Positions 1-64,000 of a stretch of 64,000 nucleotides of DNA are shown here, piece by piece. Every line of letters begins with the position of its first letter. Positions within the stretch are counted from its first letter, which is position 1. Location of the stretch: positions 1 to 64,000 of the IMG/VR virus record IMGVR_UViG_3300031994_000044; one strand, written 5' to 3'. The notes below the pieces were generated by a model. The model worked only from the letters and a program-made list of their open reading frames with translations, made no database searches and was not told where the DNA came from. The DNA is from a virus. Its lineage: Duplodnaviria; Caudoviricetes. The translations under genes were made by a program, and so were the position numbers.

Positions 1-249
1 ATAAAACCAATCATCATCCAAAATTTTTTCCCCATATAACGCTTCAATAACTTCCTCAATAGTGTATTTTTTTGTTGCGCAAAGAATATAATTGTCGCAT
101 TTCCAAACATCGATATAATCTTTTCCAATCCAACGTTTATTTTTAAATCTTTTCAATGGAACAATTATGTCTCGGTTTATATCTATAATTCTAACAACTG
201 ACAATTCAGTTGTATCGTCAAAACTTTGATATTCAATTATAATTCCCAT
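1..249 (-). CDS. hypothetical protein, partial (runs off window)
   Basis: ATG at 249 (MGIIIEYQSF...); the stretches checked by eye are open and the frame reaches base 1; preceded by AACCAATTAAAA leader and promoter motif 291-306. Confidence 0.6.
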   Translation of the reverse strand, partial: MGIIIEYQSFDDTTELSVVRIIDINRDIIVPLKRFKNKRWIGKDYIDVWKCDNYILCATKKYTIEEVIEALYGEKILDDDWFY

Positions 250-312
250 GTTTTTATAATTTTTAATTGGTTATTTACATTAATCAATATAGCAAAAAAT
301 GTGCCAAAATAT

Positions 313-340
313 AAAAAAGGCGGTACAAAATTGCACCGCC
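313..340 (-). terminator. intrinsic terminator
   Basis: GGCGGTG..TACCGCC hairpin followed by T6 on minus strand. Confidence 0.7.
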
Positions 341-346
341 AATAGT

Positions 347-700
347 TTAGCCCTCCTCCTCTTCGTTGTTAGTAAGACCAAATTCTTCAGCGCAAGCATC
401 CATTTCTTCCCAATAGTCACTGAAACCGACCCAAAGGTTGCCCATTTTGTCAGCAATTTCCTGCATTTGTTCATCGGTAAGTTCGCTTGGGTCAAAACCT
501 TGCGAAATCAAATCCTGCCTTGAAATTGTGGTAGGCACAAATTCATCCAACATTGGAGTTGGCATAAGCAAAAACTCGCCATTGTCATCACTTGAAACGA
601 TAACGCCCTTTTTGTTTTTCAATGTTTCGTAACTCTTTTCAAGAGCGATAGGTGCATTAATGTAGAAGAACTCTTTTCTTTCAATTCTCTTGTAATACAT
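347..700 (-). CDS. hypothetical early protein (acidic)
   Basis: 117-aa ORF with own promoter and leader. Confidence 0.75.
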   Translation of the reverse strand: MYYKRIERKEFFYINAPIALEKSYETLKNKKGVIVSSDDNGEFLLMPTPMLDEFVPTTISRQDLISQGFDPSELTDEQMQEIADKMGNLWVGFSDYWEEMDACAEEFGLTNNEEEEG

Positions 701-761
701 GGTGTGTTTATTTTATTGGTTAAACTTTCAATTTAGTGTCATACAAATATCGTGCCACAAT

Positions 762-1031
762 TTATCTCATAGAGTTACAATCTACAAAATCCCATAATTG
801 CGTTTGAAAATTCGCCTCATTGCCTTTAAAGCAATTGAATTGCCCTATTATGCCGTTCTCATTTGAAACAATTACAATTTCAAGCGCACCATTAAATTGA
901 TAGTCAAGTTGTGCCAATTTGTCACCTCTTGTGCAATCGTTTATTGCCTCTTGTTTGTCCCCATAGATAATAACATCACCATCGGGAAAATGTAGCGGTT
1001 TGCCGTTCTTTTCGACTATAATATAATCCAT
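762..1031 (-). CDS. hypothetical early protein
   Basis: 89-aa ORF in co-oriented cluster. Confidence 0.7.
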   Translation of the reverse strand: MDYIIVEKNGKPLHFPDGDVIIYGDKQEAINDCTRGDKLAQLDYQFNGALEIVIVSNENGIIGQFNCFKGNEANFQTQLWDFVDCNSMR

Positions 1032-1043
1032 GACCTCTATTGT

Positions 1044-1208
1044 TTAATATGGATAATTGCAAAGAATATAAAAGATACTTCCCAACCCAATAAGGGCATC
1101 AATCATAATTAGCCAAAAGTAAATCTTCCTTTGCTGTACATAGTCACATACATAGAGTATTAAACCCAAAATAAAAGTGACCCAAATAATTGCTATTGCC
1201 GTATTCAT
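1044..1208 (-). CDS. small membrane protein (not in ORF track)
   Basis: 54 aa MNTAIAIIWVTFILGLILYV..., two hydrophobic stretches, own promoter 1245-1260. Confidence 0.6.
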   Translation of the reverse strand: MNTAIAIIWVTFILGLILYVCDYVQQRKIYFWLIMIDALIGLGSIFYILCNYPY

Positions 1209-1266
1209 TCTTTTTTGTTTTTAATTGGTTACACTTCAATTATATACAAATTTTGTACCAAACTTG

Positions 1267-1455
1267 TTAAAACAACAAAGAAAAAATTGTAAGCCCTATA
1301 ATTATAAAACAACAAATCAGTTGTTGCTTATCATATTTTTCCACATCTTCTTGGGGTATTCTGTTTTTATTATTGTTACCATAGATAACAATTCCTATAC
1401 AAGCAAATTGATAGGCAAAGACAATAACTGTAATAATTGTTATAATAATGTTCAT
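1267..1455 (-). CDS. small membrane protein
   Basis: 62 aa, two hydrophobic segments, own promoter. Confidence 0.65.
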   Translation of the reverse strand: MNIIITIITVIVFAYQFACIGIVIYGNNNKNRIPQEDVEKYDKQQLICCFIIIGLTIFSLLF

Positions 1456-1518
1456 AATTTTTATTTTTGATTAGTTAATACTTTCATTTCAATAAGACAT
1501 CAAAAAGTGTGCCACAAA

Positions 1519-1821
1519 TTAAAATTTGCCATATTTTTCTTCTATTTTACGATATTTTTCTTCTAAAAATGACATAATTTCATCACAAGCATCATCAAAG
1601 GTTTTCATATTACCAATATATTCATTGAAATAACCGATTGTATCTTTTATATGTCGTATATCATTATCGGGCTCAATACATACAGAAAATAAATGGTCTT
1701 GGTGATTAAGTGCTGCACGATAACCAATACACAACTCGCCAAATGCTGTGACCCATACATTTAAATTATACTCTTCGCCATTGTTAAAAACTGCCTTTGG
1801 TAACTTTTCAATTTTATTCAT
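1519..1821 (-). CDS. hypothetical protein
   Basis: 100-aa ORF. Confidence 0.7.
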   Translation of the reverse strand: MNKIEKLPKAVFNNGEEYNLNVWVTAFGELCIGYRAALNHQDHLFSVCIEPDNDIRHIKDTIGYFNEYIGNMKTFDDACDEIMSFLEEKYRKIEEKYGKF

Positions 1822-1839
1822 AAATAATTGTATTTAATA

Positions 1840-2028
1840 CTACTTTCTTTTATAACAATCAAATGGACATTCCGAGCAAGGATAAGGAACTAATTCAGCA
1901 AATTTTTCCACACCATTGCTATATTTTTTATCAATTATTTCACAATGAGGTTCATATTGTTCTAATGGCAATGGAAAGTCAAGCCAATAATGCTCACAAG
2001 TTTTACAAAGGTCTTTTTCTTTATTCAT
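1840..2028 (-). CDS. small Cys-rich protein (CxxC...CxxC)
   Basis: Start moved to MNKEKDLC at 2028 because promoter lies at 2064-2079. Confidence 0.65.
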   Translation of the reverse strand: MNKEKDLCKTCEHYWLDFPLPLEQYEPHCEIIDKKYSNGVEKFAELVPYPCSECPFDCYKRK

Positions 2029-2084
2029 ATTTATTTGTATTAATCGGTTACGCTTCAATTATATACAAATTCCGTGCCAAACAC

Positions 2085-2504
2085 CTATTCCGCCGCCACA
2101 ATTTTACCTTCAGCAATTTCTCTTTTCAGTGATTCAATGAAGTAGTAAAGGCCATCAGCGTAGGACTGCATTTCATCCCAATCCGTTCTGCTTTCAATCA
2201 AATCTTCGGGATGGTGGCTTTTTGCGCTGCAATAATTCAAATCGTTATCCCAATCGGTTTCTTCCTTTGCAAGCCGTTCAAGGCAGTTTTCAGCCTCGCC
2301 AAAGCACTTGTAGGCATAATTGCGCTCTTTGTACAAACTGAAACTATTTCGGTCATAGTCGCTGAAATATTCCTGCAATGTGACCTTTTGCCCTTTGGTC
2401 TTGATGTAGTTGTCAAAGGCGGCTTCTCTTTCCTTTAATTTTAATTTGCCGTTGCAAATCTCGTTCCACTCTTTTGTGTTATGATAGTATTTGTAGATTT
2501 CCAT
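2085..2504 (-). CDS. hypothetical protein
   Basis: 139 aa, consensus-matching promoter upstream. Confidence 0.75.
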   Translation of the reverse strand: MEIYKYYHNTKEWNEICNGKLKLKEREAAFDNYIKTKGQKVTLQEYFSDYDRNSFSLYKERNYAYKCFGEAENCLERLAKEETDWDNDLNYCSAKSHHPEDLIESRTDWDEMQSYADGLYYFIESLKREIAEGKIVAAE

Positions 2505-2625
2505 TGTTGTATTGTTTTAATGTTCAATTCAAATATAAGCAATAATCGTGCCACAATGTATGTACGCATTTGCGTATATTTAAAAATGGGGATAAAATTT
2601 ACCCCCATTTCTCGGCTCATTGTTT

Positions 2626-3198
2626 CTATTTATATGCATTTTCCCAATCATAAGAACTAATTTGAGAAGGTCTAAAAAACCCATTCAAGCCTTTCATAGC
2701 CTCACCCAATTGTTTTATAGCGTTATTCACCTGCTCGGTGTATTTGTCATAATTATCCCTCGCATCTCCCCATTTTTCCTGTTGCTGTTTGCAAAGGCTT
2801 ATTTCAGTCTCGCATTCTTGGTCTAATTTTTCACTTATAATTCGGTTTTCACCATTCAAAAAATTGTTGCAGTTATATATCATTAAACCATGTAAGTCTT
2901 TGTCAAAATAGACCCAATTTTCCCCAATTTTCACGTCTCTATTTGACGTGTAAATTTTTAATTCTTTGTGACCCATATTATAAGGGTCTGACATATATAC
3001 GCTTGTTGGCATATCCTTACTTTTCAACTCATCGTTTATTGCATTTGAAAAACGAGCATTGAGGACTTTTCCGTCCATTTTTTTACCTACTTTTTGAATG
3101 ACTCTATAAGTCAATATTACTTCATTGTAGGCTGTAATAATAGCATTTGCCAATACCTCAAATCCTTGCTTGTCAAAATTTCTTGCCCTATAGTCCAT
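2626..3198 (-). CDS. hypothetical protein
   Basis: 190 aa, own promoter, terminator-like hairpin at about 2585-2610. Confidence 0.8.
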   Translation of the reverse strand: MDYRARNFDKQGFEVLANAIITAYNEVILTYRVIQKVGKKMDGKVLNARFSNAINDELKSKDMPTSVYMSDPYNMGHKELKIYTSNRDVKIGENWVYFDKDLHGLMIYNCNNFLNGENRIISEKLDQECETEISLCKQQQEKWGDARDNYDKYTEQVNNAIKQLGEAMKGLNGFFRPSQISSYDWENAYK

Positions 3199-3258
3199 AG
3201 TATTTAATTTTTAATTGGTTATTACATTTATATTAGATAGCAAATATTGTGCCAAACT

Positions 3259-3456
3259 TTAGTCATCTTCGAATAATTTTTCCCATTCCTCTTTAAAATT
3301 ACAACCTCTAAAAGGATAATATATATTAAAAATAGGTAACGTTGATAGGAATATCGCCAAAAAAGGTTCAACGTCTCTATATAACATTTTAGAGAGAGTA
3401 AAACAATATGCTATTGCATAAATTACAATTCCAAAAACTATCAATGCGTCTATCAT
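3259..3456 (-). CDS. small membrane protein
   Basis: 65 aa hydrophobic. Confidence 0.65.
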   Translation of the reverse strand: MIDALIVFGIVIYAIAYCFTLSKMLYRDVEPFLAIFLSTLPIFNIYYPFRGCNFKEEWEKLFEDD

Positions 3457-3514
3457 AATTTATATTTTTAATTGGTTAAACTTCACTTTAATTATATGCA
3501 ATAATCGTACCAAA

Positions 3515-3823
3515 TTACCACATTGTCATAATCTTTTCATAGATTTTTTCTGCTGTTGGAACATATCTGTTGATAGATGCTTGCGCCCCATATTTCCAAC
3601 CAAAATCATCACAAGCCTCTTCTTCAACAAAATCAGTGACATAATCCACAATCACATCCATTGTGTGTGAATATGTATCAAAATCATTATCGTAGTTTTC
3701 GGGAAAATCATCTTTACTCCATAAGTTCTCTTTCATGTAATTGAAGATTCTATCAACCAACATATTGAAGTCGTTATCATCAAGATAATTGTCAATAGTG
3801 TGCGCTCCGTGTTTTGTATTCAT
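3515..3823 (-). CDS. hypothetical acidic protein
   Basis: 102 aa, own promoter. Confidence 0.7.
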   Translation of the reverse strand: MNTKHGAHTIDNYLDDNDFNMLVDRIFNYMKENLWSKDDFPENYDNDFDTYSHTMDVIVDYVTDFVEEEACDDFGWKYGAQASINRYVPTAEKIYEKIMTMW

Positions 3824-3873
3824 AGTGCTTACATTTTATATTCAATACAATTATATACAACAATCGTGCCAAA

Positions 3874-4494
3874 CTATTTGCAATTTGCTTTTATTTCGTT
3901 CTCCAATTCGGAAAACATATTGTCAAGTGTGACTTTCCATGTACACTCTCCACAAAGAGGTGCAGCGGTCATCATTTGGTATTCGCCAAACCTATTGCGA
4001 AATAGCCTAAACATTCTATCATATTGACCTTTGTACAATATTACAATAGCATTGTAGCCGCTTGTATTGGTGTCGCATTGTCTTTTGCCGTGTTGAATTT
4101 CAGCCGTGTAGTTAGTTCCTTTCACGGCATTTTGGGCACATTCAAGCAACTTGGGCATAAGTTCTTCAATACTTGGGGTTTCTTCTCTCTCTGCAAGTTC
4201 TTTTTCCCGATTATCAAGCCATGCACTTACACAATCATAAATAAGTTGGTCTTTGCTGCTTGGCTTATACCATTTGAGGTTTTCCTTGTAAAACCATTCT
4301 TTGTAAAGCACTTGCTTATCAATGTCAAAAGAAATTTCAACACTGCCCCAAATATGCACATAATTCGGGTGATAGCCGTTTCTTCTCAATGGCTCAAAAA
4401 ACTTGTAATCTTCTTCCCTCAAATATTGAAGATGATTATCGAAAAGTTTTTCGCATCTTGCATCTAATTCTTCATACATTTCTCTTGCGGTCAT
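3874..4494 (-). CDS. hypothetical protein
   Basis: 206 aa, own promoter. Confidence 0.8.
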   Translation of the reverse strand: MTAREMYEELDARCEKLFDNHLQYLREEDYKFFEPLRRNGYHPNYVHIWGSVEISFDIDKQVLYKEWFYKENLKWYKPSSKDQLIYDCVSAWLDNREKELAEREETPSIEELMPKLLECAQNAVKGTNYTAEIQHGKRQCDTNTSGYNAIVILYKGQYDRMFRLFRNRFGEYQMMTAAPLCGECTWKVTLDNMFSELENEIKANCK

Positions 4495-4563
4495 AGTAGT
4501 ATAATTTTAATTGGTTAATACTTTCACTTCAATAAGACATCAAAAACTATGCCAAAAATTATA

Positions 4564-4833
4564 TTAAACACTACATTTTGAATAAATTTCTATATTATTA
4601 TAATTCTCCACTCTCCTATTGAAATAGGTGGAAAAATAATCTCTCTCTACTTCCCACTTCTCCCATTCATTACTATAATGGGCAATATTGTGGCCAAGCA
4701 TCCAAACCTCCCAACCGCCATCTTCGTTTTGGTCTATATGGAAATAAAGATATTCCTTTGCAAATTCTTTCAAATCATCGGCTTCGTAATATCTAACAAA
4801 TCCCGCAATGTTCATTTTTATTATGTACTTCAT
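4564..4833 (-). CDS. hypothetical protein
   Basis: 89 aa, own promoter. Confidence 0.7.
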   Translation of the reverse strand: MKYIIKMNIAGFVRYYEADDLKEFAKEYLYFHIDQNEDGGWEVWMLGHNIAHYSNEWEKWEVERDYFSTYFNRRVENYNNIEIYSKCSV

Positions 4834-4952
4834 AGTGCTTTGTATTTAGTGTTCACTATAATATAAGCAAAAAGTGTGCCACAATTTATTTTTTAAATTA
4901 AAAAAGAGAAAGAGATTGAGATTTTTCCCAACCTCTTTCTATTTTGGTTATA

Positions 4953-5570
4953 TCACGCATTTGCGTACATATTCTCTTTTTCAATTATTACCACCACGCT
5001 TTCTTTTGCCTCTTCATTCACACAAAATAATTCACCTTGCTTGAAAAATAAGAGGTTTTCTGCTTTGATTTGGAAAGGTTTAATTTGACTTTCGCCATAC
5101 AAACCAACGCTCTCTTGCTTTGCACTACTGCTATGTTCTACATAAGGTTTTATTACCTCAAACTCTTCTTTTGTAAACTTCCGACCATCAATGTGCTTAT
5201 AAATTGTGGTTGCGTTATTGCCTCTCACTTTTTGTAGGCAAAGATAAAATTGAGTTTCATCTTTGTCGGCAACTGCAATAAAATCGTCAATGTGGTGTTT
5301 TCCCACCATACCTGCGACCTCAAAGGTCTGTCCCTCGATGCCGTTTCTTTTAAAAGCCTTATTTATTGAATTGGCGTAATTGACTCCGCCCATACAATTT
5401 ATTACACTTTCTTTGTAACAATCACCATAAAAGGGATTTTTTTTAGGTAATTTTGGCGCGCTCACATAAGATATGCAAAGCATTTCACCCTTTACCACTT
5501 TGCGGAATGAGTTAATGATGTTGTTGATTTGGTTGTCACTGATTTGTTGGTTTCTTGCATTTGTTTTCAT
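4953..5570 (-). CDS. hypothetical phage protein
   Basis: 205 aa, own promoter. Confidence 0.8.
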   Translation of the reverse strand: MKTNARNQQISDNQINNIINSFRKVVKGEMLCISYVSAPKLPKKNPFYGDCYKESVINCMGGVNYANSINKAFKRNGIEGQTFEVAGMVGKHHIDDFIAVADKDETQFYLCLQKVRGNNATTIYKHIDGRKFTKEEFEVIKPYVEHSSSAKQESVGLYGESQIKPFQIKAENLLFFKQGELFCVNEEAKESVVVIIEKENMYANA

Positions 5571-5650
5571 AACTTATAATTTTAATTGGTTTGTTATACT
5601 TGTTACTATACAAATCTTGTGCCGTTTTTTATTTTTTCTCGATTTTTTTT

Positions 5651-5908
5651 TTATTTTATTTCCCATATCCATTTCCACCCATTTGTCGTGTAATCTTCGA
5701 CAAATTCCTCCCTTTTATTTATTGCGGCAACTGACAATTTTATATCTTTACGGCAAAGGTGATACGCATTGCCACCAACATTTTCACGACAAGCAAAACT
5801 AATTATTATATAGGTGTATTTTTCATTTACCCACCCAAATACTTCGTCAAAGTGTTTGAGGTTTATCTTCTTTGCCTTTGCTATTTTTTCCAAAATTGCC
5901 TTATTCAT
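5651..5908 (-). CDS. hypothetical protein
   Basis: Start moved to MNKAILEK at 5908; promoter at 5941-5956. Confidence 0.65.
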   Translation of the reverse strand: MNKAILEKIAKAKKINLKHFDEVFGWVNEKYTYIIISFACRENVGGNAYHLCRKDIKLSVAAINKREEFVEDYTTNGWKWIWEIK

Positions 5909-5980
5909 AATTTTTATCTCTTTGTTCACTACAATAAGAAAGCAAATATTGTGCCAAATTATCCATGACAAACAAAATAA

Positions 5981-6226
5981 TTACCAAGTTTTTTCTTTAT
6001 CAACTGAATAGAATTGTTTGCCCATAATTTCTTCAAGATAACATTTAAAATTAAAATTGCCACGATAATGAAGATGAGCAGCAAATTCACCGACAAATAC
6101 ACTGCAACCGTTTTTATCAGTTACATCACGACCACTTTCGCATATTACATAACTCTTTTCTCTGTGGTAATTAAAAGTCCCCAAAGCCAAAGCGATAGCA
6201 TAATCTTGATTATTTGTAATCTCCAT
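5981..6226 (-). CDS. hypothetical protein
   Basis: 81 aa, own promoter. Confidence 0.7.
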   Translation of the reverse strand: MEITNNQDYAIALALGTFNYHREKSYVICESGRDVTDKNGCSVFVGEFAAHLHYRGNFNFKCYLEEIMGKQFYSVDKEKTW

Positions 6227-6363
6227 ATCTTTATAATTTAATTGGTTAAAACTTTCACTTCAATAAGAATACAAATATCATACCAAACTATTACGTATTT
6301 GCGTACATTTAATAAAAAAAAGCGGAATTTTTCAATCCCGCTTGTTATTGCCGTTGTTGTGGA

Positions 6364-6954
6364 CTATCTTTCAACCCACATAAGATTTTTCACATCGTTA
6401 TTGTGATAGTCACCATCAATATGTATTACCTCATTGAGTTTTATATCGTGTTCACCCATAAAAGCATCCGCCACCATATACTTTACATCGGAGGTTGTGC
6501 GTTTTCCCTCTTTATCGTTGAGGGTAAACTGCATCGCATTTCTTGTTGGCGTATCATAACCGCTTGTAATTTTACATTTCATTACATCGCCACAATCAAT
6601 TATCTTAATTCGCCCTTTATCCGAAACCTCATAGAACATTGAATAATCGACATTGCCGCCGAAGTATCTACCTATATTTTGTATCGGCAACCATTTTTCG
6701 CCTTCAAAAAGAGTTATTTGTTTTGCAACCTCTTGATTATTCAAAAGAACAATTTGCTCGAAATAATCGCTTATCGTCATACCTTTCGGCTTCTTTATTG
6801 CTGTTTTCTTTTTGGGCAAATAAACAATCTTTTTACCCTGTTCTACAAAATCAAGCACATCTACGCCATACTTTGTAGCTATCATTCTCGCTGTTGTTTT
6901 AGCGCTCATTCCCTGCGGAATTACAAAGGTGTCATTTTTCTTAATCATATCCAT
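6364..6954 (-). CDS. NUMOD4/HNH endonuclease-like protein
   Basis: EKWLPI...YEVSDKGRIK (NUMOD4-like) and VIHIDGDYHNNDVKNLMWV (HNH_3-like). Confidence 0.7.
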   Translation of the reverse strand: MDMIKKNDTFVIPQGMSAKTTARMIATKYGVDVLDFVEQGKKIVYLPKKKTAIKKPKGMTISDYFEQIVLLNNQEVAKQITLFEGEKWLPIQNIGRYFGGNVDYSMFYEVSDKGRIKIIDCGDVMKCKITSGYDTPTRNAMQFTLNDKEGKRTTSDVKYMVADAFMGEHDIKLNEVIHIDGDYHNNDVKNLMWVER

Positions 6955-7066
6955 AATTTTTATTGGTTACTTATACTTTTATTTAATCAAAGATTATGCC
7001 AAACTGATTTTTTTAACCTGACAATTTGTCATAAAGAACGTTTTTTTTCGCGACAATTTGTCAGTA

Positions 7067-7453
7067 TCATTTTGTCAGCCTTTTTATTTCATTTGCCAAT
7101 TCTTTACCTTTAATATCTATATCTTTTATGTTTATAACACTATCAGCAACAAACCTAAATTCTTTGCCCATACTATCATTTTTGTGGTCTGCAAAGAACG
7201 ACAAAATCCCAAGATTAGTTTTTACTTCATTCTCATTGCCCAAATCAATAACATATATTGTGTTGTTCTCACTGATAGAATTTGCCCTCAAATAATATAT
7301 ACCATGTCTATCAACAAATATATTAGAGTACACACTGACACGCTCCATTTTAGCAAAACCTTTGCCGCCTCTTTGTTTAGCAATACTAAATACCTGCGCA
7401 CTCATTGTCATTGTAATACCTAAAAACAGCATTGTAAATATAATCTTTTTCAT
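7067..7453 (-). CDS. secreted/periplasmic hypothetical protein
   Basis: Signal peptide MKKIIFTMLFLGITMTMSA/Q, Bacteroidota-style Q after cleavage site. Confidence 0.7.
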   Translation of the reverse strand: MKKIIFTMLFLGITMTMSAQVFSIAKQRGGKGFAKMERVSVYSNIFVDRHGIYYLRANSISENNTIYVIDLGNENEVKTNLGILSFFADHKNDSMGKEFRFVADSVINIKDIDIKGKELANEIKRLTK

Positions 7454-7605
7454 ATCAATTATAATTTTAATCGTTCTCTTATATTTTTCTTCTATACAAA
7501 TATCATTCCGTTTTTAATTAGAATTGATATAAATTACAAAAAAAGATAAAAAAAATGAGGCGTTTTCACAACGCCCCACGTATTAAAAACCTTTACTCTT
7601 TTTAC

Positions 7606-7869
7606 TTATCCATGAATTTTTTTTATTTTTTCATACGAATACATTTGTATTTGGCGGCACACCTTATTATTTATAACAACAAACGTTTTATTTGTTTCCT
7701 CACTGACAAGTTTTGTTGCACAATCACCATACACATCTAACATTGATTTTACCATCTTTTCAATCCTCTCCTTAGCCTCACTTTCAGTGCTACAAGGATG
7801 ATAAATAGGTGCGCTTTCAATTCCGTTGGTGCTTGAACTTGCTGTCACTAAAAAAATTTCTTTTTCCAT
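7606..7869 (-). CDS. hypothetical protein
   Basis: 87 aa, first gene of leftward cluster. Confidence 0.7.
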   Translation of the reverse strand: MEKEIFLVTASSSTNGIESAPIYHPCSTESEAKERIEKMVKSMLDVYGDCATKLVSEETNKTFVVINNKVCRQIQMYSYEKIKKIHG

Positions 7870-7962
7870 ATCTTTATGTTTTTAATTGGTTACACATACC
7901 TTAATCTTATCAAAGACCATACCAAACTGATTTAGATTTTGTCTAAATTATCATTTTTTTTA

Positions 7963-7977
7963 CTGACAATTTGTCAG
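7963..7977. promoter_or_regulatory. palindromic operator/enhancer-like site CTGACA-ATT-TGTCAG
   Basis: Related copies at 7019-7031, 7051-7063, 7985-7998. Confidence 0.5.
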
Positions 7978-8498
7978 ATATTTACGACAAAAATGTCAAA
8001 CTTGATTTAAATGGGTTTTTAAAGCATTAGAAAGACTTTTGTATTAAAATATATGAAGTATTGATTTTAATTTAATCGTGCATTAGGGGGCATATACGGG
8101 GCATATAGGGGACGTTACCCCCCTCTCCCATCCCCATTAAGGGGGTACCCCTTTTTTGGGCGCACAGTTGCTCGCGAAAATTTTTTCCGGAAAATTTAAC
8201 AAAATGTAGGATGAAGGTCCAAAATTAAAATTATCATTACCGTATCTAATTATTATCGATACAATTTCTAATCATTATTAAAATAAAAAAATCTCTATAT
8301 AAGTAACGCAAAAAAATGCGTTTTTCATGAGGGGGGGGTCTTTTTTCCCAAAAGGTACTACTTTTTGAAAAAAATTTTCCATATATAAAATCTATAATTA
8401 AAATCAATGTCTAGATTCAATGTTTGCCATATAGTATTTAGACACTTTGTCCAGATACTTGTCTAGATTCTGGGATAACGGCCCAAAATGAGGCATTT

Positions 8499-8578
8499 TT
8501 CCGTTATGACAACAGAAAAAAGAAGGGCGGCGAAAGATTCGCTGCCCTTATGGAACACGCATTGAATGTGGTTACATT
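8499..8578 (-). repeat. duplicated 3' element with intrinsic terminator (copy 1)
   Basis: About 80 nt highly similar to 11935-12013; hairpin AAGGGCAGCG..CGCCGCCCTT plus T tract. Confidence 0.85.
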
Positions 8579-8608
8579 CGAGGAGATTAGAGTTGTTAAA
8601 TGCTCTGC

Positions 8609-8791
8609 TTAAATATCCTTTGGAAGTTTTTCAATAAAATGTTGCTTCTTAAAGTCTGAAGGGCAATAAGGCCTTCTTTTATTGAAAATCCTAAGAATTT
8701 CGTCATTAGAATTTTCGGTTGGCTTATGAGAAGTTTCAATATTTGAAACTGTATAAAAGCTTGTGTTTTCCATATTATACATTTTATTCAA
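8609..8791 (-). CDS. small hypothetical protein
   Basis: 60-aa ORF between CRISPR cassette and duplicated terminator; true start may be 8772 or 8781. Confidence 0.4.
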   Translation of the reverse strand: MNKMYNMENTSFYTVSNIETSHKPTENSNDEILRIFNKRRPYCPSDFKKQHFIEKLPKDI

Positions 8792-8906
8792 TTATAATTA
8801 TAAATAGGTTATTATACTTATACAGAAAAATTTCTTAATAACCAAATCTTAGTGCCATCATGTATATAATTTCCATAAATTTTACAAATCCCTAATAGTT
8901 TACTGC

Positions 8907-9403
8907 GTTGTAATTACCATTATAAAAAAGATATTCAACAATTGAAACGCTTTCGGAATGCCGTAACTATCGTTGTAATTACCTTTATAAGAAAGGTATT
9001 CAACAATACATCGATACAAGACCTCTACTTCAACAGAGTTGTAATTACCTTTATAAGAAAGGTATTCAACAATACACAACAGAAAAGGAAACGGAAACAA
9101 CACGTTGTAATTACCTTTATAAGAAAGGTATTCAACAATAGGCAATAATAACATACAATTCCAATCAACGTTGTAATTACCTTTATAAGAAAGGTATTCA
9201 ACAATTCAAGACCTATGCTGATGTGTGTACGCTTAGTTGTAATTACCTTTATAAGAAAGGTATTCAACAATAAATGCCGTTCTTGGGGTCTTTTATGTAG
9301 TGTTGTAATTACCTTTATAAGAAAGGTATTCAACAATATCAACTGTAGTCAGGTACATATTATCGACGTTGTAATTACCTTTATAAGAAAGGTATTCAAC
9401 AAT
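8907..9403 (-). CRISPR. CRISPR array, 8 x 36-nt repeats, 7 spacers (29-30 nt)
   Basis: Repeat (minus) ATTGTTGAATACCTTTCTTATAAAGGTAATTACAAC starting at 8907, 8972, 9038, 9104, 9170, 9236, 9302, 9368; the 8907 copy has 3 mismatches (trailer end). Confidence 0.98.
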
Positions 9404-9469
9404 ATGATATTTATAATTTATTAATAAACAAAGTATTATTTAACAATTTTTTATTAAAAAAAGGCATAA

Positions 9470-11764
9470 TTAATCACATATTATTTGATACATATCCTTT
9501 TTTTTGAATATATTAAGTATTGAAGATGGTATTTTCTTTTTAAAAGTATCTTTGATATTATAGAGGGGGTTACCGTATCTATTATTTTCTTTTGTCTTAG
9601 TACACATTGTTAGAAGCAAATCGTTATTTTCGGCTATGTATTTAATATTATTTGCTGCATTAAAGTCAGCATTAAGACCATTTATATGGAATTCTTGTTT
9701 GGTTCTAACTTTGCGTTTGTCTATTAGTTGTAATTGTTTCTTATTATTTTTATCCATGATTTCTTTGACATAGATTTTATGTGTATTGCTATCCATTTGT
9801 GATGTAAAGGCCGCAGGGACAAAAATAACATTCATATTAGTATTATTAGACAATTGCACGAATTTGTCTTTTATGTCAGCAAAACCGATTGCCTTAATAA
9901 CCAGATTCTTAAACCGTTTTTTTTGTATTTCCTTTAAACCATAAACAGAATATGAAATGTCTTTTATGGTTTCGTTTTCATTAAAAATGAAATTATAATA
10001 TTTGGTATTAAAAACTGATTTATCAATTTCTGAATATTTTTTACCTTCAAAGCCATAATATGTCATAAGTGATTTAGCCGTTGGGAATGGTAATCTGTCT
10101 CTTTCAAAATTTGATGAATCAAGGTATTCAAGACCAATAGTATCAAAGCCATTTAGTACAATAACATCATATGCATATTTAATTATATTATCTCTACAGC
10201 CAACAATATCACATTTGACGTTTTCAAGTTTAACTATCAATCCTTTTGCAATATCTGTATTGATAAATGGGTTTTCAAATCTACGAGGGTCCATTGTTTC
10301 TTTTGAATTTGTTGATATATCAGAAAATCCCATTTTGTCATCATATTCATGATTTTTTTCATAGTATTTTTGTTTAAGGATAAAATATGATTTATATTTT
10401 GAACGAAGCATCTTGGTGTAATCAATATATGATGCAATCTTACAATTTTTATCTCTATACTTTTTGGCAAGATTATCAAGAGTTTGGCTAATCGCTATTT
10501 CTCTTTTAAGTAAGGTTTCATCTGTTATTGATACATTATTCTTTTTATCATACTGATTAGAAACACGTTCAAATAGTGATGGAATCTCTAAAAGTCCAAA
10601 AGAAACAAATTTTGCCATTTCAGTATAATAGGCAAGTTCTTCTTTGTTCAAAGTTGAAACAAAGTCTTTATTTTTTAAAAGTTCAACATAGATATTAATA
10701 TAGCCTTTCACTTTCCCGTTATCGGTAATTGAAGTTGCAAGCATTGAATGTTTTGTGTTAATATCAATACCTAATATATTTTTTATTTCTTGCTCTTTTT
10801 TTGAAAAATCTTTTTCGCTTGAGAAAGTAAAGAACAATGTTTTGCCTTTAACTTCAAAAGTTAAATCATATCCATGTTTGGAAGAAATATCTACTAAATC
10901 GACACGGTTTCCATTGTTATCAACCTTAACGGTTTGTCTATTACCCATTAAGTTTATATCATATGGCTTTTTATCTAACACAAGATGAAGAATATAAGAA
11001 GTAAGGCCATGTTTTTTTAATAGCATTTTTTGCATTTGAACAGTCATTGTTTTTCTGTTTCCGTTTCTTCTACAGCCATTGAATGATTTAAGACTTTCGA
11101 CGGCGTGTTTTTCTATTTCTTCATTAATTTCGTTTTTATGTTTAGTGTAATAATCAAATAAGAGTTCTAATCTTTTTATTTTTTCATCATTTGGCGTTTC
11201 ACGATTTTTAAAATAGGTAATTAAATTTTCAAAATCGGTTTCAGATTCAATTTTTTTATTGACAACTTCAAAAATTGTTTGTGTTTTAATTAATTGTTCG
11301 GTTACTGAATTAATGTCTATTTTTGAATATTTAACATTAGGTTTTAAAGTAACAAATTTTGTTCTATAATTACTGATTACATTTTTAACATATCCATTTC
11401 TTCTGAAATATGTATCTCCAAGTCCTAATATATTTTTTCCTTTATATCCATCAGCATTTAAAACTTTAATTGCTTCATACAATGCATTATCAGCATTCTT
11501 TTTTTGTGAAGAATTTAAATTTAATGAAAAAATTTTATATAATGGTAAATCTTTTATATCATCATTTAAGACAAATTTACAATAAACATTTTCTTTATTT
11601 TTAATATAATTTGCCAAATCTCCGATTTTCATTGATGTAAGATTATCACAAATGAAATCGCTGGTTCTATTGTAATAGTTTATGTACTCTTCAATTGCCG
11701 GTTCAAATAAAGACATAATGTCATCAATAGCCACATTCGACTTAAAAACATAAGATTTATTCAT
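9470..11764 (-). CDS. cas12: compact type V CRISPR effector, Cas-lambda-like RuvC nuclease
   Basis: 764 aa adjacent to array; RuvC-I LGIDIN, RuvC-II IGLEYL, RuvC-III NADFNAANNI; PAAFTSQMDS; ATTGTTG...ACAAC repeat resembles Cas-lambda repeats. Confidence 0.88.
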   Translation of the reverse strand: MNKSYVFKSNVAIDDIMSLFEPAIEEYINYYNRTSDFICDNLTSMKIGDLANYIKNKENVYCKFVLNDDIKDLPLYKIFSLNLNSSQKKNADNALYEAIKVLNADGYKGKNILGLGDTYFRRNGYVKNVISNYRTKFVTLKPNVKYSKIDINSVTEQLIKTQTIFEVVNKKIESETDFENLITYFKNRETPNDEKIKRLELLFDYYTKHKNEINEEIEKHAVESLKSFNGCRRNGNRKTMTVQMQKMLLKKHGLTSYILHLVLDKKPYDINLMGNRQTVKVDNNGNRVDLVDISSKHGYDLTFEVKGKTLFFTFSSEKDFSKKEQEIKNILGIDINTKHSMLATSITDNGKVKGYINIYVELLKNKDFVSTLNKEELAYYTEMAKFVSFGLLEIPSLFERVSNQYDKKNNVSITDETLLKREIAISQTLDNLAKKYRDKNCKIASYIDYTKMLRSKYKSYFILKQKYYEKNHEYDDKMGFSDISTNSKETMDPRRFENPFINTDIAKGLIVKLENVKCDIVGCRDNIIKYAYDVIVLNGFDTIGLEYLDSSNFERDRLPFPTAKSLMTYYGFEGKKYSEIDKSVFNTKYYNFIFNENETIKDISYSVYGLKEIQKKRFKNLVIKAIGFADIKDKFVQLSNNTNMNVIFVPAAFTSQMDSNTHKIYVKEIMDKNNKKQLQLIDKRKVRTKQEFHINGLNADFNAANNIKYIAENNDLLLTMCTKTKENNRYGNPLYNIKDTFKKKIPSSILNIFKKKDMYQIICD

Positions 11765-11853
11765 TTTTTTTATTTTAGTTAAATAAAACTTTCTTATTTA
11801 AAATTACAAATTAAATTTTAAAATTCAAAATGTTTTTATTTTAATTTGTACGC

Positions 11854-11869
11854 ATCAAATATTGTGCCA
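11854..11869 (-). promoter_or_regulatory. sigma54-like promoter of cas gene
   Basis: TGGCACAATATTTGAT, same class as early-gene promoters. Confidence 0.7.
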
Positions 11870-11934
11870 AACTTTTAATTAATATACAATTTATTAAGGG
11901 AACTATATACTTGATGGCACAAAAGTAAACATAA

Positions 11935-12013
11935 TTCCGTTACAGCAACAAAAAAAGAAGGGCGGCGAAAGGTTCGCTGCCCTTATGAAACACGCACTTA
12001 ATGTCGTTACATT
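11935..12013 (-). repeat. duplicated 3' element with terminator (copy 2)
   Basis: Matches 8499-8578; directly follows the ATPase stop. Confidence 0.85.
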
Positions 12014-12034
12014 TGACAATGTTAAGCGTGTTGC

Positions 12035-13597
12035 TTAATCATTAAAAAACGCAAGTCTTACTGCATTACTATAAGCCTCTTTGTAGTTTCTTATGTAATC
12101 TTGGGCATCATCATTGTTCCAATAGTCACATTTTTGCATTGCTGATGATTCGCAAGCCAGAAATGCTGCAATACTATATCTATCTTCTTCTGCAAGATTT
12201 TTAAATATCTTTTCATAGAAAGCATGGTCTTGATTGATAAGGACATAGGTTTTTCCGTTCCTTTGTTCAATATCGTACATAAATCCAAACGGACCATCAC
12301 TGATAAATTCAAATCCACCAATCCATTCACCAGTTCTTTTCTTTGTTGGATTAGGATTGTTTTGTGGTTTTGGGTTTGGATTTTTTTGTTTTGGGTTATT
12401 ACACTTTTCGTTCTTACTCTTTTGCTTCATTGTGCCAGCAAGCAAAGTGTTTTTGTTAAGTCTGTCAGCTGTTTGCTCAAGTGACTTTTTCATTTCTTCT
12501 GTCACTTTTTCTTCTTTAGTTTCTTTATGCTGTTTATTGTCTGTTTGTTTGGCCAAAGGTCTAACAATATTTGAAAGCATATCGTAAAAGCCTTGGTCCA
12601 TAGTTGATTTGTCTTTTTCTGTAACCATTTTTGCAAATGTAGTTCCAAAAAATCTGTCAGCGTTTCCATCCATAAATAATTCAAAACGGAAACCGTTTGT
12701 CCAACAACTGCTTTTATAACACATTCCTAAATCAAGACCTTTTCCAACAAGACGATTTTGCCTATAAACATAAATACCAGCCAATTCATTTGACCTACCA
12801 AAATAATCATCAAATGTCGCACTTTGTACATTTTTTGGAATGTACCATGCTTTCCATTCCATTCTGCTTCCGCCATATTCAAAAGCACCGTAGTCCATAA
12901 GTTCAACACCAAGTCCAGATTTGTTGCCAATAGTGTCAAAGAATGTGAGTTTCTTTCCGTTGACATTAAAATTGCAAGTGTTAGACTCAATGTATTTATT
13001 AAACAAAATTCTCATTTGTCTTATCAATGTACCTTCAAAGCTATGATAATCTTTACACGAAATTCTGTCAAGATTTGAAATAATAACTATTGTACCGTGA
13101 TTTGACTTTGTGTTTTCAAAAAAGAAAGAATATTCTTCAGTGTTTTCCGCATAAGACTTAATTCTAACATTAAGTTCACCTTCATCTGAAATATCATCCA
13201 AATCAAGATTTGCAACAAAAAGTTCACCTTCTTCAACTTTTGAATACACAGAAAGATGTGTACCAATTGAAATTGATGCTGTTTTAAGGCCAGCGCCATA
13301 GCATCCAAGATTATAATCCTTGCTTTTTCCTGTTTCAGAGCCAAGAGACATGGCCATCATAAGAGTTTCTTCATCCATTCCACACCCATCATCACAAATC
13401 ATAATTTTACCAACTGTTTTCTTGTCATCTGCTTTGATGAGTTTAATGTAAATGTTCTCAGATTCAACATCTGGCTCAAGAGAATTGTCAACAATGTCGG
13501 CAATTGCTGTGTAATTAGTGTAATTTAATTGTCTAAGAGCATCTTTAATAAAGTTTGCTCTAACTTTAAAAGGAAAATTTTTCTCCATGTTAATCAC
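12035..13597 (-). CDS. GHKL (HATPase_c_3 / MORC-like) ATPase
   Basis: AIADIVDNS, DDGCGM, LGCYGAGLKTAS, HGTIVIISNL motifs; GIYVYRQNRLV S5-like domain. Confidence 0.85.
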   Translation of the reverse strand: MINMEKNFPFKVRANFIKDALRQLNYTNYTAIADIVDNSLEPDVESENIYIKLIKADDKKTVGKIMICDDGCGMDEETLMMAMSLGSETGKSKDYNLGCYGAGLKTASISIGTHLSVYSKVEEGELFVANLDLDDISDEGELNVRIKSYAENTEEYSFFFENTKSNHGTIVIISNLDRISCKDYHSFEGTLIRQMRILFNKYIESNTCNFNVNGKKLTFFDTIGNKSGLGVELMDYGAFEYGGSRMEWKAWYIPKNVQSATFDDYFGRSNELAGIYVYRQNRLVGKGLDLGMCYKSSCWTNGFRFELFMDGNADRFFGTTFAKMVTEKDKSTMDQGFYDMLSNIVRPLAKQTDNKQHKETKEEKVTEEMKKSLEQTADRLNKNTLLAGTMKQKSKNEKCNNPKQKNPNPKPQNNPNPTKKRTGEWIGGFEFISDGPFGFMYDIEQRNGKTYVLINQDHAFYEKIFKNLAEEDRYSIAAFLACESSAMQKCDYWNNDDAQDYIRNYKEAYSNAVRLAFFND

Positions 13598-13736
13598 CCC
13601 TCACTACTTCTATTATTATTAACGCTCTCTAAATGGCATCGTGAAAGGATTTAATATTATTTCCATTCAAAAAGCAAAACTATTTAAATGATTTTTTCTA
13701 AATATACACATTTAATTTGAAAAAAACAAATTATTT

Positions 13737-13894
13737 GTGTCATCATGTATATAATTTCCTAATTTTTTATAAAAAATCCCTAAAGGGATTAGTTATCATT
13801 ACCTTTATAAGAAAAATATTTGTACACAACAAAAATTGTGCCAAACTTTTAATTAATATACAATTTATTAAGGGAACTATATACTTGATGGCAC
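13737..13894 (-). mobile_element. 158-bp internally deleted copy of the CRISPR cassette with a solitary degenerate repeat
   Basis: 13737-13791 resembles 8852-8906; 13792-13820 matches repeat 25/29; 13835-13894 identical to 11861-11920. Confidence 0.85.
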
Positions 13895-13900
13895 GAAATT

Positions 13901-14326
13901 TTAGTCATCAATTATATTTCTATAATTGGGAATTATAACATTTCCTTCGTCATCTTTTACAGGCGTTACTTTTTCACTTAAGTTATTAGTATTCCACGCA
14001 TAAATTGTTGCCATATAATTATTAGGAAAATATTCGTTCTCTGCTTCCATAAATGTTGCTAAACTTTTTCTTTGCGAAGAATTTAATACATCTTTATATT
14101 GGCCATGATGAAAGTATTTATTTGTCTTTAATTCAATACAGGTCTCAAATATTTTTCCCTGCGTACTACTATCTCTTAAATGAAAATGTGGGATATGACA
14201 TGGGTCATCTGTACGGACATATATTTCAAATTCATTCTTTTTACCCATATAGCCAACACGGGCCATTTCATTTAACATCTCTTTTTCTTCCAATACACGC
14301 TTAATTGTCTCGGTTACAATTTCCAT
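13901..14326 (-). CDS. hypothetical protein (HxPHFH motif, DUF4160-like)
   Basis: DDPCHIPHFHL. Confidence 0.65.
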   Translation of the reverse strand: MEIVTETIKRVLEEKEMLNEMARVGYMGKKNEFEIYVRTDDPCHIPHFHLRDSSTQGKIFETCIELKTNKYFHHGQYKDVLNSSQRKSLATFMEAENEYFPNNYMATIYAWNTNNLSEKVTPVKDDEGNVIIPNYRNIIDD

Positions 14327-14332
14327 AATTAA

Positions 14333-14614
14333 TTAAATTTTTTCATAAAAATTACACATTCCAATGCATTGATTTTTATAATTGTCAAAATCTGCAAGCA
14401 CTTTATATGTTGTATCTCCCCAACTATCGTAATCAAGGCATCGTGTATCCTTTAGCCCATTAGTATCAATATGGATATTTTTATAGCGCTCATTGGAATT
14501 GACAATACTAATTATATCGGAAAGCCCTTGTACTTCAACTCTTGTGTTCATTGAATCTGTAAATAGGCCTCTGTTAAATCTAAAGTATTTTTTATTAATG
14601 CTTTCTGTAATCAT
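14333..14614 (-). CDS. hypothetical protein
   Basis: 93 aa. Confidence 0.65.
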   Translation of the reverse strand: MITESINKKYFRFNRGLFTDSMNTRVEVQGLSDIISIVNSNERYKNIHIDTNGLKDTRCLDYDSWGDTTYKVLADFDNYKNQCIGMCNFYEKI

Positions 14615-14707
14615 AATCTAAAACATTTATTTAAAAAAATATACAAATTTAAAACAGATAAAACAACTATTTATATAATGATTATAATTTATATTTTATA
14701 AAGTAAA

Positions 14708-15853
14708 ATGGATAAGGATAAAAGTTTTGTTCCAACTGTAGAATGGATGGCCAAAAAATATGACGAAATGAACGCCGAATTATTCGAAGGAAAATTGGGT
14801 ACATGTGATTTTGATGTATTTACAATTGGTCGTGGGTCAGGCGGTAGTGTTCTTGGTTGGTTTAAAATAACAGGCAGCGGAATTAAAATAGACTTAAGAT
14901 ACAGAAAAATGTATGTTCAAAATTATTATTTAGGGAAAGAACTTGTTAATAAAGATAATTTTGTTGAAATATGCAAACCAAAAATTGAATTAAATGGTAA
15001 CTACCATGGTACTGAACATGGATTTTTATGTACTTTGGTCCACGAAATGTGCCATTATTATACTTATATGGATGGATGGGCTCCCACTCAAGCACATGGT
15101 AGAGAATTCAAGGAAATTGGTTATCTTGTTTCTTCAAGGTCTAATGGCTTATTTACAATTCAAAGGCTTGCAAGTGCTGAACAAATGTCAGAATTTGAAT
15201 TAAACGATGAAATGAAGGCTAAAAAAGAAAAAAGAATTTCAAACAAAAAATCAAAAGTAACAGCAGTAATTGTATTTAGAAATAATGGAAAAATAGAGTT
15301 AACATTAACTTCAAATGACAAATTAATTGATATAATTAAATCCCATTACGATGAAAAAGGCGAAAAAGTTGTTGTTACAAAAGATAAAAATATAATTGAT
15401 TTTTTGTTTTCTAAACATTATAATCAAGATATGAGAACATGGAAAGTATGGTATCTTGATGAAGCGCCGTGGATTGAAGAATTTAAATCTATGTTAAACT
15501 ATAATAATAAGCCGCAAAACGACATATTACCGGTAAAGGAAAAGGCCCCAAAGAAGACTTTTTGTATAAAGACAACAAACGGCACCTTTGAATGTGATGC
15601 AACTTCAGAAGAAAATTTAATAAATTCGATTAAAAAACAATTTCCGAAAATGAGTGACGAAACAATACAAAGGATAATAAACAATCCATCAAACTATAAA
15701 ATGAACGAAAGGAAAAAAAATATAAAAAGCATAATCAATGAAGTAATTGATGAATTCATTGAAAATGAGAATTTAAACAATAGAAAAGGCAGTATTGAAA
15801 TTAATCCAAATATGAATTTGGGTGTATATTCTCCTTTGGAACTTAATAATTAA
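14708..15853 (+). CDS. SprT-like zinc metalloprotease domain protein
   Basis: TLVHEMCHY...AHGREF. Confidence 0.8.
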   Translation: MDKDKSFVPTVEWMAKKYDEMNAELFEGKLGTCDFDVFTIGRGSGGSVLGWFKITGSGIKIDLRYRKMYVQNYYLGKELVNKDNFVEICKPKIELNGNYHGTEHGFLCTLVHEMCHYYTYMDGWAPTQAHGREFKEIGYLVSSRSNGLFTIQRLASAEQMSEFELNDEMKAKKEKRISNKKSKVTAVIVFRNNGKIELTLTSNDKLIDIIKSHYDEKGEKVVVTKDKNIIDFLFSKHYNQDMRTWKVWYLDEAPWIEEFKSMLNYNNKPQNDILPVKEKAPKKTFCIKTTNGTFECDATSEENLINSIKKQFPKMSDETIQRIINNPSNYKMNERKKNIKSIINEVIDEFIENENLNNRKGSIEINPNMNLGVYSPLELNN

Positions 15854-15872
15854 TAAAAAAAAAACAATATAT

Positions 15873-16682
15873 ATGTCAAGATTAGGACCAAAATTAATAA
15901 ATTTCCATAGCAGTGGCAATACAGAAGTGCCATTAGAGTTATTGGAATATGGCGAAATAGCCGTAAGACACTATTCAGCCGATACGGGTGCAGAACTAAT
16001 TATAAAAACTTCAGAAAGTACAAGTGCGATTTTTATTGAAAGCGGGAAGATTGCATCTATGATTTCCGATATAGATTGTGGGTCATGGGAAGAAGAGCCA
16101 CCAACGCCAGCCCATGAATATATCGACCTTGGGTTGCCTTCGGGTAGAAAATGGGCAACTTGCAATATAGGTGCTGAAACACCTACAGAAAAAGGTCTGT
16201 ATTTTGCATGGGGAGAGATTAGCGGTTATACCGCTTCTCAAGTTGGTAGTAAAAGAAACTTCAATCAGCAAAATTATCGTTTTTATTCCGCAAGTACAAT
16301 GACAAAATATAATGCAAGTGATGGAAAAACTGTTCTGGATGCCGAAGATGATGCTGCAACTGCAAATTGGGGCAGTGATTGGAGAATGCCAACCAGGGAA
16401 GAAATGATTGAACTTTCGGCCAATACTATCAGTAGGTTTATTACAGCAGAGCAGGTTGTTGTTTTTTCAAGTAAAACAAATGATAATGTCCTCATATTAC
16501 CTGTCGGTGGTTATGCAACAGGTAATAATATAACAGGTATAACTGAGTATGCTGATTATTGGTCAAATACTAGAAGTAGCAATGTTTCAAATGCGGCTAG
16601 ACTTTTCAGAGGCGGCTCAAGTACCAATGTTTCAGATTTAAGCCGTTGGTACGGTATGTTTATCCGTCCAGTCCTTAAATAA
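15873..16682 (+). CDS. YxDLGLPSG / C-type-lectin-fold (DUF1566-like) receptor-binding-like protein
   Basis: HEYIDLGLPSGRKWATCNIGA, WRMPT, YWS...GMFIRPV; paralog of 48966-49760; start moved to MSRLGPK. Confidence 0.75.
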   Translation: MSRLGPKLINFHSSGNTEVPLELLEYGEIAVRHYSADTGAELIIKTSESTSAIFIESGKIASMISDIDCGSWEEEPPTPAHEYIDLGLPSGRKWATCNIGAETPTEKGLYFAWGEISGYTASQVGSKRNFNQQNYRFYSASTMTKYNASDGKTVLDAEDDAATANWGSDWRMPTREEMIELSANTISRFITAEQVVVFSSKTNDNVLILPVGGYATGNNITGITEYADYWSNTRSSNVSNAARLFRGGSSTNVSDLSRWYGMFIRPVLK

Positions 16683-16702
16683 TTAATAAACTAAATTGGA
16701 AA

Positions 16703-16876
16703 ATGGCAACAGTAAAATATTCATACATAAAAACTCAATGGCACAAATTGAGCAATACAGAAAAAAATAAAGTTATGAAACAATTATCAGAAACGCTTGG
16801 CCCAAATGTTGAAAATATTGAATATATTGATGGTGCTGAAGTTGGAGATGTAGATATTGATTTGTCAAAACAGTAA
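16703..16876 (+). CDS. 57-aa protein paralogous to N-terminus of next gene (not in ORF track)
   Basis: KYSYIKTQWHKL..YIDGAEVGDVDIDLS vs KYSEIKPLWHTL..YIPGSMVDNIDIELS. Confidence 0.7.
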   Translation: MATVKYSYIKTQWHKLSNTEKNKVMKQLSETLGPNVENIEYIDGAEVGDVDIDLSKQ

Positions 16877-16896
16877 AATAAAAAACAACAATAAAT

Positions 16897-17562
16897 ATGA
16901 TTTACAAATATTCAGAAATAAAACCTTTATGGCACACTTTAACTGAAAATCAGCAAAACAATGTTATTGACCAGCTGTCAAGCAGTGGGCTTAAGGATGA
17001 AATACAACAACTTAATTACATACCAGGTTCGATGGTTGACAATATTGACATTGAATTATCGCTTTTTAAATGGGTTAAAGTAAATACAGCGCCAAGCAAT
17101 TGGTCTGGAGAATACATTCTTGTGTCATCTGATGATAGACAAATTGCAAACCAAGACCTTGCAAATCATTATATGGAATGTGGCGATATTGTTATTATTA
17201 ATGGAACAATTGAAGAAGATGCAGTTGAAGATGCTGGCGGAAAAATATTTACAATTGGAAATCAAAAATTTATACAATCGGGGACATATAGCGGTAAATG
17301 GTCGTATTCAATATCTTATATTGACGGAAATGATTCCCGCAAGTTTTTAAAATACAGTTCAAGTGGTTTAATAACAAGTGGAAGTCTTGGGTCAACAAAT
17401 GAAGGATATTGGTATATTGGGTTTTCAAGTGGTAAACTAATCATAGCAAACATATATAATACAACGACTCAATTACGTTTTTATAATGGTCATATTCAAC
17501 AAATTGCAAACCCGTCTTCGAGTTATCACAATTTGTCATTGTTCAGCCTTCAACAAGTATAA
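16897..17562 (+). CDS. hypothetical beta-rich structural/adhesin-like protein
   Basis: 221 aa, S/G/N/Y-rich. Confidence 0.7.
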   Translation: MIYKYSEIKPLWHTLTENQQNNVIDQLSSSGLKDEIQQLNYIPGSMVDNIDIELSLFKWVKVNTAPSNWSGEYILVSSDDRQIANQDLANHYMECGDIVIINGTIEEDAVEDAGGKIFTIGNQKFIQSGTYSGKWSYSISYIDGNDSRKFLKYSSSGLITSGSLGSTNEGYWYIGFSSGKLIIANIYNTTTQLRFYNGHIQQIANPSSSYHNLSLFSLQQV

Positions 17563-17591
17563 TTAGCCGTTTATGTGTTAATTGATAAAAC

Positions 17592-17620
17592 AAAGGGTGG
17601 CAAAATTGCCACCCTTTTTT
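17592..17620. terminator. bidirectional terminator
   Basis: AAAGGGTGGCAA..TTGCCACCCTTTTTT between convergent genes. Confidence 0.8.
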
Positions 17621-17623
17621 CCA

Positions 17624-17971
17624 TTAGTTGGTGAATTCATCGTAAAGAATTTTAGTTATAACATCAATGTTCATCATAATTTGTTCATGGACATCAATTT
17701 TATATTCATTTTTCTCTACTGGCCATCCGTGTATAATCATTTCATATTCGCAACGGGACCAAAAATTATACCTTGATTCGTCCTCCACAAATTTCTTGAA
17801 CTCGTCAAATGTTTTTGGAGCTTTACGGTAATAATCCCTATTCTCTTTATTAATTTCGACAAGTTCCACATATCTTCGTCTGAAATATGGAAGCACATCA
17901 TAATGTTCTATGGTATCTTGGTTAAAATCCCATGTAAGTACATAAAAAGTTTTTTTATTCATAATCACCAA
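17624..17971 (-). CDS. conserved-type phage hypothetical protein
   Basis: YNFWSRCEYEMII...KIDVHEQI. Confidence 0.75.
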   Translation of the reverse strand: MVIMNKKTFYVLTWDFNQDTIEHYDVLPYFRRRYVELVEINKENRDYYRKAPKTFDEFKKFVEDESRYNFWSRCEYEMIIHGWPVEKNEYKIDVHEQIMMNIDVITKILYDEFTN

Positions 17972-18168
17972 ATTTCATCAATTAAACAAGTAATACTATC
18001 TGATTTAAGCCCGGAAATTTTGCGTCCTTTGACCTCATATGCATGTTCCTCTTCATCCATATCGCCGAAATGCAGAAGAACTGTATCACCAATGGCAGGA
18101 ACAACTCCGTCCCAATTTACCCAACTCTTAATATAGCACCATTTGGTGTCAAGAAACTCTATACTCAT
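17965..18168 (-). CDS. hypothetical protein
   Basis: 67 aa, overlaps next start. Confidence 0.65.
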   Translation of the reverse strand: MSIEFLDTKWCYIKSWVNWDGVVPAIGDTVLLHFGDMDEEEHAYEVKGRKISGLKSDSITCLIDEIW

Positions 18169-18183
18169 TATTTATATTTTTAA

Positions 18184-19317
18184 TTATTTACAATAAATTT
18201 TTCTTTCAAGCAATTCACCTACTTCAGAGTCGTACACAACATAATATTGGCAAGGTTCCTCACAGGTAAAACCATTTGTCATGGCAAATGTATTATAACC
18301 GATTATACTACCATTAACAACGGCATTTGATATTGAGGTGCATGAATGGAAGTGGCCAAGGAAAATACGGTCCTGATTGAATGTATTATGCCATTTCAAG
18401 GCCAAACGGTTAAGTGCGGGATAAATACCACAAATAGCGCCTGTACCAGTACTCTTTACTTGGAATCCATGACAGAATATAAAGCGTCTGTCGTCATCGG
18501 TATCAACAATAGCCAATTCGCTATCAGGAATATTAAATTCTATAGGTAAATTGGTCAATTTGCATTGTTGCTCGATGTTCTTATACATCATCCACTCATA
18601 ACTCATCTTATAGCCGTTTGAATGCTGTATCTTCTTTGTTGTACGAGAGTGGTTTCCTACAATACCAATGAACAATATCTGCTTAAGTTTGGTTTGCTCA
18701 CACAAATAAGATAAGCCACTATAGATTAGATTTTGTGCCAAAAGAGTTGCCTCTGAAGGACTCAATTGATTTGTTTCTTGAAGTTCCTCATGGATAAAAC
18801 CTGATATGGTATCGCCAAGACTTGCAAAAATCAGATTTTCAACACCATCGGTATTCAAACAATTGGCCAAATTAACAAAGTAATTCTCAATACGCTGCTT
18901 TGCAATATCAATGTTATATTCATTCTTCCCAAGAACTGAAGTCAATGTAACTGTTTCTTCAATATGAGCATCAGAAAACAATGCAATGGCATATTTTTTA
19001 CCGCTAGTCTTCTTTTTTATCTTGAATTCATATTTTTCAAATGGCAATTCCTTAACATTCTTGAAATTTTCATATTCCTTATAAAGAGAATCGTTTATTT
19101 CTTGCTTTTGAGGCTCTTCACTTGAATTAGGTATTGGGTTCTTAAAGGTATAGGTAATACCATTATGTTTGTAAAACCCATTTGTTTTCAATGATTCTGC
19201 AATTGTTTTACGCCTTACAGGTACAACCTTATTAAGTTTACGAATACTTGCATACTCAGTTCCATCACTGCCAATAATAGGTGACGGTACACCATTTCTA
19301 ATTTCAAAATTTGACAT
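18184..19317 (-). CDS. calcineurin-like metallophosphoesterase
   Basis: SDAH, LGDT, VGNHSR, CHG, LGHFH motifs. Confidence 0.85.
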   Translation of the reverse strand: MSNFEIRNGVPSPIIGSDGTEYASIRKLNKVVPVRRKTIAESLKTNGFYKHNGITYTFKNPIPNSSEEPQKQEINDSLYKEYENFKNVKELPFEKYEFKIKKKTSGKKYAIALFSDAHIEETVTLTSVLGKNEYNIDIAKQRIENYFVNLANCLNTDGVENLIFASLGDTISGFIHEELQETNQLSPSEATLLAQNLIYSGLSYLCEQTKLKQILFIGIVGNHSRTTKKIQHSNGYKMSYEWMMYKNIEQQCKLTNLPIEFNIPDSELAIVDTDDDRRFIFCHGFQVKSTGTGAICGIYPALNRLALKWHNTFNQDRIFLGHFHSCTSISNAVVNGSIIGYNTFAMTNGFTCEEPCQYYVVYDSEVGELLERKIYCK

Positions 19318-19415
19318 CTATTAAATTATTTTTTAAAAGTTATTTTTCAATTAATATACAAATACTTTTTATAAAAATCAACATTTACAACTATTTATAG
19401 TAAAATATTTGAGAA

Positions 19416-20063
19416 ATGAACAAAAAAGTAATTAGAATTAACGAAAATCACATAAGAAATCTTGTGAAAGAAGCATTAAGAAAACTCGTCAAAGAAGATA
19501 TTGACGGTTATGATGACGAAAATGAAATAGACCCCGATGATTGGCAATCAGAAGAACCATCAGATTTAGAAGTAAATGATATACTAATGACATTTAAAAG
19601 AGAATCTGAACAATTGGGTTTGAATTTTAGGGACCTTGGAGAAAAAGAATTTGCTGTTACTTGTAAAATAGGCGATAATGGCAAAGCAACCTGTGATATC
19701 AAGCAATTCTTGGAAATGGCTGCAATGTATGTTAATAGAGGTGTATTAAAAATAATTGGCCATGGAATATCCAAAGCAGGTACATGGTATTATAAATACA
19801 GAATTATTAAGGGTCAAATAGTCAGCGAAAGCAAAAAGAAGAGAAAAATAAATGAGGCTGAAGATTATGGATGGATTGTCGAAACAGATGAAGCACAATT
19901 GGCTTATCAATATTTTTGTGAAGAGATGGGTATAGAAGCCGCAAACGAAGCAATAATTAGGGCAATGAGTGATAAAACTTTATCTGAAATAATGGTTTAT
20001 CTTTTAAGAATGTATGATATGGATGGTTGGGAAGAGTATAAAGAGGAACATAGTCAATATTAA
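19416..20063 (+). CDS. hypothetical (probable head-internal) protein
   Basis: N-terminal IRINENHIRNLVKE motif; ACTATTTAT upstream. Confidence 0.75.
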   Translation: MNKKVIRINENHIRNLVKEALRKLVKEDIDGYDDENEIDPDDWQSEEPSDLEVNDILMTFKRESEQLGLNFRDLGEKEFAVTCKIGDNGKATCDIKQFLEMAAMYVNRGVLKIIGHGISKAGTWYYKYRIIKGQIVSESKKKRKINEAEDYGWIVETDEAQLAYQYFCEEMGIEAANEAIIRAMSDKTLSEIMVYLLRMYDMDGWEEYKEEHSQY

Positions 20064-20380
20064 TTAAAAACCAAATACAACAAAATAAAAAAGCCGGCAG
20101 TTTTTGTCGGCTTTTGTGTTTATAACACCTGTGAAATCTGAAAAAAGAAATAAATGATACACATATGGGTTTCACTAACACAGCCCATACACCTTTGCTA
20201 CACTCCCACAAATGTTAGTATTTGCAGTAGCCATTTTCCCGCTGGCCACAAATCATGGTTGTACATTCCATGAGTCACCTCTCATTTATCTCTGTTAATA
20301 CACAGTATATAACCTTCTGAGTTTACTTATCTGTGTCTATCAGCAAGTTCTAGAATATCAAACTGACAAGTTTCTCTGTG

Positions 20381-20471
20381 CGGAGGCAACAGGACTCGAA
20401 CCTGTACGCCGCTTAACGCGACTACTCAGAGTTTAGCAAACTCCTGCCTTACCAATTAGGCTTATGCCTCC
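20381..20471 (-). tRNA. tRNA-Ser(GCT)
   Basis: Cloverleaf, GGAGT-TT GCT AA-ACTCT, long variable arm. Confidence 0.92.
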
Positions 20472-20746
20472 AAAATGCAAGTAGATTTACGAAATAAGGC
20501 TGAGAAACCACACATTAAAGGTGGATACCCGCTATTAGGCACTTGCGCTGTTTTACTCACTTGTTGCTTATCCTCTTACAGCTCTTCACAGAATCGGCTG
20601 CTCTAACACCGACTGGCTTACACCAACTGACACGTTTCATCAAGCGTGGATACTTCTATGCCTCCTGCAACATGACACCATTACCATGGATATCTGTGCC
20701 ATTTACCTTGATTACTCAATGGTCTATACTTGCTATTATTTTAATC

Positions 20747-20823
20747 TGGGTGTCTGCTCAGATTCGAACTGAGGCCTCAACCGCCACAAGGTTGTGTGCT
20801 AAACCACTGACACTACAGACACC
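20747..20823 (-). tRNA. tRNA-His(GTG)
   Basis: CAACC-TT GTG GC-GGTTG, G-1, encoded CCA. Confidence 0.92.
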
Positions 20824-20839
20824 ATAAAATGGATTTCCT

Positions 20840-20924
20840 TGATTGGTATGGGATTCGAACCCTGGTACTATTCCAACCACCTCATTGTGTCGAGGCCCAC
20901 ACTCCCTGTGTGGAGCACCCAATC
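20840..20924 (-). ncRNA. atypical tRNA-like RNA
   Basis: GATTGG/CCAATC terminal helix, 6-bp CCACAC/GTGTGG arm, GGG-TTCGAAT-CCC T-loop; no canonical 7-nt anticodon loop. Confidence 0.5.
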
Positions 20925-21117
20925 GCTGGCATAAGGTCTTTTTCCTTAACATTTCTAAAGCCTTTCGATAATCCATGAATCTACTTGAAATTCGCTAGTT
21001 CAAGGAGTAATATTACCTCTCCCTTCACCCATTTATTTTAACAGTTTAGGGCTTGTACTGCTACCGTTCACGCTATCTGGTTCTACGCCTGTCTTTATAC
21101 TCGTCAGTATTGAGTTG

Positions 21118-21199
21118 TCGGAATGGTGGGATTCGAACCCACACGCCTTTCGGCACAACGTTCTTAGCGTTGCGAGTCTGCCAGTTCCTCCACATTCCG
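21118..21199 (-). tRNA. tRNA-Leu(AAG)
   Basis: CAACG-CT AAG AA-CGTTG, Leu-type variable arm TGCCGAAAGGCGT. Confidence 0.9.
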
Positions 21200-21208
21200 T
21201 AAAAAAAA

Positions 21209-21276
21209 CGGAAAACGGGTTTCAGTGGTACAAATTAACAGTTTGTTACTAAAAATAATTTGCTGTATGTTTTCCT
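21209..21276 (-). ncRNA. ACAGCAA-motif RNA with Asn-like anticodon hairpin
   Basis: GGAAAAC/GTTTTCC closing helix, ATACAGCAA, ACAAA-CT GTT AA-TTTGT, no T arm. Confidence 0.6.
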
Positions 21277-21280
21277 ATTG

Positions 21281-21377
21281 TCGGAACTGTAGGAATCGAA
21301 CCTACCCGAAGTTATTTGTCTAGAATTATTACCTTCACCTACACCATCATAGGCATGTCTCCATCCATCAAATTCCG
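21281..21377 (-). ncRNA. atypical tRNA-like RNA
   Basis: CGGAATT/AGTTCCG acceptor, perfect T arm, 6-nt anticodon-position loop, long variable arm. Confidence 0.55.
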
Positions 21378-21392
21378 ATTTTTTATGATTTG

Positions 21393-21518
21393 CTCCGTGG
21401 GAAAGATTCGAACTTTCGGCTAATGGGTTTACTTTGGTAAATTATATTGCTGTTAATTTTTTTGCCAAAAAATATTTTTTCTACACTCCCATTGCTCTAC
21501 CTCTGAGCTACACACGGA
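21393..21518 (-). ncRNA. tRNA body with about 60-nt ACAGCAA insert replacing the anticodon loop
   Basis: Canonical D arm GCTC/GAGC, ATGGG/CCCAT stem and T arm. Confidence 0.7.
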
Positions 21519-21657
21519 TTACAATTTTCTTCCATAGTCAATGGCTTATGACCGCATTATAGAAAATTAAAAAGACTTTCCTTCAGTTACGCTGAAGCAT
21601 CTGTTTGATTTATTCAGGGACAAATGACGTTACGTTGAGGCGCGACCTCTTAAAATG

Positions 21658-21733
21658 TTGGCCCGACAGGATTTGAACCTGTAAATCTCCTGAGTCAAAG
21701 TCAGGCGTGTTAACCAGGTTACACCACGGGCCA
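21658..21733 (-). tRNA. tRNA-Gln(TTG)
   Basis: CCTGA-CT TTG AC-TCAGG. Confidence 0.92.
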
Positions 21734-21796
21734 TTAAAAATATGTATCATATAATGCATAATTAAAAATATGTATCATATAGTACATATTTAAAAG

Positions 21797-21871
21797 TGGA
21801 CCCAATCAGATTCGAACTGATAAAATGCCGCCGTGCAAGGGCGGTCCTGTACCAATTGAAGGCATAGGCCC
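21797..21871 (-). tRNA. tRNA-Ala(TGC)
   Basis: CCGCC-CT TGC AC-GGCGG, G3:U70. Confidence 0.9.
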
Positions 21872-21963
21872 TTTAAAATGGAGGGGTTTAAAATGAACTT
21901 AATTTGGATGTTCGGAAACTATTCTTGACACATTTGGTACCCTCCCAAGAATAATTAATAATG

Positions 21964-22038
21964 TCGGTTAGGGTGGACTCGAACCACCGACCTCAAACTT
22001 ATCAGGTTTGCCATCTAAACCAACTGATATACTAACCG
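21964..22038 (-). tRNA. tRNA-Ile(GAT)
   Basis: CAAAC-CT GAT AA-GTTTG. Confidence 0.92.
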
Positions 22039-22045
22039 TTGAATG

Positions 22046-22208
22046 TACCCGGTAGGGGATTCGAACCCCTGATTTCAAGGATGGCTTCCTTGCAATGTAT
22101 CGAACATTCTTCATACTCACCATGATTAAAGCAAGGAAAAACTTTTTTCACAGAGAAAAGTAAAACTGTATAAAACCTTGCGTCCTAGGCCAGCTAGACG
22201 AACCGGGC
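22046..22208 (-). tRNA. tRNA-Glu(TTC) with 88-nt intron (22084-22171)
   Basis: Removing insert restores CAAGG-TT TTC AT-CCTTG. Confidence 0.8.
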
Positions 22209-22210
22209 AA

Positions 22211-22660
22211 AAAGCAGCGATTTGGTTCGCTGTCAACCTGCTAAATGCGCTGCCTTAGGCTGCTGCATAAGCAAAAGCATAATTTTCGTTGCCAGTTATT
22301 TTATGGCATCTCGGATGTCTACTTTCATTGTACTCATTAGCAATCAATTCCAAGATGGCCCATATTATTTTTTTTGTCGGATGCCAGGGAGTTGAACCCC
22401 AATTTTAAACCCGAATCAAAATTTTCAAATTACTTGATATTGTACCATGAATCATAAGAACCGTATAACTAGTATGGTTGGTACTCAACATGGCGCACCC
22501 GTTATTAAAACCGTGCTTTCCACGGATTAGACTAAGTTCGCCTTCTTTATACTTCAGAGATATACGTCTCAAGTGCGCCAACTTAGTAAAACCAACACTT
22601 CGTGGACCATAAGGGACTCGAACCCTTGTCTTACTCAACTTTCCTTTGATTATCAACAAC
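22211..22660 (-). ncRNA. ssrA: circularly permuted (two-piece) tmRNA
   Basis: Acceptor piece (T arm plus ATGGTCC-A, about 22660-22603) precedes coding piece (GGGCCAT at 22361; tag GNENYAFAYAAA* 22293-22255); G3:U70. Confidence 0.88.
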
Positions 22661-22670
22661 AAACCGATTG

Positions 22671-22743
22671 TGGGGTGTTATGGAATCGAACCATAGTGAC
22701 AGGTCTGTCGAACCTGCATCCTAAACCGCTAAATGAACTCCCC
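22671..22743 (-). tRNA. tRNA-Val(GAC)-like, atypical (C33)
   Basis: CAGGT-TC GAC AG-ACCTG, A73, one acceptor mismatch. Confidence 0.6.
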
Positions 22744-22873
22744 ATGTAAGAAATTTACATTTCACTATCGTGCCTCCACCATGAGACGCTTGGCGACTTT
22801 ATGTGGCCCGCACTAACTTTTCGTACTTGTTTAAGGTACGTGTGTCCTTCTTTCCTTATATTTTTTAGATTAC

Positions 22874-23002
22874 AGGAATCTATTTATTTTCCATTTCACT
22901 ATGCAGCCATCGGTTCCCCTAAAGCCGCAGTTGGACTCGAACCAACAATCTTTGTTTTGCTTACAAATGTGTTTACCTATTGTAACTTGCTGTTAAATTC
23001 CT
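22874..23002 (-). ncRNA. ACAGCAA-motif RNA with permuted-tRNA (YrlA-like) topology
   Basis: AGGAATTTA/TAGATTCCT closing helix; T arm, loop-closed 7-bp TGCGGCT/GGCTGCA acceptor-like stem, D-like segment. Confidence 0.65.
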
Positions 23003-23012
23003 TTTAATCTAG

Positions 23013-23086
23013 CGGGCCTGACGGGATTCGAACCCGCACCACACGCCGTGACAGGGCGGCATTGTAAACCATTCAACCACAGGCCC
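23013..23086 (-). tRNA. tRNA-Asp(GTC)
   Basis: CCGCC-CT GTC AC-GGCGT. Confidence 0.92.
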
Positions 23087-23279
23087 AATAAAGAAAGGTT
23101 TATGGCATCTTCTTAACTATGCCAACATCTGTTTTAGAGCTCGCAACCTTTCAAACAAAGCTTCCTCGGTACTTCACCACTCACCTCGGTTTAGGTGTAG
23201 TCCTGTCGCTCTACAAGTGCGCTAAATCTTTAATGAATTTAGAAACATGTTCTGACGGTTAAGCGTCATTGTTTTTCTC

Positions 23280-23368
23280 AGAAATCATTTACTGCACCAT
23301 TGCAATCAGCCCATAACGGCTAATATTAGAATCGAACTAATCAAGTTGACATTTGCTGTTAGATTTCT
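23280..23368 (-). ncRNA. ACAGCAA-motif RNA with permuted-tRNA (YrlA-like) topology
   Basis: AGAAATC/GATTTCT closing helix; ATTAG-TTCGATT-CTAAT; ATTAGCC/GGCTGAT; TGCA-ATGG-TGCA. Confidence 0.65.
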
Positions 23369-23377
23369 TAAGTTTAG

Positions 23378-23538
23378 CGGGAGAGGTGGGGTTCGAACCC
23401 ACGACCCACAGATTAGTTCTTGTAGTAAAAGTCGAATTTACTGACCTAGGATGACCGTCAATACAAGAATCAATTTGTTTTCAGAAGTTATTTCTCCTGT
23501 ATACAGTCTGTTGCGCTAACCAGCTACGCTACTCTCCC
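23378..23538 (-). tRNA. tRNA-Asn(GTT) with 87-nt intron (23416-23502)
   Basis: Removing insert restores ACAGA-CT GTT AA-TCTGT. Confidence 0.85.
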
Positions 23539-23546
23539 TTAAAAAA

Positions 23547-23632
23547 CAGGAAACGATATTTATGGAATCGAACCATTTCAATTTTATTTTCAGTAAAATC
23601 TTTAACCTTTTAAAATTTGCTGTATGTTTCCT
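23547..23632 (-). ncRNA. ACAGCAA-motif RNA with Phe-like anticodon arm and T arm
   Basis: AGGAAAC/GTTTCCT; TTTTA-CT GAA AA-TAAAA; ATGG-TTCGATT-CCAT. Confidence 0.6.
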
Positions 23633-23762
23633 TTATTTTTAATTCTTTTATAAATATACAAAAAATAATTTTCTTAAAAAATCAACGGTTCACAATAGAA
23701 CTTCTCACGGTAAAATCCATGGCTTCATTAGGCAAAGCTTCGTTGATTAAGATTTTTTTCAG

Positions 23763-23844
23763 TACCCCAGGTGGGATTCGAACCCACAATGGCTATGCCA
23801 CCACAGCCTAAATGTGGCCCCTATACCATTTCGGGTACTGAGGC
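23763..23844 (-). tRNA. tRNA-Leu(TAG)
   Basis: CCACA-TT TAG GC-TGTGG, long variable arm. Confidence 0.9.
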
Positions 23845-23850
23845 ATATTG

Positions 23851-23921
23851 AGCAGAATATCGGTGTCGAACCGATACCTTGACCTTGGGAAGGTCATATA
23901 CTGCCGCTATACTAATTCTGC
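23851..23921 (-). tRNA. tRNA-Gly(CCC)
   Basis: TGACC-TT CCC AA-GGTCA, U73. Confidence 0.88.
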
Positions 23922-23925
23922 ATTG

Positions 23926-24086
23926 TGGGAAAGGGTGGACTCGAACCACCAGTCTCAAAAGAGAACGGATTGCCAATGTGGTAAATTACGAATTTACGAT
24001 ACTTCATTATTCACATTGGATGGTTTTTACATGTTTACCTTCATGTATTACAGTCCGCGCGGCTACCAATTACCGGTTACTTTCCC
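23926..24086 (-). tRNA. tRNA-Tyr(GTA) with 77-nt intron (23972-24048)
   Basis: Removing insert restores GCGGA-CT GTA AA-TCCGT. Confidence 0.85.
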
Positions 24087-24099
24087 ATTAAAAATCATG

Positions 24100-24171
24100 A
24101 GCCCCCTACCTGAATTGAACAGGTATTTTCGGGTTACAAAGCCGATGTAATAACCATTATACTAAGGAGGC
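24100..24171 (-). tRNA. tRNA-Thr(TGT)
   Basis: TCGGC-TT TGT AA-CCCGA. Confidence 0.85.
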
Positions 24172-24182
24172 AACAAAATAAA

Positions 24183-24243
24183 CGGAAATCCATCAAAAAA
24201 AACATACCATAATTTTTATAAAGATATTGCTGTTGAATTTCCT
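24183..24243 (-). ncRNA. minimal ACAGCAA-motif RNA
   Basis: GGAAATTCA/TGGATTTCC closing helix plus ACAGCAA. Confidence 0.55.
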
Positions 24244-24244
24244 G

Positions 24245-24326
24245 TGGCCAAGGTGGGACTCGAACCCACACGCCTTTCGGCACATGATTTTGAGTCATGG
24301 GTGTCTACCAATTCCACCACTTGGCC
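24245..24326 (-). tRNA. tRNA-Leu(CAA)
   Basis: CATGA-CT CAA AA-TCATG. Confidence 0.92.
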
Positions 24327-24339
24327 ATTGTTAAATTAG

Positions 24340-24459
24340 TCGGGACGTTTGGATTCGAACCAAAACCACGGAAACCCAAATTCATTGCTAAAATATTGCT
24401 GTAAAATTCCGTGTCTGAAATCATAAATGCTACGTGTGCTACCGTTACACCACATCCCA
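24340..24459 (-). ncRNA. tRNA-Pro(TGG)-like RNA with 49-nt ACAGCAA insert in anticodon stem
   Basis: Removing 24384-24432 gives CGGAA-TT TGG GT-TTCCG. Confidence 0.65.
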
Positions 24460-24585
24460 TTAGAAGAGTTTCACTTATGTCCTCTCAGCTGCGTGGGCCC
24501 ACACCCTGAGACGGTTGCTGCACTAAGAAGGAAACACCCAGACGCTCTTCCGAGCGAAAGGAAAACTACTCTACAGCTTTTCACG

Positions 24586-24657
24586 TTGTCTCACCGCGAC
24601 TCGAACACGGACCAAGAGAACCAAAATCTCTTGTGCTAACCATTACACCATGAGACA
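24586..24657 (-). tRNA. tRNA-Gln(TTG), second copy
   Basis: AGAGA-TT TTG GT-TCTCT. Confidence 0.9.
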
Positions 24658-24666
24658 ATTTTAAAG

Positions 24667-24795
24667 TGGTGTATTAGGGAATCGAACCCATTATTAAAGC
24701 CAGTTACTTTGAATTCAATATTAGCTCTTCTCAAATTCTTTTCACGTCACCTCATACTACTTGAATCGGCCGAATTTCATATGAGTTAATACACC
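24667..24795 (-). ncRNA. enlarged tRNA-like RNA
   Basis: GGTGTATTA/TAATACACC terminal helix and GGG-TTCGATT-CCC T-loop, long non-canonical interior. Confidence 0.5.
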
Positions 24796-24799
24796 ATGT

Positions 24800-24930
24800 A
24801 GCTGGGAATTGATGATTCGAACCATCATCTCGGAATTGGAATTTCATTGCTAAAATATTGCTGTTAAATTTCATTGTTCCGACTGAAATTGTTTTGTTTG
24901 CTACGTGTTCTACCCTTAAACTATTCCAGC
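24800..24930 (-). ncRNA. tRNA-Gly(TCC)-like RNA with 58-nt ACAGCAA insert in anticodon stem
   Basis: Removing 24846-24903 gives CGGAA-AT TCC AA-TTCCG. Confidence 0.6.
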
Positions 24931-24945
24931 ATTGAAGAATATATG

Positions 24946-25033
24946 CGGAGGGGGTGGGATTCGAACCCACGGGAGTAGTTAGCTCACACAAGATTTCAAG
25001 TCTAGGCCGTTATGACCACTTCGGCACCCCTCC
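24946..25033 (-). tRNA. tRNA-Ser(TGA)
   Basis: CTAGA-CT TGA AA-TCTTG, long variable arm, G73. Confidence 0.9.
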
Positions 25034-25187
25034 AATAGGCTATATGTTTCACAACATACAACCTTATGTTGTTGTTTTATTTTTCAGATTTCACAAGATG
25101 TCAAAGAACATTTGCATTAACAAATATACAAAGTTTTTTGTTAAAAACAAATTTTTTTTTATTTTTTTTTTCGGCAAGTTATCTCTT

Positions 25188-25203
25188 ATCAAAAACCGTG
25201 CCA
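25188..25203 (-). promoter_or_regulatory. sigma54-like promoter in RNA cluster
   Basis: TGGCACGGTTTTTGAT; further copies 26153-26168 and 28031-28046; TATATTTG (Bacteroidota -7 box) at about 25121-25128. Confidence 0.65.
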
Positions 25204-25211
25204 AACTTTTT

Positions 25212-25285
25212 TGGTGGCGATAGGAAGAGTTGAACTTCCGAATTGGCCTTATGAGAGCCACGTTTTACCGCTAGACTATATCGCC
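25212..25285 (-). tRNA. tRNA-Met/Ile2(CAT)
   Basis: TGGCT-CT CAT AA-GGCCA, encoded CCA. Confidence 0.88.
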
Positions 25286-25295
25286 TTAGCGTTTG

Positions 25296-25369
25296 AGCGG
25301 GTTAAGGGACTCGAACCCTCAAACCTTCTGCATGGCAAGCAGATGCTCTACCAATTGAGCTAAACCCGC
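25296..25369 (-). tRNA. tRNA-Gly(GCC)
   Basis: TCTGC-TT GCC AT-GCAGA. Confidence 0.92.
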
Positions 25370-25373
25370 ATAT

Positions 25374-25544
25374 TTACCATTCCCATCCATCAAATCTTTT
25401 TAATTGTGGCCTAATGTCTTGGTCTATTGGTATTCTTCTAAGTTTTCTATGCCTTTCTTTTTTAACCTTTTTGCGTGAATGATGCCTATTATATGCTTCA
25501 CTATTCATCCATGGTTCAGGTTCATATCCGTATGAAAGTCCCAT
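25374..25544 (-). CDS. small basic protein within tRNA cluster (not in ORF track)
   Basis: 56 aa MGLSYGYEPEPW...RKKVKKERHRKLRR...FDGWEW. Confidence 0.6.
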   Translation of the reverse strand: MGLSYGYEPEPWMNSEAYNRHHSRKKVKKERHRKLRRIPIDQDIRPQLKRFDGWEW

Positions 25545-25572
25545 TTTATTTTATATTTTAAATTTTTAAATG

Positions 25573-26107
25573 TGATGCCGCTGGGAGTCGAACCCAGAAC
25601 CTACAGCTTAGCCTACCACTCTATATTACTATAGCCAAACAAACCATTTGGATGAAAATGTTAAAATGCCTCCTTATTCATCCACTAAGGTACATTTATT
25701 ATTTGTTTGTTGTGGTCTGGACTTGTCTCTTTACCTTATCAGAATTCTTGCAAGTAATGCTTAATCACAAAGTGTTGGATTTCATACCAACAACCTCTTA
25801 CTCCCGCGTAAGTGCTCTATAGAATATTGTAAGCTAACCTTGTTTTAGCACAATTCTGACTTAGGTATCCCCCGTTCAGCCTCTACACGATTATAAGAAG
25901 TGACCATGCTTTATCACTTATTAGATGCCATTTCTGGTTCTTATTTTCGCTCGGCATAGTCCTGGACATTATTGTTTAGTCCACAGCTTTACGTCCTGTT
26001 ACACTAAGGATTTCCGCCGAATTTAGGGGATTCTACCATGGGATTTCTCGCCATAGCACTCCTATTTTTTGAAGGCTGTTGCTCTAATCCAATTGAGCTA
26101 CGGCACC
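25573..26107 (-). tRNA. tRNA-Arg(TCT) interrupted by a group I intron
   Basis: Exons ACAGC-CT T|CT AA-GCTGT. Confidence 0.88.
25612..26071 (-). ncRNA. group I intron (460 nt, no ORF)
   Basis: Inserted after U, ends in G; P-like AAATTCGGCGGAAA, R-like GTAGAGGCTGAACG, S-like AAGAGACAAGTCC. Confidence 0.85.
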
Positions 26108-26176
26108 ATTCTTTCAAAGAACATAATAAATATACAATTAAAATTTCAAATTATCAAATATTATGCCAAACTTTTT

Positions 26177-26980
26177 TTAAAATCTAAATCCTTGTTTAAT
26201 TATTTTATCTTTTTGGATTTTGGCATATGTTCTTGCAATTTTTCGGCCAAAATTATTAATGTTCTTAAGTATTAGATTTTTAGTTAAATTATATTTTTTT
26301 AATTCTTTTTCAAAATTTTCATTATCACTAAGTTCATTATAAATATCAACAATTTCATTATATATTTTGTAACATGGTGTTTTTTTCAAGTTATCATAGG
26401 TGAATACTTCAGGTAATGCCATTACATAAGCGTACATTCCGTTAATATAGCCATCCTGTTCATTCTTTGTACATCCATAGACTAATTTCGCTACTTTTGA
26501 AATAAAATCATTATTATCACTCATATTTGTTATAACTTTTGAATAAACAGAACTGTCAGGAAAATTTCCGCCTATTAAATATTGTTGGTATATGTGTTCA
26601 AACTCATGCTGTATTGTATCCATTACTTCGGTTTTAATTATAGTTCCTGAAACACATGGAATGAATAAGCCTATAACACAATATCTTTTATCAAAACTAC
26701 TCCATCCTTCTGCTTCAACGCCAAATTTATCGTAATATTCTTTTGTATAATAGTTAATTACCTTATATGATATTCCCACATTTATACCAAGTAAATCATA
26801 TTTCAAATATCCATTATATGATGAAAAGAATTTTTCTTTTTCAAAAATTTCCATATTTTCAGAAATATCTTTTTTAAGTATATCAAAAAATTCATTTGTT
26901 TTTTTGGCAATTTCATCAGATATACCAAGTTCTTCCTGTAATATTTTTTTAAATTGAGATTCTGTAATTAAAATTTTCAT
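26177..26980 (-). CDS. hypothetical protein with HExxH motif
   Basis: IQHEFEHIYQ; N-terminal ILITESQFKKIL motif. Confidence 0.75.
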   Translation of the reverse strand: MKILITESQFKKILQEELGISDEIAKKTNEFFDILKKDISENMEIFEKEKFFSSYNGYLKYDLLGINVGISYKVINYYTKEYYDKFGVEAEGWSSFDKRYCVIGLFIPCVSGTIIKTEVMDTIQHEFEHIYQQYLIGGNFPDSSVYSKVITNMSDNNDFISKVAKLVYGCTKNEQDGYINGMYAYVMALPEVFTYDNLKKTPCYKIYNEIVDIYNELSDNENFEKELKKYNLTKNLILKNINNFGRKIARTYAKIQKDKIIKQGFRF

Positions 26981-26999
26981 ATTTTTTAATTATAATTTG

Positions 27000-27071
27000 T
27001 ATGCCAAGAAAGATTTGAACTCTCACTATAACATCCGTAGTGTTATGTGCTATCCGTTACACCATTGGCAC
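27000..27071 (-). tRNA. tRNA-Arg(ACG)
   Basis: TAACA-CT ACG GA-TGTTA. Confidence 0.9.
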
Positions 27072-27080
27072 ATTAATTTG

Positions 27081-27153
27081 TACGCCCGCTGGGACTTGAA
27101 CCCAGGACTCCCACATTAAAAGTGTGGTACTCTACCAACTGAGTTACGAGCGC
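27081..27153 (-). tRNA. tRNA-Lys(TTT)
   Basis: CCACA-CT TTT AA-TGTGG. Confidence 0.93.
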
Positions 27154-27163
27154 ATATTTATTG

Positions 27164-27236
27164 TGGGGAGTGATGGTGCTGACCCATCTTCTTTGGTTTT
27201 TCAGACCAACGCAACAACCGTGTCTGCTAACTCCCC
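27164..27236 (-). tRNA. tRNA-Phe(GAA), atypical T-loop
   Basis: TTGGT-CT GAA AA-ACCAA; T-loop GTCAGCA. Confidence 0.75.
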
Positions 27237-27253
27237 TTAATTGTTATATCAAG

Positions 27254-27327
27254 TCGAGGTGGCGGGACTCGAACCCACGACTTCAGCATCCCAAATGCCG
27301 TGTGCTAGCCAACTGCACCACACCTCG
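27254..27327 (-). tRNA. tRNA-Pro(TGG)
   Basis: CGGCA-TT TGG GA-TGCTG. Confidence 0.92.
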
Positions 27328-27351
27328 TATTATCAAAGAACTATTTATCAG

Positions 27352-27423
27352 AGTCGGCGGAGGGATTTGAACCCACATCGTACTGTTTTGCAGACAGTTA
27401 CCTAACCATTCAGCCACACCGAC
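27352..27423 (-). tRNA. tRNA-Cys(GCA)
   Basis: ACTGT-CT GCA AA-ACAGT, U73. Confidence 0.9.
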
Positions 27424-27430
27424 ATTTTCA

Positions 27431-27506
27431 TCAGTTGGACAGGATTCGAACCTGTGTTTCTTAGCGTCCCGCTTATAGTGTACTAAACCGCTATACGACC
27501 TAACCG
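27431..27506 (-). ncRNA. tRNA-like RNA / pseudo-tRNA, undetermined anticodon
   Basis: Good D and T arms, irregular anticodon arm. Confidence 0.5.
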
Positions 27507-27517
27507 ATGTAATTTTG

Positions 27518-27599
27518 CAAGCAGAACAAGACTCGAACTTGTATCTCACGAATTGGACTCCGTGTGTTTTTCCAAGTGCCTCTTTTAAACTATCTACTC
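27518..27599 (-). ncRNA. tRNA-like RNA / pseudo-tRNA (Trp-like)
   Basis: Perfect T arm, enlarged D loop, non-7-nt loop containing CCA. Confidence 0.5.
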
Positions 27600-27627
27600 T
27601 GTACCGAAGAGCACTCTTCGATATTTG

Positions 27628-27698
27628 CAGGCAGTGAAGGATTCGAACCCTCAACAACGGTTTTGGAGACCGCTATGTTACCATTACACCAACTACCT
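27628..27698 (-). tRNA. tRNA-Trp(CCA)
   Basis: GCGGT-CT CCA AA-ACCGT, G73. Confidence 0.92.
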
Positions 27699-27746
27699 AT
27701 TCTATTTTCAAAGAACCTAATTAAATATACAATTTATTTTTCAATT

Positions 27747-27998
27747 TTACAACTTATTTTTTAATTTTTTTTTATATTCTTCTCTATCTTTATTGGATAG
27801 GAGGGTTTTATTTCTTCCAATGTGCCATTTACCGCATTCAGAACATTTATAAGCCACCATTTTATGGATTGTATTTTCCTTTGTATTTAAAAATCGTGCC
27901 ATTTTCAGGGCTTCTTGTTCTGTGTCAAAAGTTTTCTTTTCTTCAAGTATTCCGTTTGGGCCAATTTTATAATGTGACCTATAATCTCTTTTTGTCAT
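27747..27998 (-). CDS. small zinc-ribbon protein
   Basis: YKCSECGKWHIG. Confidence 0.75.
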   Translation of the reverse strand: MTKRDYRSHYKIGPNGILEEKKTFDTEQEALKMARFLNTKENTIHKMVAYKCSECGKWHIGRNKTLLSNKDREEYKKKLKNKL

Positions 27999-28057
27999 GT
28001 ATTTAAATTTTAATTTCTATTTTCACACTTATCAAAAATTGTGCCAAACTTTTCAAA

Positions 28058-28303
28058 TTATGATAATTCAATTAAATTTTCTTTTTCCATAGCTCTTCTA
28101 ATCCACCTCATTAATATAATGGCCTTATTGTAATAGGGACTAAATGTAGCCGTTTCGCCGCAATCAACTTTATCAGACAAATCAATTTCTAATAGGTATC
28201 TGTTACCTGTGCTTGATGTGATTATATACTCAGCTATACCGCCACTTCTTATGCAGTCAAGTTTTGCGCTACCTGTTACTATTTGTTTTAATGTGTCTTT
28301 CAT
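28058..28303 (-). CDS. hypothetical protein
   Basis: 81 aa, KAIILMRWIRRA. Confidence 0.7.
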   Translation of the reverse strand: MKDTLKQIVTGSAKLDCIRSGGIAEYIITSSTGNRYLLEIDLSDKVDCGETATFSPYYNKAIILMRWIRRAMEKENLIELS

Positions 28304-28666
28304 TATTTTTTGGATTATTTCTTATTATTATTGGGCAATAAAAAAACCTCTGATTTAGTTTTTAGATTGGGAAACTTTCAGAGGTTGGGAATATATTGTG
28401 GTTAGAAACCTATGTGCTTAAATATTTTCAACTGCTCTTCATCTGTTTCCCGTTTGTTTTAAAACACCATTTGCTTTTTGGTGACCATGCAAAAAATGAG
28501 CATTTATAACCTTGGGGGTTATAAGTGTTTGATTTAAATCGTTTAATATTTTGGTTCATTGTTTGCATAATAATTTTTTAAATTGTCGATATTTTACACA
28601 TATAAATATAATATACTTTTAAAAAAGTTAAAAAATTGTTATTTTTTTTTAAAAAAATATTTTTTT

Positions 28667-28903
28667 TTATTGAACTAATTGTATGAATTTTAATGTTTCG
28701 TCTTTTGTATATATAAGATAATCGTCTGAATTATACCAACAGTTATGATGGCAATTATAAAAGGCAATTTCATAATTACCGTTATGTTGGACCAAACATG
28801 GAATTGTTTCCTGGCAATTGGAATTATTTTCCATATGTGGCAAAGTATCAGGAGCATCACACCATAATTGGGTGATGCTCGGATTTTCATTTTTTATCAT
28901 CAT
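28667..28903 (-). CDS. hypothetical protein
   Basis: 78 aa, coupled to upstream stop. Confidence 0.6.
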   Translation of the reverse strand: MMIKNENPSITQLWCDAPDTLPHMENNSNCQETIPCLVQHNGNYEIAFYNCHHNCWYNSDDYLIYTKDETLKFIQLVQ

Positions 28904-29214
28904 TCAAAGTAATCCTCGATTAGTTTATTGATAATGTCAAGTTCAACTCTCAAGTCATTCAATTCAAGTTCATAATTAATTCTATTTCTGGTCCAATCCA
29001 CCATATTAATGTTTTCACCAACGACAAGAGCGTCTGTTGAACGGACAGCCATATCTTCCATGTCAGTAATCTTGGTTTCTATTTCACGGATACGCTTTTC
29101 TGTTTCAAGTTTTTCAGTGTTAAAAGCATCTTGTGCATCTTTTGTGCGCGTTTGGGCTCTTTTTTCGATAAGTTCAGAGCCATTTGTTGTCAACAATTTT
29201 TCAAATTTACTCAT
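28900..29214 (-). CDS. coiled-coil hypothetical protein
   Basis: 104 aa. Confidence 0.75.
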   Translation of the reverse strand: MSKFEKLLTTNGSELIEKRAQTRTKDAQDAFNTEKLETEKRIREIETKITDMEDMAVRSTDALVVGENINMVDWTRNRINYELELNDLRVELDIINKLIEDYFE

Positions 29215-29219
29215 AATAA

Positions 29220-29913
29220 TTAATTTTTTAATATTTTATGTTTTAATTTATATTTTTTTGATTTGAACTCAATGTTTAATATTAAACCATTACTTTCTAA
29301 ATATGCATTAAGTTCGTCATTTATGGTTTTAGTCCATTCTGCTTGGGCACATTTTGTAAGTACTTCAACAGGGTCTTCGTGTGCCATATTTTTTATTGTG
29401 CCAAGTACTAAATTAAGCATTTCGGGACTTTTACATTCTATTGTTGCTTTCCATCTTCTTTCGTTGTTCCAATAATTATATGAAGTTTCTTCCATCATAT
29501 CACACCAAATATTGGAAACATATACATTAGGCCCACACATACCAATATGTAAATTCTTGTCCCCGTAGTCAAATATATTATTAGGCATTACTTCCATAAA
29601 CTTGTCTATGTTTTCTCTTATATCTTGGCTGTCTAATACTATCATAATAGTTATCTTTTCTCCAGCTTTCAAGACAATTACCTATCTTTTCAAAAATGTT
29701 ATTCCCATCACAAGATTTTACTTCGTGCATAATTGAAAGTTCTCTTTTCAGTTCAAAATTATCGGCAAGTTTAATATGTCCAGCGCTAATTAAAGCCTCT
29801 CTTATCACATTAGCATCTTCTGAATTAACTTGTAAATCAAAATTAACGCCATGGTTATTTTTAGGCTCAATTGCTATATTAGAAGTCCCGATTTTATTTG
29901 TTTTTTCCTCCAT
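29220..29913 (-). CDS. hypothetical protein, apparently one gene split by a frameshift near 29672
   Basis: ORF 29581-29913 overlaps ORF 29220-29672, which has only a TTG start. Confidence 0.5.
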
Positions 29914-30066
29914 GTTCTAATTTTTATTAAAGTTATTAAAAATTATTTTTAAAATTAAATATTAATTTTAAACAAAATTAATACTTTTTTCTATCATATT
30001 CTAATTTTTTAAAAATATACAATAATTTTTATTAAAAGTCAACTATTTATAAAAAAATTATTTTTT

Positions 30067-30213
30067 ATGTGCGCATGTAAAGGAAATAGTTCAAGACAAG
30101 TTTCTTCTGTTAAACAAATTGTCAAAAAACCTGCACAAGTGTTTTCAAATAACAAGAAAAACAACAAGACAGGTAAAAGACAAATTGTGTTCAGAAAAAG
30201 AACAGTAAATTAA
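30067..30213 (+). CDS. 48-aa basic protein MCACKG... (not in ORF track)
   Basis: ACTATTTAT at 30042-30050 upstream; K/R-rich. Confidence 0.55.
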   Translation: MCACKGNSSRQVSSVKQIVKKPAQVFSNNKKNNKTGKRQIVFRKRTVN

Positions 30214-31166
30214 TTATGATTAACGATTTTATCAAAAAGATTATAGTTCGTTAATTCTTCTTTCAGTTTCTCGCATAGATATTCCATATCTGGGTGAGGT
30301 TTACCTGTTGTACCATATAAGCGCAAATCAATAAAGTGTTTCCAATCAGATTCAAAGGCTGTATATACAATATCAGATTTTGTTGATAAAGATAAGACTG
30401 TACGTGCTTGTTGTGGAGTCCATCCTTTAAAGATTAAATTGTTATAACAATAATTTGCTGTTGCTATAGCAAAAATCCAATAATCCAATGCAACCCATTC
30501 ACTGTCATTGCCATAAACAATGTCATGGCAAAGATTTTGTAATATTGATTTGGTGTCAAGTTTTTCGATATATTTAACATCTTCATCAGTAAACCATTCA
30601 TGTCTTATAACTGAAACTTCATTTCCGAATTTATCTTTAGTATAATTACAATAACGAGTACTTTCTTCGCCAATGGAATTAACTCTATGCCTATTACCTT
30701 CCCTTGTTACACCAATATCAGTCGTAAACTTAATAGTATATCGTTTCTCATGATATTCTGTAGGTTCACAAAGATATTTCAAATCGTCAAGCCAATCATT
30801 TTCCACTAATACACGATAATTTGTAGTTACATAATAAGCATATTTATAATCATTGCTATATTCGTCACCGTCTTTTATCATTTCTCCTTTTAAAAAGACT
30901 TCGTTATATTTTGAATACTTATTATACTTGTATTTTTCCAATTTGCTACCGTTCCATTGTGCATCCTTAAGATAAACAGTACCATGTTCAAGCATCGCCC
31001 CATGCTTGGAGTTAACCATTCTATCTACAAACTGTTTAGCAGAATCTTCAGTGATTTTATCTTCCGAGTGGTAGCAGGTTCTTCCCGCTATTTCTATTTG
31101 TTTATAGATACCTTCAATACCGTTTTCTTGAGGTATATAGACCGCTTTTGGTTCAATTATATTCAT
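30210..31166 (-). CDS. thyX: FAD-dependent thymidylate synthase
   Basis: AGRTCY, HGAMLEH, REGNRHR...EESTRY, HPDM. Confidence 0.92.
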   Translation of the reverse strand: MNIIEPKAVYIPQENGIEGIYKQIEIAGRTCYHSEDKITEDSAKQFVDRMVNSKHGAMLEHGTVYLKDAQWNGSKLEKYKYNKYSKYNEVFLKGEMIKDGDEYSNDYKYAYYVTTNYRVLVENDWLDDLKYLCEPTEYHEKRYTIKFTTDIGVTREGNRHRVNSIGEESTRYCNYTKDKFGNEVSVIRHEWFTDEDVKYIEKLDTKSILQNLCHDIVYGNDSEWVALDYWIFAIATANYCYNNLIFKGWTPQQARTVLSLSTKSDIVYTAFESDWKHFIDLRLYGTTGKPHPDMEYLCEKLKEELTNYNLFDKIVNHN

Positions 31167-31172
31167 AGATTG

Positions 31173-31838
31173 TTATTTTTTGGTAATTATATTGTCGATT
31201 AAGCCGTAATTTAATGCGTCTACTGGTGAGAACCATTTGTCACGGTCGGCATCTTTTTCAATTTCCTCAAATGATTTACCTGTATTCTCTGATAAAATTC
31301 TATATAAAGTATCTTGAAGTGATTTTGTTTCCTCATAATGGATTTTAACATCGGAAGTTTGTGCCCATCCTGTATATGAAGACACTTGATGTATCATAAT
31401 ACGGCCATTAGGTAATGAAAATCTTTTGCCTTTTGCGCCTGATGACAATAAAATAGAGCCCATGGATGCTGCCATTCCCATACAATATGTGGAAACATCT
31501 GGTTCAACCCAATCCATTATATCATGAATCGCAAGTCCAGATATACAACTACCGCCGCATGTGTTAATAAAAAGCTTAATATCAGATTCAGAATCAATTG
31601 AATTTAAATACATTAATTGTGATGTTATAATGTTAGATACATCACTATCAATTTCAGTTCCAAGAAAAATAATCCTATCTCTTATCAAAGCAGAAAAAAC
31701 ATCAATTGTAACAGCATTTAAAGAACGTTCTTCAACAATTGAAGGACTTATTATACTATTTGTTTTTCTTTTGTAATCATTAATTGTGTTGCTATTAAGT
31801 CCTTTAGAAATAGCAAATTTCATAAAATCATCATTCAT
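31173..31838 (-). CDS. clpP: ATP-dependent Clp protease proteolytic subunit
   Basis: DRIIFLG, GMAASMGS, RIMIHQ, DRDKWF. Confidence 0.95.
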   Translation of the reverse strand: MNDDFMKFAISKGLNSNTINDYKRKTNSIISPSIVEERSLNAVTIDVFSALIRDRIIFLGTEIDSDVSNIITSQLMYLNSIDSESDIKLFINTCGGSCISGLAIHDIMDWVEPDVSTYCMGMAASMGSILLSSGAKGKRFSLPNGRIMIHQVSSYTGWAQTSDVKIHYEETKSLQDTLYRILSENTGKSFEEIEKDADRDKWFSPVDALNYGLIDNIITKK

Positions 31839-31865
31839 AAATTTTTATTATTTAAATTTTTATTT

Positions 31866-32075
31866 TTACCATAAATCATAGTCAGTTATATTTTCTTCTT
31901 TTCAACAACAAAAACATTTAATTGAAACCGCTGTACCAATTGAAGTTGGAGTAAATCTATAACTTATATTTCCGCCTATAGTTGTAGGATGCCGTTTTTC
32001 GCATTCAAGATGTTCTTGCTCGAATTTTTCTGCTGCTCGTACTTCTTTTTCAGACATTATAAATTCTTTTATCAT
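31866..32075 (-). pseudogene. small phage gene with in-frame TGA at 31902-31904
   Basis: ...YRFTPTSIGTAVSIKCFCC*KEENITDYDLW*. Confidence 0.55.
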
Positions 32076-32087
32076 AATTTTATTCTT

Positions 32088-32897
32088 TTATTTTTCGCAT
32101 GTAATTAAAGTTAAGTAATTATCTACATCATCAAGCCTATATCTATTTATCAATCTAATATTATTAAATCCAATGCCTTTTAATTTTTTAAATGTCTCAT
32201 CTTCTGATGGAATTGTTGTATTTACGCCAAAAAATACTGTGGCATTTACTTTTGGTTTAAAATTGTTCGTAAAAAGGTCAAAATAAAATATACCTCCATT
32301 TTTCAACTGTTTATACACTTGTTTGTAATACTCATTTCGTTGTTTTTCAGTAATGTGTTGAAAAACATTAGTTGAATATACTAAATCAAATTGTATATTA
32401 TTTAATTCATATGGGATACCGTTTTTTTGAATTTCAATAAAAGATGTATCATATCCATTAAATTTATTTTTTAAATCAGGATTTATAATCGAATTTACAT
32501 AATCAATACCATAATACCTAAATCCTAAACAAGATAAATAATGAGCGGCACCTCCAAAACCAAAACCAATTTCTAAACAGGTTGGCTTATTTTTTAACAT
32601 TTTTTTAATTAAATTACCAATTTGACTATGGCAACGATATTGTTCGGATTCAAATATTTTATAATCACAGTCATATTTTTTACTCCCATGAACACTGTGT
32701 AATGGAAATTTTAATTTTGCATAAGTCCAAAATTTTTTCCAATTAAAATTATTTTCATTATAATCAATTATATTTTCATCAGAGAGTTCTTCAAATGCAA
32801 TTGAACATGGAGGTACTTCATCTATGTTTTTAATATCATTATCACCATAAAGTGTTTTTGCTGTATCTATTATCTCTTCACAAATTTTGTTGCTCAT
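32088..32897 (-). CDS. class I SAM-dependent methyltransferase
   Basis: LEIGFGFG, FDLVYSTNVFQHI, LKNGG. Confidence 0.85.
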   Translation of the reverse strand: MSNKICEEIIDTAKTLYGDNDIKNIDEVPPCSIAFEELSDENIIDYNENNFNWKKFWTYAKLKFPLHSVHGSKKYDCDYKIFESEQYRCHSQIGNLIKKMLKNKPTCLEIGFGFGGAAHYLSCLGFRYYGIDYVNSIINPDLKNKFNGYDTSFIEIQKNGIPYELNNIQFDLVYSTNVFQHITEKQRNEYYKQVYKQLKNGGIFYFDLFTNNFKPKVNATVFFGVNTTIPSEDETFKKLKGIGFNNIRLINRYRLDDVDNYLTLITCEK

Positions 32898-32909
32898 AAT
32901 AATTTTATT

Positions 32910-33767
32910 TTAATAGTTTATTAATTCTTCTTCATCTTTTTCCAAATCAGAAATGTCATTTATTTTAAATTTATAAAAACCGCCCTCAGGATTTGGTACA
33001 TTAACATATTTGTATGAAACATCTAATTTATCATCAACATCCAAATCCCAAATTACAAAACCATGTCCTGTAATTGATTCACCAAAATCTTTTTGGTTTA
33101 TACTTGAGCAATAGACAATTTTTACATCATTTTTGTTTAATTCTTGCCTCTTATGAATATGCCCGGCCATAACAAAATCACAGCCGTCAAACATATCTTG
33201 TGAAACACCTGTTTCGGAAACAAAATTAGTTACTGTTATTGCCCCGTTAATTTCGCCATGAATGAGTCCAACATAAAAGTTGTCCTTTTTATCGGTTTCT
33301 TTATAAAGTGCTTTGTGTGCCTCTATATCGGGCTTATTAAAGCCATTAAACGATGAATATAAACACCATGACACATTATCATCGTCATAAATGCCCGATT
33401 GGTAATTAAGTTCTTTATCCAGAAAGACCACTTGATTGTATGTTCCAATCTTAAACAATGGGGTTAATGAATCTATTCGGTCAGTATTATTCATTAAAAA
33501 ATCATGGTTTCCTGCAATTACAATTGTTTTGCATATTTTGTCCAATTCTGAAAAAAACCAATTGGCACAAAGTATAGACTCATTGGAAATATTAATCTTG
33601 GAATGAAAAATATCCCCTAAAACAACAATACGCACTTGTTCAGGTCCTTCTTCTTTAGCAATTTTCTTGCATTGGTCAATGAATCTTGTTAGAACTTCTT
33701 TAAGTTCATCAATTCCTTTTAGCGCCGGTATATGAATATCTGCGCAAGCTATTATTTTTGTTATCAT
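32910..33767 (-). CDS. SbcD/Mre11-like nuclease (gp47-like)
   Basis: ADIH, LGDIFH, AGNHD, HG, AGHIHKRQ, QKDFGE. Confidence 0.9.
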   Translation of the reverse strand: MITKIIACADIHIPALKGIDELKEVLTRFIDQCKKIAKEEGPEQVRIVVLGDIFHSKINISNESILCANWFFSELDKICKTIVIAGNHDFLMNNTDRIDSLTPLFKIGTYNQVVFLDKELNYQSGIYDDDNVSWCLYSSFNGFNKPDIEAHKALYKETDKKDNFYVGLIHGEINGAITVTNFVSETGVSQDMFDGCDFVMAGHIHKRQELNKNDVKIVYCSSINQKDFGESITGHGFVIWDLDVDDKLDVSYKYVNVPNPEGGFYKFKINDISDLEKDEEELINY

Positions 33768-34767
33768 AAATCCCTGTTATTTCTATTGTATTAAATTGTT
33801 TAGCCGATTTCATGGCCTTTATTATTCCTTCTTTTCCACATTCTTCGTATATTTCACCGAAATCCTTCCATGGCAAGTCTTCTTCACCAAGCCTTATATA
33901 CTTTATACGGCCAGTTAACTCACCTGTATTCAATAATGAGTAAATTCTTTTTGTATCACTTATATTTGTGTCACCGTCAAGGCATATTATTATATTGGCA
34001 TTTGCTCGTTCCACCAATTTATTATAAAGTTCCATCTTTTCAGTGAGATATTTGCCCATTAAAGAAATACAATTTGGAAAATATATACAATCAATGGCAC
34101 CTTCGACGAGATATATGTCACAATCCCATTGGATTTTGTCTTCATGGAGAATTATTTGACTTTTATCTGCGTCACAGTTTTTATATTTAACTCTTTTATC
34201 ATTATCTCTGAATGTACGCCCAATAAAATAATTTAAATCGCCTGTTGAATCATACGATGGAAAAATAATTCTATTTCGCCATGAAAATTCTTCACCGTCC
34301 CATCCTGTAACACCAATATTATAAAAGTCAATTATGTCTTGCGTTATTTTTCTTTTTTCAAGATATGCCTTTAAAACCTTATTTGTAGTCGTATTTAAGT
34401 CAATTTTTTTAAATGTTTTGGGTAATTTTAGATAGTTTTCACTAAAAAATTCACTATTATCTTTAAAAAGGTCAAGATTGTAATACTTGCTCTCTTTAAT
34501 GTCTTTTATTATCCTGAAATATTCATTATATACCTCTTTACCGCCAAGCCTTTTGACCAATGAGGATAAATTTCCGGCAATTCCACAGGACCAACAATGA
34601 TATTTACCCATGGAAAATGAAATTTCCAAATTATATTTGTTATCAACATAACCCTTCTCTTCAGCACAACTCGGACAGTTGAACTGATATTGCGATACAG
34701 TGCTGTCATAAGAGCCTTGTTTGCTTTCACCAAGTAAATTTGTTATTATGCCGTATATTCGTTGCAT
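33709..34767 (-). CDS. DNA primase
   Basis: CPSC...YHCWSC zinc finger, RIIFP, EGAID, LDGD TOPRIM; start moved to MQRIYG. Confidence 0.9.
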   Translation of the reverse strand: MQRIYGIITNLLGESKQGSYDSTVSQYQFNCPSCAEEKGYVDNKYNLEISFSMGKYHCWSCGIAGNLSSLVKRLGGKEVYNEYFRIIKDIKESKYYNLDLFKDNSEFFSENYLKLPKTFKKIDLNTTTNKVLKAYLEKRKITQDIIDFYNIGVTGWDGEEFSWRNRIIFPSYDSTGDLNYFIGRTFRDNDKRVKYKNCDADKSQIILHEDKIQWDCDIYLVEGAIDCIYFPNCISLMGKYLTEKMELYNKLVERANANIIICLDGDTNISDTKRIYSLLNTGELTGRIKYIRLGEEDLPWKDFGEIYEECGKEGIIKAMKSAKQFNTIEITGIYDNKNNSLRRYSYTGAKRN

Positions 34768-34873
34768 TGATAATTTTTTATTTAAATTTACAAAAATTTT
34801 ATTAAAAAACAAATTTAACATTAAAAAAGGTGGCGAAAAATCGTCACCCTTTATTTTTCATTATCATTATTTA

Positions 34874-35362
34874 TTAAGGCCATTCACCGCAATCAACTTC
34901 ATCATATGTGATTAGTTTTCCACCTCTGCCTGGTTCGTCTAAATAAACATAACATTTAAGACCTTTTTCTTTTATTCTAACGCCTCCTTTTTTCCAATCA
35001 TACTTAATAATTTCCGGAATGAGCGCCGGTTCACCTTCATCGGTCTTTATTGGTTGATATTCATATATTTCATATCCGGTTGCATCGGTGCCGACCAAAT
35101 ATCTATCATAAGGCTTGATATTATCTAAAGGTTCTGTTTCACGAATACCAATAACAGTATATACGCCATCACAATTATCATATACCTGATTATCGCCCAC
35201 ATAATGAGTATATGTTACTGCACTATTAGTTTGTCCGCTATTAATGGTGTCAATAACAATATATTCTGTCCATGGGTCGAGAACATTTTTTTCTCTTAAA
35301 TAGTTATAAGATTCTCTACTGCCTTTCCAATGTCTGATTAAATGTTTTTCGTTGTTTGACAT
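34874..35362 (-). CDS. hypothetical structural protein
   Basis: C-terminal VDCGEW motif shared with fibre-like proteins. Confidence 0.7.
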   Translation of the reverse strand: MSNNEKHLIRHWKGSRESYNYLREKNVLDPWTEYIVIDTINSGQTNSAVTYTHYVGDNQVYDNCDGVYTVIGIRETEPLDNIKPYDRYLVGTDATGYEIYEYQPIKTDEGEPALIPEIIKYDWKKGGVRIKEKGLKCYVYLDEPGRGGKLITYDEVDCGEWP

Positions 35363-35395
35363 TATATTATATTATATTATATTTAAAAATTATTC

Positions 35396-35818
35396 TCACT
35401 CTTCTTCATCGCCATCTATCCAATATAAACTATCATCAGAAATGACTAATTCTTCCCATTCACCATTGGTGAACTTATATGTTTTGCCGTCTTTGGTTGT
35501 AGTCATGAAACCATCATCAATTAAATAATGTTTTTCTTGTGTTTGTGTATTGGTAGAAGTACACACCTCTTTCAATTCATCCAAATCTTCTTTGTCATTA
35601 AATGAAGGAATATTTTTTAATCTCCAATTTGATTTAGCCGTTCCATTTATAAGCCAAAAATCGCCTGATTGGTTATTATATAGATTCAATACAGTAACCG
35701 TTAATCCTTTAAATCTTTCTGCGGTTGCTATATTCAACAAATCGTCTTTAGTATTAACTGTTATTTTTTTATCTACATAACCTTCTCTATATTTTAATTG
35801 TTCAACAATATTTCCCAT
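35396..35818 (-). CDS. hypothetical structural protein
   Basis: 140 aa. Confidence 0.7.
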   Translation of the reverse strand: MGNIVEQLKYREGYVDKKITVNTKDDLLNIATAERFKGLTVTVLNLYNNQSGDFWLINGTAKSNWRLKNIPSFNDKEDLDELKEVCTSTNTQTQEKHYLIDDGFMTTTKDGKTYKFTNGEWEELVISDDSLYWIDGDEEE

Positions 35819-35833
35819 TGTGATATATTTTTA

Positions 35834-36493
35834 TTATTTTTTTATCATTTTAAATGTAAGTGTAAAATCATCATCATCTACCACATCAGAATCATAAAAT
35901 CTATATTTACCTTCATTCTTATCAAAGAATGATACTGCATATGTTTTTCCGCTAATTATGGTTGTTCCACTGGTATTAAGGCTAAAGGGCGTAAAACCAT
36001 CAAAAAGCTGTGTTGTATAATTATCAGATATTTCTTGCGGAATGTAGGCTTTAAATGTATAATGCCCGGCTGTTTCTATATATTCTTCTGTCCAAGTGTT
36101 AAAATCTGCTTCGCTAATTTCTACATTATCAAATAGTGCCGCTTCTTCTTGCCATTCAGGTGAAATTTTTGTTTTAAAATCAAAGGCATAACCATCTTCA
36201 TCTGTTACATCTTCAAGTGAAACTTCATTTAGGCTTTCTGCTTCATCAATTCTATTAAATGAATAATATACCACAGTATCCCCTGACGGTGTTGGTCCTG
36301 GAGGCGTTGGTGTATCACCGCTAATAGCGATAACTGTCATTGGTTTCATATAATCTTCAATAGGTAAATCACACAAATCGAGTACTTTACCGCACCAATG
36401 ATACATGGTTTCTATTCTATTATCTTCTTCAAGGGTGAGACCACTTTCAGGTCTTATTGCCATTTCCCTTGGGTCATTTATATAATCTAACAT
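35834..36493 (-). CDS. hypothetical acidic protein with Pro linker
   Basis: 219 aa, TPTPPGPTP; late-type motif upstream. Confidence 0.75.
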   Translation of the reverse strand: MLDYINDPREMAIRPESGLTLEEDNRIETMYHWCGKVLDLCDLPIEDYMKPMTVIAISGDTPTPPGPTPSGDTVVYYSFNRIDEAESLNEVSLEDVTDEDGYAFDFKTKISPEWQEEAALFDNVEISEADFNTWTEEYIETAGHYTFKAYIPQEISDNYTTQLFDGFTPFSLNTSGTTIISGKTYAVSFFDKNEGKYRFYDSDVVDDDDFTLTFKMIKK

Positions 36494-36597
36494 GAGTCCG
36501 TTTTAACATTATTATTTTCCATAAATAGTCGCTAAAAATAAAAAAAAAACATACATTTCCATGTATGTTTTGAATAATTGTTTTTCATAAGTTTTTT

Positions 36598-36846
36598 TTA
36601 AGAAAATGAAAATAAATTTTTAATTTTTTCAAAAAATGTTTGTGATTTTTCTTCTTTTTCCACTGTTTTTGCTATTTCTTCTACCTTTTTTGGATTTTGT
36701 GTTTCTTTAAAGTAATTATCAATTTCGGGGCCATATTTTTCCGTTAATTTTTCTTTAAACTCTTTCTTCACAGATTCCATTTCTATTTCAAAAGCCTTTG
36801 AATCAGCTTTTAATTCATTTAATTCTTTATTACTTAGATAATCCAT
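36598..36846 (-). CDS. hypothetical protein
   Basis: 82 aa. Confidence 0.65.
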   Translation of the reverse strand: MDYLSNKELNELKADSKAFEIEMESVKKEFKEKLTEKYGPEIDNYFKETQNPKKVEEIAKTVEKEEKSQTFFEKIKNLFSFS

Positions 36847-37250
36847 TAGTGCACTTCGATTTCATCTTCATTTGTTATTTGTTCTTGCTGACCGCCGCCT
36901 AAATTTTCAAAAAAACTTTCAATATTATGTATAAACCATACAATGCCTGAAGTAAAACAGCAATCCAATATCAATGCAAGCCACCATAAATTAGTTCCAA
37001 TAAGAAAGATATTGAATGGTGTGAAAGCGACAGATTCAACTAAAAACCAATCAATTAAACTTAAAATCCACCCTAAATTAGCAGGGAAACACATCATACA
37101 ACTAAATAACAATCCAAAATGTTCGGATATTTTATTTGACAAATTCCTGATGTGTTCAAAAATTTTAAAAGGACCGCTACCGAACACCATCATATTGGAT
37201 AATCCATATGCTGCCACACAGTACAAAAATATAATTAAAGAATTACTCAT
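36846..37250 (-). CDS. membrane protein (DUF1360-like CxxC)
   Basis: LFSCMMCF, three hydrophobic segments. Confidence 0.65.
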   Translation of the reverse strand: MSNSLIIFLYCVAAYGLSNMMVFGSGPFKIFEHIRNLSNKISEHFGLLFSCMMCFPANLGWILSLIDWFLVESVAFTPFNIFLIGTNLWWLALILDCCFTSGIVWFIHNIESFFENLGGGQQEQITNEDEIEVH

Positions 37251-37704
37251 CTATCGTGCTTTTATCTTCTTTATTTTTTTCTTCTTTTTTTCCTTTTGAT
37301 GTTATCACTTGATTTATTATATCCGATTTTTTTTTATCATATGAAAAAGTCAAAGTTCTTAATTCTTCAATCGAAACCTCTTCATTTCTAAAAAGGGTTT
37401 GCAATTCTGTTACTTTTTTAGTTAAGAGCTGTGCACGTTCTATTGCTTCTTTCATCTTTTCGATATTATAATCAATAGCATCAAATATTTTTTCTTCACC
37501 TATTTCGATATCAGCACAAAAATAATACTCATTACCATTCTTGGCAATTGTTATATCATATTTTTTTTCTAAATCATCATCAATAACCCATCCATTGGGA
37601 AATGAAACAATCACATAAACAACTTGTGTGCCATCTTCAGTATTGGTGACTTGCATTCCCTTAAAATATTGGGATATTTTCTTAATTCGGTCTTTAATAT
37701 TCAT
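37243..37704 (-). CDS. hypothetical protein
   Basis: Start moved to MNIKDRIK. Confidence 0.75.
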   Translation of the reverse strand: MNIKDRIKKISQYFKGMQVTNTEDGTQVVYVIVSFPNGWVIDDDLEKKYDITIAKNGNEYYFCADIEIGEEKIFDAIDYNIEKMKEAIERAQLLTKKVTELQTLFRNEEVSIEELRTLTFSYDKKKSDIINQVITSKGKKEEKNKEDKSTIDE

Positions 37705-37809
37705 ATTAAAATAAAATTTACATAAATTTAATTCAAAAAACAATAAAATCAATAAAAAAAGCCGCTTTATTGCGGCTTTGTTGTATTTTTATATCTTTCT
37801 TTTACTGCT

Positions 37810-38502
37810 TTATTCATTATTAAATAAACCCGCCAATACTGAATTATACTTTATCATTATTTTTTGTATTTCCTCACGGCTTGGTATTTGGTCTCTTGAT
37901 GTATAGACAGCGCCGATAACGCCTGAAGGATTATAAGTGCCATACATCATAATAGCGGCCATATATTCAACATCTTCATTCTTTAACCTATAATAAAGTT
38001 CGGGGTCTAAAGTTTCCAAATAGTTAATCGATTCTGCATAAAAGGTTTTTTGGTATAATTCAGTTGCCCATGGATATCTTGATAATCTGACATTTTTATA
38101 TTCACTTTCAAGCCATTGATATGCACTTTTGGGCTCTGCATAGGTTAAATCAACATATAAGAACGGCAAGCCAGCTAAATTACTGCCGCCATTATGCGTT
38201 TCAAGGATATAAACTCTATCGGCTTTTAATTCGCTTTTAAGTTTAACCAAATTTTCTCTAATTGCAGGCTCGTTATTCATACGTTTCATTACTGATTCAG
38301 TATGACGTTCATTTACTATTTTTTCGAATTTTTCAACAAGACCTTCAGGATTAAAGACAAATTCACCTATGACAGATACGACAAAAATCATCATAAGTGT
38401 AATCAAAAGGTTTTGAATACCGATTTTTTTAATGAATCCAAACACTTTTTCAGCCCATGTTAACGTGGTGTTAACTTGTTCAATTTTTTTCTCGTTTTCC
38501 AT
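37810..38502 (-). CDS. single-TM protein with soluble C-domain, possible T4-type holin
   Basis: N-terminal TM, then DRVYILETHNG domain. Confidence 0.45.
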   Translation of the reverse strand: MENEKKIEQVNTTLTWAEKVFGFIKKIGIQNLLITLMMIFVVSVIGEFVFNPEGLVEKFEKIVNERHTESVMKRMNNEPAIRENLVKLKSELKADRVYILETHNGGSNLAGLPFLYVDLTYAEPKSAYQWLESEYKNVRLSRYPWATELYQKTFYAESINYLETLDPELYYRLKNEDVEYMAAIMMYGTYNPSGVIGAVYTSRDQIPSREEIQKIMIKYNSVLAGLFNNE

Positions 38503-38517
38503 TTTTTTGATTTAACC

Positions 38518-39405
38518 TTATTTTATTATTTTTCTTGCATTTGCCAAGGTTAAATTAAAGTTTTCGCTTTCATTTAGTCTTGAGTCCAATGTTGTTTTTG
38601 AATCTGATGAAGTATAGTTATATAACTTTTTCATTTCTTCAATTGATTCGTTAAAACCTTGTTTATTGGTGTGGCCAATAATATTACCTTTGTTGTTTCT
38701 CCATTCTACAAGGTATTCATTTCCTGTTTTATCTTTCATTTTGAAAGTATTACCTTCATTCTTAAATTCGTCAGGAATACGCGAAAACATATGTTCTTCA
38801 GTCAAAAAAGCAGTCTTTTTAAAATAAACTGTCTTAACATTTTTGGTTTCATTTATTGGTGTTTGATTTTTTTCAAAATTTGCCAATCTGTCAATCATCT
38901 GCCTCATATCATAACCTGATTTGCTTTCATACATCTCATTCTCGCTATAAGGCTTAGGGTTTTCGTCTCTTACTTGAACCTTTGTGAATTTATATTCGTC
39001 TTCAGCCTTGTGAATTTTTTTACCAGAGTCTTTAATGCCATCGTAAATGTTTTCATTATTTGAAAAATCACCCGTTTTTTCAATGCCATTGTTCATTTCC
39101 TGTTCTGATGTATAGCCTTTTACTTGGGCTTTTACTCTTTTTTTGTAATCGTCATTTACATTTTCAGGTGTGTAGTCCAAAGTGGTTTTATTAGCGTCAT
39201 TTTTTTCAAATTTCACTCTTTTGCCACCAATTTCATCTTCAAGGCCTCCATCATAATCTTTGGCTCTTTTTTTAGCCTCACTGTAAGCCTTGCCGTTGAT
39301 TGACTTATTATCCTTTTCAACATTCGGTCCTAAAACAGCCTTAAACTCATTTGAACTTTCAGATATAAGTCTTTTTAACGCTTTAACAGTAATTGTCTTT
39401 TCCAT
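38518..39405 (-). CDS. hypothetical (probable head-associated) protein
   Basis: 295 aa, repeated ISE/INE/LNE motifs. Confidence 0.75.
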   Translation of the reverse strand: MEKTITVKALKRLISESSNEFKAVLGPNVEKDNKSINGKAYSEAKKRAKDYDGGLEDEIGGKRVKFEKNDANKTTLDYTPENVNDDYKKRVKAQVKGYTSEQEMNNGIEKTGDFSNNENIYDGIKDSGKKIHKAEDEYKFTKVQVRDENPKPYSENEMYESKSGYDMRQMIDRLANFEKNQTPINETKNVKTVYFKKTAFLTEEHMFSRIPDEFKNEGNTFKMKDKTGNEYLVEWRNNKGNIIGHTNKQGFNESIEEMKKLYNYTSSDSKTTLDSRLNESENFNLTLANARKIIK

Positions 39406-39434
39406 TTTATATCTTTTTATTATATGTTATTAAT

Positions 39435-39505
39435 GTCAACTACCCACGAATAAATTCGTAAGCTTGAGCAAAAGCATTAAGCCTTTGACAAGGCGTGTTG
39501 ACCAA
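39435..39505 (+). mobile_element. IS200/IS605 (IscB omega-RNA/HEARO-like) end remnant
   Basis: GTCAACTACCCACGAATAAATTCGTAAGCTTG...GTTGACCA. Confidence 0.6.
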
Positions 39506-39559
39506 CACTCTTATATCATCTGTGGTTATAACCACATTTGACTTACTTTTGCATATTTT

Positions 39560-39760
39560 CTAATATGGATAAAATCCACCTCTTATTTGCCCTATAAAAC
39601 CAGCGTTGAGATTAAAACCTAAACACATTTGCTGCATTAAAAGTTTTTCTCTTTCTTCTGGATTTTTTTCTTTTTTTAATTTTTCATTTACATTTTTAAT
39701 TTCATTCAATACTTTTGAATCAAATCCGTTGTTAAATCTATCGGGATATGTATACATCAC
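39560..39760 (-). CDS. hypothetical protein
   Basis: 66 aa, coupled to upstream gene. Confidence 0.65.
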   Translation of the reverse strand: MMYTYPDRFNNGFDSKVLNEIKNVNEKLKKEKNPEEREKLLMQQMCLGFNLNAGFIGQIRGGFYPY

Positions 39761-40857
39761 TCTTTTTCTCCATTAAAACTTTTTTTCATGATATCTTTAT
39801 GGTCCATTGCTTCACCATAAAAATCGTCATCGCCTTGCAATGGTACATCATATTGATAATTTCCAGCACTACTTGTTGCAGTTGCTTCTTTTATGTAATC
39901 AATTTGTTCTTGTGTTAAATATAAACTTTTTCTCTTTATTGGTTTACCAAATAAAGGTGTTGTATATTGTCCACTACTTTGCGCATTTGTAGCACCCGCA
40001 ACGCCATCCATTGCTCCACCACCAATGGCACCACCTTCTCCGTCTTCATTTATCGCCCTGAATTTATCTTTTTGTCCATAGGTATCAGCCCCATTATTGA
40101 ATTTCATCGGTTCATTACTTGTGCCGTTCATAATATCTTTTTGATATTTAAGTAATGATACTTCTTTAAATATCTTTTTTATACTTGATTTAATCTTTTT
40201 GGGCTCATCCCACACAGAAGTAAAATTTTCATTAGTATATAGCATATTTAATGCATTTTCGACTAAATTTATTGCATACGTGTAATTGTCAGTTAGTTGG
40301 ATTTCATCATCTTTATATTTTTTTAAAAAATCAACTAAAACCCCTACATGTGCCCATAAATTATCAGCGTCCATATTTCCGTTGCCATACAATAAATTTG
40401 AAACTTTAGAACATAGTACATTAAGTGAAATTTTTGCAAATTCACTTTGAAAATCAAGTGCAGAATCATTATCTAGAATATCATATCCCCAAGCACCCTC
40501 TGTTAAATTTAAATTTTCATTTATTATGTTTTGTTCAAATAAATTAATATAAAGATTTCTTAATTTTTTCTTAAAGTCTTTTCTCGGTATTTTATAACTT
40601 ATTTCAAAAGTGTCTTTATTGCGTTTTCCGTTCTCGTCATAGCCATTGTCCTTGATTCTTTCTTTTCTAATCATAATGGCGCTATATTCATCATTCGGGT
40701 CAGTTCTTTTAATAAGCATTTTAACTGCCGTTGGACCATCTATGCCAAATCCATGCAAAAAATCATCTGTATCCGCTTGTAGGGGATTTCTCAATAATTG
40801 CTTCATGTAATCTTTCATATGCTCCATAAAAGCATATCTTGTCATTTCTTTGTCCAT
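39757..40857 (-). CDS. multi-segment protein with internal DUF4259-like domain
   Basis: GAWGYDILDNDSALDF. Confidence 0.7.
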   Translation of the reverse strand: MDKEMTRYAFMEHMKDYMKQLLRNPLQADTDDFLHGFGIDGPTAVKMLIKRTDPNDEYSAIMIRKERIKDNGYDENGKRNKDTFEISYKIPRKDFKKKLRNLYINLFEQNIINENLNLTEGAWGYDILDNDSALDFQSEFAKISLNVLCSKVSNLLYGNGNMDADNLWAHVGVLVDFLKKYKDDEIQLTDNYTYAINLVENALNMLYTNENFTSVWDEPKKIKSSIKKIFKEVSLLKYQKDIMNGTSNEPMKFNNGADTYGQKDKFRAINEDGEGGAIGGGAMDGVAGATNAQSSGQYTTPLFGKPIKRKSLYLTQEQIDYIKEATATSSAGNYQYDVPLQGDDDFYGEAMDHKDIMKKSFNGEKE

Positions 40858-40859
40858 AA

Positions 40860-41108
40860 TTATCCTCGTTTTATTTCATCTTCATAAAAATTACGGCGTT
40901 GCCATAATGTCTTAAATAATGTATTCACTGATGCAGCGACAATTGTGCGCACCTTCTTCTCCAAATCTTTCTTAACACTACTGTCATTTTTCAGCACATT
41001 TTTAACAATAGCAACAATCTCGCTATTGCTCAACCCGCTTTCCTCCAATAACTGTTCTGCTATCAGATTTCGCATCATTTGTTCGCTTATTATAACTTTT
41101 TTTGCCAT
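40860..41108 (-). CDS. hypothetical protein
   Basis: 82 aa, KVIISEQMMRNLI motif. Confidence 0.75.
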   Translation of the reverse strand: MAKKVIISEQMMRNLIAEQLLEESGLSNSEIVAIVKNVLKNDSSVKKDLEKKVRTIVAASVNTLFKTLWQRRNFYEDEIKRG

Positions 41109-41201
41109 ATTAATGCATATTTATTCACTTATAAATAGTTAGAAAAAAATAAAAAGTCGGCCTGTTTAAAACCGACTTTAATACAATGACCACAAAAATG
41201 A

Positions 41202-41723
41202 TTAATCTTCTTTGATGTGTTTCGCCATTTGTTCAAGTGTTGAAGATTCCATATTCCATTGTTCTTTCCAATTTTGATAAAATCCATGTAATTTATTGAG
41301 GATTTCAAGATTTTTATCATTAAGAATAAGGCCATTTGTAGTTAAGAAACAGCCATCACCAGTATTGGTTCTTAATTTAAATTGGAATTTAAGATTGTTC
41401 AAACATGGAATTACACCACTGAATATTAGATTATTTTCATTAGGCATATAAATCAATGGTGATTCGCTGACACTGTTTTCGTTTGGTTTTGAAAACTGTG
41501 CACCACTTTCAACAGATGTCCTAAATTGCTGTATTTGGTTTGTTAAAGTGTTTTGTCCAAATATAGGGTCATCTGTTATAGCAATACCGTCAGCAGCCGT
41601 CTTATCATTTCTTTCCTGCTCTTCTTTGAGTATTCTTTTCTTGTTGATACTTGCTTCTTCCAATGTTCTTAATTTGTCAAGTATTTGTCTTGTATAATCA
41701 ATATTTTCAACTTTTTTTGCCAT
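41202..41723 (-). CDS. hypothetical protein
   Basis: 173 aa. Confidence 0.75.
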   Translation of the reverse strand: MAKKVENIDYTRQILDKLRTLEEASINKKRILKEEQERNDKTAADGIAITDDPIFGQNTLTNQIQQFRTSVESGAQFSKPNENSVSESPLIYMPNENNLIFSGVIPCLNNLKFQFKLRTNTGDGCFLTTNGLILNDKNLEILNKLHGFYQNWKEQWNMESSTLEQMAKHIKED

Positions 41724-41725
41724 AA

Positions 41726-42211
41726 TTAAAAATCATATCCCATTCCATTCCACCAAGAAGTAATGTTACCTATATTATTTCTGTTGGCTTTGATTATTTT
41801 TTCAACATCTTTTTTTAGTTTTTCTGTACGCTTTATTTCATCTTCAATAATTTTTTTGGCGTTTTCAGGATGTTGCTCTATTTTTTTATTAAATTCTTTT
41901 TGTGCATTTTCAAAATCGTTGATTTTATCAGAAATTTCTTTTAAACCTTCCATTGCTGTTTGGTCTAATTGATTTTGTTCTTCTTCAACTGTGTCGTTAA
42001 TGTTAACATCAACTTGATTAATAGCGGTTTCTACATCATTAACATTTACATCAATATCGGAAATATCTTGTACTACTCCGTTTTTTTCTATTTCTTCTAT
42101 TTTTTGTTCTATTTGTTCTTGCATGATAGCAAGTTTTTCAGCCTCTTTTGTATCTTTTTTTGCCTTTTTGGTTTTTGGCTCAGCCGTCTCGTTCTTATTT
42201 TGTTTTGCCAT
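41726..42211 (-). CDS. coiled-coil hypothetical protein
   Basis: 161 aa, C-terminal WNG motif. Confidence 0.75.
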   Translation of the reverse strand: MAKQNKNETAEPKTKKAKKDTKEAEKLAIMQEQIEQKIEEIEKNGVVQDISDIDVNVNDVETAINQVDVNINDTVEEEQNQLDQTAMEGLKEISDKINDFENAQKEFNKKIEQHPENAKKIIEDEIKRTEKLKKDVEKIIKANRNNIGNITSWWNGMGYDF

Positions 42212-42266
42212 GTTTAATAATTTTAATAAATATAAGTTTTATTAAAAAATTGTCAAGAACAAATGA

Positions 42267-42671
42267 TTATCCAATAGTTCTTTTCCTAATTCTATCGTTT
42301 TTTTGCTTTTCCTGTCTAATGTTTTCTTTAAGTATTCTTTTTACCGTTTCCATGACAATTTGTCTTAATTGACTTTCGTTAATGGTAATTTTATTGGATT
42401 TTTTCCTTTCAATTAAAAAATTTAATTTTTTTGAATTTTCTTTGAAGAAATAGTCAAAGCAACTATCTATTAATTTTTCATTAGTCGCTGGATATTTTTT
42501 CATTAGTATATTTATATATGGTTTGGTTAGGTTAATAATTTCTTCTTTTGTATAAGGTTTCCCTTCGTCTTCTTTACTTCTAACACATGAGCCAATCATT
42601 CTAGTTATTTGTTTAGCTATTTTTGATATCATGTATTTCCCTTTATTGTATTTAAACTCTTCATTTATCAT
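42267..42671 (-). CDS. hypothetical protein
   Basis: C-terminal ITINESQLRQIVMETVKRILKE motif. Confidence 0.7.
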   Translation of the reverse strand: MINEEFKYNKGKYMISKIAKQITRMIGSCVRSKEDEGKPYTKEEIINLTKPYINILMKKYPATNEKLIDSCFDYFFKENSKKLNFLIERKKSNKITINESQLRQIVMETVKRILKENIRQEKQKNDRIRKRTIG

Positions 42672-42742
42672 AAGACATTATTTTTATAATAAATAGTATG
42701 GATAACAAAAAAGCACACCTTTTCAGATGTGCTTTAAATACT

Positions 42743-43492
42743 TTAGGCATTGTAAAATCTAACATTCCCTTCTTCATCTTCGTATATTACCAAAAAGGTA
42801 AATATGGCTTCAATATTATCTATTGTCGTTTTATGAAGATGCAATTCGTCTAAATCCATAAAATATTTTATTGCCAATTCTTTTATATTAAACATCAACC
42901 TAAGACGGTCTTCTCCTGAAACGTTTTTTGTGTCATTATTTGAAACATGTATTAAAAACAAACGATTATTAATTGAATATCTTCCTTTTTTATTTTTAAA
43001 GCCACTTTGTCTTTTATACATATTTTCTCCAAGTGTTTGAAAATCTTCATATGTTACTTCATTTTTAATAATTTTTTGTTTTAAGATAAAATCATCTTTA
43101 AATACTCTTGAAGATTTCAAGTCGAATTTAATGTTATGGGAAATAAAATCCCATCCTTTGGCTTTGCTAATCGGATTTGGTGACGCTCCATATTTTTGGA
43201 ATAGTAATTCATCAATTTGGCTAAATTTTACGACTAAACAACGTCTTGTTAAATATTTTGCGATTTCTTTTGCTTTTTCGGTGCCTTTTAAATTATTATC
43301 ATTAATGACTTTGATTAATCCTTTTTTAAGGCCATCATAAGTATTTATCTGAAAAACATCCAATAATGAATCATATGCTTCATTTTGTACTTCGCACCAT
43401 GGAAGTTGACCGTTATCTTTAGAAATAATACCATCAAATATTTTCTCAATGATTTCTTTACATCTGTTGATTTGACTTTCTAAGTCTAACAT
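42743..43492 (-). CDS. putative PD-(D/E)xK restriction endonuclease
   Basis: WDF...FDLKSS...NNRLFLIH; overlaps MTase 3' end; start moved to MLDLESQ. Confidence 0.55.
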   Translation of the reverse strand: MLDLESQINRCKEIIEKIFDGIISKDNGQLPWCEVQNEAYDSLLDVFQINTYDGLKKGLIKVINDNNLKGTEKAKEIAKYLTRRCLVVKFSQIDELLFQKYGASPNPISKAKGWDFISHNIKFDLKSSRVFKDDFILKQKIIKNEVTYEDFQTLGENMYKRQSGFKNKKGRYSINNRLFLIHVSNNDTKNVSGEDRLRLMFNIKELAIKYFMDLDELHLHKTTIDNIEAIFTFLVIYEDEEGNVRFYNA

Positions 43493-44423
43493 ACAATCTT
43501 CTGTACTTTTGGGTCCCATTGACAATATTGTCTTGATTACCCAATGGCCCATAATGGTCCAATTGAATCAATTCAAATTGAGATGGGTTATATTTTCCGA
43601 AGAATGAAATGGGAACTCCCATGTATCCATAATAATCGCACGGAATATCTTTCACCTTATCAACATTTATACAGTCTTCGTTAAGACCTGATATAGTTCT
43701 AAAATTATCATAAAAAGGATATGCTTCATTATTTGGCGTTCCGTCCTCGTTATAATAACTTTTCTTGAGTTTTATAAACGGTTTTTCTATATCTAAATGT
43801 AATGTTGTATACCAAACAACACCTGATACACGGATTTTTCCTTCTATATGTTCACCTGCTGTTGCAATATCTTGATAATCAGTAGGTACATCGAACCATC
43901 CTGCAATCCCTTTAAAACCATAATCAACAATAACACCATCGTCTTTAAGATGTGCAAAAACATCTTTACAAGAAATTGAATTTTGCTGACCAATGATTAA
44001 GAAATCTTTTTTCATTTCAATAAGTCCATTCAAAAAATCATTAAACAAACTAAAAGGCGGATTTGTGACTATAATATCGCTTAAAGAGGCTATCAGTCTA
44101 TAGCCGGATTTCATTATATCAACTTTTTCTATGACATTGCCATAACTATTAAGACTTACGGGTAATGTGTCTTTACCATTATAATAAGCAGCTTCTGTGT
44201 CAATAGAACTGTAAAATAATCCCTTTAATTTAAATTTTTCAAAATTATCAATAAAATATTGTACGAATTTCGAATTTCTATTGTCACAAGGGCAATAAAC
44301 CGTTTTTCCCTCAAATGCATGGAAAAATTTGTCACATTCGCTTTTTACATCTTCATATTGTGTGTAAAATTCGTCGTTTTTTTCTTTTCTTGCTTTAGTT
44401 AAATAATTGTTCTTTAATGCCAT
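43458..44423 (-). CDS. adenine-specific DNA methyltransferase, EcoRI family
   Basis: KNDEFYT, VYCPCD, DIIVTNPPFSLF, MGVPISF. Confidence 0.9.
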   Translation of the reverse strand: MALKNNYLTKARKEKNDEFYTQYEDVKSECDKFFHAFEGKTVYCPCDNRNSKFVQYFIDNFEKFKLKGLFYSSIDTEAAYYNGKDTLPVSLNSYGNVIEKVDIMKSGYRLIASLSDIIVTNPPFSLFNDFLNGLIEMKKDFLIIGQQNSISCKDVFAHLKDDGVIVDYGFKGIAGWFDVPTDYQDIATAGEHIEGKIRVSGVVWYTTLHLDIEKPFIKLKKSYYNEDGTPNNEAYPFYDNFRTISGLNEDCINVDKVKDIPCDYYGYMGVPISFFGKYNPSQFELIQLDHYGPLGNQDNIVNGTQKYRRLYVRLRKSNQQM

Positions 44424-44424
44424 G

Positions 44425-45129
44425 TTATTTTAATATTTCTGAAGTTATTGAATTTTTGAGAGCTTCTGTACGTAATTTCTTTAAAGCGCCTTCTTTTATT
44501 TGTCTTACTCTCTCTTTCGTTAATCCTAAATCCTTGCCGATTTCTTCTAAAGTTTTTTCTTTTTTCGAGTTAAAGCCAAAATAATTTGAAATAATTTTTT
44601 TCTCCCTTTCAGTTAACACATCCATTAATCGGCTTATAATTGACGCATCGTCATACATGTTTTCAAAATTATTTTCTTCAATGTATTCTTCAGGTGTTAT
44701 TTCGTTTTTATCAGAATCATAATCGTTTGCGCCAAAACTTTCAGAAGACAACTCTTCACCATTTATCAGATTTCGTTTCTTTAATGCCTCTAATATTGTT
44801 TGCCTAATCCACCATACGGAATAACTTATTGTTTTATAACCCATTTTATGGTCGAACTTATCTATTGCCTTTATCAATCCAATATTACCTTCAGCAATTA
44901 AATCAGAATAAGAAAGTCCCATACCAATATAAGGTTTCGCTACTGAAGCAACAAATTTTAAATTTGATTTAATAATTTTATCTCGTGCGGTCAAATCATT
45001 TTCTTTTTTATATTTTTCCCATAAAGAAAACTCTTCTTCCCTCGATAATGGTGATAACTTATTCAATTCTTTAAAATAGTCGAATGCACTTCGGTCAAAA
45101 TTTTCGACTGTTTTTTTTCTTTTACGCAT
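44425..45129 (-). CDS. phage RNA polymerase sigma70-family factor
   Basis: SNLKFVASVA, DLIAEGNIGLIKAIDKFD, WWIRQ, TLEEIG...LTKERVRQI. Confidence 0.93.
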   Translation of the reverse strand: MRKRKKTVENFDRSAFDYFKELNKLSPLSREEEFSLWEKYKKENDLTARDKIIKSNLKFVASVAKPYIGMGLSYSDLIAEGNIGLIKAIDKFDHKMGYKTISYSVWWIRQTILEALKKRNLINGEELSSESFGANDYDSDKNEITPEEYIEENNFENMYDDASIISRLMDVLTEREKKIISNYFGFNSKKEKTLEEIGKDLGLTKERVRQIKEGALKKLRTEALKNSITSEILK

Positions 45130-45153
45130 TTTTCCATGTTAATTATTTTTAAG

Positions 45154-47511
45154 TTATTTTAATCTTGAAATATTACATTCCTTTATAATTGTTATTGTAT
45201 CAGTATACCAATCTAAATCAATATGGCATATATTTAATACAAAATCATAATATTCAGCAATCTTATCATAAAGTTTTTTCATACTATCATAATTTTCTTT
45301 TGCTACGGCCCCTAAAACTTCATCCAATAATATAAATGGCGGTCTTGATAATTTAGATAGTTTACCAAGAACGACACGCAATGCCAATGATGCTTGCGTT
45401 TTTTCAAGCCCAGAAGCGGCGGAAAGCCTTGTCTTAACATCGTCTCTTATTAGCAAGAAATCAATGTCGTTTTTCTCGTTCATGGTTATTTCAATGTTGA
45501 AATCAGCAACCTCATCAAGAAGTCTATTCAATTCACCGTTAATAATAGGTAATGTATGACGCAAAACCATCTTGCTAATTCCGTCTTTACCTATCATTTG
45601 TAAATAGAGTTTCCAATATTTTTCTGTTTTTCTTTCTTCGTCTATTTTAACTATAAAACTATTTTTTTGTGCAATGGTTTCTGTCGCTCTTGTTATCTCT
45701 TTTTCATTTCTAGTTATTGTGTCGTTTGAGTCTTTTTTGATTTTCTCTTCAGTTTTAATATTGGTGTTAAGAACATTCACCTGAGCGTCTATTTCGCCAT
45801 TTTTAGTTATAGCCTCTTTGCTTTTATTTACTTCAGCAAGCAATTGTGTCTGCTCTTTATACTCCAATCTCATGGAAGTAATATCGGACTTTATTGTTGC
45901 AATTTTTAATTCAAGTTTTGCTTTCTCTTGTGATTGCTTTCTCTTTTCCTCAATATCAGCAAGCAACTTTTCAACCTCGTCAAATCTGTTTTTGGCTGCA
46001 ATACCTTCTTTTGTGAAGATTTCTATATTATTTTTGTTTTCAGCAATAAGACCTGAATTATCAACATTATCCAATTTTCTCTTGCAAGTTGGACAATATT
46101 CGGCTTTCTCTAAATTTGAATTTGTGTCATTTAAATGCTTTATATTGGCCTTTAACTCTGAAATTTTACTTATAAGTTGTGCCTTTTCAGTATTGAGACT
46201 CTTGTATTCTTCTTCCGAATAATCAATATCCTTGTATTTGCTTAATTCATTGGTGAAATATTCAGATTCTTTATTTTTCTTTTTTCCTTCTTCAACAATA
46301 TTTTTTATTTTGGCTTCAAGCGTGGTTACATTGATTTTCAGCAAAGATGGGTCCACCTGTTGTTTTGAAGAAAGCAATATGTCCCTTGTGTTATTGTATT
46401 CAGTTATTTTCTTTTCACACTCGGAAATTATTGCTTTGTTTTTCTCATTTTCATTAAAAAAGTCTGTTTTTGTTTCTTCAAGGGCCTTTATTTCTTCTTC
46501 AAGTTGTACCTTATTATACATGTCAGAATAACGTCCGACAGAAATTTCTTTGTTCCATTTTTCTCTCGCCTTTACATCTTTGTCTTCAATAACAGACAAA
46601 CCAATCCATCGGGCAAGAAGCCTTCCCTTTTCGGTTTCAGTCAATGAAATTAAACTATCAAGGTCCTTTGCATTAGCACTTATAATTAAGTCAAAATCAC
46701 TTTCAGTTCCAAGGGCCTCTTTAATGATTGCACTCGTTTCCTTTGCCGATGCTCCTTGTTGATTTTCGTCAGACAGTAATTCCTCAGTGCCGTCACTAAG
46801 TACCTTGTAATATTCGACCTTATTTGATATGGTTTTTGTCTTTTTACCGTTGGCAGGTCTTGTTAATGTTCTTTTAATAATGTAATCCTCGCCATCAATG
46901 TTTATACATCCTTCAACATTAAGTGTTCTTTCATCAGGCAAATAGTTGTTAAACAATTCGCTAAGAGTTTTAGCCTTATCTGTATTTGTTTTTCCGAACA
47001 GCAAAAAATGTAAAATGTCATAGGCAAATGTAGATTTACCACTTTTATTAGCTGGTTCGCCATTTAAAAGAACTAATCCATGTAATTTTGTAAAATCAAA
47101 AAAGTTATCAGGGCCATAACTTAAAAAGTTGTCCCATTTAACCCACTTAATCACATATGTTTTGGCCTTATTATATAAGGTATAGTCAATAAGAGCGTTT
47201 ATTTGACTGTCAATCTTTATAATCTCATTAAAATCAACATCTTCAATCTTGTTTTCAACAATATATTGTTTCATTAATTCTTGCTGAAATTTTGGCTCAT
47301 TGATATTTTGTATTGAATCAGAAACAAGAGCGTCATTACCACTTGAAGTTATATATTTAGGTTTGACGGTAATATTCTTTGACGGTATACCATACTTGGA
47401 AGCCATCATGGAAATTATACTCTTTTCCAACTCCTTTGAATAGTTTGTCGGTGCAACATTCCACTCAATGCAAACCTTTGCATCTTGACCTATTTCTATT
47501 TTCTTTCCCAT
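45154..47511 (-). CDS. SbcC/Rad50-like ATPase (gp46-like)
   Basis: KSGKS Walker A, CPTC zinc hook, SGLE signature, ILLDEV Walker B. Confidence 0.92.
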   Translation of the reverse strand: MGKKIEIGQDAKVCIEWNVAPTNYSKELEKSIISMMASKYGIPSKNITVKPKYITSSGNDALVSDSIQNINEPKFQQELMKQYIVENKIEDVDFNEIIKIDSQINALIDYTLYNKAKTYVIKWVKWDNFLSYGPDNFFDFTKLHGLVLLNGEPANKSGKSTFAYDILHFLLFGKTNTDKAKTLSELFNNYLPDERTLNVEGCINIDGEDYIIKRTLTRPANGKKTKTISNKVEYYKVLSDGTEELLSDENQQGASAKETSAIIKEALGTESDFDLIISANAKDLDSLISLTETEKGRLLARWIGLSVIEDKDVKAREKWNKEISVGRYSDMYNKVQLEEEIKALEETKTDFFNENEKNKAIISECEKKITEYNNTRDILLSSKQQVDPSLLKINVTTLEAKIKNIVEEGKKKNKESEYFTNELSKYKDIDYSEEEYKSLNTEKAQLISKISELKANIKHLNDTNSNLEKAEYCPTCKRKLDNVDNSGLIAENKNNIEIFTKEGIAAKNRFDEVEKLLADIEEKRKQSQEKAKLELKIATIKSDITSMRLEYKEQTQLLAEVNKSKEAITKNGEIDAQVNVLNTNIKTEEKIKKDSNDTITRNEKEITRATETIAQKNSFIVKIDEERKTEKYWKLYLQMIGKDGISKMVLRHTLPIINGELNRLLDEVADFNIEITMNEKNDIDFLLIRDDVKTRLSAASGLEKTQASLALRVVLGKLSKLSRPPFILLDEVLGAVAKENYDSMKKLYDKIAEYYDFVLNICHIDLDWYTDTITIIKECNISRLK

Positions 47512-47512
47512 A

Positions 47513-47926
47513 TTATATTAAAATTCTAACTTTCTTGGATTTTGTTATTTTCTTTTCTTCTTCTGATTTTTTTTCTTCCGAAGTAACAGTTTCTTTTGAT
47601 TGTTCTATTTTAGCCAACACTTCGAATCCTTTTGGCTCTGACATTGGTTGTACTGGTATGATTTCATTTGCTGTTGGCATTGCTGGTATTTTGTGAATGT
47701 CAATAACTAAATTTTTACTTGGTAATTCTTCATTAATCTGTTCGTTTTTCTGCACATTTATATGCTCGTTCTCTATAACGCCAAACGGTATGTCACCATA
47801 TTTCAGTTCATTTAATGCCTTTTTAATTAAGTCATTACATAATGCAGATGGCTTGCGACCATTTAGGTCACAATATTGTTTAATTTCATTATATAAATCA
47901 TCATTTATTGATATGTTGTGTGCCAT
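47513..47926 (-). CDS. hypothetical protein, N-terminal ribbon-helix-helix-like
   Basis: ISINDDLYNEIKQYC. Confidence 0.65.
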   Translation of the reverse strand: MAHNISINDDLYNEIKQYCDLNGRKPSALCNDLIKKALNELKYGDIPFGVIENEHINVQKNEQINEELPSKNLVIDIHKIPAMPTANEIIPVQPMSEPKGFEVLAKIEQSKETVTSEEKKSEEEKKITKSKKVRILI

Positions 47927-48024
47927 TTATTCTATAATTTTATTTAATATACAAAATTTTATTCTTTTTTGCAAATTTTATTTACAATAATCATCTTATT
48001 TTTAATTTTTAGCAAAAAGAACCT

Positions 48025-48822
48025 ATGGAAAAAAATGAATATATATACCCAAGAACAATACTTGGACTTGATGTAAGTACAACTTGCATCGGCGTGTGCG
48101 TTGTTAAAGACAATGGTGATGCAGATAAGCCTGAATTACTGTATATCGGCCATATAACACCAAAAATATCAAGAAAAGTAAAAGGCATTGAATCTTTGTT
48201 TCTGAAAAAACAAATTTTTGAAACAGAATTTCTACCTAATATCTTAGAAAAATATAAAATAACCGATGTTATTATAGAAGAACCCTTATTATCTTCAAAT
48301 AATGTAAATACCGTTGCAACATTGCTTAGGTTTAACGGTATGATTTCAGAATCAATATACAAATTACTTTCTATTGTTCCAAATTTTATTTCCTCATATG
48401 ATGCAAGACTCTATTCTTTCCCCGAATTGGTGTCTGTTAGGAAATACAACAAAAAAGGTGAAGAATATCCTTTAAAACACATTAAAAAGGCAATTGAAGA
48501 TAATAAAGCGGTCTTATTTGGCGCATATCCTTTTGATGTTGATAAGAAAACAGTTATGATGAACATGGTAAATGAAATGTACCATGACGGAGAAATTGAA
48601 TGGCTCTATAACAAAAACGGAGAATTGAAAAAAGAGAATTTCGATGCTTGTGATTCACTCATTTGCGCTTTGGCCTACATAAACATAAACCATCATGGAC
48701 TTGAAGCAGTTAAAATTGACAATGTATCTTATTCAGAAACTTCGGAAAATAAAACAAAAATTGATTATGTTACCAAAATTTGGGATAAAATATATAATAA
48801 AACTATAATACTTGAAAACTGA
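48025..48822 (+). CDS. RuvC-like Holliday junction resolvase
   Basis: LGLDVSTTCIG, IIEEP, FDACDS. Confidence 0.8.
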   Translation: MEKNEYIYPRTILGLDVSTTCIGVCVVKDNGDADKPELLYIGHITPKISRKVKGIESLFLKKQIFETEFLPNILEKYKITDVIIEEPLLSSNNVNTVATLLRFNGMISESIYKLLSIVPNFISSYDARLYSFPELVSVRKYNKKGEEYPLKHIKKAIEDNKAVLFGAYPFDVDKKTVMMNMVNEMYHDGEIEWLYNKNGELKKENFDACDSLICALAYININHHGLEAVKIDNVSYSETSENKTKIDYVTKIWDKIYNKTIILEN

Positions 48823-48825
48823 CAT

Positions 48826-48852
48826 ACTCCCACGATTGAAATCGTGGGGTTC
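48826..48852. repeat. IS200/IS605-end-like hairpin
   Basis: CCCACGAT-TGAA-ATCGTGGG, similar to hairpin at about 39443-39460. Confidence 0.45.
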
Positions 48853-48965
48853 TTAACTTTTGGCAATTATATACCAGTTAACACAAATATACAATTTTTT
48901 CTTGAAAATTCCAAACCTGCCACTATTTATTAGAGAGCAATAAAAAGAATATAATAAATAAAAAC

Positions 48966-49760
48966 ATGGCAAGAAATAACCAAAAACTTATCAACTTCCA
49001 CACAAGCGGCAATACAGAAGTGCCGTTGGAATCATTGTTCTACGGCGAAATCGCCGTAAGACACTGTTCAGGCGATTCAGCCGCTGAACTTATTATCAAA
49101 AACTCGGAAAACACAAGCGCTGTTTTCGTTGAAACGGCAAAAATGTGCATCGACTGCGGAACTTGGGACGGCGGAGATTCACACGAATATGTCGACCTTG
49201 GATTGCCTTCGGGTAAAAAATGGGCAACCTGCAATATAGGTGCTGAAAACCCCGAAGATGCAGGTTTGTATTTTCAATGGGGCGACACTCAAGGATATAC
49301 CGCTGCACAGGTAGGTACGGGAAAGATATTTGACTGGGAGCACTACAAATACAGCAACGATGATGGCTCTCAAATGACCAGATACAATTCAACAGATGGA
49401 CTCACTGAATTGTTGCCTGAGGATGATGCTGCGACAGCAAATTGGGGCAGTGAATGGAAGATGCCTACATTGGCTGATATAGAGGAATTGACAACCGAGA
49501 CCACTTATAGTGTTGATACCGTCAATAATGTGTCAGGTATGAGATTCACTGGTAATGGCAATAGTATTTTTGTTCCTTTTGCTGGTGACGCTAACGGCAG
49601 TAATGTCAGTGACGTTGGCAGGGAAGGCTACTGTTGGTCAAGTTCTCTTAGTAGTGGGAGCATTAATAACGCTCATAGTCTTATCAATAATCAGGGGGAT
49701 GCCTTCGCCGACCTCAGCGACCGTTACTTCGGCTTCTGTGTGCGTCCTGTGCGTGTTTAG
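48966..49760 (+). CDS. YxDLGLPSG / C-type-lectin-fold protein, possible DGR target
   Basis: HEYVDLGLPSGKKWATCNIGA...CWSS...RYFGFCVRPV. Confidence 0.8.
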   Translation: MARNNQKLINFHTSGNTEVPLESLFYGEIAVRHCSGDSAAELIIKNSENTSAVFVETAKMCIDCGTWDGGDSHEYVDLGLPSGKKWATCNIGAENPEDAGLYFQWGDTQGYTAAQVGTGKIFDWEHYKYSNDDGSQMTRYNSTDGLTELLPEDDAATANWGSEWKMPTLADIEELTTETTYSVDTVNNVSGMRFTGNGNSIFVPFAGDANGSNVSDVGREGYCWSSSLSSGSINNAHSLINNQGDAFADLSDRYFGFCVRPVRV

Positions 49761-49829
49761 AACCAATAAAAACAAACAAAAGAACAACTTATAAAAATGG
49801 GGTGACAATAATTTGCCACCCTTTCTTTT

Positions 49830-50828
49830 TCATGATAAGAAAAAGCTGTTGTTTTTCATTCTTATCTTATATTTAGTTAATCCAGTATACTCAACTAATT
49901 CATCTTCAAGCCGTTTTCTTCTGTCACTCATTTTACTGAAATCACCTATAAAAATTGCTCTCTTTAATTTGTTTTTCTTTGAATATTTTTCAAGAAGATT
50001 GTAAAATCTAATTGCGTCTTCGGGTGTTTTACAAAATATTAGGTCAATATGCCCATAATCTGATTTCATTACCACCTTATTCTTATATGTACAAATCATC
50101 TTGTTTTCATACTCGTCTCTAAAACCATCAAGTAATAGGTTTTGAAACACCCATAAAAATGTTTTCCTATCACTCTTCTTGTCATATCCCCATACCCAAA
50201 ACTTTTCTTCCTTGAAATATCTGAATTTATCCAAAATAATCCATCCTTCGGCATTTGTCTTATGCTCTACCAAAACACCATATTCATTTGATAACATGGA
50301 AGATTCTTTATTCTCGTTTTTTTCAATAAGAATGTATTCGTCTATTGAATTTTTCAAACGATTATTCCCATATGAATTTATTGGAAATATGATATTTTTA
50401 TTGTTTTCCTTTAATTCGTTGAATTTTTCATATGCATCTTTCACATTACGGTATTTGCCCATTAATTTGTTTTGCTTTCCGTTTTTGCAGGATATTATTT
50501 TGTATGCAAATGGCGGGAATGGAGCATATCCTCGCTTTTTGGGCGGTAATTTCTTTTTCTTTTTATATTTCTTTTTCGGCCCTGGTTTTTTTGGACGGCC
50601 AACGGGCCTTTTGTGCTTCTTTTTCTCGGCTTCACGCTCTTTGCGCTTCTTTTCCTTCTCTTTTTCTTTTTGCTTTAATTTTTCCTTTAGTTTTTTTGCC
50701 TTTTTACACCTTTTATAATATTCCTTTAGGCCCTTCTCCCTTTTTTCTTTGATAACACGCTTCCTGTACTCAGAAATCTTTCTGCGTCTCTCTCTTTCCT
50801 TTTCTGATATTTCTAAATTTTCTTCCAT
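49830..50828 (-). CDS. basic protein with AT-hook-like motif
   Basis: KRPVGRPKKPGPKKK; start moved to MEENLEI. Confidence 0.75.
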   Translation of the reverse strand: MEENLEISEKERERRRKISEYRKRVIKEKREKGLKEYYKRCKKAKKLKEKLKQKEKEKEKKRKEREAEKKKHKRPVGRPKKPGPKKKYKKKKKLPPKKRGYAPFPPFAYKIISCKNGKQNKLMGKYRNVKDAYEKFNELKENNKNIIFPINSYGNNRLKNSIDEYILIEKNENKESSMLSNEYGVLVEHKTNAEGWIILDKFRYFKEEKFWVWGYDKKSDRKTFLWVFQNLLLDGFRDEYENKMICTYKNKVVMKSDYGHIDLIFCKTPEDAIRFYNLLEKYSKKNKLKRAIFIGDFSKMSDRRKRLEDELVEYTGLTKYKIRMKNNSFFLS

Positions 50829-50907
50829 ATTTGCAATATTTAAAAAATATTTGTATATTTCTTTCAAAAATATAATAAAATAAATAATTTAATAAATAAA
50901 ATTTTTT

Positions 50908-51396
50908 ATGAAATACACTAAAGCAACTGATGAAACCATGGAAATGGTTAAAGACATTTCAAGCAAATTGGGGCTTGATGTTTATGGAGTGGTATTTGAA
51001 CCAATTTATGTTAAAAAAGCCAAAGAAGTATGTAAGGTTGTTAAAGCAAATGATTTTACACAATATAAAACCAATGAGGATTTATTGGTGTTTGTTGTTT
51101 GTTATGAAGATTTTTTTGAAGGTATTGACCCTATGGGCCATGCATATGCAAGTGAAACTGATAAATATAAAGCACTTAGATTGGCAATGGAACAAGTTTC
51201 TTTTAATCCTGAAAAAGATAAACTAATAATTGGATGTGATTCTGTTGTTTTACCCATAGGGTATTGTTTAGCAAACGAAGACGCTGTTAAATCTGCTTTT
51301 TACAATGCGACTATTTTGTCTAAGATACAGCAAGATAAGAAAGATGAAGAAGAACGAAGAAAAGCGCTTAAAACAAACACAAAGAAAAAGAATTAA
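50908..51396 (+). CDS. hypothetical protein
   Basis: 162 aa; bidirectional terminator 51399-51428. Confidence 0.75.
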   Translation: MKYTKATDETMEMVKDISSKLGLDVYGVVFEPIYVKKAKEVCKVVKANDFTQYKTNEDLLVFVVCYEDFFEGIDPMGHAYASETDKYKALRLAMEQVSFNPEKDKLIIGCDSVVLPIGYCLANEDAVKSAFYNATILSKIQQDKKDEEERRKALKTNTKKKN

Positions 51397-51454
51397 TTAA
51401 AAAAGGGTGGCGAAAATCGTCACCCTTTGATTTTTATTAACTTTGGTGTATTGA

Positions 51455-52717
51455 TTACCATTCACCACAGTCAATTACTATTGCACTTAAATCAAGTGTT
51501 GCAGTACCGCCAGTGGTGTAATTAGCAATAACACCGCATTGTGTGGATTGAGTACCAGTTGATGAGGCACCTGTACCTGTTAACTCAAAGCCTTGTAATG
51601 CTTCATTCCACTTTGTTTTATCAGCAGTTGTTACATGGACATTGGTATCACCTATATGTTGTGTTATTGCAGTAGCAGCATCGTTCCAAGTTGTTTTGTC
51701 TGTTGTTGTTACGTGAATTGTAGTATCAGCAGTATGTGCTGTTACTGTTGTATATGCTGCATAACCTGAAGCGGCGTTAGTTCTAATCTCAGCAAGGTCT
51801 GTAATGGCATCTTGTTTACCACTCCATGTTGTTTTGTCTTCAGCTGTTACGTGGATTATGGTATTAGCAGTATGTGCTGTTAATGTATCGTTAATACCTT
51901 GTACAGTACCTGTTGTTGCATAAGTTGCACTTAATGCATCAATCTCACCATTAACATACTCTTTTGTTGCATATGTACTTAAATCAATTGTACCACCAAG
52001 TGCATCCCATCCACTACCGGTCCATGCATAATTGGTTCCCGCTGGTGTATCACCATGTGCTGCAACAACATTCCAAACGTCACCAGTTTTATTATCAGTA
52101 GATGGTAATTCTCCATAAGTGGCTTTTGAACCTTTATATGTATAAACTGTTGAAAGTGTATCATAGACATAATTTGCAATATAACCACTAACAGTATCTG
52201 TATAAGCTGTTGCATCAGTATATGCTTTAGAAGATGCTGTATTCGCATAAGTTACAGCGTTATTATATGCATTGCCAGAACCTGCATTTGCATATTCTAT
52301 TGTTGCATAATTGTATTCTTCAATCTGAGTTTTAACGTCATCTGTTGTTAAGTGTATTGTACTATCACCAGTATGTGCATACAATGCAGTTGCAATATAA
52401 CCACTAACGGTATCTGTATAACCATTTGCGTCTGTTACCGCTTCGGTATAAGCATTAGCAGAAGCACCATTTACATATTCTATGGTAGCATAAGTGCCTG
52501 TTAAGGCTTGTGTAATCATATTAGCAACAGCAGCACTTTCAATAAAAATAGCCTGTGATGCGGATTCATCATTACTACCAGTTTTAATTATCAACTGTGC
52601 GTTACCATCGGCTGAGTGTTTTACAGCAATTTCACCGATTTTCAATTCAGATAATTGGCTTGAGCCAAACTCGGTCGTACCATGATAATTAATTAATTTT
52701 TGCGATTTTCTTGCCAT
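51455..52717 (-). CDS. tail fibre-like protein
   Basis: A/T-rich; repeated HxxDxxIHVTxxDKxxW, YATIEY repeats, YKGS...GDVWNV...WDALGG. Confidence 0.75.
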   Translation of the reverse strand: MARKSQKLINYHGTTEFGSSQLSELKIGEIAVKHSADGNAQLIIKTGSNDESASQAIFIESAAVANMITQALTGTYATIEYVNGASANAYTEAVTDANGYTDTVSGYIATALYAHTGDSTIHLTTDDVKTQIEEYNYATIEYANAGSGNAYNNAVTYANTASSKAYTDATAYTDTVSGYIANYVYDTLSTVYTYKGSKATYGELPSTDNKTGDVWNVVAAHGDTPAGTNYAWTGSGWDALGGTIDLSTYATKEYVNGEIDALSATYATTGTVQGINDTLTAHTANTIIHVTAEDKTTWSGKQDAITDLAEIRTNAASGYAAYTTVTAHTADTTIHVTTTDKTTWNDAATAITQHIGDTNVHVTTADKTKWNEALQGFELTGTGASSTGTQSTQCGVIANYTTGGTATLDLSAIVIDCGEW

Positions 52718-52812
52718 TTTTTATTCTTTTTGTTTAGTTTATTATCATTATAATTATAAATAGTGTAAATTTTAGAAAAAAAAAATTAAGACTTTTTTTT
52801 AACTTTTTAACA

Positions 52813-54024
52813 TCATTGTTTTACACCATTGATATAAAGTCCGTCTTTTTTAATTTCCAATTTTCCGCTTCCATCAGAATTTGATAATTTGATTGTTCCA
52901 TTTATTAATGAAATAAAGGACCCACTTTTATCCAAATATTTAAAACCATTATTAGCCAATGTTAAACCTTGGTTTGATTCTGTAGTTTTTAACTTGTTTT
53001 CTGAAGACAATATCCTAATATTATATGTATCCTCACCAATCCTTGAAATAATATCATAAGTTCCATCTTCATTATCAATTGTTTCTGTTTCAAGAACTGT
53101 TTCATTTTCTGCCATGGCTGATTTTCTATTTATTACGGTTTCTTGTGAATCTTCTCGTGCATTGTCGTTAAAAAGTTCAATTCCTGGAATATAACGCTCG
53201 ACTTCTTCGGCAAGTTCCATGACATTATCTGATAAGCCAATAATTCTTTGGTTTATATCAACGATTTCATTGTTTAATGAATTATTTATATCTTCAATTC
53301 TACCATTTTGGGCTGATATATCTGCTCTTAAATTGGTGATATCATCTGTATTGCGTTCAACTCTATCATTTATTGTTCTTTCAAATTCACGAATTTCAGT
53401 ACCTTCAATAAGTTCTTGCAAAGCACTTATTGGTATTTCGTTATTGATTGTGGTCATAATGTCTTCGGTAGCTTGATTGGTAATATCAGTCAATCTACGG
53501 TTAATAATATTATTGGTGTTATCGGCCAATTCCTTTTGCGCTTGTCTTACTCTGGCGTTAACATCACGGTTAAATATTTCCAATGTTTGGTTTACTGAAG
53601 CCTTAAAATTGTTTACATCACTTTTTACATCTTGGGTTGTGTCAGAAACTTCAACAACAATATAATTTTTTAATTTATCTAAAACTTCTTTGTCAATAGC
53701 ATTATTATCTTGTGGCAAAGTTGCCCCGTCCTTACCAGTTAACATTATATATGATTTATTGCTATTGTCAGGGTGATAATAATTTGAATAATCGCCTTCA
53801 ATATGTATTGAAAAATTTTCATAAATCAAATTACTTAATTGGTTAAAATAATCTTCATAAGTTGAAGCGTCCCATGTTGAAATTTCTCCGACAATTTGTT
53901 CCAAATCGCTATTGGCGGTTATTCTATTGGCTATACATGGGCCATTTGTTTTTGGAGTCCATAAATAGCCATAATCAGTATCGGTTATCTTCCAACTAAA
54001 AACTATTGTATTGTTATTTGCCAT
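52813..54024 (-). CDS. coiled-coil structural protein
   Basis: 403 aa, central heptads, beta-rich C-terminus. Confidence 0.7.
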   Translation of the reverse strand: MANNNTIVFSWKITDTDYGYLWTPKTNGPCIANRITANSDLEQIVGEISTWDASTYEDYFNQLSNLIYENFSIHIEGDYSNYYHPDNSNKSYIMLTGKDGATLPQDNNAIDKEVLDKLKNYIVVEVSDTTQDVKSDVNNFKASVNQTLEIFNRDVNARVRQAQKELADNTNNIINRRLTDITNQATEDIMTTINNEIPISALQELIEGTEIREFERTINDRVERNTDDITNLRADISAQNGRIEDINNSLNNEIVDINQRIIGLSDNVMELAEEVERYIPGIELFNDNAREDSQETVINRKSAMAENETVLETETIDNEDGTYDIISRIGEDTYNIRILSSENKLKTTESNQGLTLANNGFKYLDKSGSFISLINGTIKLSNSDGSGKLEIKKDGLYINGVKQ

Positions 54025-54030
54025 TGTAAA

Positions 54031-56952
54031 TCAATTTTCTATATTATTTTCAACAAAATATGTGGTTGAATCGCTTGTTATAACACCGTCAGCAACAACG
54101 CCGTCAGTAATTGAACCATTATTAGTCTGTATTCTATCCATTGCTGAGGCTTTTTGTGCTGGTATAACTTGTTTGCTATACAAAAACTTATAATTTAAAA
54201 TTGCTGTTGAAGGTATCATTTCATTCAAATATTTAAAAACAGTGTTTCTAAGATAATCTTCAAAAGGTTTATTATTGTCGGTTCTTATTGCTATTACTAA
54301 ATTTTTAACATTAACAACTGAAAATGCAGCAATATCAAACTCACCTTGTTCAGCATGGGGCCCGTGTTCTTCAGGATTTACAAAATTGTTATAGTTTTCA
54401 ATGTAATCAAGACTATCCATTACTTCTTCTGCTGATTTAGTGGATTTGAAAACGATTTCTGAACTATGACCATCGGTTTCTGAAGGGTAGAAATAATATG
54501 TTTTCCTGTTGTCTTCGATTAAATCACCGATTGAAAAACCTGAAGTGCAAATTGCTTCATAATCTTCGGGATATTCGGTTTTCATATAATCAAATACGCC
54601 CTCGTCAACTTGTGTACCGAAAAGATGGTTTAATTTCTCAATATAACTGTCGCCATTATCATATTTTCCATAGCCACAATGTGGATTATTTCCTTTTGTA
54701 TCTAAACTTAATGATTCAAGATATAAAACCTTTAAACCATCAAGAGTTTGTGGTTCATCCCCATTAAATTCATAATTCATAATACATTTCCATCCATAGC
54801 AAGAGTATAAATCATTGTTTACATATCCGATATGGGTTGATAATGCTGTGTTGTATAATATAAAATAATGTGAATAGTCTTTAACTTCTGCTTGGTCTAT
54901 ACTGATTACATTAATATGATAATCGGTTTCTGCCGAATATGTGGTATATACCTTTGATATATCTGTTACATAACAAATCATACCCTCATAAATGACATCA
55001 TTTGATAATGAAACCAATTCATCAACGTCATTTACATACATTATATAAGGTAATGTCTCGCCCCATAAATCAAGACAGAAATCATTATATTTATCCTTAA
55101 TTACTTTTGCTTCTGTTATGCTTAAATTTATATCTTTTTCATGGATTTTTCCCCATCCACCTTTTTCTTGGAAGTATATGTTGTCAAGATAATTTTCATT
55201 ACTATTAACCCATGGAATTAGATAGTAATCGTCTTCTGTCATTTCTTCTTTATACGGATAAGGAGAAACAACAGCAACAGGAAAGCCTTCCATATTATTC
55301 CTATTTCCAAGAGTATCTGGGTTTCCGTTTTCACCTTCATTATAATATCTAAGACGTGTCATTTCGTTATAATTTGGGAAATTGTTAGCCACACGAATGT
55401 ATTCCCTTATGGTATAATCCCCTGTACAATCTAATGTTTCGTTTAATGGGTCTCTATATCTATAACCGAACATACCCATTATTGATTGTATGCCTCGTCT
55501 TGTGCCTTTTTCCGACAAGATATAGTCCTTACTCAAGGCAAATCTTCTCATAAATTCCCCGTTTATCTCATTTACTGAAACAGGCGAAATACCACTAAAG
55601 CAATCTTCTGATGTAATATCAACAACAACACCGTCAATTTCTTCAGTTTTTTGTAATTGATTTATTGATTTTGCTTCAAAACCGCCAAGTTCAACAACAT
55701 CTGAAAGGAAATAGTCAGGAAGATTATTTGCACCGTCATAAGTTATATTGTTAACACACTTAATACCGTCGGCATATCTTTTAATATCGTCAAAAACCCT
55801 TCCATGTATCCTCAACATTGCTTTCATTCTTGAAAAATCAAGGTCTGATGCATCAATATCCTCATCAGTACTGGTTCTTTTGAATGAATAATCCAAATTC
55901 TTTATTGATTCATGGGTTAGCATTCTCCATATGTTATCAGAGTCATATTCATCATAGTATTCGGCTATATCCAAAAGCGAATTTAAATAGCCCCAAAAGA
56001 TACTGCTTGATACATCAGGAACTTCATTGATTATACAAGGCCATGTAAACGGTTTATATTCATAATAATGCTTGCCATCTTTAATATATGGGTTTTCAAG
56101 AATTGCTTTATATATGGGTTTACTTTTCTTATTCAATAAAACCCTTTCAAAATCATCAATTGTTTTCCAAAAATCGTCAAAAAATTCTTTTTTAGGCTCA
56201 ATTATAATACGACCTTCTTCACTTGCCGAATCGGTTAATAAAAATTTTTCACCTTCTGCATTAAGATAAATTGGAAAACTTTCGATGCCAACTAATTCAA
56301 ACGTACCAATTATTGTTTCAGGGCAGTCACCTTCAATATAAATTTTAATTTCAATTGAATTACCACTTGCATCAACATAATTTTCATAACTTGCTCCAAG
56401 CACCCTCAAAGGATTTTCGCCATCTTCCACAGTGCAGCCAACAGGTGACCAAAAGTCAATATTAAATTCATTTGATACGACATAGTATGTATTTCCGTTT
56501 ATTTGAACTGTCGGCGTTATTTCTTCACGGCAAACATATAAGCCGCCTGGATATCTCATGATGATATCATTTACTGTTGCTTTTAACAATTCAACAGCCG
56601 AACCGTAATAAGCAAAATCTTTTATTGATTTATAATTGTTTTTCAATATAATTTCACCATCAGTTGCCATTTGAACAACAGGAAGATTATTCAAAGTCCA
56701 TACATCGCCACTTCCATCGTCAAGTTGTGTAAAACCACCGCGTGAATGTTTTTTCTTGCCGTTGTTATACGTGTTTATCTTGAATTTAAAATTAGAATCA
56801 GAAAACAAGGCGACCTCATCATTAAAGATACCATCGTCTTTTATCAAGGTAACATGGTCATTCTCATATATGGTTCCATTAGGGACCGTCATATGTTTCG
56901 CCCTTAATGTATATATGGACCTACTTTTAACTAAATCATCTTTTCTTGACAT
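54031..56952 (-). CDS. large virion structural protein (baseplate-wedge-like)
   Basis: 973 aa; ILSEKGTRRGIQSIMGMFG resembles wedge KGT motif. Confidence 0.65.
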   Translation of the reverse strand: MSRKDDLVKSRSIYTLRAKHMTVPNGTIYENDHVTLIKDDGIFNDEVALFSDSNFKFKINTYNNGKKKHSRGGFTQLDDGSGDVWTLNNLPVVQMATDGEIILKNNYKSIKDFAYYGSAVELLKATVNDIIMRYPGGLYVCREEITPTVQINGNTYYVVSNEFNIDFWSPVGCTVEDGENPLRVLGASYENYVDASGNSIEIKIYIEGDCPETIIGTFELVGIESFPIYLNAEGEKFLLTDSASEEGRIIIEPKKEFFDDFWKTIDDFERVLLNKKSKPIYKAILENPYIKDGKHYYEYKPFTWPCIINEVPDVSSSIFWGYLNSLLDIAEYYDEYDSDNIWRMLTHESIKNLDYSFKRTSTDEDIDASDLDFSRMKAMLRIHGRVFDDIKRYADGIKCVNNITYDGANNLPDYFLSDVVELGGFEAKSINQLQKTEEIDGVVVDITSEDCFSGISPVSVNEINGEFMRRFALSKDYILSEKGTRRGIQSIMGMFGYRYRDPLNETLDCTGDYTIREYIRVANNFPNYNEMTRLRYYNEGENGNPDTLGNRNNMEGFPVAVVSPYPYKEEMTEDDYYLIPWVNSNENYLDNIYFQEKGGWGKIHEKDINLSITEAKVIKDKYNDFCLDLWGETLPYIMYVNDVDELVSLSNDVIYEGMICYVTDISKVYTTYSAETDYHINVISIDQAEVKDYSHYFILYNTALSTHIGYVNNDLYSCYGWKCIMNYEFNGDEPQTLDGLKVLYLESLSLDTKGNNPHCGYGKYDNGDSYIEKLNHLFGTQVDEGVFDYMKTEYPEDYEAICTSGFSIGDLIEDNRKTYYFYPSETDGHSSEIVFKSTKSAEEVMDSLDYIENYNNFVNPEEHGPHAEQGEFDIAAFSVVNVKNLVIAIRTDNNKPFEDYLRNTVFKYLNEMIPSTAILNYKFLYSKQVIPAQKASAMDRIQTNNGSITDGVVADGVITSDSTTYFVENNIEN

Positions 56953-56968
56953 ATTCTAATTTTTAATT

Positions 56969-57823
56969 TTAAATTATATTATCATAATCTTGACCATGGT
57001 CAATGTTGTTTCTCTTTTTCTTGATGTTATATAATGGATTACCCAATCTATCCTTAAGTACATAGTATTCGGCCTGATGATAAATCTCATGGTTTTCATT
57101 GTAAGTTGTTATGATACCATTATCTCTGTCATTTGCTTGGTCACCTTCCAACATATATGAAATCGTATCCTCATCGTGGTCAACTAACTCAATTTCAATC
57201 AATTTGGGACTAAATTTTGTATTAACAACTTTTACTTCAAGTCCAGGTTCACCAATATAAGGTATTGCATTTGGTTTAAATGTAGGGGCTGAAGACGGAC
57301 TAATTGTACAAAAAACAAGATTACTGCTTGTATCAGTAAAATTATATCTTGTCGTTTTTGGATAACCGTCTCCTGTATTAACTACAACAGGTTCACACCT
57401 ATTGCAAGATTTTATCAGCCTTGAGATACCATTGCCATAATCAATACGATAGCCAGTCAAATCAGTTAAACCGTTTAATTCGCCTTCACTAATATTTAAA
57501 ACAACACCCTTAACTGATGGATATGCTGCTAAAACGCTGACATCTATGATTTTGGCTGCACATTCCTTTGGTTTAATATAAACGCTATATATACCCTTTT
57601 TGTTAAAATATTTTAAAGGTAATTTTAAATTATAAAGTCCAATTACAGTTTCTTCATCTTCATTAACACAATGAGATAAGCATTCGCTTGGTATAAGGTC
57701 TTTATAGCCAAGGAAATCATCATCGCTTTCTCCCCTTGTCGGTTTATATTGATAACACATTGTGACATCAATATCCGGATTTATATCAGCAGGTCTTATT
57801 GACCCAAAAACTCCTGTACTCAT
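56969..57823 (-). CDS. structural protein
   Basis: 284 aa, in tight operon. Confidence 0.75.
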   Translation of the reverse strand: MSTGVFGSIRPADINPDIDVTMCYQYKPTRGESDDDFLGYKDLIPSECLSHCVNEDEETVIGLYNLKLPLKYFNKKGIYSVYIKPKECAAKIIDVSVLAAYPSVKGVVLNISEGELNGLTDLTGYRIDYGNGISRLIKSCNRCEPVVVNTGDGYPKTTRYNFTDTSSNLVFCTISPSSAPTFKPNAIPYIGEPGLEVKVVNTKFSPKLIEIELVDHDEDTISYMLEGDQANDRDNGIITTYNENHEIYHQAEYYVLKDRLGNPLYNIKKKRNNIDHGQDYDNII

Positions 57824-60475
57824 TTATTCTAAATTAAAATAATTATTTCCGTAGTTTTGTAAATCAGCGAATGAATTGCATTCACTTAGTTTAAAATGTT
57901 TTTCCCATGCGGCGGCATTACCTCTATCAAATGTAATGTCAACATCAACATTGGGGTACTCAATTAAGTTATCAAAACTATCATCTGTATATAAATAGGC
58001 CCTTAATGAACTTTCTGGTGTCCATTGTGTGCCAACTTCCATTCCTATTATTTTAGATGGAATATATTCCCTATCTGCATTATAGTCATCACTGTGTGCC
58101 GTTTCTTTTGTTAATGAGTATTGTTTACAAAGTATATCAGCATTATAATATCCATCTATAACAGCATTTACAAAGAAGTTAGACTCATAATAATAGGTGT
58201 CAACATAATGGATACCACTTGTTTCAATATCTTCGCCCTCTGTGGCACCTATAATATATTCTATCATTGCTGTCCCTTTATTGTCTCCATCTTCATCGGA
58301 AATTGTACAGGCACTAACCATATCATATTTTACAACTTCGGTATCGCCGTCAGTATAAGTTTCTATATTAACTTTCTTTCCAACTTCAAATGGTAAGTTA
58401 TCCAAAGTTTTGGGGTGAATTTGCTTATCTATTGGTACGCCTGAACCTATATTGGTAAAACCATTGTTATATTTTACCATGTAATAATACTCTTTGCCTG
58501 GTGCTGCGTCTTCAACGGCATTAGGAACACATGGCAATATTAATATGTTTCTATATTTTGGATTACTCATATCAGAAAAGTCACATTCTTCCCCATCACC
58601 ACAAATAATATTTGAAGTATCACCTGTAACTTCTACACATTCACACCACTCATATGTTCTTGTTATCGTTTGTGTATAATATGTTATTGAAGAAATTGTT
58701 CTTATTTTTCCATCATCAGAATGACCATTAATTTGTTGCGTATCACCTGTGTCTATTGTACTTGCGGAACTAACTTCTTTTATACCAACAACTTGATAAC
58801 ATCCACTATGTGTTTTTGGTTTTTCTTCTGGCGTGTCATAAAGTATATTTGGACCAACATTATAAGTTCTGTCAAGATACCATTCTTCTTCACTATTTTG
58901 TACATAAAAATCAATCTTTGTGCGGGTATATCCTATTATTTCAGACTCACTACATTGGCCGCTATAAAATTTGCATTTAAATAATCTTTTACCAAGTGAT
59001 TCTTGCGGCGTATTGCCATTGAAATATGGCATTGCTCCATATAAATTACTATCAAAATAATATATATCTCTTCTTTTAATTAAGGTATCTAATTTTGATT
59101 CCACTTTAATTGGATTTGCGGTGAATGAATAAAATGCAGGGGTCAAGGCTGATTCTATTTCACCATCATCACCCTTTTCATATTCCATGGTTGCATCAAT
59201 AAGTTCACCGTCAACACCTACCGAATACTCATAAACAGCATAACTATATTCATTAACGAACTCGTTCTCAATTGCTAAATCAATTTCGATATTTGGTATG
59301 GCGAAATCAAAATAATAATCTTCAGTCACTTCCTCATAACCACTTACAATTAAATTTCCATCAAAAAGAACAGGTGTTATATCCATCAAGAAATATTTAA
59401 ACATTTTACCACCACGTTTATCCCATTCTTTTTTTATGTCTTCATTTGAATCTAAATATTCTTCATTTTCTTCAAACCATAAAAGATAGTCTTTATAATT
59501 AAGATAAAAAACTGAATTCGGAACTTTACTGCCAGTAATACGTTCACCATTGTATATTTCAGGCACTCTTATTTTACCTAAGATGTATTTTTCAAAATCA
59601 TATATAAAGCGCAATGAAACTGGTTTTTCATAGTTACTGTCAAAAACCATTTTTTCCCAATTCTCAACATACAAATAACCATAAAATGTATTCCACCCAT
59701 TTGTCCACCATTCATTCCATTTGTTTTCTTTTTCAAGATAATCATCATAGTTATCTATTATGAAAATTCTGTCATTTTCGGTCATGGTAAACAAATCACC
59801 GTTATATGTGGAAACATCATCGACATCACCATCAGGGCCAATCACAAATTTTTCCATTTTGGCGATAAATATCTTTTCATCTTCAGGTAATTCGTCTAAA
59901 TCAATAAGACTGTTTTCAGTTATATTTTTATATCTAACTGTATTTTCCTCATTATATATGTATTTTCCATTGCTATATTCTTTTAACAGTGATGAATCAA
60001 CAAGAACACAGTTGAACATTGATTTTTCTTCACTGTCATCAGTGACAAACAAAGATGTCTTGATTAAATCATAATCAGTTACAGCAGAAGCAGAAACGCC
60101 ACAATTTTCCAACGGCTCTTCAGGTGAAACACAATCAGTATGTGTTATATCCTCATAATTATAACTTATTCTTTTTAATATTTTACCTTGTTCTATTACT
60201 CCAATTGTGCTGTTATACCATCTAAGTGCATCAAGATACTTTAGCCTTGATAATTCAGTATATTTAACAGTATCAATTTGTGTTTGAGTGTCTTGATTTT
60301 TATTGCGTTGAATTAACACAAAATCACATGGAAACATTCCATAATTACTTTTGCTTGATGTGGAAATAACATAATTTATGGCATTATTCTCATCGTCTTT
60401 GGGTATGTATGATGAGATGCCATTTCTATGACTTATTAAATTATCAAGACATATTTTTTTTCTTATAGTTTCCAT
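57824..60475 (-). CDS. large acidic structural protein
   Basis: 883 aa, in tight operon. Confidence 0.75.
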   Translation of the reverse strand: METIRKKICLDNLISHRNGISSYIPKDDENNAINYVISTSSKSNYGMFPCDFVLIQRNKNQDTQTQIDTVKYTELSRLKYLDALRWYNSTIGVIEQGKILKRISYNYEDITHTDCVSPEEPLENCGVSASAVTDYDLIKTSLFVTDDSEEKSMFNCVLVDSSLLKEYSNGKYIYNEENTVRYKNITENSLIDLDELPEDEKIFIAKMEKFVIGPDGDVDDVSTYNGDLFTMTENDRIFIIDNYDDYLEKENKWNEWWTNGWNTFYGYLYVENWEKMVFDSNYEKPVSLRFIYDFEKYILGKIRVPEIYNGERITGSKVPNSVFYLNYKDYLLWFEENEEYLDSNEDIKKEWDKRGGKMFKYFLMDITPVLFDGNLIVSGYEEVTEDYYFDFAIPNIEIDLAIENEFVNEYSYAVYEYSVGVDGELIDATMEYEKGDDGEIESALTPAFYSFTANPIKVESKLDTLIKRRDIYYFDSNLYGAMPYFNGNTPQESLGKRLFKCKFYSGQCSESEIIGYTRTKIDFYVQNSEEEWYLDRTYNVGPNILYDTPEEKPKTHSGCYQVVGIKEVSSASTIDTGDTQQINGHSDDGKIRTISSITYYTQTITRTYEWCECVEVTGDTSNIICGDGEECDFSDMSNPKYRNILILPCVPNAVEDAAPGKEYYYMVKYNNGFTNIGSGVPIDKQIHPKTLDNLPFEVGKKVNIETYTDGDTEVVKYDMVSACTISDEDGDNKGTAMIEYIIGATEGEDIETSGIHYVDTYYYESNFFVNAVIDGYYNADILCKQYSLTKETAHSDDYNADREYIPSKIIGMEVGTQWTPESSLRAYLYTDDSFDNLIEYPNVDVDITFDRGNAAAWEKHFKLSECNSFADLQNYGNNYFNLE

Positions 60476-60479
60476 GTTT

Positions 60480-62426
60480 TTAATTTTGTTGTATTGTTAA
60501 TTTAGGCTCAAATAAGCACAGTTTCAAATCACCATTTTCACATTGGCATTTGGTACCGTCTATTATATAGATGTATTTATCGTCAAGTTTTTTAATTGTT
60601 ATCGGTATGAAAAGATTTTCAATAAAGTTTTCAATTGTAAGTTCTTCTTTCGGCATTACAATCATTGGCATAGTTTTACCATTTCCAGCGTGATTGAATT
60701 CGACTTTCATATAAATAGTTTTCTCTGTATTTCCTTCGGGTATATCGTCGGAAAACAGATAAATATTAAAGCCTTCTGAACATTTTTCCCTATCATACTC
60801 ATTGGTTATTCTTATTGTAGTGTCAACCCTACAATTAGCATCCTCATTTTCACAGAAAACAACCTTAACATTATCAACATTGGGACTTCCATCAACAAAT
60901 GGATTAATCTTGATAACTTCTTCAGGGCTGTCTTCAATAAATGATTTTTGTTTTAAAAATTTAGAGAATAATTCACCACTGTCAAGAAATACAGTTGAAT
61001 AATATAATAATTTTTGCTCAATCGGAACATTTGAATCATAAAATGAAAATCTGAAAAATGATTTACTTACTTTACTCTTTCTATAAAATATATCATTATC
61101 AGTAAAATTAAGAAAACCAATTAAATCCGATGTCATTCCACTTTGTTCGACAAATTGCTGAATATCTTCCGGATTACCGCTTCCCTCGTAATTATTCCAA
61201 TATATATTGTAATTTTCATCAGGGTCTATATACCATCCGTCTTCATATACATTGCCTGATGTCATTAAAGTATTGTTGTTATTGTTGGGGTCAACTTTTA
61301 CTCTTTCCCTGAAATGATTGTAAATTGTAATTGAAGTTAATGGTAAATATGTATAAGAAGTTATAGGCGGATATGTAGGTGTCACAGACGAAACAACTTC
61401 ATATGGCGAATATTTAACACGCTCCATGTCTATAAAATCAGGTATTAAAGACTCTTCAATTTTTTCAGCAAAGGTTTCACTGAAAAGGTCTTCTGTGCCT
61501 AAATTTGTCTCATTTGCGTCATTTGACAGGCCTAAACTGACGCTATAATATGATTTATCAATACAAAAACTATTATTATTAAAACCATCATTGGCATATT
61601 TAACTGTTGTTGTGTCAATTAATGAATCAAACCAACTGTCACCGTAAAAACAGCAGTGTTTTACAGAATTTCCGTATGAATCCTTGTCATTAGGATATGT
61701 TCTGTAAAAATAATATGGATTGTATTTAAATTCAATATATGTTGCGCCTGAACTTTCCAATTCGTTGAAATCAGTCAATATGAATTCAGTAGTACTTTCT
61801 GATTCAGGGAAAAAGTTATAATGCCTTGTTTCTATATAATCATAATTTTTACCACATGTTTCATTGTACTCAACACTTGTAAGACAGTCTTCTATTGTCA
61901 TTTGTGCGGTCGAACCAGTTGGATTTATTGACGGTTTTCCCTCATCTCTTCTGTATTTTTGTAAAGAATATATACCATGATATGTTCCAAGCAAATTACC
62001 GTTATAATCTTTAAAATAAACTTCTTGCCCTATTCCATGTAAATTAAATGTTACTGCATTCAAATCTTGCGGAAACATATAGTGGCTTGAATTACAAGTT
62101 ATTATATAATAAGTCCCGTTTTCACTGCTTTTTAATTCAAAGAAATTTTCAGGCAATGCTATTTTTATTGTGCTTGGTAATGTTGCGTGTAATATATGGT
62201 CCGAATCCTCATATTTAATTGTGGAATAGTCATTAAACGAAACCATTCCATTCTCTTCATATCTAACAGTTCTATTGAAATATATCTTATCCCCTTCATC
62301 CAAAAAATAACAAGTATTATCATTAAGTTTGATAACAAGTTCATTGTCTCGTTCACAAACATAATCATAATTTAATTGTTCAAGCCCGTTAACAGGGGTA
62401 TTTCTATTTATTTTAACAACATCCAT
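60480..62426 (-). CDS. structural protein
   Basis: 648 aa; SFFRFSFYDS, YMKVEFNHA. Confidence 0.75.
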   Translation of the reverse strand: MDVVKINRNTPVNGLEQLNYDYVCERDNELVIKLNDNTCYFLDEGDKIYFNRTVRYEENGMVSFNDYSTIKYEDSDHILHATLPSTIKIALPENFFELKSSENGTYYIITCNSSHYMFPQDLNAVTFNLHGIGQEVYFKDYNGNLLGTYHGIYSLQKYRRDEGKPSINPTGSTAQMTIEDCLTSVEYNETCGKNYDYIETRHYNFFPESESTTEFILTDFNELESSGATYIEFKYNPYYFYRTYPNDKDSYGNSVKHCCFYGDSWFDSLIDTTTVKYANDGFNNNSFCIDKSYYSVSLGLSNDANETNLGTEDLFSETFAEKIEESLIPDFIDMERVKYSPYEVVSSVTPTYPPITSYTYLPLTSITIYNHFRERVKVDPNNNNNTLMTSGNVYEDGWYIDPDENYNIYWNNYEGSGNPEDIQQFVEQSGMTSDLIGFLNFTDNDIFYRKSKVSKSFFRFSFYDSNVPIEQKLLYYSTVFLDSGELFSKFLKQKSFIEDSPEEVIKINPFVDGSPNVDNVKVVFCENEDANCRVDTTIRITNEYDREKCSEGFNIYLFSDDIPEGNTEKTIYMKVEFNHAGNGKTMPMIVMPKEELTIENFIENLFIPITIKKLDDKYIYIIDGTKCQCENGDLKLCLFEPKLTIQQN

Positions 62427-62427
62427 T

Positions 62428-63999
62428 TTAATAACAGGTATTTAAAAGATTATCAACTTGATATGCCATGTCATATACATCAGGCCTATATTGCCCATAT
62501 ACAGTATATTGTACGGCTGGATTTGGAATTAGTCTTTGGGTGTGTCTAAACAACGGATAACTAAGACCATAATCGCCATAAGGGTCTTGTCTTCTTAAAA
62601 AGAAATTAATGTTCTTCTGTACATATATGCGACCATTTGAAAATGGTAATTTGGTTAATTCATTGTTTTTATCCAATTGTGACACTTTTAATAATGGTCT
62701 CCATGAAAATTCTTTTGAATTTAAAGAGAACTTAGCATATGTAGGGACACTATCACCGCTCCAAAACATAAAGATTCTTCTTTCACCATTTCCGGGTGCA
62801 AAATATTCGGTATGATTCAATATATCCATGTCGTCAAAGCAGCTTTCGTCAAAATAAACAGTTAAAATCATATCTTTGAATGATTTTATCATTCCCCAAT
62901 ATATGTTATGTGTGACTTTATCATAAACAGCAACATAATCACCGTTAATAAATCCAAAATCAATGGGAACCCTCACCTTAAGTATACATCCTTCAACTCC
63001 ATATTCGTGGTGTATTTCTGAAGTTTCATAACCTGTAGGTGGTGTTGCTGTTTTTGCATTACTTGGCTCATAATAGTCATATACATATTCTTTTCTGATA
63101 ATAACTCCATCACGAATTGTATAAACAACATTCTGGCCAGTTAATTCATAATTATCATAATTTATATACTCGGCTGAAGAATGTTTTAAATCACCCTCTT
63201 GTCTTAATTTAATTTTTGAATGTGGATTGTAAAAATATCCTTCAGGATGTATGTTGAAAAAAACTAAATTTTTACAGTCATCATCATCGTCTTCTTCATG
63301 CAAACTATTTGCTATGTCATTACGATAGTATCTTTTTACTTCAAATTTAGAATTATTACCTTTGGAATCTTTTATGTTATTTGCTATATCATAATCATCA
63401 TGGGTAATAACATCTTCAAATAGACTGGTGAATTCGCTTTTAAATATTTCTCGTTGCATTGTATTGAATCTGTGGAAGATATTGGCAATTGGTAAGGTTT
63501 CATATTGATAATCATTAAATTCAACAATATCACCATAGAATAAGTCATTATCAATTGTAATATCTTCTTCAATAACTTTAGGCCTTCCGTTTAATACAGT
63601 CTCTCCCCACGCTGAAAATGTATTTTTTATTTGTTGTATTGTCGTTGCGGAAGTTTCTCCTGTTATTGTATCACAAATACCACTATCCATATTGTGTAAA
63701 TAATGGATATTGTAATCAAATGGTTCTTCTGTAATATCAACGCCACTAAAATCAATTCCACTTGTTAATGGTCCGAAACAATGTGAATATTCAACATCTG
63801 ATGTGGTTAAATTTCTATCATAATACCATTCGTCATGCCCCGCATTTCTTTTTACCACTGTTAAAAAAACTTCTGAGACTTCTCGACCATTTTCATCTAA
63901 AAGTCCACATAAATTCACATCATCTGTGAAAATTATTTGGGCAATGTCATCACCATATATATTTTTTGAGAACGCTGCCTTATTGACATCACTTATCAA
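62428..63999 (-). CDS. structural protein, 5' partial
   Basis: Open to window end; HRFNT, EGYFYNPH, FFLRRQDP. Confidence 0.75.
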   Translation of the reverse strand: MISDVNKAAFSKNIYGDDIAQIIFTDDVNLCGLLDENGREVSEVFLTVVKRNAGHDEWYYDRNLTTSDVEYSHCFGPLTSGIDFSGVDITEEPFDYNIHYLHNMDSGICDTITGETSATTIQQIKNTFSAWGETVLNGRPKVIEEDITIDNDLFYGDIVEFNDYQYETLPIANIFHRFNTMQREIFKSEFTSLFEDVITHDDYDIANNIKDSKGNNSKFEVKRYYRNDIANSLHEEDDDDDCKNLVFFNIHPEGYFYNPHSKIKLRQEGDLKHSSAEYINYDNYELTGQNVVYTIRDGVIIRKEYVYDYYEPSNAKTATPPTGYETSEIHHEYGVEGCILKVRVPIDFGFINGDYVAVYDKVTHNIYWGMIKSFKDMILTVYFDESCFDDMDILNHTEYFAPGNGERRIFMFWSGDSVPTYAKFSLNSKEFSWRPLLKVSQLDKNNELTKLPFSNGRIYVQKNINFFLRRQDPYGDYGLSYPLFRHTQRLIPNPAVQYTVYGQYRPDVYDMAYQVDNLLNTCY

Positions 64000-64000
64000 A

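Follow-up and report, generated by a model that had tools for sequence, protein, structure and literature searches.

Sigma-54-type promoter sites, probably read by host RpoN, precede nearly every small gene of a predicted early block in a huge phage

The stretch of phage DNA analysed here (the window, 64 kb of a record whose completeness was estimated at 29%) carries in region 291-7924 a series of small minus-strand genes, predicted to be the early block of a presumably lytic phage, most of whose proteins have no detectable family. Scanning the window with the pattern TGGYAYNNNNNTTGH (TGGYAY-N5-TTGH) gave 22 matches, against a mean of 2.1 in 100 shuffles (shuffle maximum 7; 22 or more in 0 of 100). 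All 22 lie on the minus strand, with none antisense or head-to-head. Fifteen exact copies and one near copy (CGGCAC-N5-TTGT, 5610-5624) give 16 sites in region 291-7924; a preliminary description had reported 17 copies there, an observation that holds apart from this number. These 16 promoters serve about 20 genes, and downstream of every one is a minus-strand ORF of 54-206 aa that starts with ATG. The distance from the conserved G of TTG (position -13) to the ATG is 34-47 nt (median 41.5; 16 of 16 sites), in keeping with the spacing of about 30-50 nt given earlier, and the copies at 2539-2553, 3240-3254 and 5942-5956 have the full consensus as then described. The promoters of the block, all assigned by motif match except for the near match at 5610-5624, and its hairpins are:

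292-306, minus strand: sigma-54-type promoter, TGGCAC-N5-TTGC, ATG 44 nt past the -13 G
319-340, minus strand: terminator-like hairpin directly upstream of the promoter ending at 306
743-757, minus strand: sigma-54-type promoter upstream of a 117-aa ORF (347-700)
1246-1260, minus strand: sigma-54-type promoter, TGGTAC variant, upstream of ORFs 1044-1208 and 762-1031
1500-1514, minus strand: sigma-54-type promoter, TTGA at -12, upstream of ORF 1267-1455
2065-2079, minus strand: sigma-54-type promoter upstream of ORFs within 1519-2058
2539-2553, minus strand: sigma-54-type promoter, full consensus TGGCACGATTATTGCT, upstream of ORF 2085-2504
3240-3254, minus strand: sigma-54-type promoter, full consensus, upstream of ORF 2626-3198
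3498-3512, minus strand: sigma-54-type promoter upstream of ORF 3259-3456
3857-3871, minus strand: sigma-54-type promoter upstream of ORF 3515-3823
4540-4554, minus strand: sigma-54-type promoter upstream of ORF 3874-4494
4867-4881, minus strand: sigma-54-type promoter upstream of ORF 4564-4833, preceded by a terminator-like hairpin (4907-4940)
5610-5624, minus strand: variant promoter CGGCAC-N5-TTGT upstream of ORF 4953-5570
5942-5956, minus strand: sigma-54-type promoter, full consensus, upstream of an 85-aa ORF
6271-6285, minus strand: sigma-54-type promoter upstream of ORF 5981-6226, preceded by a terminator-like hairpin (6320-6343)
6987-7001, minus strand: sigma-54-type promoter upstream of an HNH endonuclease ORF (6364-6954)
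7555-7579, minus strand: terminator-like hairpin separating ORFs 7606-7869 and 7067-7453
7910-7924, minus strand: head promoter of the block, upstream of ORFs 7606-7869 and 7067-7453

Five further copies in the window, again motif matches, head cas/CRISPR, solitary-repeat and tRNA units; those before the cas gene and the tRNA blocks had already been noticed.

11855-11869, minus strand: sigma-54-type promoter about 92 nt before a 764-aa cas-like ORF (9470-11764) and a CRISPR array (8901-9403)
13829-13843, minus strand: sigma-54-type promoter before a solitary repeat, its 40 upstream nt identical to the 40 nt upstream of the copy ending at 11869
25189-25203, minus strand: sigma-54-type promoter at the head of a tRNA block (tRNA-Ser, 24945-25033, onward)
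26154-26168, minus strand: sigma-54-type promoter upstream of a tRNA-like sequence
28032-28046, minus strand: sigma-54-type promoter upstream of a small ORF and a tRNA block (26999-27698)

All 16 sites of the block and the five further ones lie upstream of a transcription unit and are co-oriented with it, as sigma-54 promoters should be. Two other matches, one within tRNA-Leu (23786-23800) and one within a coding region (37619-37633), look like chance, and the other 42 kb of the record hold one match, probably also due to chance.

Across the 21 sites, there is no variation at GG, at the A at -22 or at TTG, and the spacing is exact (21 of 21). TGGCAC is followed by A in 13 and G in 8 sites, the next base is A in 14 and G in 4, and the base after -12 is T in 14 and A in 7. 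The sigma-54 consensus, which Barrios and colleagues are said to have compiled in 1999, reads TGGCACG-N4-TTGCW; the fit to it includes positions left free in the pattern used earlier, and both sequence and geometry bear out the original assignment to the -24/-12 class. The two blocks and their exact spacing are shared with classical sigma-54 promoters such as glnAp2, nifH and pspA. In contrast to these, the phage sites have no conserved C at -12 (A in 8, T in 7 and C in only 6 of the 21 sites), the phage clade has no detected gene for an enhancer-binding protein (bEBP), and one promoter type serves a whole gene block rather than a single regulated operon. The motif belongs to a cassette of promoter plus leader, about 70 nt long, in which AGTT-TGGCAC-N5-TTG is followed by a conserved AT-rich stretch and then by a short leader, where TAACCAATTAAAA often stands some 21-23 nt ahead of the ATG.

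With the cassette pattern as a search query, we have retrieved eight huge-phage contigs (G001-G008; G000 is the window's record), which have about 20-80 copies each and the same type of gene block. The motif counts in G001 to G005 are 37, 64, 32, 82 and 46, against 2-14 with reversed-pattern controls. In G001, estimated to be 100% complete, about 19-22 sites are clustered at 132.8-152.3 kb (TTGC at 13 of 19), and in G004, 44 sites lie at 30-58 kb (TTGC at 38 of 44). The window's record shares 62 of 93 proteins with its closest relative, G002, and 53 of 93 with G001; the motif core is kept in relatives at 45-64% protein identity, whereas the flanks differ.

The phage motif was also compared with upstream regions of 29 groES and 29 dnaK genes from Bacteroidales genomes, a sample centred on an Alistipes MAG that encodes RpoN (box RRTVAKYR). 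TGGCAY is present in 28 of the 29 groES regions, 72-92 nt before the gene and with G at +13 in 28 of 29, and in 27 of the 29 dnaK regions, with G at +13 in 26 of these, mostly as TTG. In this sample, the -12 base is A in 14, C in 9, T in 5 and G in 1 of the groES regions, and A in 21, T in 4 and G in 2 of the 27 dnaK regions, never C. TTGA or TTGT at -12 is thus the normal form upstream of Bacteroidales groES and dnaK, which helps regulon prediction in this order. Position by position, the phage motif agrees with the 29 groES and 27 dnaK upstream regions. For Flavobacterium psychrophilum, 5'-end RNA-seq has revealed -24/-12 promoters (motif SM4) at groESL, dnaK, grpE-dnaJ, htpG, clpB and lon (PMC9723704). 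The Bacteroidota chaperone promoters (SM4; groES/dnaK) and the phage sites have in common TGGCA(C/T), a following R, a T-rich spacer end and TTG, and in both the -12 base is variable (A/T/C). Moreover, TGTCAG/CTGACA repeats, including TGACA-N3-TGTCA palindromes, occur upstream of host groES and in the phage, and about half of the host groES genes have a T(T/C)TAAC...AAAA leader box resembling the phage leader. Unlike the host, the phage packs 16 copies into 8 kb, one per small gene, mostly with no recognisable enhancer of their own, and they serve genes of unknown function, tRNAs and a cas gene rather than chaperones. Phage leaders are much shorter, with 34-47 nt between the -13 G and the ATG where the host has about 60-80 nt, and at -3 and -4 the AGTT extension upstream of TGG departs from the consensus of host groES. 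We infer a host within the order Bacteroidales from this promoter flavour, from the Bacteroidota-like scarcity of Shine-Dalgarno-like sequences (6 of 104 genes) and from a ClpB segment with a 61% match to the Alistipes MAG.

Directly upstream of both head promoters are CTGACA-N3-TGTCAG palindromes similar to the host groES upstream repeats (TGTCAG/CTGACA upstream of 24 of the 29 sampled groES promoters):

7018-7064, unstranded: two palindromic units, CTGACAATTTGTCAT and GCGACAATTTGTCAG, a candidate enhancer (UAS) 18-60 nt upstream of the promoter ending at 7001
7963-7977, unstranded: perfect palindrome CTGACAATTTGTCAG, a candidate enhancer (UAS) 40 nt upstream of the head promoter ending at 7924

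TGACA-N3-TGTCA occurs twice in the window's record (0.13 expected), both times directly upstream of the head promoters, and nine times in G001 (0.35 expected), where eight of the nine are within the early block. It occurs only once or twice in G005-G008, and was not found in G002 or G004. As candidate enhancers, the palindromes at the head promoters argue for activator dependence. Against this, most promoters have only a short intergenic space with no recognisable enhancer within it; a single activator site would need to cover many promoters, or the activator would need to work from solution.

In addition to the sites themselves, we have searched for phage factors that could read them. The Sigma54_DBD and Sigma54_CBD profiles had no match at E<=1 in four phage genomes, one of them complete, and phmmer --max with Bacteroidales RpoN gave a best E of only 0.3 against the phage proteins. 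The above-cut-off PF00158 matches scanned for a bEBP were ClpB/Hsp100 homologues, the GAFTGA loop was absent from the phage proteins searched except for one lectin-like protein, and no RNA polymerase beta subunit or T7-type RNA polymerase was found; a very divergent phage factor would be beyond the reach of Pfam and phmmer. The search for rpoN and bEBP genes suggested earlier has therefore yielded no phage source, with no gene for RpoN, an enhancer-binding protein or RNA polymerase detected in the record or its eight relatives, and since the record is 29% complete, this absence depends on the relatives. Host core polymerase with host RpoN is thus the most likely reader, so that of the "host (or phage)" sigma-54 proposed at the outset, the host part is favoured and the phage part is not. 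The phage does encode a sigma factor of another family:

44425-45129, minus strand: phage sigma-70-family factor with regions 2 and 4, which probably reads a later class of promoters

Later genes bear different motifs, CTATTTAT and TTTGTATATT, which are probably read by phage sigma-70-family factors. At the end of the block in G001 and G003, a gene for such a factor immediately follows a sigma-54-type site, pointing to a cascade.

Taken together, these sites are likely to be -24/-12 promoters of the sigma-54 (RpoN) type with a Bacteroidales chaperone flavour, read most plausibly by the host RpoN holoenzyme. Since the motif stands before almost every small early gene and the CRISPR and tRNA blocks, infection probably starts via host sigma-54 and not via a housekeeping promoter; and since its flavour is that of host groES and dnaK, the start-up programme appears to be plugged into the host sigma-54 chaperone regulon. 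In such a scheme, the cassette would be repeated before nearly all small genes of the first-expressed block and before the cas/CRISPR and tRNA units, host core polymerase carrying host RpoN would bind these sites, and a host enhancer-binding activator, with the CTGACA-N3-TGTCAG palindromes as its candidate binding sites, would be needed to open the promoters. Phage sigma-70-family factors would then read the later-gene motifs, completing the cascade. The start sites, the dependence on RpoN and on an activator, and the timing of expression are predictions from the DNA sequence.

An unrecognised phage factor, either a highly divergent sigma-54-like protein or a virion-delivered specificity factor arriving at the -24/-12 geometry by convergence, could also read the sites with no role for host RpoN. 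It is common for huge phages to bring transcription factors of their own, most early-block proteins lack a detectable family, and the cassette is extended in ways specific to the phage, by AGTT on its upstream side and by a conserved stretch surrounding the predicted start. We consider this unlikely, however, because it leaves the position-by-position match to host chaperone promoters unexplained and nothing matching sigma-54 domains or host RpoN turned up in the four phage genomes; to our knowledge, sigma-70-family factors do not read promoters whose two blocks stand only 11 nt apart. Slightly less probable still is that host RpoN acts with no activator, a non-C base at -12 and an AT-rich -10 to -1 region allowing spontaneous opening, as the preliminary description proposed from the frequent GT/GA at -12. 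The -12 composition of the phage sites, the conserved AT-rich region past TTG and the missing enhancers at most promoters are compatible with it. Against it, host dnaK and groES vary equally at -12, so that the relaxation is not specific to the phage and the idea becomes unnecessary; TTGC is kept at most of the G004 and G001 sites, host-groES-like palindromes are present at the head promoters, and we know of no natural activator-independent sigma-54 promoter.

That the sites act not as promoters but as a sponge or roadblock, titrating host sigma-54 holoenzyme away from the stress regulon, is very improbable. Sigma-54 closed complexes are stable, and tens of predicted high-affinity sites per genome would be multiplied by replication, but a sponge does not need every site to be co-oriented with a gene at 34-47 nt before its ATG, nor would it explain why the window has no sites in antisense or head-to-head arrangement and why the same motif heads tRNA and cas units. 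We give the least credence of all to a copied regulatory cassette, for example the operator of a phage repressor, with a coincidental likeness to sigma-54 promoters. The cassette does exceed the length of a sigma-54 core promoter and has a conserved leader; yet about 11 specified positions fit the sigma-54 consensus at exactly its spacing, sigma-54 contacts just those positions that are invariant (GG, TTG), the spacer being variable, and it is the core that diverged relatives have kept, with differing flanks.

Beyond the reading of the sites by host RpoN, we tentatively raise a broader possibility, which we hold to be rather less than even: that a clade of ~360-kb Bacteroidota phages may use the host's sigma-54 chaperone-type promoter as its general early promoter, having copied the promoter, the host-like leader and, in some lineages, the enhancer palindromes from the host regulon. 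Start-up, tRNA supply and CRISPR-Cas would then be gated by a host enhancer-binding protein for folding or envelope stress, triggered by infection or by host stress, with the phage and the stress response in competition for sigma-54. Textbook phages start through strong housekeeping-sigma promoters or a self-supplied polymerase, and the sigma-54 system is enhancer-dependent, DNA opening being impossible without an ATP-driven activator; if the proposal is true, this system would be the default start-up route. It would also account for how huge phages cope without their own polymerase, provide a concrete, testable connection in Bacteroidota, where transcription has been little studied, between phage gene expression and a host regulator that senses stress, and give a simple sequence signature for the early regions of uncultured phage genomes. 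Host rpoN or activator mutants would be predicted to resist infection.

A sigma-54-like promoter has been described in Pseudomonas phage YuA (Ceyssens et al. 2008, as cited in PMC10914365). The YuA promoter region was assigned to host sigma-54, as proposed here, and is the single such region of a temperate-like siphovirus, whereas the motif heads about 20 units in the present record and as many as about 80 in its relatives. In the literature, we found no published description of a phage using sigma-54 promoters on this scale, and calling the arrangement unusual for a phage was therefore apt. T4-type phages reportedly have promoter-early-stem-loop modules (Arbiol and colleagues are said to have described them in 2010). 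Their early cassettes resemble those described here in that every small early gene is preceded by a strong promoter of its own (predicted in our case), often with a hairpin terminator directly upstream, and in that copies of the cassette recur along the block. The T4-type cassettes, however, have sigma-70 promoters that need no activator, unlike the sigma-54-type sites of the present phage.

In the window, TGGYAY-N5-TTGH, a sigma-54 (RpoN) -24/-12-type motif, is strongly enriched: it matches 22 times, always on the minus strand, against 2.1 matches expected, and none of 100 shuffles reached 22. Fifteen exact copies lie within 291-7924, and a one-mismatch scan added a variant there, giving 16 sites that serve about 20 small minus-strand genes. 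The preliminary description had counted 17; the multiplicity holds, with one copy fewer. The ORF behind each of the 16 sites starts with ATG and encodes 54-206 amino acids, the ATG lying 34-47 nt from the conserved G of TTG. Since terminator-like hairpins lie directly upstream of several sites, many of the early genes look like separate units. Apart from one HNH endonuclease, no PHROG family was matched by the early-block proteins. The further copies that had been noticed before the cas gene and the tRNA blocks were also recovered.

Sigma-54-type sites and terminator-like hairpins in the window
5610-5624, variant site CGGCAC-N5-TTGT
11855-11869, minus strand, site heading the cas-like ORF (764 aa) with its array of eight repeats
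13829-13843, minus strand, site heading a solitary repeat
25189-25203, minus strand, site heading a tRNA block
26154-26168, minus strand, site heading a tRNA block
28032-28046, minus strand, site heading a tRNA block
319-340, hairpin directly upstream of a site
4907-4940, hairpin directly upstream of a site
6320-6343, hairpin directly upstream of a site
7555-7579, hairpin between the two ORFs of the head unit

The matches at 23786-23800 (within a tRNA) and 37619-37633 (within a gene) look like chance occurrences, and the single match in the remainder of the 106-kb record is probably one as well. The 40 nt upstream of the sites ending at 11869 and 13843 are identical (11870-11909 and 13844-13883), the result of a promoter-region duplication around the cas cassette. 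The 764-aa ORF itself (9470-11764, minus strand) adjoins eight 36-nt repeats GTTGTAATTACCTTTATAAGAAAGGTATTCAACAAT with a 65-66-nt period (array 8901-9403); at E<=0.01 it matches nothing in Pfam, and it is possibly a compact Cas protein of the single-effector kind.

An alignment of 21 sites was used to check the identity of the motif. Three elements never vary: GG, the A two bases after it, and TTG. A T precedes TGG, and the 5-nt spacer is variable. The sigma-54 consensus is TGGCACG-N4-TTGCW, and the positions left free in the search pattern also agree with it: the base following TGGCAC is A13/G8, the second one A14/G4, and that following the -12 position T14/A7. Only at -12 do the sites clearly depart from this consensus (A8/T7/C6). 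A distance of 11 nt separates the two conserved blocks, a geometry that fits sigma-54 rather than sigma-70-family factors or the Bacteroidota housekeeping -33/-7 promoter, and the original call of a sigma-54-type motif is thus upheld by the invariant bases, the spacing and the consensus fit. A sigma-70 reading of the cassette as -35/-10 elements (TTGGTA ... TATAAT) would have to accept an 11-nt spacer, which is too short, and a sigma-70-type scan rose weakly above shuffles. A housekeeping promoter hidden in the cassette (-33 TTTG / -7 TAnnTTTG) would likewise have a spacing of 14 nt, when about 19 is needed; nor is TAnnTTTG enriched upstream of phage genes (5.8% versus 7.5% in random windows). 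The site forms the core of a longer cassette, made of AGTT, the core, an AT-rich stretch and a short leader; no Rfam family matched in window positions 1-14000.

A Shine-Dalgarno-like sequence precedes only 6 of 104 phage genes, and few such sequences are expected in Bacteroidota. In Flavobacterium psychrophilum, 5'-end RNA-seq has placed a -24/-12 promoter, motif SM4, at groESL, dnaK, grpE-dnaJ, htpG, clpB and lon (PMC9723704). We then compared the phage sites with upstream regions of genomes sampled from the order (Bacteroidales) of an Alistipes MAG with RpoN. TGGCAY was found 72-92 nt before groES in 28 of 29 regions, with G at +13 in 28 of 29 and a -12 base of A14/C9/T5/G1; it was found before dnaK in 27 of 29, 26 of these with G at +13 (mostly as TTG) and a -12 base of A21/T4/G2, never C. 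The strict motif recovered only 4 of the 29 groES regions, against 28 when anchored on TGGCAY, because the host -12 element is looser (nTG-H). The sampled dnaK promoters (among loci L107-L136 and L142-L171) read almost uniformly TGGCAY-N5-TTGA. Since the -12 base varies likewise in host groES and dnaK, the phage TTG(A/T/C) is the host group's own flavour, and the earlier idea that -12 variation relaxes dependence on an activator is not needed. A ClpB-based scan gave only five bacterial loci and no firm host among them.

The whole record is 106,307 bp long (estimated 29% complete), the window being its first 64 kb. Searching with a pattern that joins promoter and leader brought up eight huge-phage contigs (G001-G008), one of which, G001 (361 kb), is estimated to be 100% complete. 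These are true relatives: 62 of 93 proteins of the record are in common with G002 (64% identity), 53 with G001 and 25 with G004. No DNA similarity to deposited phage genomes was found. G001-G005 carry 32-82 motif copies each, far above a reversed-pattern control. The block in G001 holds about 19-22 good sites on one strand (132.8-152.3 kb), that in G002 43 sites (15-37 kb) and that in G004 44 sites (30-58 kb); G004 has about 30 further sites of the form TGGCACGGTTTTTGT over 65-183 kb, some ahead of tRNAs. C stands at -12 in 38 of the 44 G004 block sites and 13 of 19 in G001; the base is mixed in G002 and in this phage. Thus, the motif core is conserved across the relatives while the genes behind it turn over.

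As to which protein reads the motif, it had been left open whether the sigma-54 is of host or phage origin. Neither an rpoN nor an enhancer-binding activator (bEBP) gene turned up in the record or the relatives searched, which makes the host the likelier source. No Sigma54_DBD or Sigma54_CBD match was found at E<=1 in the record and five relatives, and the best E was 0.3 when phmmer was run at maximum sensitivity with the RpoN of a Bacteroidales genome on every open frame in four phage genomes. Sigma54_activat (PF00158) matches in relatives at first suggested activators; those above the cut-off that were scanned against Pfam are two-domain ClpB/Hsp100 homologues, and the weaker ones are short. 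The GAFTGA loop is absent from the phage proteins apart from one lectin-like protein, in which the GSFTGA match of G002 sits. Neither an RNA polymerase beta subunit nor a T7-type polymerase was found in the eight relatives.

The ClpB/Hsp100-type chaperones of the relatives are encoded at L039 (G001:177909-181364) and at L042 and L043 (G002, where it is broken up into two ORFs). The clpB gene of F. psychrophilum is a member of the sigma-54 chaperone regulon (PMC9723704), so the phage may bring a disaggregase of its own and at the same time use the promoter type of that regulon.

We have also checked for a candidate enhancer. For 24 of 29 host groES promoters, TGTCAG/CTGACA occurs, often in tandem, in the 200 nt upstream, the repeats including three TGACA-N3-TGTCA palindromes; it also occurs upstream of 16 of 27 host dnaK promoters. 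These repeats are a likely binding site of the regulon's activator. In the window, where 0.13 palindromes would be expected, there are two: the one at 7019 lies 18 nt upstream of site 6987-7001 and the one at 7964 lies 40 nt upstream of site 7910-7924, these sites being the two head promoters of the early block. Allowing up to two mismatches, CTGACA-N3-TGTCAG has four sites in the 64 kb, three of them at 7018-7032, 7050-7064 and 7963-7977. G001 has nine palindromes (0.35 expected), eight inside its early block, some of them clustered immediately before the head promoter. The nearly identical G003 shares this set; one or two palindromes are found in each of G005-G008 and none in G002 or G004. 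This distribution suggests a candidate host activator site that is not general across the clade.

From the sequence we infer start sites, RpoN dependence, activator, timing and host as follows. Host core polymerase with host RpoN would bind the cassettes, and a host enhancer-binding ATPase, most plausibly the controller of the chaperone regulon, would open the promoters, working from the palindromes where present and elsewhere by looping or from solution. The resulting transcripts would have leaders of about 21-34 nt, and phage sigma-70-family factors would take over the later genes. The promoter type is known and the host machinery presumably so; the use in a phage is not described. Pseudomonas phage YuA has a single sigma-54-like promoter, according to a passage in PMC10914365 (citing Ceyssens 2008), and our literature search found no phage whose early block runs on sigma-54-type promoters. 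The 'Jug' phages (360-402 kb, hosts Bacteroides/Phocaeicola), whose paper has no mention of sigma factors or promoters (PMC12880540), are possibly related to this clade.

Each phage carries one or two genes of the sigma-70 family. The block in G001 and G003 ends with such a gene (292 aa), which follows a sigma-54-type site at a distance of 46 nt; this arrangement fits a cascade. Two motifs preceding middle and late genes may be targets of these factors: CTATTTAT (19 versus 7.3 expected, window plus rest of the record), typically 25-45 nt before such genes and often just past a terminator hairpin, which recalls T4 late promoters, and TTTGTATATT (7 versus 1.1 expected). At 25123-25132, TTTGTATATT stands in tandem with the sigma-54-type site 25189-25203, on its downstream side and ahead of the tRNA block; this copy reads TATATTTG, which is the -7 box of the Bacteroidota housekeeping promoter.

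Sigma-70-family gene and later motifs in the window
44425-45129, sigma-70-family gene
14667-14674, 19391-19398 and 48923-48930, plus strand, CTATTTAT (further copies lie beyond the window)
36521-36528, 41131-41138, 42689-42696 and 52756-52763, minus strand, CTATTTAT
14638-14647, 19353-19362, 23653-23662, 25123-25132, 47946-47955 and 48354-48363, minus strand, TTTGTATATT
50850-50859, plus strand, TTTGTATATT

The early leaders carry a box of their own. AACC(A/G)AT is present in 11 of the 16, starting 21-23 nt before the ATG in 10, as does the box in the form TAACCAATTAAAA in 10 of the 16.

Examples of the leader box
260-272, minus strand, TAACCAATTAAAA
1218-1230, minus strand, TAACCAATTAAAA
3208-3220, minus strand, TAACCAATTAAAA
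3465-3477, minus strand, TAACCAATTAAAA
7879-7891, minus strand, TAACCAATTAAAA

In about half of the cases, the early leaders resemble host groES leaders: a T(T/C)TAAC box is found in 14 of 29 of the latter (5.5% background); there, T(T/C)TAAC...AAAA sits at -45 to -12 in about half of the leaders. The early leader box might help to initiate translation or be bound by a regulator. Directly upstream of the early-block head, a GC-rich island (about 8061-8180) combines repeats of GTATATGCCCC with a hairpin of the GGGGTACCCC type, and may serve as a genome end, in packaging or as an origin; the G002 block has a similar element at its head (about 37.4-37.6 kb).

Follow-up and report, generated by a model that had tools for sequence, protein, structure and literature searches.

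The inverted repeats that bracket the Cas-lambda locus in this viral genome are terminal repeats of an IS1595-family insertion sequence (IS). The bracket is made by the facing ends of two neighbouring elements, and the 'empty copy' of the locus found nearby is the gap between two such ends. We regard the complete reading as very probable, namely that the ends belong to the IS1595 family, that the Cas locus and its copy are inter-element DNA, that a tandem duplication was followed by a deletion, and that the elements concerned are non-autonomous.

The Cas-lambda locus

The window, that is, the whole 64-kb stretch of DNA analysed here, is the first part of a 106-kb IMG/VR virus record with an estimated completeness of 29%, and because 106 kb makes up so small a share of the genome its source is taken to be a huge phage. 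The cas-lambda gene (9470-11764, minus strand) encodes 764 aa that match PDB 9izp (E 2.8e-145) and PDB 8dc2 (E 6.5e-116). An array of eight 36-nt repeats and seven spacers lies downstream on the same strand (8907-9403) and is transcribed together with cas, its degenerate terminal repeat occupying 8907-8942. The effector homology and the co-oriented downstream repeats identify the two as a Cas-lambda (type V) system. Related Cas-lambda loci for which repeats were laid out likewise have the array after cas, the same repeat orientation and a conserved ...ACAAC 3' end, and Cas-lambda uses crRNAs of the repeat-then-spacer type (PMC12141684). Between the terminal repeat and the nearest IS tip lies a 32-nt trailer (8875-8906, minus strand; 61% identical to 13760-13791 in the sequence), and upstream of cas a segment here called block P (11844-11897, minus strand; 94% identical to 13818-13871) reaches the IS tip on the other side and contains a sigma-54-like motif, TGGCAC-N5-TTGA, that can be read at 11875-11860.

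The protein cluster of this Cas occurs on four contigs and an 80%-identical protein exists; scans with Cas, the neighbouring ATPase, block P and a SprT-like neighbour found no relative above 62%, the flanks of the locus included. The array spacers had no match among the loci compared, and block P was absent from the other viral contigs scanned. The locus sits in a variable region between genes conserved with a related record (G003), where it is absent at the syntenic place.

Four copies of one repeat

A preliminary description of this DNA had placed cas and array between imperfect inverted repeats, and copies of the motif GTGCCATCATGTATATAATTTCC do stand at both brackets: at 8852-8874 (plus strand), 11898-11920 (minus strand, three mismatches), 13737-13759 (plus strand, one mismatch) and 13872-13894 (minus strand, three mismatches). 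No match was obtained in 100 shuffles of the sequence, and none is expected by chance. Extended to 23-26 nt, the copies cover 8849-8874, 11898-11923, 13734-13759 and 13872-13897, score 33-43 of a possible 45 with the PWM, and are the only strong copies in the 106-kb record; a degenerate extra end at 48862-48887 (minus strand) scores 26, where five genome shuffles gave none of 12 or more. As the same description had noted, no target-site duplication flanks either bracket. The two copies at 8849-8874 and 13734-13759 have in common a rare ATTTCC variant of the tip that is present in 3 of the 59 copies profiled.

Identity of the repeat

The motif, with outer tips GGGAAC... and ...GTTCCC, is the terminal inverted repeat of an IS1595-family insertion sequence, because its copies occur as left-end/right-end pairs, such pairs are flanked by 8-bp duplications and can enclose a transposase, and conservation has an edge at CCC. 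If F denotes GTGCC...TTCCC on the plus strand and R its reverse complement, all loci listed with two opposite-strand copies in a relaxed scan have R before F, 0.3-2.1 kb apart. Perfect, AT-rich 8-bp direct duplications flank 14 of the 20 distinct adjacent R..F (left-end/right-end) pairs at phage loci, and at MAG loci labelled Bacteroidales the duplications are perfect in 11 of 26 pairs and have one mismatch in 5 of 26. In a profile of the 59 distinct copies, conservation stops exactly at the CCC tip, beyond which 8-9 positions are almost exclusively A or T. AT-rich 8-bp target duplications have also been reported for ISApl4, a member of the IS1595 family (PMC12561309).

An autonomous copy (L092, 304-1788) is 1,485 bp long and has these ends, an 8-bp target duplication, AAAAATTT, and a 311-aa protein that matches DDE_Tnp_IS1595 (PF12762, 3e-44), Zn_ribbon_IS1595 (8e-9) and the NCBIfam 'IS1595 family transposase' model (NF033547; 5.8e-60, 203 bits against a cut-off of 75). 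It is one of two transposase-encoding R..F units, the other being at L082. Besides transposase, the ends enclose TnpB in transposase-less units at L078 and L085 (NF038281, 4.5e-126), and a lipoprotein, small ORFs or a GIY-YIG-like protein (read from an N-terminal motif; no Pfam match) in others. The full element runs from a left end (GGGAAC...) through a DDE transposase and a convergent passenger gene with its own promoter to a right end (...GTTCCC); it would insert into AT-rich DNA and duplicate 8 bp, and many copies are transposase-less and carry other genes. From these duplications and from the presence of the same cassette at different sites we infer that the element transposes.

Further huge phages from rumen-type samples have the motif scattered over their contigs, and more than 120 stretches of MAGs labelled Bacteroidales, Paludibacteraceae, Muribaculaceae and Prevotella contain the same ends, on contigs that may be chromosomal or mis-binned phage. 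Many of these MAG-labelled copies are MITEs of 150-600 bp with 8-bp duplications. GenBank phage records had no match to the element, and in related phages the ends are sparse, at 4 in 400 kb of syntenic regions across 24 phages. In another phage, an IS cassette lies inside a CRISPR repeat.

That the motif might instead be a phage regulatory site (promoter, operator or enhancer) at operon boundaries is suggested by its intergenic position, often beside terminator hairpins, and by a tip that resembles the phage's common promoter-like motif, ACTATTTATA. Its orientation relative to neighbouring genes is however about 50:50, only four copies exist in 106 kb, and the distribution is explained by paired copies, perfect 8-bp duplications and an enclosed transposase, which leaves a regulatory role barely credible. 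A promoter was rejected on the same orientation and low copy number, and a sigma-54 enhancer was set aside since, although the motif ends in TGGCAC, it has no consistent -12 element and most copies have no such promoter nearby. Two further candidates were also dropped: long-range RNA pairing of the arms in a cas-array transcript, as the upstream arm lies outside the likely transcript, and a coding C-terminus, which holds in isolated cases only.

Elements on either side of the Cas locus

A BLAST search of the autonomous IS against the genome gave five collinear matches: IS 940-1072 with window positions 8490-8621 (86% over 133 nt), IS 1457-1485 with 8846-8874, IS 1-30 with 11898-11927, IS 949-1039 with 11935-12024 (86% over 91 nt) and IS 1-29 with 13872-13900; the IS right end also matches 13734-13759. 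On the plus strand the region can be read as a succession of five modules, which would be a first element, E_A (8487-8874; transposase 3' remnant, 60-aa ORF and right end), the Cas-lambda locus (8875-11897; trailer, array, cas, block P), a second element, E_B (11898-13759; left end, transposase 3' remnant, GHKL ATPase and right end), a 112-nt deleted copy of the Cas locus (13760-13871) and a solo left end, E_C (13872-13897). As parts of these elements, all four ends are assigned to the plus strand.

The E_A remnant (8487-8612, plus strand) is the 3' end of an IS1595-family transposase gene, the translation of 8442-8609 being 80% identical to residues 271-311 of the L092 transposase (E 7e-22), and a hairpin within it serves as a minus-strand terminator. 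The 60-aa ORF (8609-8791, minus strand, from the ORF list) occupies the passenger slot in the same layout as in the autonomous IS of L092; it is convergent with the remnant, with overlapping stop codons, and had no Pfam or PADLOC match. The right end of E_A (8849-8874; PWM 34/45) is collinear with IS 1457-1485, and its outer tip, at 8874, abuts the CRISPR trailer. An alignment of 8458-8483 to the IS end as a decayed left end of E_A was no better than that to the transposase gene and was rejected.

E_B begins with a left end (11898-11923; PWM 43/45; collinear with IS 1-30) whose outer tip, at 11898, abuts block P. Most of its transposase gene is deleted, leaving a 3' remnant (11925-12039, plus strand) in which the translation of 11898-12035 is 79% identical to residues 280-308 (E 3e-14). 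A 520-aa GHKL ATPase fills the passenger slot (12035-13597, minus strand; Pfam HATPase_c_3 8.5e-22, PADLOC MzaB 2.8e-22; NCBIfam MzaB 1.4e-23, far under the family cut-off), and the right end (13734-13759) is recognised by PWM and by its match to the IS right end. Segment 11898-13759 is a transposase-deleted element with an MzaB-like ATPase as its passenger. Its flanks differ (TTTATTAA vs TAATTTTT), with no 8-bp duplication. The solo left end (PWM 40; matches IS 1-29) is followed directly by the stop codon of a 141-aa ORF. A PWM scan of the record found no partner end to its right, and a candidate right end near 14660-14695 was discarded because its alignment was unconvincing.

The two remnants were seen initially as a second repeat family near the locus (8487-8612 and 11925-12039, with 8516-8581 and 11951-12016 noticed first). 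A structured terminator module had been considered for it, and it proved to be the 3' end of the transposase gene. Within the window these two remnants are all that is left of the transposase gene, and the record (29% complete) has no intact one. The elements of the window are non-autonomous, and their movement would require transposase in trans.

Polarity of the ends

Both BLAST and the PWM place the outer tips of the window ends towards the Cas locus and towards the mini copy, which is inside-out relative to the autonomous element and to the 14 duplication-flanked insertions. Both the Cas locus and the mini copy thus lie between elements and are not cargo; if a transposase worked on these ends, it is the neighbours of the Cas cassette, and not the cassette, that would move. 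This polarity, the identity of the second repeat as a transposase remnant, and some 50 nt of homology to the left of the left arms are absent from the preliminary description.

That description had taken the Cas locus for a mobile or invertible unit and the 158-bp copy for a MITE-like derivative, and the former idea deserves to be set out in its strongest form. If Cas-lambda and its array were cargo of a unit defined by the arms, the mini copy would be an empty derivative transposed 1.8 kb away; the arms do come from a transposon, both of them are retained in the mini copy, which has lost internal sequence, and the homology between the full and the mini version stops within a few nucleotides of the outer edge of the right arm. 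Against this, the arms are inside-out with respect to every duplication-flanked insertion and to the autonomous element, neither bracket has a target duplication, homology continues past the left arms for about 50 nt and into the transposase remnants, about 30 other Cas-lambda loci lack the arms, and a cas remnant occurs in no other short bracket of such polarity. We consider the cargo interpretation very unlikely. What survives of the original proposal is that the repeats are transposon ends and that mobile DNA shaped the locus. The MITE comparison fails, as the tips of the 158-bp copy point inward, its arms come in the order right then left, it has no duplication and it is a single copy in the 106-kb record; in true MITEs of the same IS family, which are 150-600 bp long and flanked by 8-bp duplications, the arms are the other way round.

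Conservation of the bracket at homologous loci was examined in 6 IMG/VR and 24 metagenome Cas-lambda loci, with Cas proteins 27-52% identical and some contigs present in both collections, and none had inverted repeats bracketing cas and array. The expectation that a mobile Cas unit would keep its repeats at such loci was in this respect disappointed (0 of about 30).

The 158-bp copy had also been likened to a Bacteroidota-type invertible promoter serving the ATPase gene, with the arms as invertase sites and the Cas cassette itself invertible. Its size, its 23-nt inverted arms and the promoter-like block inside it would suit such a switch. A search of this record (29% complete) and four related ones (together G000 to G004), of which one is 82% complete, found no serine or tyrosine recombinase (PF00239, PF00589), although a host could supply the enzyme; the same sequence elsewhere is a transposon end with 8-bp duplications, and a terminator-like hairpin stands between the promoter-like block of the copy and the ATPase gene. 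An invertible promoter is on these grounds highly improbable.

Origin of the deleted copy

Facing ends of neighbouring elements can be reconciled with the repetition of modules in the window by a tandem duplication. The copy without cas, described earlier as having the same two ends as the full locus, is a deletion derivative of the Cas locus (13760-13871, minus strand). It comprises a second promoter block, P' (13818-13871), a truncated repeat (13792-13820) and a terminator-like hairpin found by a terminator scan (13775-13790). The 81-nt block 11844-11924 matches 13818-13898 at 95%; the truncated repeat lies about 32 nt from its left arm, the same distance as for the repeat at 8907-8942; and the ATT junction of the deletion is visible in the sequence. 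On a larger scale, the units 8487-11934 and 11925-13900 are collinear module by module, with the weaker homology of about 50 nt extending left of the left arms. The left flank of E_B is block P, as it is before the solo end, and the right flank of E_B is homologous to the trailer beside E_A. The right ends of E_A and E_B also carry the rare tip variant described above.

These relations suggest one tandem duplication of about 3.4 kb that began within the 3' part of the transposase gene and stopped just inside the left end downstream, and that would have duplicated a transposase remnant, a passenger, a right end, the Cas locus and a left end. E_B would be the chimeric junction element of the duplication, and cas with most of the array would later have been lost from the second unit at the ATT microhomology. 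A tandem duplication predicts that E_B lacks a target duplication of its own and that flanks are equal or homologous, which matches the observed layout, and four independent insertions within 5 kb are unlikely because IS ends are rare in this clade.

Two observations do not fit a single duplication. The passengers are unrelated (a 60-aa ORF vs a 520-aa ATPase), so that a single duplication needs a later passenger swap, and divergence is uneven: block P and the left end are 95% identical, whereas identity in the remaining modules is 61-83% (Fisher p 7e-5 and 1e-6), a pattern suggestive of gene conversion, of selection or of two independent events. Both misfits could be explained if passengers were swapped through recombination with further IS copies and the promoter block was subject to gene conversion or selection. 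On its right side the duplication would stop no more than a few nucleotides from the inner edge of an end, which is a coincidence under a model of random breakpoints.

A reading that overlaps with tandem duplication, and is compatible with it, is that the Cas locus arrived, or is still able to travel, as the central part of a compound or pseudo-compound transposon, with E_A and E_B as direct copies, and that the tandem copy arose by recombination through amplification of a translocatable unit. E_A and E_B do flank the Cas locus in direct orientation, the surrounding region is variable and lacks the locus in G003, and a moving IS1595-family pseudo-compound transposon has been described (PMC12561309). 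E_A, however, has no detectable left end, so that the composite would be immobile now; E_A and E_B share only about 125 nt plus about 75 nt of homology; and a second copy of such a composite was not found, block P being confined to this contig among the viral contigs scanned. A compound origin is unlikely.

Since its promoter block has stayed 95% identical to that of cas, against 61-83% in the other, drifted parts of the duplicated unit, one may ask whether the mini copy was kept for a function. Its repeat hairpin and terminator could yield an RNA of about 60 nt able to load Cas-lambda and to mimic a crRNA, either without a guide or in self-regulation; independently of this, the locus between the IS copies could have moved between huge phages as a compound transposon. 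Both ideas are speculative and we give them a low probability.

Comparison with known systems

Members of the IS1595 family that carry passenger genes include the ISNwi1- and ISNha5-like groups (ISfinder). The element described here shares with the family a DDE transposase whose N-terminal part is a zinc ribbon, terminal repeats that begin with GG, 8-bp duplications rich in A and T, and a passenger gene; it differs in residing in huge phages (and in MAG-labelled Bacteroidales contigs) and in being represented within the window only by a solo end and by copies that have lost the transposase. MIC231 of the Bacillus cereus group is a mobile insertion cassette, in which IS ends surround passengers and are mobilised in trans. 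Such cassettes and MITEs have their counterpart in the transposase-less units of 0.15-2.3 kb that run from a left to a right end and are flanked by perfect 8-bp duplications. E_B is built in the same way except that a target duplication of its own is missing, and the 158-bp mini copy, with its arms in the reverse order, is no cassette of this kind.

Pseudo-compound transposons and translocatable units, as in the IS26 family and in Tn7560 with ISApl4 (PMC12561309), are comparable in having a segment between direct IS copies and in the alternation IS-segment-IS-segment-IS without fresh target duplications, whereas in the window the flanking copies are decayed, have unlike passengers, and in one case lack an outer end, and movement is putative. 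Bacteroides invertons are similar in that a segment of about 160 bp with a promoter-like block lies between inverted repeats of about 20 nt, but in the window no invertase was found and the repeats are transposon ends. The mini copy, with its single degenerate repeat, promoter-like block and terminator-like hairpin, also recalls viral solitary repeat units and mini-arrays (RNA anti-CRISPRs, regulatory crRNA-like RNAs), from which it differs in being explained as the remnant of a duplicated Cas locus.

Implications for phage-borne CRISPR systems

The idea of a self-mobile or phase-variable Cas-lambda cassette is removed by this analysis and gives way to a concrete anatomy. This is an extension of known transposon biology with no new mechanism, a known family being found in an unusual host. 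One IS1595-family element, with its MITE and cassette derivatives, has spread through huge rumen phages and ferries passengers that include TnpB and a defence-type GHKL ATPase. The element also remodels phage CRISPR loci, as here, where it flanks a duplicated locus, and it has a bearing on how phage-borne CRISPR systems and accessory genes are shuffled.

Cargo of IS1595-type cassettes in related phages

Two loci in related viral contigs hold cassettes with IS1595-type ends, each with a perfect 8-bp duplication (L078:9438-11553 and L085:10572-12129), that carry a gene for the RNA-guided nuclease TnpB (376–378 aa; NF038281, 4.5e-126). The L078 cassette encodes an additional protein, which we read as GIY-YIG-like. 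Another cassette with such ends, of 494 bp and with a lipoprotein gene (144 aa) as its cargo, is found at L061:10886-11440, and the same element at L084:9205-9698, in a phage whose Cas-lambda is 34% identical to that of the window. It sits in the last CRISPR repeat of this phage: the T run of the interrupted repeat is present twice, on either side of the cassette, and two 3' halves of the repeat, 15 nt each, come after it.

A family of small proteins with the N-terminus MNKKxxIRINENQLKQIV... is a recurrent passenger adjoining the transposase and IS ends (L014:2441-3316, L072:1565-2059, L082:1930-2235 and L092:1367-1699). The window member, near 19416 (19390-19450), has a start similar to this N-terminus.

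Passenger of the transposase-deleted element beside Cas-lambda

In the GHKL ATPase at window 12035-13597(-), only the N-terminal 300 residues match MzaB, a component of the MZA anti-phage system, and they do so far under the family cut-off; no further Mza components were seen near the gene. No relative turned up in the viral contigs or in any of the five related phage records.

Apparently interrupted genes in a related phage

In the related phage record G003, a solo IS end of 23 nt lies within an ORF (38708-38730, equivalent to L018:5581-5603), with no target duplication seen at this end. A 405-aa frame reappears once 23 nt, or any other length that leaves a remainder of 2 on division by 3, are removed. 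We read the ORF as homing-endonuclease-like. The same record has a ClpB-like ATPase (L037:3450-7682) seemingly split into two ORFs of 642 and 372 aa; the ORF that separates them (383 aa) is DUF559/endonuclease-like at its C-terminus and may be a homing-type insertion.

Promoter-like motifs

Both copies of the promoter block, upstream of cas and in the deleted copy of the Cas locus, contain TGGCAC-N5-TTGA/TTGT (window 11860-11875(-) and 13834-13849(-)), a candidate element with sigma-54-like spacing. The IS tip, AACTATATAC, is similar to ACTATTTATA, which occurs ~20–35 nt 5' of many start codons in the window, frequently right behind a terminator hairpin (e.g. 8798-8807(-), 14666-14675(+), 19390(+), 30042(+), 41139(-) and 52764(-)), and is probably a main promoter element of this phage.

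Follow-up and report, generated by a model that had tools for sequence, protein, structure and literature searches.

The window analysed here covers the first 64 kb of a phage genome of 106,307 bp (GC 31.7%), which is contained in DNA and RNA libraries of sheep gut origin. The minus strand of the window carries a short unit with a solitary degenerate CRISPR repeat (hereafter the mini unit), a gene for a GHKL ATPase, and a gene for a Cas-lambda effector followed by a CRISPR array. The coordinates of these and of the associated features are collected in Table 1. Searched against the PDB, the effector matched Cas-lambda2 (9izp, E 2.8e-145) and Cas-lambda1 (8dc2, E 6.5e-116), and its RuvC residues D334, E546 and D700 were invariant in a 14-member family alignment. 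Effector sequences identical (P0001) and 80% identical (P0002) to the phage Cas-lambda exist. No match was retrieved in a scan of viral contigs with the single Cas-lambda sequence, or by blastn against GenBank phages.

The ATPase gene is located directly upstream of cas-lambda, and its likely start is the ATG at 13591, behind GAGGGG. Comparison of its product with the MzaB models of NCBIfam and PADLOC gave values of 1e-22 to 1e-23, below the curated cut-off. A single-sequence scan of viral contigs found no match for the ATPase, and PHROGs held none for the effector, the ATPase or two upstream ORFs. The ATPase ORF was present on long contigs in three sheep-gut (rumen) metatranscriptome libraries, with contig ends at 13654, 13562 and 13680; these data consist of assembled contigs, from which neither a 47-nt RNA nor a start site nor a strand can be read, and the gap in their coverage at 13681-13841 carries no weight. 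The interval 13681-13841 is covered by DNA run X5. Among other observations in the window, two paralogous stretches at 15852-16393 and 48945-49468, 72-80% identical, lie in plus-strand genes, one of which has a weak Lcl_C-like domain, and a cluster of tRNA-like genes at 21100-27400 showed up in the repeat scan by its repeated T-arm sequences.

Table 1. Features of the mini unit and of the neighbouring Cas-lambda cassette
Feature	Coordinates	Strand	Basis or remark
23-nt motif, forward	8852..8874	minus	32 nt after terminal repeat
CRISPR array, 8 repeats and 7 spacers	8907..9403	minus	repeat scan; directly 3' of cas-lambda gene
Cas-lambda effector, 764 aa	9470..11764	minus	PDB matches and family alignment
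Promoter block of cas-lambda gene, 23-nt motif and TGGCAC-N5-TTG at 11856-11869	11844..11924	minus	
23-nt motif	11898..11920	plus	part of cas promoter block
Conserved 3' element with terminator, after ATPase gene	11935..12034	minus	80% mean column identity, L034 and L052 copies included
GHKL (HATPase_c_3, MzaB-like) ATPase gene	12035..13597	minus	Pfam 8.5e-22
23-nt motif GGAAATTATATACATGATGACAC, forward, downstream bracket of mini unit	13737..13759	minus	145 nt before ATPase ATG
Hairpin AATCCC/GGGATT then T-run, intrinsic-terminator-like	13767..13790	minus	terminator scan and folding
Solitary degenerate Cas-lambda repeat, 36-nt register	13792..13827	minus	25/29 and 26/36 matches
81-nt promoter block of mini unit	13818..13898	minus	95% identical to 11844-11924
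Sigma-54-like promoter motif TGGCAC-N5-TTG, TGGCACAATTTTTG	13830..13843	minus	14-copy motif family
23-nt motif GGGAACTATATACTTGATGGCAC, reversed vs minus-strand genes, upstream bracket of mini unit	13872..13894	plus	

The array is built of 36-nt repeats and 30-nt spacers, and its terminal repeat (8907-8942) is degenerate, with three mismatches. A pattern ATTGTTG...ACAAC was common to the repeats of 28 related Cas-lambda loci, in which the array was always located 3' of the cas gene, and the constancy of this pattern and of the cas-then-array order fixed the transcribed strand of the repeat. For spacer 5 (9074-9103), a seed of 11 nt behind TTA matched at genome position 99272, which is beyond the window, with 13/18 matches overall; this self-match was not significant, the chance estimate being about 0.06 over the seven spacers.

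The structure of Cas-lambda2 indicates which parts of such a repeat are held by the protein. Its scaffold is the whole 36-nt repeat, in which positions -33 to -30 (GUUG) pair with positions -4 to -1 (CAAC) in a 5-bp outer stem that runs from G(-33):C(-1) onward and sits in the WED/RuvC groove; Arg271 and Asn625 recognise the closing pair, and Tyr709 touches the adjacent phosphate (PMC12141684). The inner stem-loop is mostly solvent-exposed, except for a U-rich loop that is read base-specifically, processing follows a ruler mechanism that cuts the spacer after 16-18 nt, and TTR serves as PAM (PMC12141684). Residues were mapped through the alignment with the PDB match, where the chain index equals the number used in that paper plus 10. 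By our reading of this alignment, Arg271, Asn625 and Tyr709 would correspond to R276, N641 and Y730 of the phage effector, and all three were invariant in the Cas-lambda family alignment. On the side of the repeat, an alignment that included the solitary copy showed columns 3-7 (TGTTG) and 33 (the first C of CAAC) to be invariant in 15 genuine repeats from 14 loci.

An earlier note on this DNA had reported a degenerate repeat at 13792-13820, a promoter motif upstream of it and a terminator-like sequence downstream, and all three observations were confirmed. Against the 3' 29 nt of the array repeat, 13792-13820 matched at 25 positions, and the 36-nt register 13792-13827 at 26; homology to the repeat was confined to the former interval, 13821-13827 being promoter-block sequence. 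When shuffled versions of the 22 kb surrounding the cas locus were searched with the 27-nt repeat core, allowing up to six mismatches, no match was obtained; in the whole genome of 106,307 bp, with up to seven mismatches allowed, the core matched nothing but the array and 13792-13820. The solitary repeat is single, lies outside any array in a mobile element, and is 4.4 kb away from the array. A search of IMG/VR with the repeat core returned 78 single matches, the best of which belonged to a single recurring sequence that is unrelated; none continued into the repeat. The one match found in 185,579 species genomes, with GC-rich, non-repetitive flanks, was set aside as looking like chance.

The earlier note further held that two C-to-T changes in the stem keep the hairpin of the repeat through G:U pairs. 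Both stem changes were indeed C to T on the transcribed strand, in alignment columns 12 and 13, the loop CUUAU was unchanged, and all seven inner-stem pairings were formally possible, two of them as G:U. The stability of the hairpin, however, was only -0.2 kcal/mol vs -7.0 kcal/mol for the canonical repeat, its centroid structure was unfolded, and 184 of 200 shuffles folded as well. The column-12 change is common to the solitary repeat and the degenerate terminal repeat 8907-8942, indicating descent from a terminal repeat. Changes of C to T are the expected drift in an AT-rich genome (32% GC) and, by our own reasoning, when two GC-to-AT transitions fall on four G/C stem positions, pairing is retained in three of the six combinations. 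With one change inherited, drift expected, half of the combinations pairing anyway and a hairpin of near-zero stability, the argument from G:U rescue is therefore weak.

In the outer stem of the solitary copy, only one of four pairs is possible. CAAC has become TAAC, and the 5' strand is replaced by promoter-block sequence; even if present, this strand would stay untranscribed because the predicted start falls inside the repeat. The six columns concerned (3-7 and 33) are the only ones invariant in the 15 genuine repeats, and the solitary copy alone departs from them, at all six. Judged by the outer stem with its protein-read G(-33):C(-1), the solitary copy does not qualify as a Cas-lambda scaffold.

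Immediately upstream of the solitary repeat lies a putative promoter, recognized by its motif. Exact matches to TGGCAC-N5-TTG, including the copy at 13830-13843, numbered 14, all on the minus strand, vs 0.34 expected. Minus-strand sites of the form TGGCAC-N5-TTG(C/A/T) were located at 293-7924, 11856-11869, 13830-13843, 25190-25203 and 28033-28046. About 17 early genes carry a TGGCAC-type motif 33-46 nt upstream of the ATG; these genes are consecutive, the motif also precedes cas-lambda, and its layout is of the sigma-54 type (-24/-12). The same promoter class was found upstream of non-coding tRNA blocks. Control of early genes by RpoN-type promoters would be unusual for a phage. The copy at 13830-13843 is perfectly preserved, yet it lies 241 nt from the next ATG, vs the usual 33-46 nt. 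From the -24/-12 geometry, transcription of the solitary repeat is predicted to start at about 13817, and a transcript of about 47 nt, from about 13817 to about 13768, is plausible.

The predicted end of this transcript coincides with the terminator-like element, AATCCC-TTTA-GGGATT followed by TTTTAT at 13775-13790, which forms six pairs; two terminator-like sites were found vs 0.1 expected. The 51-nt stretch 13767-13817, which contains the hairpin, folded at -8.6 kcal/mol, and it is the 18 nt after the solitary repeat that fold into the terminator hairpin. Taken as a pseudo-spacer, this sequence had no TTR-flanked site with at least 14/18 matches or a seed of at least 8 in the 106-kb genome, the null mean being 0.55. 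The 3' half of the hairpin, TTAGGGATTT, is homologous to the flank that follows the array (8886-8895); its 5' arm and a longer T-run are present in the mini unit and absent after the real array. A hit of the Rfam family CRISPR-DR17 on the terminator hairpin (23.4 bits vs a gathering score of 42, E 0.72 on 7 kb) was judged a chance resemblance, and no other Rfam family matched.

Comparison of the two loci revealed that the unit 13737-13898 is a miniature of the neighbouring cassette 8852-11924, without the cas gene and without spacers. The two promoter blocks share 60 consecutive identical bases, from the 23-nt motif through TGGCACAAT, and a 24-nt stretch of the cas promoter block is identical upstream of the cas gene in loci L007 and L008. 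At the other end, the distance from repeat to 23-nt motif is 32 nt both in the mini unit and after the terminal repeat of the array, and TTAGGGATTT is common to both. Thus, the upstream and downstream flanks of the mini unit both match those of the intact cassette, and a degenerate repeat is kept with neither a cas gene nor a spacer between promoter and stump. Divergence between the paralogues was 0-5% in the promoter and motifs and 14% in the repeat stump, with indels in the 3' flank, indicating that, within the unit, constraint is weakest on the stump. No solitary repeat was seen upstream within 8 kb of the cas gene in any of the 28 related Cas-lambda loci (34-52% effector identity). In run X5, short-sided joints at 13818 and 13824 were disregarded as likely cross-matches of the duplicated promoter block.

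Both units are bracketed by a 23-nt motif (GGAAATTATATACATGATGGCAC and variants), of which the 106,307-bp genome holds only four copies. These form two inverted pairs (20/23), one around cas and array (8852-11920) and the other around the solitary repeat (13737-13894); they delimit the only two motif-bracketed units in the genome, which lie in tandem and have no dispersed copies. No target-site duplication was found, the flanks in direct reading being CCAAATCTTA and AAAAGTAAAC for the cassette and CAAATTATTT and GAAATTTTAG for the mini unit. The possibility that the motif is itself a sigma-54 or sigma-70 promoter was rejected: TTGC is missing at the spacing required, and copies of the motif point either way with respect to genes. 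As GGGAAC-TATATAC(A/T)TGATGGCAC, the motif recurs intergenically in L030, L031, L034, L035, L040, L044, L046, L049, L050 and L052. In these rumen phage contigs it frequently follows a terminator directly or immediately precedes a small cargo gene, whichever way it points, and inverted pairs of it sometimes enclose one gene, such as a 90-aa gene in L050 (9310-9662).

Each unit is followed by a cargo gene, namely the GHKL MzaB-like ATPase gene for the mini unit and a 60-aa ORF for the cassette. The conserved 3' element that follows the ATPase gene has a paralogue at 8499-8578, after the 60-aa ORF, and further copies in L034 (5581-5658) and L052 (913-1005). This element of about 90 nt is non-coding yet about 80-85% identical between copies, and it ends in a terminator, GGGCAGCGAAC-CTTTCGCCGCCC plus a T-run. 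The cargo genes that precede it differ, both in this phage and in other rumen phages.

The explanation that we favour, with a probability of about 0.6, is that a second, paralogous Cas-lambda cassette once existed and that the solitary repeat is what a deletion left of its last repeat. The flanks are paralogous to those of the intact cassette, the cas gene and the spacers are lost, and so are the family-invariant bases of the outer stem. We propose that two tandem units were built on one framework, which on the minus strand would comprise a reversed 23-nt motif, a sigma-54-like promoter, an insert, a forward 23-nt motif, a cargo gene and the conserved 3' element, with a terminator between insert and forward motif in the first unit (13737-13898). 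The insert of the second unit would be cas-lambda and its array. In the first, a deletion would have run from about +10 of the promoter to the 3' 28 nt of the last repeat, with its junction at a short AAT/ATA microhomology, leaving an intact cas-promoter copy joined to what remained of the repeat and to the module of terminator and motif ahead of the next gene. The retained promoter probably still fires at about 13817, and most transcripts would stop at the hairpin and U-run, at about 13768, to give a by-product leader RNA of about 47 nt. Such an RNA would be unable to form the Cas-lambda scaffold and would have neither guide nor decoy function, and a separate start below the hairpin would account for most expression of the GHKL ATPase.

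Several lines of evidence argue for a deletion relic. They include the paralogy of the flanks, the loss of the scaffold determinants, the marginal hairpin, the absence of the element from all 28 related loci and the precedent of a Francisella remnant discussed below; in addition, the ATPase gene and the 60-aa ORF, downstream of the two units, end in the same 3' element. Other observations count against it. A perfect promoter copy so far from the ATG would fit a dedicated small-RNA gene, all the more as this promoter class also precedes tRNA blocks; the 5' arm of the hairpin and the longer T-run, absent after the array, could reflect selection for a defined 3' end; and the CUUAU loop has been kept together with the seven inner-stem pairings. 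Moreover, validated Racrs likewise deviate from the repeats of their hosts (PMC10651486).

These same observations are the ones that speak for a functional crRNA-like small RNA of about 47 nt, transcribed from the early-class promoter and acting as a Racr-like decoy or as a tuner of Cas-lambda. Its inner stem-loop and U-rich loop would bind the Cas-lambda of the phage itself or of a rival without guiding it, and would titrate the effector or time its loading. An arrangement of promoter, repeat and terminator is typical of viral solitary repeat units (PMC10651486), standalone repeats upstream of cas12a are common and thought to be functional, and the part that has been kept here, loop and inner-stem pairing, includes the loop that Cas-lambda2 reads base-specifically. 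The perfect promoter copy 241 nt from the ATG and a complete hairpin with U-run, missing at the end of the real array, would also be in keeping with a dedicated RNA. However, none of the outer-stem bases that are invariant in the family survives, the 5' strand is upstream of the start predicted for the RNA, the hairpin has a folding energy of -0.2 kcal/mol, one of the two supposedly compensated changes was inherited from an already decayed terminal repeat, the element is absent from the 28 related loci, and a decoy directed against the phage's own effector needs a special rationale. We consider such a small RNA unlikely, although better placed than the other alternatives. A more specific version of it is less probable again, namely that the truncated-repeat RNA of about 47 nt would bind Cas-lambda through the inner stem-loop, with the scaffold incomplete, and serve as a non-guiding decoy against rivals' Cas-lambda or as a brake on the phage's own effector. 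If true, it would be the first RNA anti-CRISPR against a virus-encoded CRISPR system, born from a wrecked duplicated cassette. The earlier note had interpreted the element along these lines, as a crRNA mimic or regulatory RNA that tunes the phage Cas, jams a host system or attenuates the ATPase gene. The anatomy behind that interpretation, a promoter motif leading into a repeat stump and then into a hairpin with T-run, holds. The Cas-related function does not, a role as Cas ligand being poorly supported in view of the outer-stem loss, the weak G:U argument, the explanation as a deletion copy, the lack of the unit in all 28 loci and the lack of a TTR-flanked target.

Two further explanations assign the stump a role in DNA or in the ATPase mRNA. 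The 23-nt inverted motifs might mark an exchangeable or mobile cassette, of which the mini unit would be a non-autonomous, MITE-like or "emptied" form and possibly a landing pad for recapture of the cassette by recombination, the stump having no role as RNA. The inverted ends (20/23), present around both units and nowhere else in the genome, resemble the terminal inverted repeats of MITEs, the motif encloses a 90-aa gene in L050 and adjoins variable cargo genes in other rumen phages, and recombinational recapture has been proposed for the Francisella remnant (PMC10120712). Neither unit shows a target-site duplication, though, and there are only two units, in tandem, as is not expected of MITEs; no transposase or recombinase was identified nearby, run X5 contained no trustworthy inversion or excision joint, and homology between the units reaches well inside their ends, as a duplication would give. 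This explanation appears improbable, below the small RNA in either version. The least probable alternative is that of a cis-acting leader of the ATPase mRNA, in which read-through would place the stump in a long 5' UTR to be bound or cut by Cas-lambda, the ruler cut falling 16-18 nt after 13792, and would couple ATPase expression to the level of Cas-lambda. No TGGCAC-type motif other than that of the mini unit lies upstream of the ATPase gene, this gene directly precedes cas-lambda, and Cas-lambda cuts 16-18 nt past a recognised repeat; by contrast, the scaffold defects weigh on a leader exactly as they do on a decoy, a terminator-like hairpin lies in between, and the adjacency of ATPase and Cas is not conserved, no ATPase homologue having been found next to Cas-lambda in 130 fetched loci.

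If the mini unit is a deletion relic, simple loss of sequence within a duplicated CRISPR-Cas cassette is enough to produce, in a virus, a solitary repeat that has a promoter of its own. Remnants of this kind could serve as raw material for the evolution of RNA anti-CRISPRs or cr-like regulators. They also call for caution, in that a decoy RNA should not be deduced from the combination of repeat, promoter and terminator alone, and asking which family-invariant scaffold bases survive is a test applicable to other type V systems. Finally, the framework of 23-nt motif, sigma-54-like promoter, cargo gene and 3' element bears on the swapping of defence cargo in rumen phages.

The solitary repeat can be compared with several known systems. 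Racrs are described as unassociated with cas genes and as directed at the system of the host (Camara-Wilpert et al. 2023, PMC10651486). Here, by contrast, the cognate cas-lambda cassette resides in the same phage, 2 kb away, and the element is a stump without the part of the repeat that its effector family holds and with a marginal hairpin. Like CreA/CreR, tracr-L and crlRNA (PMC10120712; bioRxiv 10.1101/2023.03.10.532045; 10.1101/2024.10.29.618823), it is a degenerate repeat near a cas gene in a separate transcription unit. It differs from the CreR and crlRNA mini-arrays in having one repeat rather than two, in lacking PAM-flanked partial complementarity to promoters of the genome, and in not being conserved, with 0/28 related loci at 34-52% effector identity. 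With degenerate terminal repeats of arrays it shares a derived substitution and the downstream flank, both in common with the terminal repeat of the phage's own array, but it is detached from the array and stands behind a promoter. The closest parallel is found in Francisella hispaniensis, where the flanks of a lost type V-A CRISPR-cas locus are unchanged and enclose a solitary repeat unit together with the last, divergent repeat (Shmakov et al., PMC10120712). In both cases the flanks match those of an intact locus, cas genes and spacers are gone, a degenerate last repeat is kept, and the system is of type V and tracr-less. What sets the phage apart from Francisella is that the intact and emptied versions lie 1.8 kb apart in one genome as tandem paralogues, that a preserved cas-promoter copy is joined directly to the stump, and that the effector is a phage Cas-lambda.

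Follow-up and report, generated by a model that had tools for sequence, protein, structure and literature searches.

Introns in three tRNA genes of a huge rumen phage belong to the Lak "enigmatic intron" family and end in a copy of the pre-tRNA top half

To our knowledge, the introns in tRNA genes of bacteria and their viruses are thought to be solely self-splicing. Bulge-helix-bulge (BHB) introns, by comparison, are excised by the archaeal/eukaryal splicing endonuclease, with RtcB or Trl1 joining the exons. mascRNA within MALAT1 and other embedded tRNA-like elements are released from longer RNAs by RNase P and RNase Z, and the flanks there are not rejoined. Phage T4 repairs anticodon-loop breaks made by a host defence nuclease, using Pnk and Rnl1.

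The closest described system is the set of "enigmatic" tRNA introns of the Lak megaphages (Devoto et al., 2019; PMC6784885, Table S6 and Fig. 4), whose sequences were listed, one of them being noted as possibly tRNA-encoding. In that dataset, some tRNAs that are otherwise equal occur both with and without the insert. The paper was not found to describe an architecture common to these introns, a rule for their splice sites or a mechanism, and our literature searches found no follow-up of this family, which is short, widespread, mobile and built on a tRNA mimic, and has been unexplained since 2019.

The window analysed here comprises 64,000 nucleotides (positions 1 to 64,000 of the 106-kb IMG/VR record IMGVR_UViG_3300031994_000044) from a huge rumen phage. 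Its Glu(UUC), Asn(GUU) and Tyr(GUA) tRNA genes are each interrupted in the anticodon loop by an insert of 77-88 nt that ends in a copy of the tRNA top half.

22045-22208, minus strand: tRNA-Glu(UUC) gene (exon 1, 22172-22208; exon 2, 22045-22083)
22084-22171, minus strand: Glu intron, 88 nt, between positions 35 and 36
23377-23538, minus strand: tRNA-Asn(GUU) gene (exon 1, 23503-23538; exon 2, 23377-23415)
23416-23502, minus strand: Asn intron, 87 nt, between positions 35 and 36
23925-24086, minus strand: tRNA-Tyr(GUA) gene (exon 1, 24049-24086; exon 2, 23925-23971)
23972-24048, minus strand: Tyr intron, 77 nt, between positions 36 and 37 (placing it at 37/38 gives the same product)

The sizes, positions and motifs given for these inserts in the original prediction were re-derived as they stood, and all three do begin with ATACA and end in C. 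With the introns removed in silico, the anticodon loops are canonical, 7 nt long and the same as in intronless homologues from related phages (UUUUCAU for Glu, CUGUUAA for Asn and CUGUAAA for Tyr); the tRNA identities are supported because these homologues have the corresponding loops. The Glu exons are close to the intronless Glu(UUC) gene of a relative (G003, L164:7949-8021), with an identical spliced loop. The Asn gene is covered over its whole length by the Rfam tRNA model (52.5 bits), and tRNA-Tyr(GUA), with its long variable arm, belongs to bacterial class II. The three had been described as the only Glu, Asn and Tyr tRNAs. This holds in the 106-kb record, with the qualification that a second Asn-like gene, at 21392-21518, carries a different insert of 51 nt.

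The three introns follow a common plan, in which N-U-A is followed by a hairpin (P1), an A-rich linker, a helix of 8-9 bp (P2) set on a T-arm-like hairpin, and a terminal C.

22140-22171, minus strand: Glu 5' module, with AUA, P1 (ACAG/CUGU, which a U-G pair can extend) and A-rich linker
22084-22139, minus strand: Glu tRNA-like module, with P2 of 9 bp (22131-22139 with 22085-22093) and GG in the joining stretch
22094-22108, minus strand: Glu T-hairpin, loop TTCGATA; terminal C at 22084
23470-23502, minus strand: Asn 5' module, with AUA, P1 (CAGGAG/CUUCUG) and A-rich linker
23416-23469, minus strand: Asn tRNA-like module, with P2 of 8 bp (23462-23469 with 23417-23424)
23425-23441, minus strand: Asn T-hairpin, loop TTCGACT; terminal C at 23416
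24020-24048, minus strand: Tyr 5' module, with A, P1 (UACAUG/CAUGUA) and A-rich linker
23972-24019, minus strand: Tyr tRNA-like module, with P2 of 8 bp (24012-24019 with 23973-23980)
23981-23997, minus strand: Tyr T-hairpin, loop TTCGTAA; terminal C at 23972

The three 8-bp helices first proposed are exact, and each adjoins a hairpin with a 7-nt TTCGNNN loop. Since the U-G pair brings the Glu helix to 9 bp, the 3' junction lies 1 nt past the helix in all three introns; its position stands, and the earlier spacing of 1-2 nt is narrowed accordingly. The 3' module is a copy of the top half of a pre-tRNA, consisting of a 7-bp acceptor-like helix and a pair resembling -1:73 (together P2), a T-arm, and a C that stands in for C74. 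P2 and the T-stem stack over 13 bp (8+5 or 9+4), compared with 12 in a canonical tRNA. The T-loop reads T(T/C)CGNNN and is closed by G-C in most members of the family described below, and by A-U in the Asn and Tyr mimics of this phage. Most members also have a D-loop-like GG in the joining stretch, which the Tyr intron here lacks, and the Tyr mimic is without A58. Across the family, introns measure 74-93 nt, the 5' module is made up of N-U-A, a short P1 hairpin and 9-12 nt of A-rich single strand, and the joining stretch ranges from 12 nt to a full cloverleaf.

A strict descriptor (13-bp stack of P2 and T-stem, T(T/C)CG loop, terminal C) gave exactly three matches in the 106-kb record, each ending at the inferred 3' junction, against a background of 0.8 matches per Mb in 6.1 Mb of control DNA. 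None of 5000 dinucleotide shuffles passed it for any of the three introns. A chance origin of the shared architecture is excluded. The 13-bp stack and T-loop bear out the proposal that the 3' half mimics a tRNA acceptor and T-arm, and the descriptor, the shuffles and the covariation given below agree with the inserts being a real shared class.

The same architecture is present in ten more introns of other uncultured phages, the Lak "enigmatic introns" among them. The plan is kept in 13 introns from at least six phage contigs and eight tRNA types (Glu, Asn, Tyr, Thr, Lys, Arg, Phe and Gly), and the Lak introns printed in Table S6 of Devoto et al. (2019) come on top of these 13. In the structural alignment (A7), 99.2% of cells are paired and 16 of 16 pairs show changes on both sides, a level reached by none of 500 shuffles; slid controls pair at about 40%. 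P2 was not alignable across all members with MAFFT, and the model was seeded from three similar introns and then iterated. A covariance model trained solely on introns foreign to this phage (those of G005 and L209; model R1) recovered two of its introns over their full length, Tyr at 20 bits and Asn at 18.5 bits, and these were the two best matches in this locus. A second model (R2) scored the same introns at 54.1 and 47.5 bits, recovered the Glu intron end to end (22084-22171) at a weak 19.9 bits, and also found the Lak A1 intron (42.7 bits) and the intron of L265. The Glu, Asn and Tyr inserts belong to the Lak "enigmatic intron" family, and the class is not a new one.

Two contigs (L231 and L307) carry the exact Lak A1/C1 intron, which fits the same plan, and the Lak Phe, Gly and Thr introns likewise show N-U-A, P1, an A-rich linker, a tRNA-like domain and a terminal C. 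The copies described here differ in standing in Glu, Asn and Tyr tRNAs of another, unrelated phage lineage (no shared proteins); G000 and the G005/L209 arrays had no protein in common. Three relatives found through an SbcD-like ORF (G001-G003) have 30-33 tRNAs each and no intron of the Lak type; a match in G001 was false, falling in coding DNA. A first pattern used against IMG/VR (GTAAATTCG...TTTAC) gave chance matches only. A blastn search of 23377-24086 against cultured phages returned tRNA-Leu only, and for the ORF at 26177-26980 inside the tRNA array no relatives and no family were found.

The introns resemble the group I introns of bacterial and phage tRNAs in their anticodon-loop site, their bacterial-type tRNAs and their mobility. 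Group I introns, however, exceed 200 nt, contain a P3-P9 core, follow a U and end in G, whereas the family is coreless; the three introns here end in C, and the Tyr 5' exon ends in A. Nor do they resemble group II introns, which begin with GUGYG, end in AY and contain domain V, as they begin with AUACA and are too short; no Rfam intron model matched. With BHB introns they share being short tRNA introns, predicted here to be protein-dependent, and possibly being sealed by an RNA ligase. Unlike these, they lack a BHB motif, no endonuclease gene was found with them, their host is of bacterial type, and their sites are set by intron helices. A BHB-compatible helix can be formed in only 1 of the 13 members, and the splicing endonuclease family PF01974 was absent from five phage records in a search whose control found it in four archaea. 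That overlooked archaeal/eukaryal-type or group I introns lie behind the inserts is therefore extremely improbable, although the anticodon-loop location and a Tyr junction that can be written as 37/38 would suit them; besides the above, the class II form of tRNA-Tyr is bacterial. The prediction had likewise set aside group I, group II and BHB introns, and size, ends, the lack of an Rfam match and the rarity of a BHB helix agree with it. Separately, a 460-nt insert in the Arg(UCU) gene within the window is a candidate group I-type intron.

The insertion site differs among members (33/34, 35/36 or 36/37), indicating that it is the intron, rather than the tRNA, that determines where the cuts fall. 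The Tyr gene of G005 and the Phe gene of L209 contain introns of about 90% identity, among whose differences is a compensatory change in the T-stem; L209 further carries Thr, Lys, Arg and Asn genes that lack an intron. The presence of near-identical introns in different tRNAs shows that they move, and Lak-type introns are mobile. Movement between tRNA genes, together with a TnpB gene in the G005 tRNA array, might suggest that the genes are dead, having been broken by a small non-autonomous mobile element. We consider this very unlikely, as the exons show no decay, every copy lies exactly within the anticodon loop, terminal inverted repeats and a common target sequence are absent, and the structure is kept by compensatory changes.

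In all 13 of these introns, the 3' junction lies 14 nt past the 7-nt T-loop and the last base is C. This spacing holds in nearly all members, the Lak Phe intron having 15 nt; G006 has a 2-nt tail. Among the tRNA genes of these phages, about 95% encode N73-C74 but no CCA (21 of 22 in this phage), and positions -1 and 73 are able to pair in 103 of 165 phage tRNA genes. It follows from these ends and this pairing that P2 with the terminal C copies the end of a pre-tRNA. The introns thereby resemble substrates of RNase Z and RNase P both in their acceptor/T-stem stack (of the class of about 12 bp, here 13 bp) with a T-loop and in a 3' junction at the position of a tRNA 3' end. The suggestion that this junction sits where RNase Z cuts is strengthened by the T-loop spacing and by the C74 equivalent; against this, C74 is reported to disfavour Bacillus RNase Z. 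By the same junction rule, the Lak gene named "Tyr(GTA)" probably reads as Asn(GUU). The 3' site rule with its N73-C74 match, the variable insertion sites and the movement of introns between tRNAs are new here.

As with mascRNA, a tRNA mimic within a longer RNA is predicted to direct tRNA end-processing enzymes; the difference is that rejoining is needed here for a tRNA to be made. The insert might instead be the product, a small tRNA-shaped RNA released by RNase P and RNase Z from a host tRNA that is a mere carrier and is never rejoined. Stand-alone minihelix genes of the same shape in G002 and G005, the many tRNA-mimic RNAs in the same arrays and a Lak Thr insert that is a whole cloverleaf would fit such a role. 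We judge it unlikely: throughout the family the exons are preserved and yield perfect loops, the inserts are confined to anticodon loops, the record has no Glu or Tyr genes other than the interrupted ones, and otherwise equal tRNAs occur with and without the insert (Devoto et al., 2019).

The 5' junction, beside the P1 hairpin, is some 30 nt upstream of where RNase P would be expected to cut, and no known enzyme explains it. This, with the conserved N-U-A and C at the two ends and the meeting of both splice sites in one three-way junction with a conserved A-rich strand, would suit a new small self-cleaving or self-splicing ribozyme whose catalytic core is formed by the tRNA-like fold and the A-rich junction. 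Such a ribozyme is nevertheless rather improbable. About two-thirds of the intron is a plain tRNA mimic in which the conserved bases are only tRNA-like, the joining stretch is as variable as described above, and no known family (hammerhead, HDV, twister, pistol, hatchet and hairpin models) matched at E ≤ 1 in 19000-29000. Nor are the proposed pseudoknots conserved, pairing of the intron 5' end with the 5' strand of P2 or an internal GUAU being found only in the Asn intron of this phage (9 bp).

We regard it as evenly balanced whether these genuine mobile introns of the Lak family are excised with the 3' cut made by an enzyme of the RNase Z type and the tRNA closed by an RNA ligase. In this pathway, the most likely one, an RNase Z-type tRNA 3'-end endonuclease would bind the elbow of the mimic and cut past the terminal C, freeing exon 2; RNase P might cut at the border of linker and P2, and another nuclease would cut 1-3 nt upstream of P1. 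The anticodon loop would then be sealed by an ATP-dependent RNA ligase, such as the phage PF09414 enzyme, or by host RtcB. Of the tRNA-end nucleases and ligase originally proposed, the RNase Z-type site agrees with the 3' junction, while a scheme of RNase P and RNase Z leaves the 5' junction unexplained. Also speaking against the pathway are the 13-bp stack in place of the canonical 12, the missing A58 and GG of the Tyr mimic, the departures of Lak Phe and G006 from the 3' geometry, the reported effect of C74 on Bacillus RNase Z, and the lack of a spliced molecule among the joints listed from the RNA contigs described below. A hypothetical further role, put forward in the prediction, is that the inserts might shield anticodons from host nucleases.

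Genes for such a ligase, for RtcB or for a splicing endonuclease were not found in the 106-kb record, which represents 29% of the genome; the ligase suggested by the prediction is present in relatives. A PF09414 RNA ligase gene (L207:8638-9309) lies inside the G005 tRNA array and shares 56% identity with a gene of G001, which is this phage's closest relative. No relative of the G005 enzyme was found by sequence among solved structures. RtcB was not found in the phage records and was detected in a Bacteroides control genome, and T4 Rnl1 was not found in the phage records in a search run without a positive control. The proposed sealing resembles T4 Pnk/Rnl1 repair in that a phage ligase would close an anticodon-loop break, and huge phages of this kind have RNA ligase genes in or near their tRNA arrays. 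It differs in the origin of the break, which in T4 comes from a host defence nuclease and here would come from excision of the intron, and in that the ligase here is of PF09414 and not of the Rnl1 family.

Contigs of three sheep-gut metatranscriptome runs and one DNA run were compared with 20300-27800. The tRNA array was covered at low depth, including by an unspliced Asn RNA contig (23385-23649), and among the 15 joints listed of 65 in these low-depth contigs none lay at an intron border. One record bridging 23965 to 24060 with 17 other letters came from an intronless Tyr homologue with a different anticodon stem rather than from spliced RNA.

The two-module plan, the 3' junction 14 nt past the T-loop and the terminal C as C74 offer rules that correct the annotation of tRNAs in huge phages, in which junctions of this type are not at 37/38 and split genes of the Lak type are missed or misnamed by standard tRNA finders. 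If tRNA-trimming enzymes and a ligase remove Lak-type introns, this would be a new way of splicing RNA in bacteria. Tentatively, and with more doubt than confidence, these introns may represent a third tRNA-splicing route alongside group I self-splicing and BHB endonuclease splicing, in which the pre-tRNA mimic of a mobile, modular intron would bring in end-maturation enzymes to make the 3' cut past the C74-like base and a phage repair ligase would seal the tRNA. Were this so, the introns would be making use of, and might even require, the phage's protection against anticodon nucleases.

The IMG/VR virus record is 106,307 bp long, the window being its first 64 kb, and is 29% complete by CheckV, which implies a phage of about 360 kb. 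Sheep-gut metagenomes contain DNA near-identical to the record. A dense tRNA array on the minus strand (20380-27700) comprises 22 ordinary tRNAs according to ARAGORN, with six more interrupted tRNA genes once introns are permitted. The three introns under study lie within this array, and minus-strand reading bore out the sizes originally noted, with an AUACA start and a final C common to all:

22084-22171, minus strand: Glu intron, 88 nt, between positions 35/36
23416-23502, minus strand: Asn intron, 87 nt, between positions 35/36
23972-24048, minus strand: Tyr intron, 77 nt, between positions 36/37 or 37/38

The absence of intact copies, originally noted for the window, extends to the whole 106,307-bp record, in which Glu, Asn and Tyr genes occur only in interrupted form.

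Because ARAGORN mis-assigns two of the three split genes (Glu as 'Ile' and Tyr as 'Asp'), the junctions were set by comparison with phage relatives, which were located via the SbcD-like ORF at 18184-19317 and carry 30-33 tRNAs per array. The intronless Glu, Asn and Tyr tRNAs of these relatives have the anticodon loops UUUUCAU, CUGUUAA and CUGUAAA, and in-silico removal of the inserts yields exactly these loops; the Glu gene of one relative (G003) almost equals the joined exons of the window's Glu. Given the product, only 35/36 is possible for Glu and Asn, and 36/37 or 37/38 for Tyr. In the Tyr gene (23925-24086), an RNA contig (run X7) goes from 23965 to 24060 by way of 17 different letters. 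This contig carries an intronless tRNA-Tyr whose outer arms match the window's gene and whose anticodon stem differs; its source is presumably another, related phage of that rumen. RNA contigs also span the unspliced Asn gene, and among the joints listed none falls at an intron border.

Other inserts were observed in the array. The tRNA-like genes at 21392-21518 and 24339-24459 (minus strand) carry 49-51-nt inserts with a common ACAGCAAUAU motif, a class distinct from the introns described here. A tRNA-Arg(UCU)-like gene (25573-26107, minus strand) has a 460-nt insert (25612-26071) between 34/35, with group-I-like borders (the 5' exon ending in U, the insert in G) and no Rfam match at E <= 10. 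RNA contigs that match 25669-26058 exactly have depths of about 200 to more than 1000, with depth bins up to about 10,000, far exceeding the remainder of the array. The stretch 22255-22657 (minus strand) weakly matches the permuted tmRNA model, its 37 bits falling short of the gathering score (47). Elsewhere in the window, a CRISPR-like array (8971-9404; 66-nt period, 6.6 copies) adjoins a 764-aa ORF (9470-11764, minus strand) with no Pfam or PHROG match.

The three introns share one architecture. From the 5' end, N-U-A is followed by a 5' hairpin (P1) of 4-6 bp, which U2 is usually able to lengthen, so that only one base past the 5' junction stays unpaired. Next, 9-12 nt of A-rich linker lead to an acceptor-like helix (P2) of 8 bp (9 bp for Glu if a U-G pair is included). 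The 5' strand of P2 is followed by a joining stretch (14-22 nt in the window's introns), in which family members often have a D-loop-like GG, and its 3' strand adjoins a T-arm-like hairpin with a 4-5-bp stem and a 7-nt TTCGNNN loop; a single C closes the intron. The common class originally noted proved significant, as a strict 3'-module descriptor matches the 106-kb record at only three places, each ending exactly at the assigned 3' junction; unrelated DNA (6.1 Mb) gave 0.8 matches per Mb, and for each intron 0/5000 shuffles passed. Stand-alone acceptor-stem and T-arm minihelix genes with the shape of this module, outside any tRNA, were seen in another relative (L162 16325-16398, minus strand, of G002) and in a further phage record, G005 (L207:11368-11414).

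A pattern search of IMG/VR recovered the same plan in the 235-kb record G005 (five members: Asn, Tyr, Thr, Lys and Arg) and the 6-kb contig G006. Phe and Tyr members occur in L209, which is closely related to G005, and metagenome contigs L218, L265 and L231/L307 add others. The L231/L307 intron is, base for base, the A1/C1 intron of Lak megaphages, and the remaining Lak introns also follow the plan (Devoto et al., 2019, Table S6, PMC6784885): the Phe intron has a P1 loop AGUAAA, a 9-bp P2 and a 5-bp T-stem, the Gly intron an 8+5+C arrangement, and the 114-nt Thr intron UUA, P1 and the A-rich linker, then a complete cloverleaf and the final C. The class is thus not novel, and the window's introns are new members of a family already in print without structural description or explanation. 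The true Lak Thr intron is shifted by one base relative to the tRNAscan call (Devoto et al., 2019), in agreement with the junction rule found here. By this rule, the published tRNA-Tyr(GTA) with an intron at 37/38 (L231:2100-2264) reads as Asn(GUU) with an intron at 35/36, which gives A37; the gene's variable loop is short. A tRNA at L209:13964-14129 has an anticodon-loop insert that resembles an entire small tRNA and lacks the P1 leader, another intron type in that array.

Covariance models, suggested as a check with the original prediction, linked these members. With a first model built from three G005/L209 introns only, and search filters off, the window's Tyr and Asn introns were the top two matches in the 3-kb locus, end to end with exact borders. 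A second model recovered untrained members, namely Lak A1 (42.7 bits), L265 (27.3 bits), the window's Glu (19.9 bits, exact ends) and G006 (19.3 bits), and found none in the window's relatives G001-G003. Pairing covers 99.2% of the cells in an 8-row alignment, where all 16 pairs vary on both sides; 0/500 shuffles match this, and with slid controls the figure drops to about 40%. Because the rows were aligned by fitting to the model, the result is somewhat biased towards the structure.

Because insertion sites vary among the tRNAs (Arg 33/34; Asn, Glu and Phe 35/36; Thr, Lys and Tyr 36/37), it is the intron that determines them. Every one of the 13 members available by reference ends in C and has its 3' junction 14 nt past the end of the T-loop, composed as 5+8+1, 4+9+1 or 3+9+2; the Lak Phe intron deviates, with 15 nt. 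At the other end, the junction falls ahead of the invariant U2-A3, 1-3 nt upstream of P1. Among the record's own 22 tRNA genes, 21 encode N73-C74 and only one CCA; N73-C74 without CCA occurs in about 95% of 165 tRNA genes from nine huge-phage arrays (including window 20380-27700, L161, L163, L164, L185, L207, L209, L218 and L231), with -1/73 pairing possible in 103. This suggests that 3' processing occurs after C74, or that C74 is required. P2 (7 bp plus one) and the C therefore copy the acceptor end of these phages' pre-tRNAs, and the 3' junction falls at the point where their tRNA genes cease to be conserved.

The introns are mobile and modular. The G005 Tyr and L209 Phe introns share about 90% identity and differ by a compensatory change in the T-stem, from G-C to A-U. 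L209 Tyr shares exons, P1 and linker with G005 Tyr, whereas its tRNA domain is long and class-II-like, and the L209 Thr, Lys, Arg and Asn genes are intronless where their G005 counterparts carry introns. No protein is common to the window's record and the G005/L209 arrays, and the family therefore crosses phage lineages.

Group I and group II introns, for which the inserts were originally judged too short, are ruled out by size, end bases and Rfam, as are known ribozymes; bulge-helix-bulge introns are ruled out by structure, by the lack of a splicing endonuclease gene in five phage records and by the long variable arm of the window's tRNA-Tyr, which is of bacterial type. The tRNA mimicry argues that the 3' cut is made by an enzyme that matures tRNA 3' ends and measures from the T-loop. 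This half of the proposed scheme of end-processing nucleases plus a ligase is strengthened by the 14-nt spacing and the C74 match. RNase P would probably cut at the P2 border, because the A-rich linker resembles an RNase P leader. These two enzymes do not account for the 5' junction, where another nuclease, guided by P1 and U2-A3, would have to cut; an RNase E/G-type enzyme is one guess, U at +2 being favoured by such enzymes. Cleavage by hydrolysis would give 3'-OH and 5'-P termini, suited to a PF09414 ligase. The search for a ligase gene found none in the 106,307-bp record, 29% of this phage's genome, but a PF09414 RNA ligase gene lies within the G005 tRNA array, with a 56%-identical homologue in G001. 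The G005 gene is directly followed by a TnpB/IS605 OrfB gene, the two together occupying L207:8638-10590 in the middle of the array. The full splicing pathway is an unproven proposal, and with these structural rules the splicing mechanism becomes testable.
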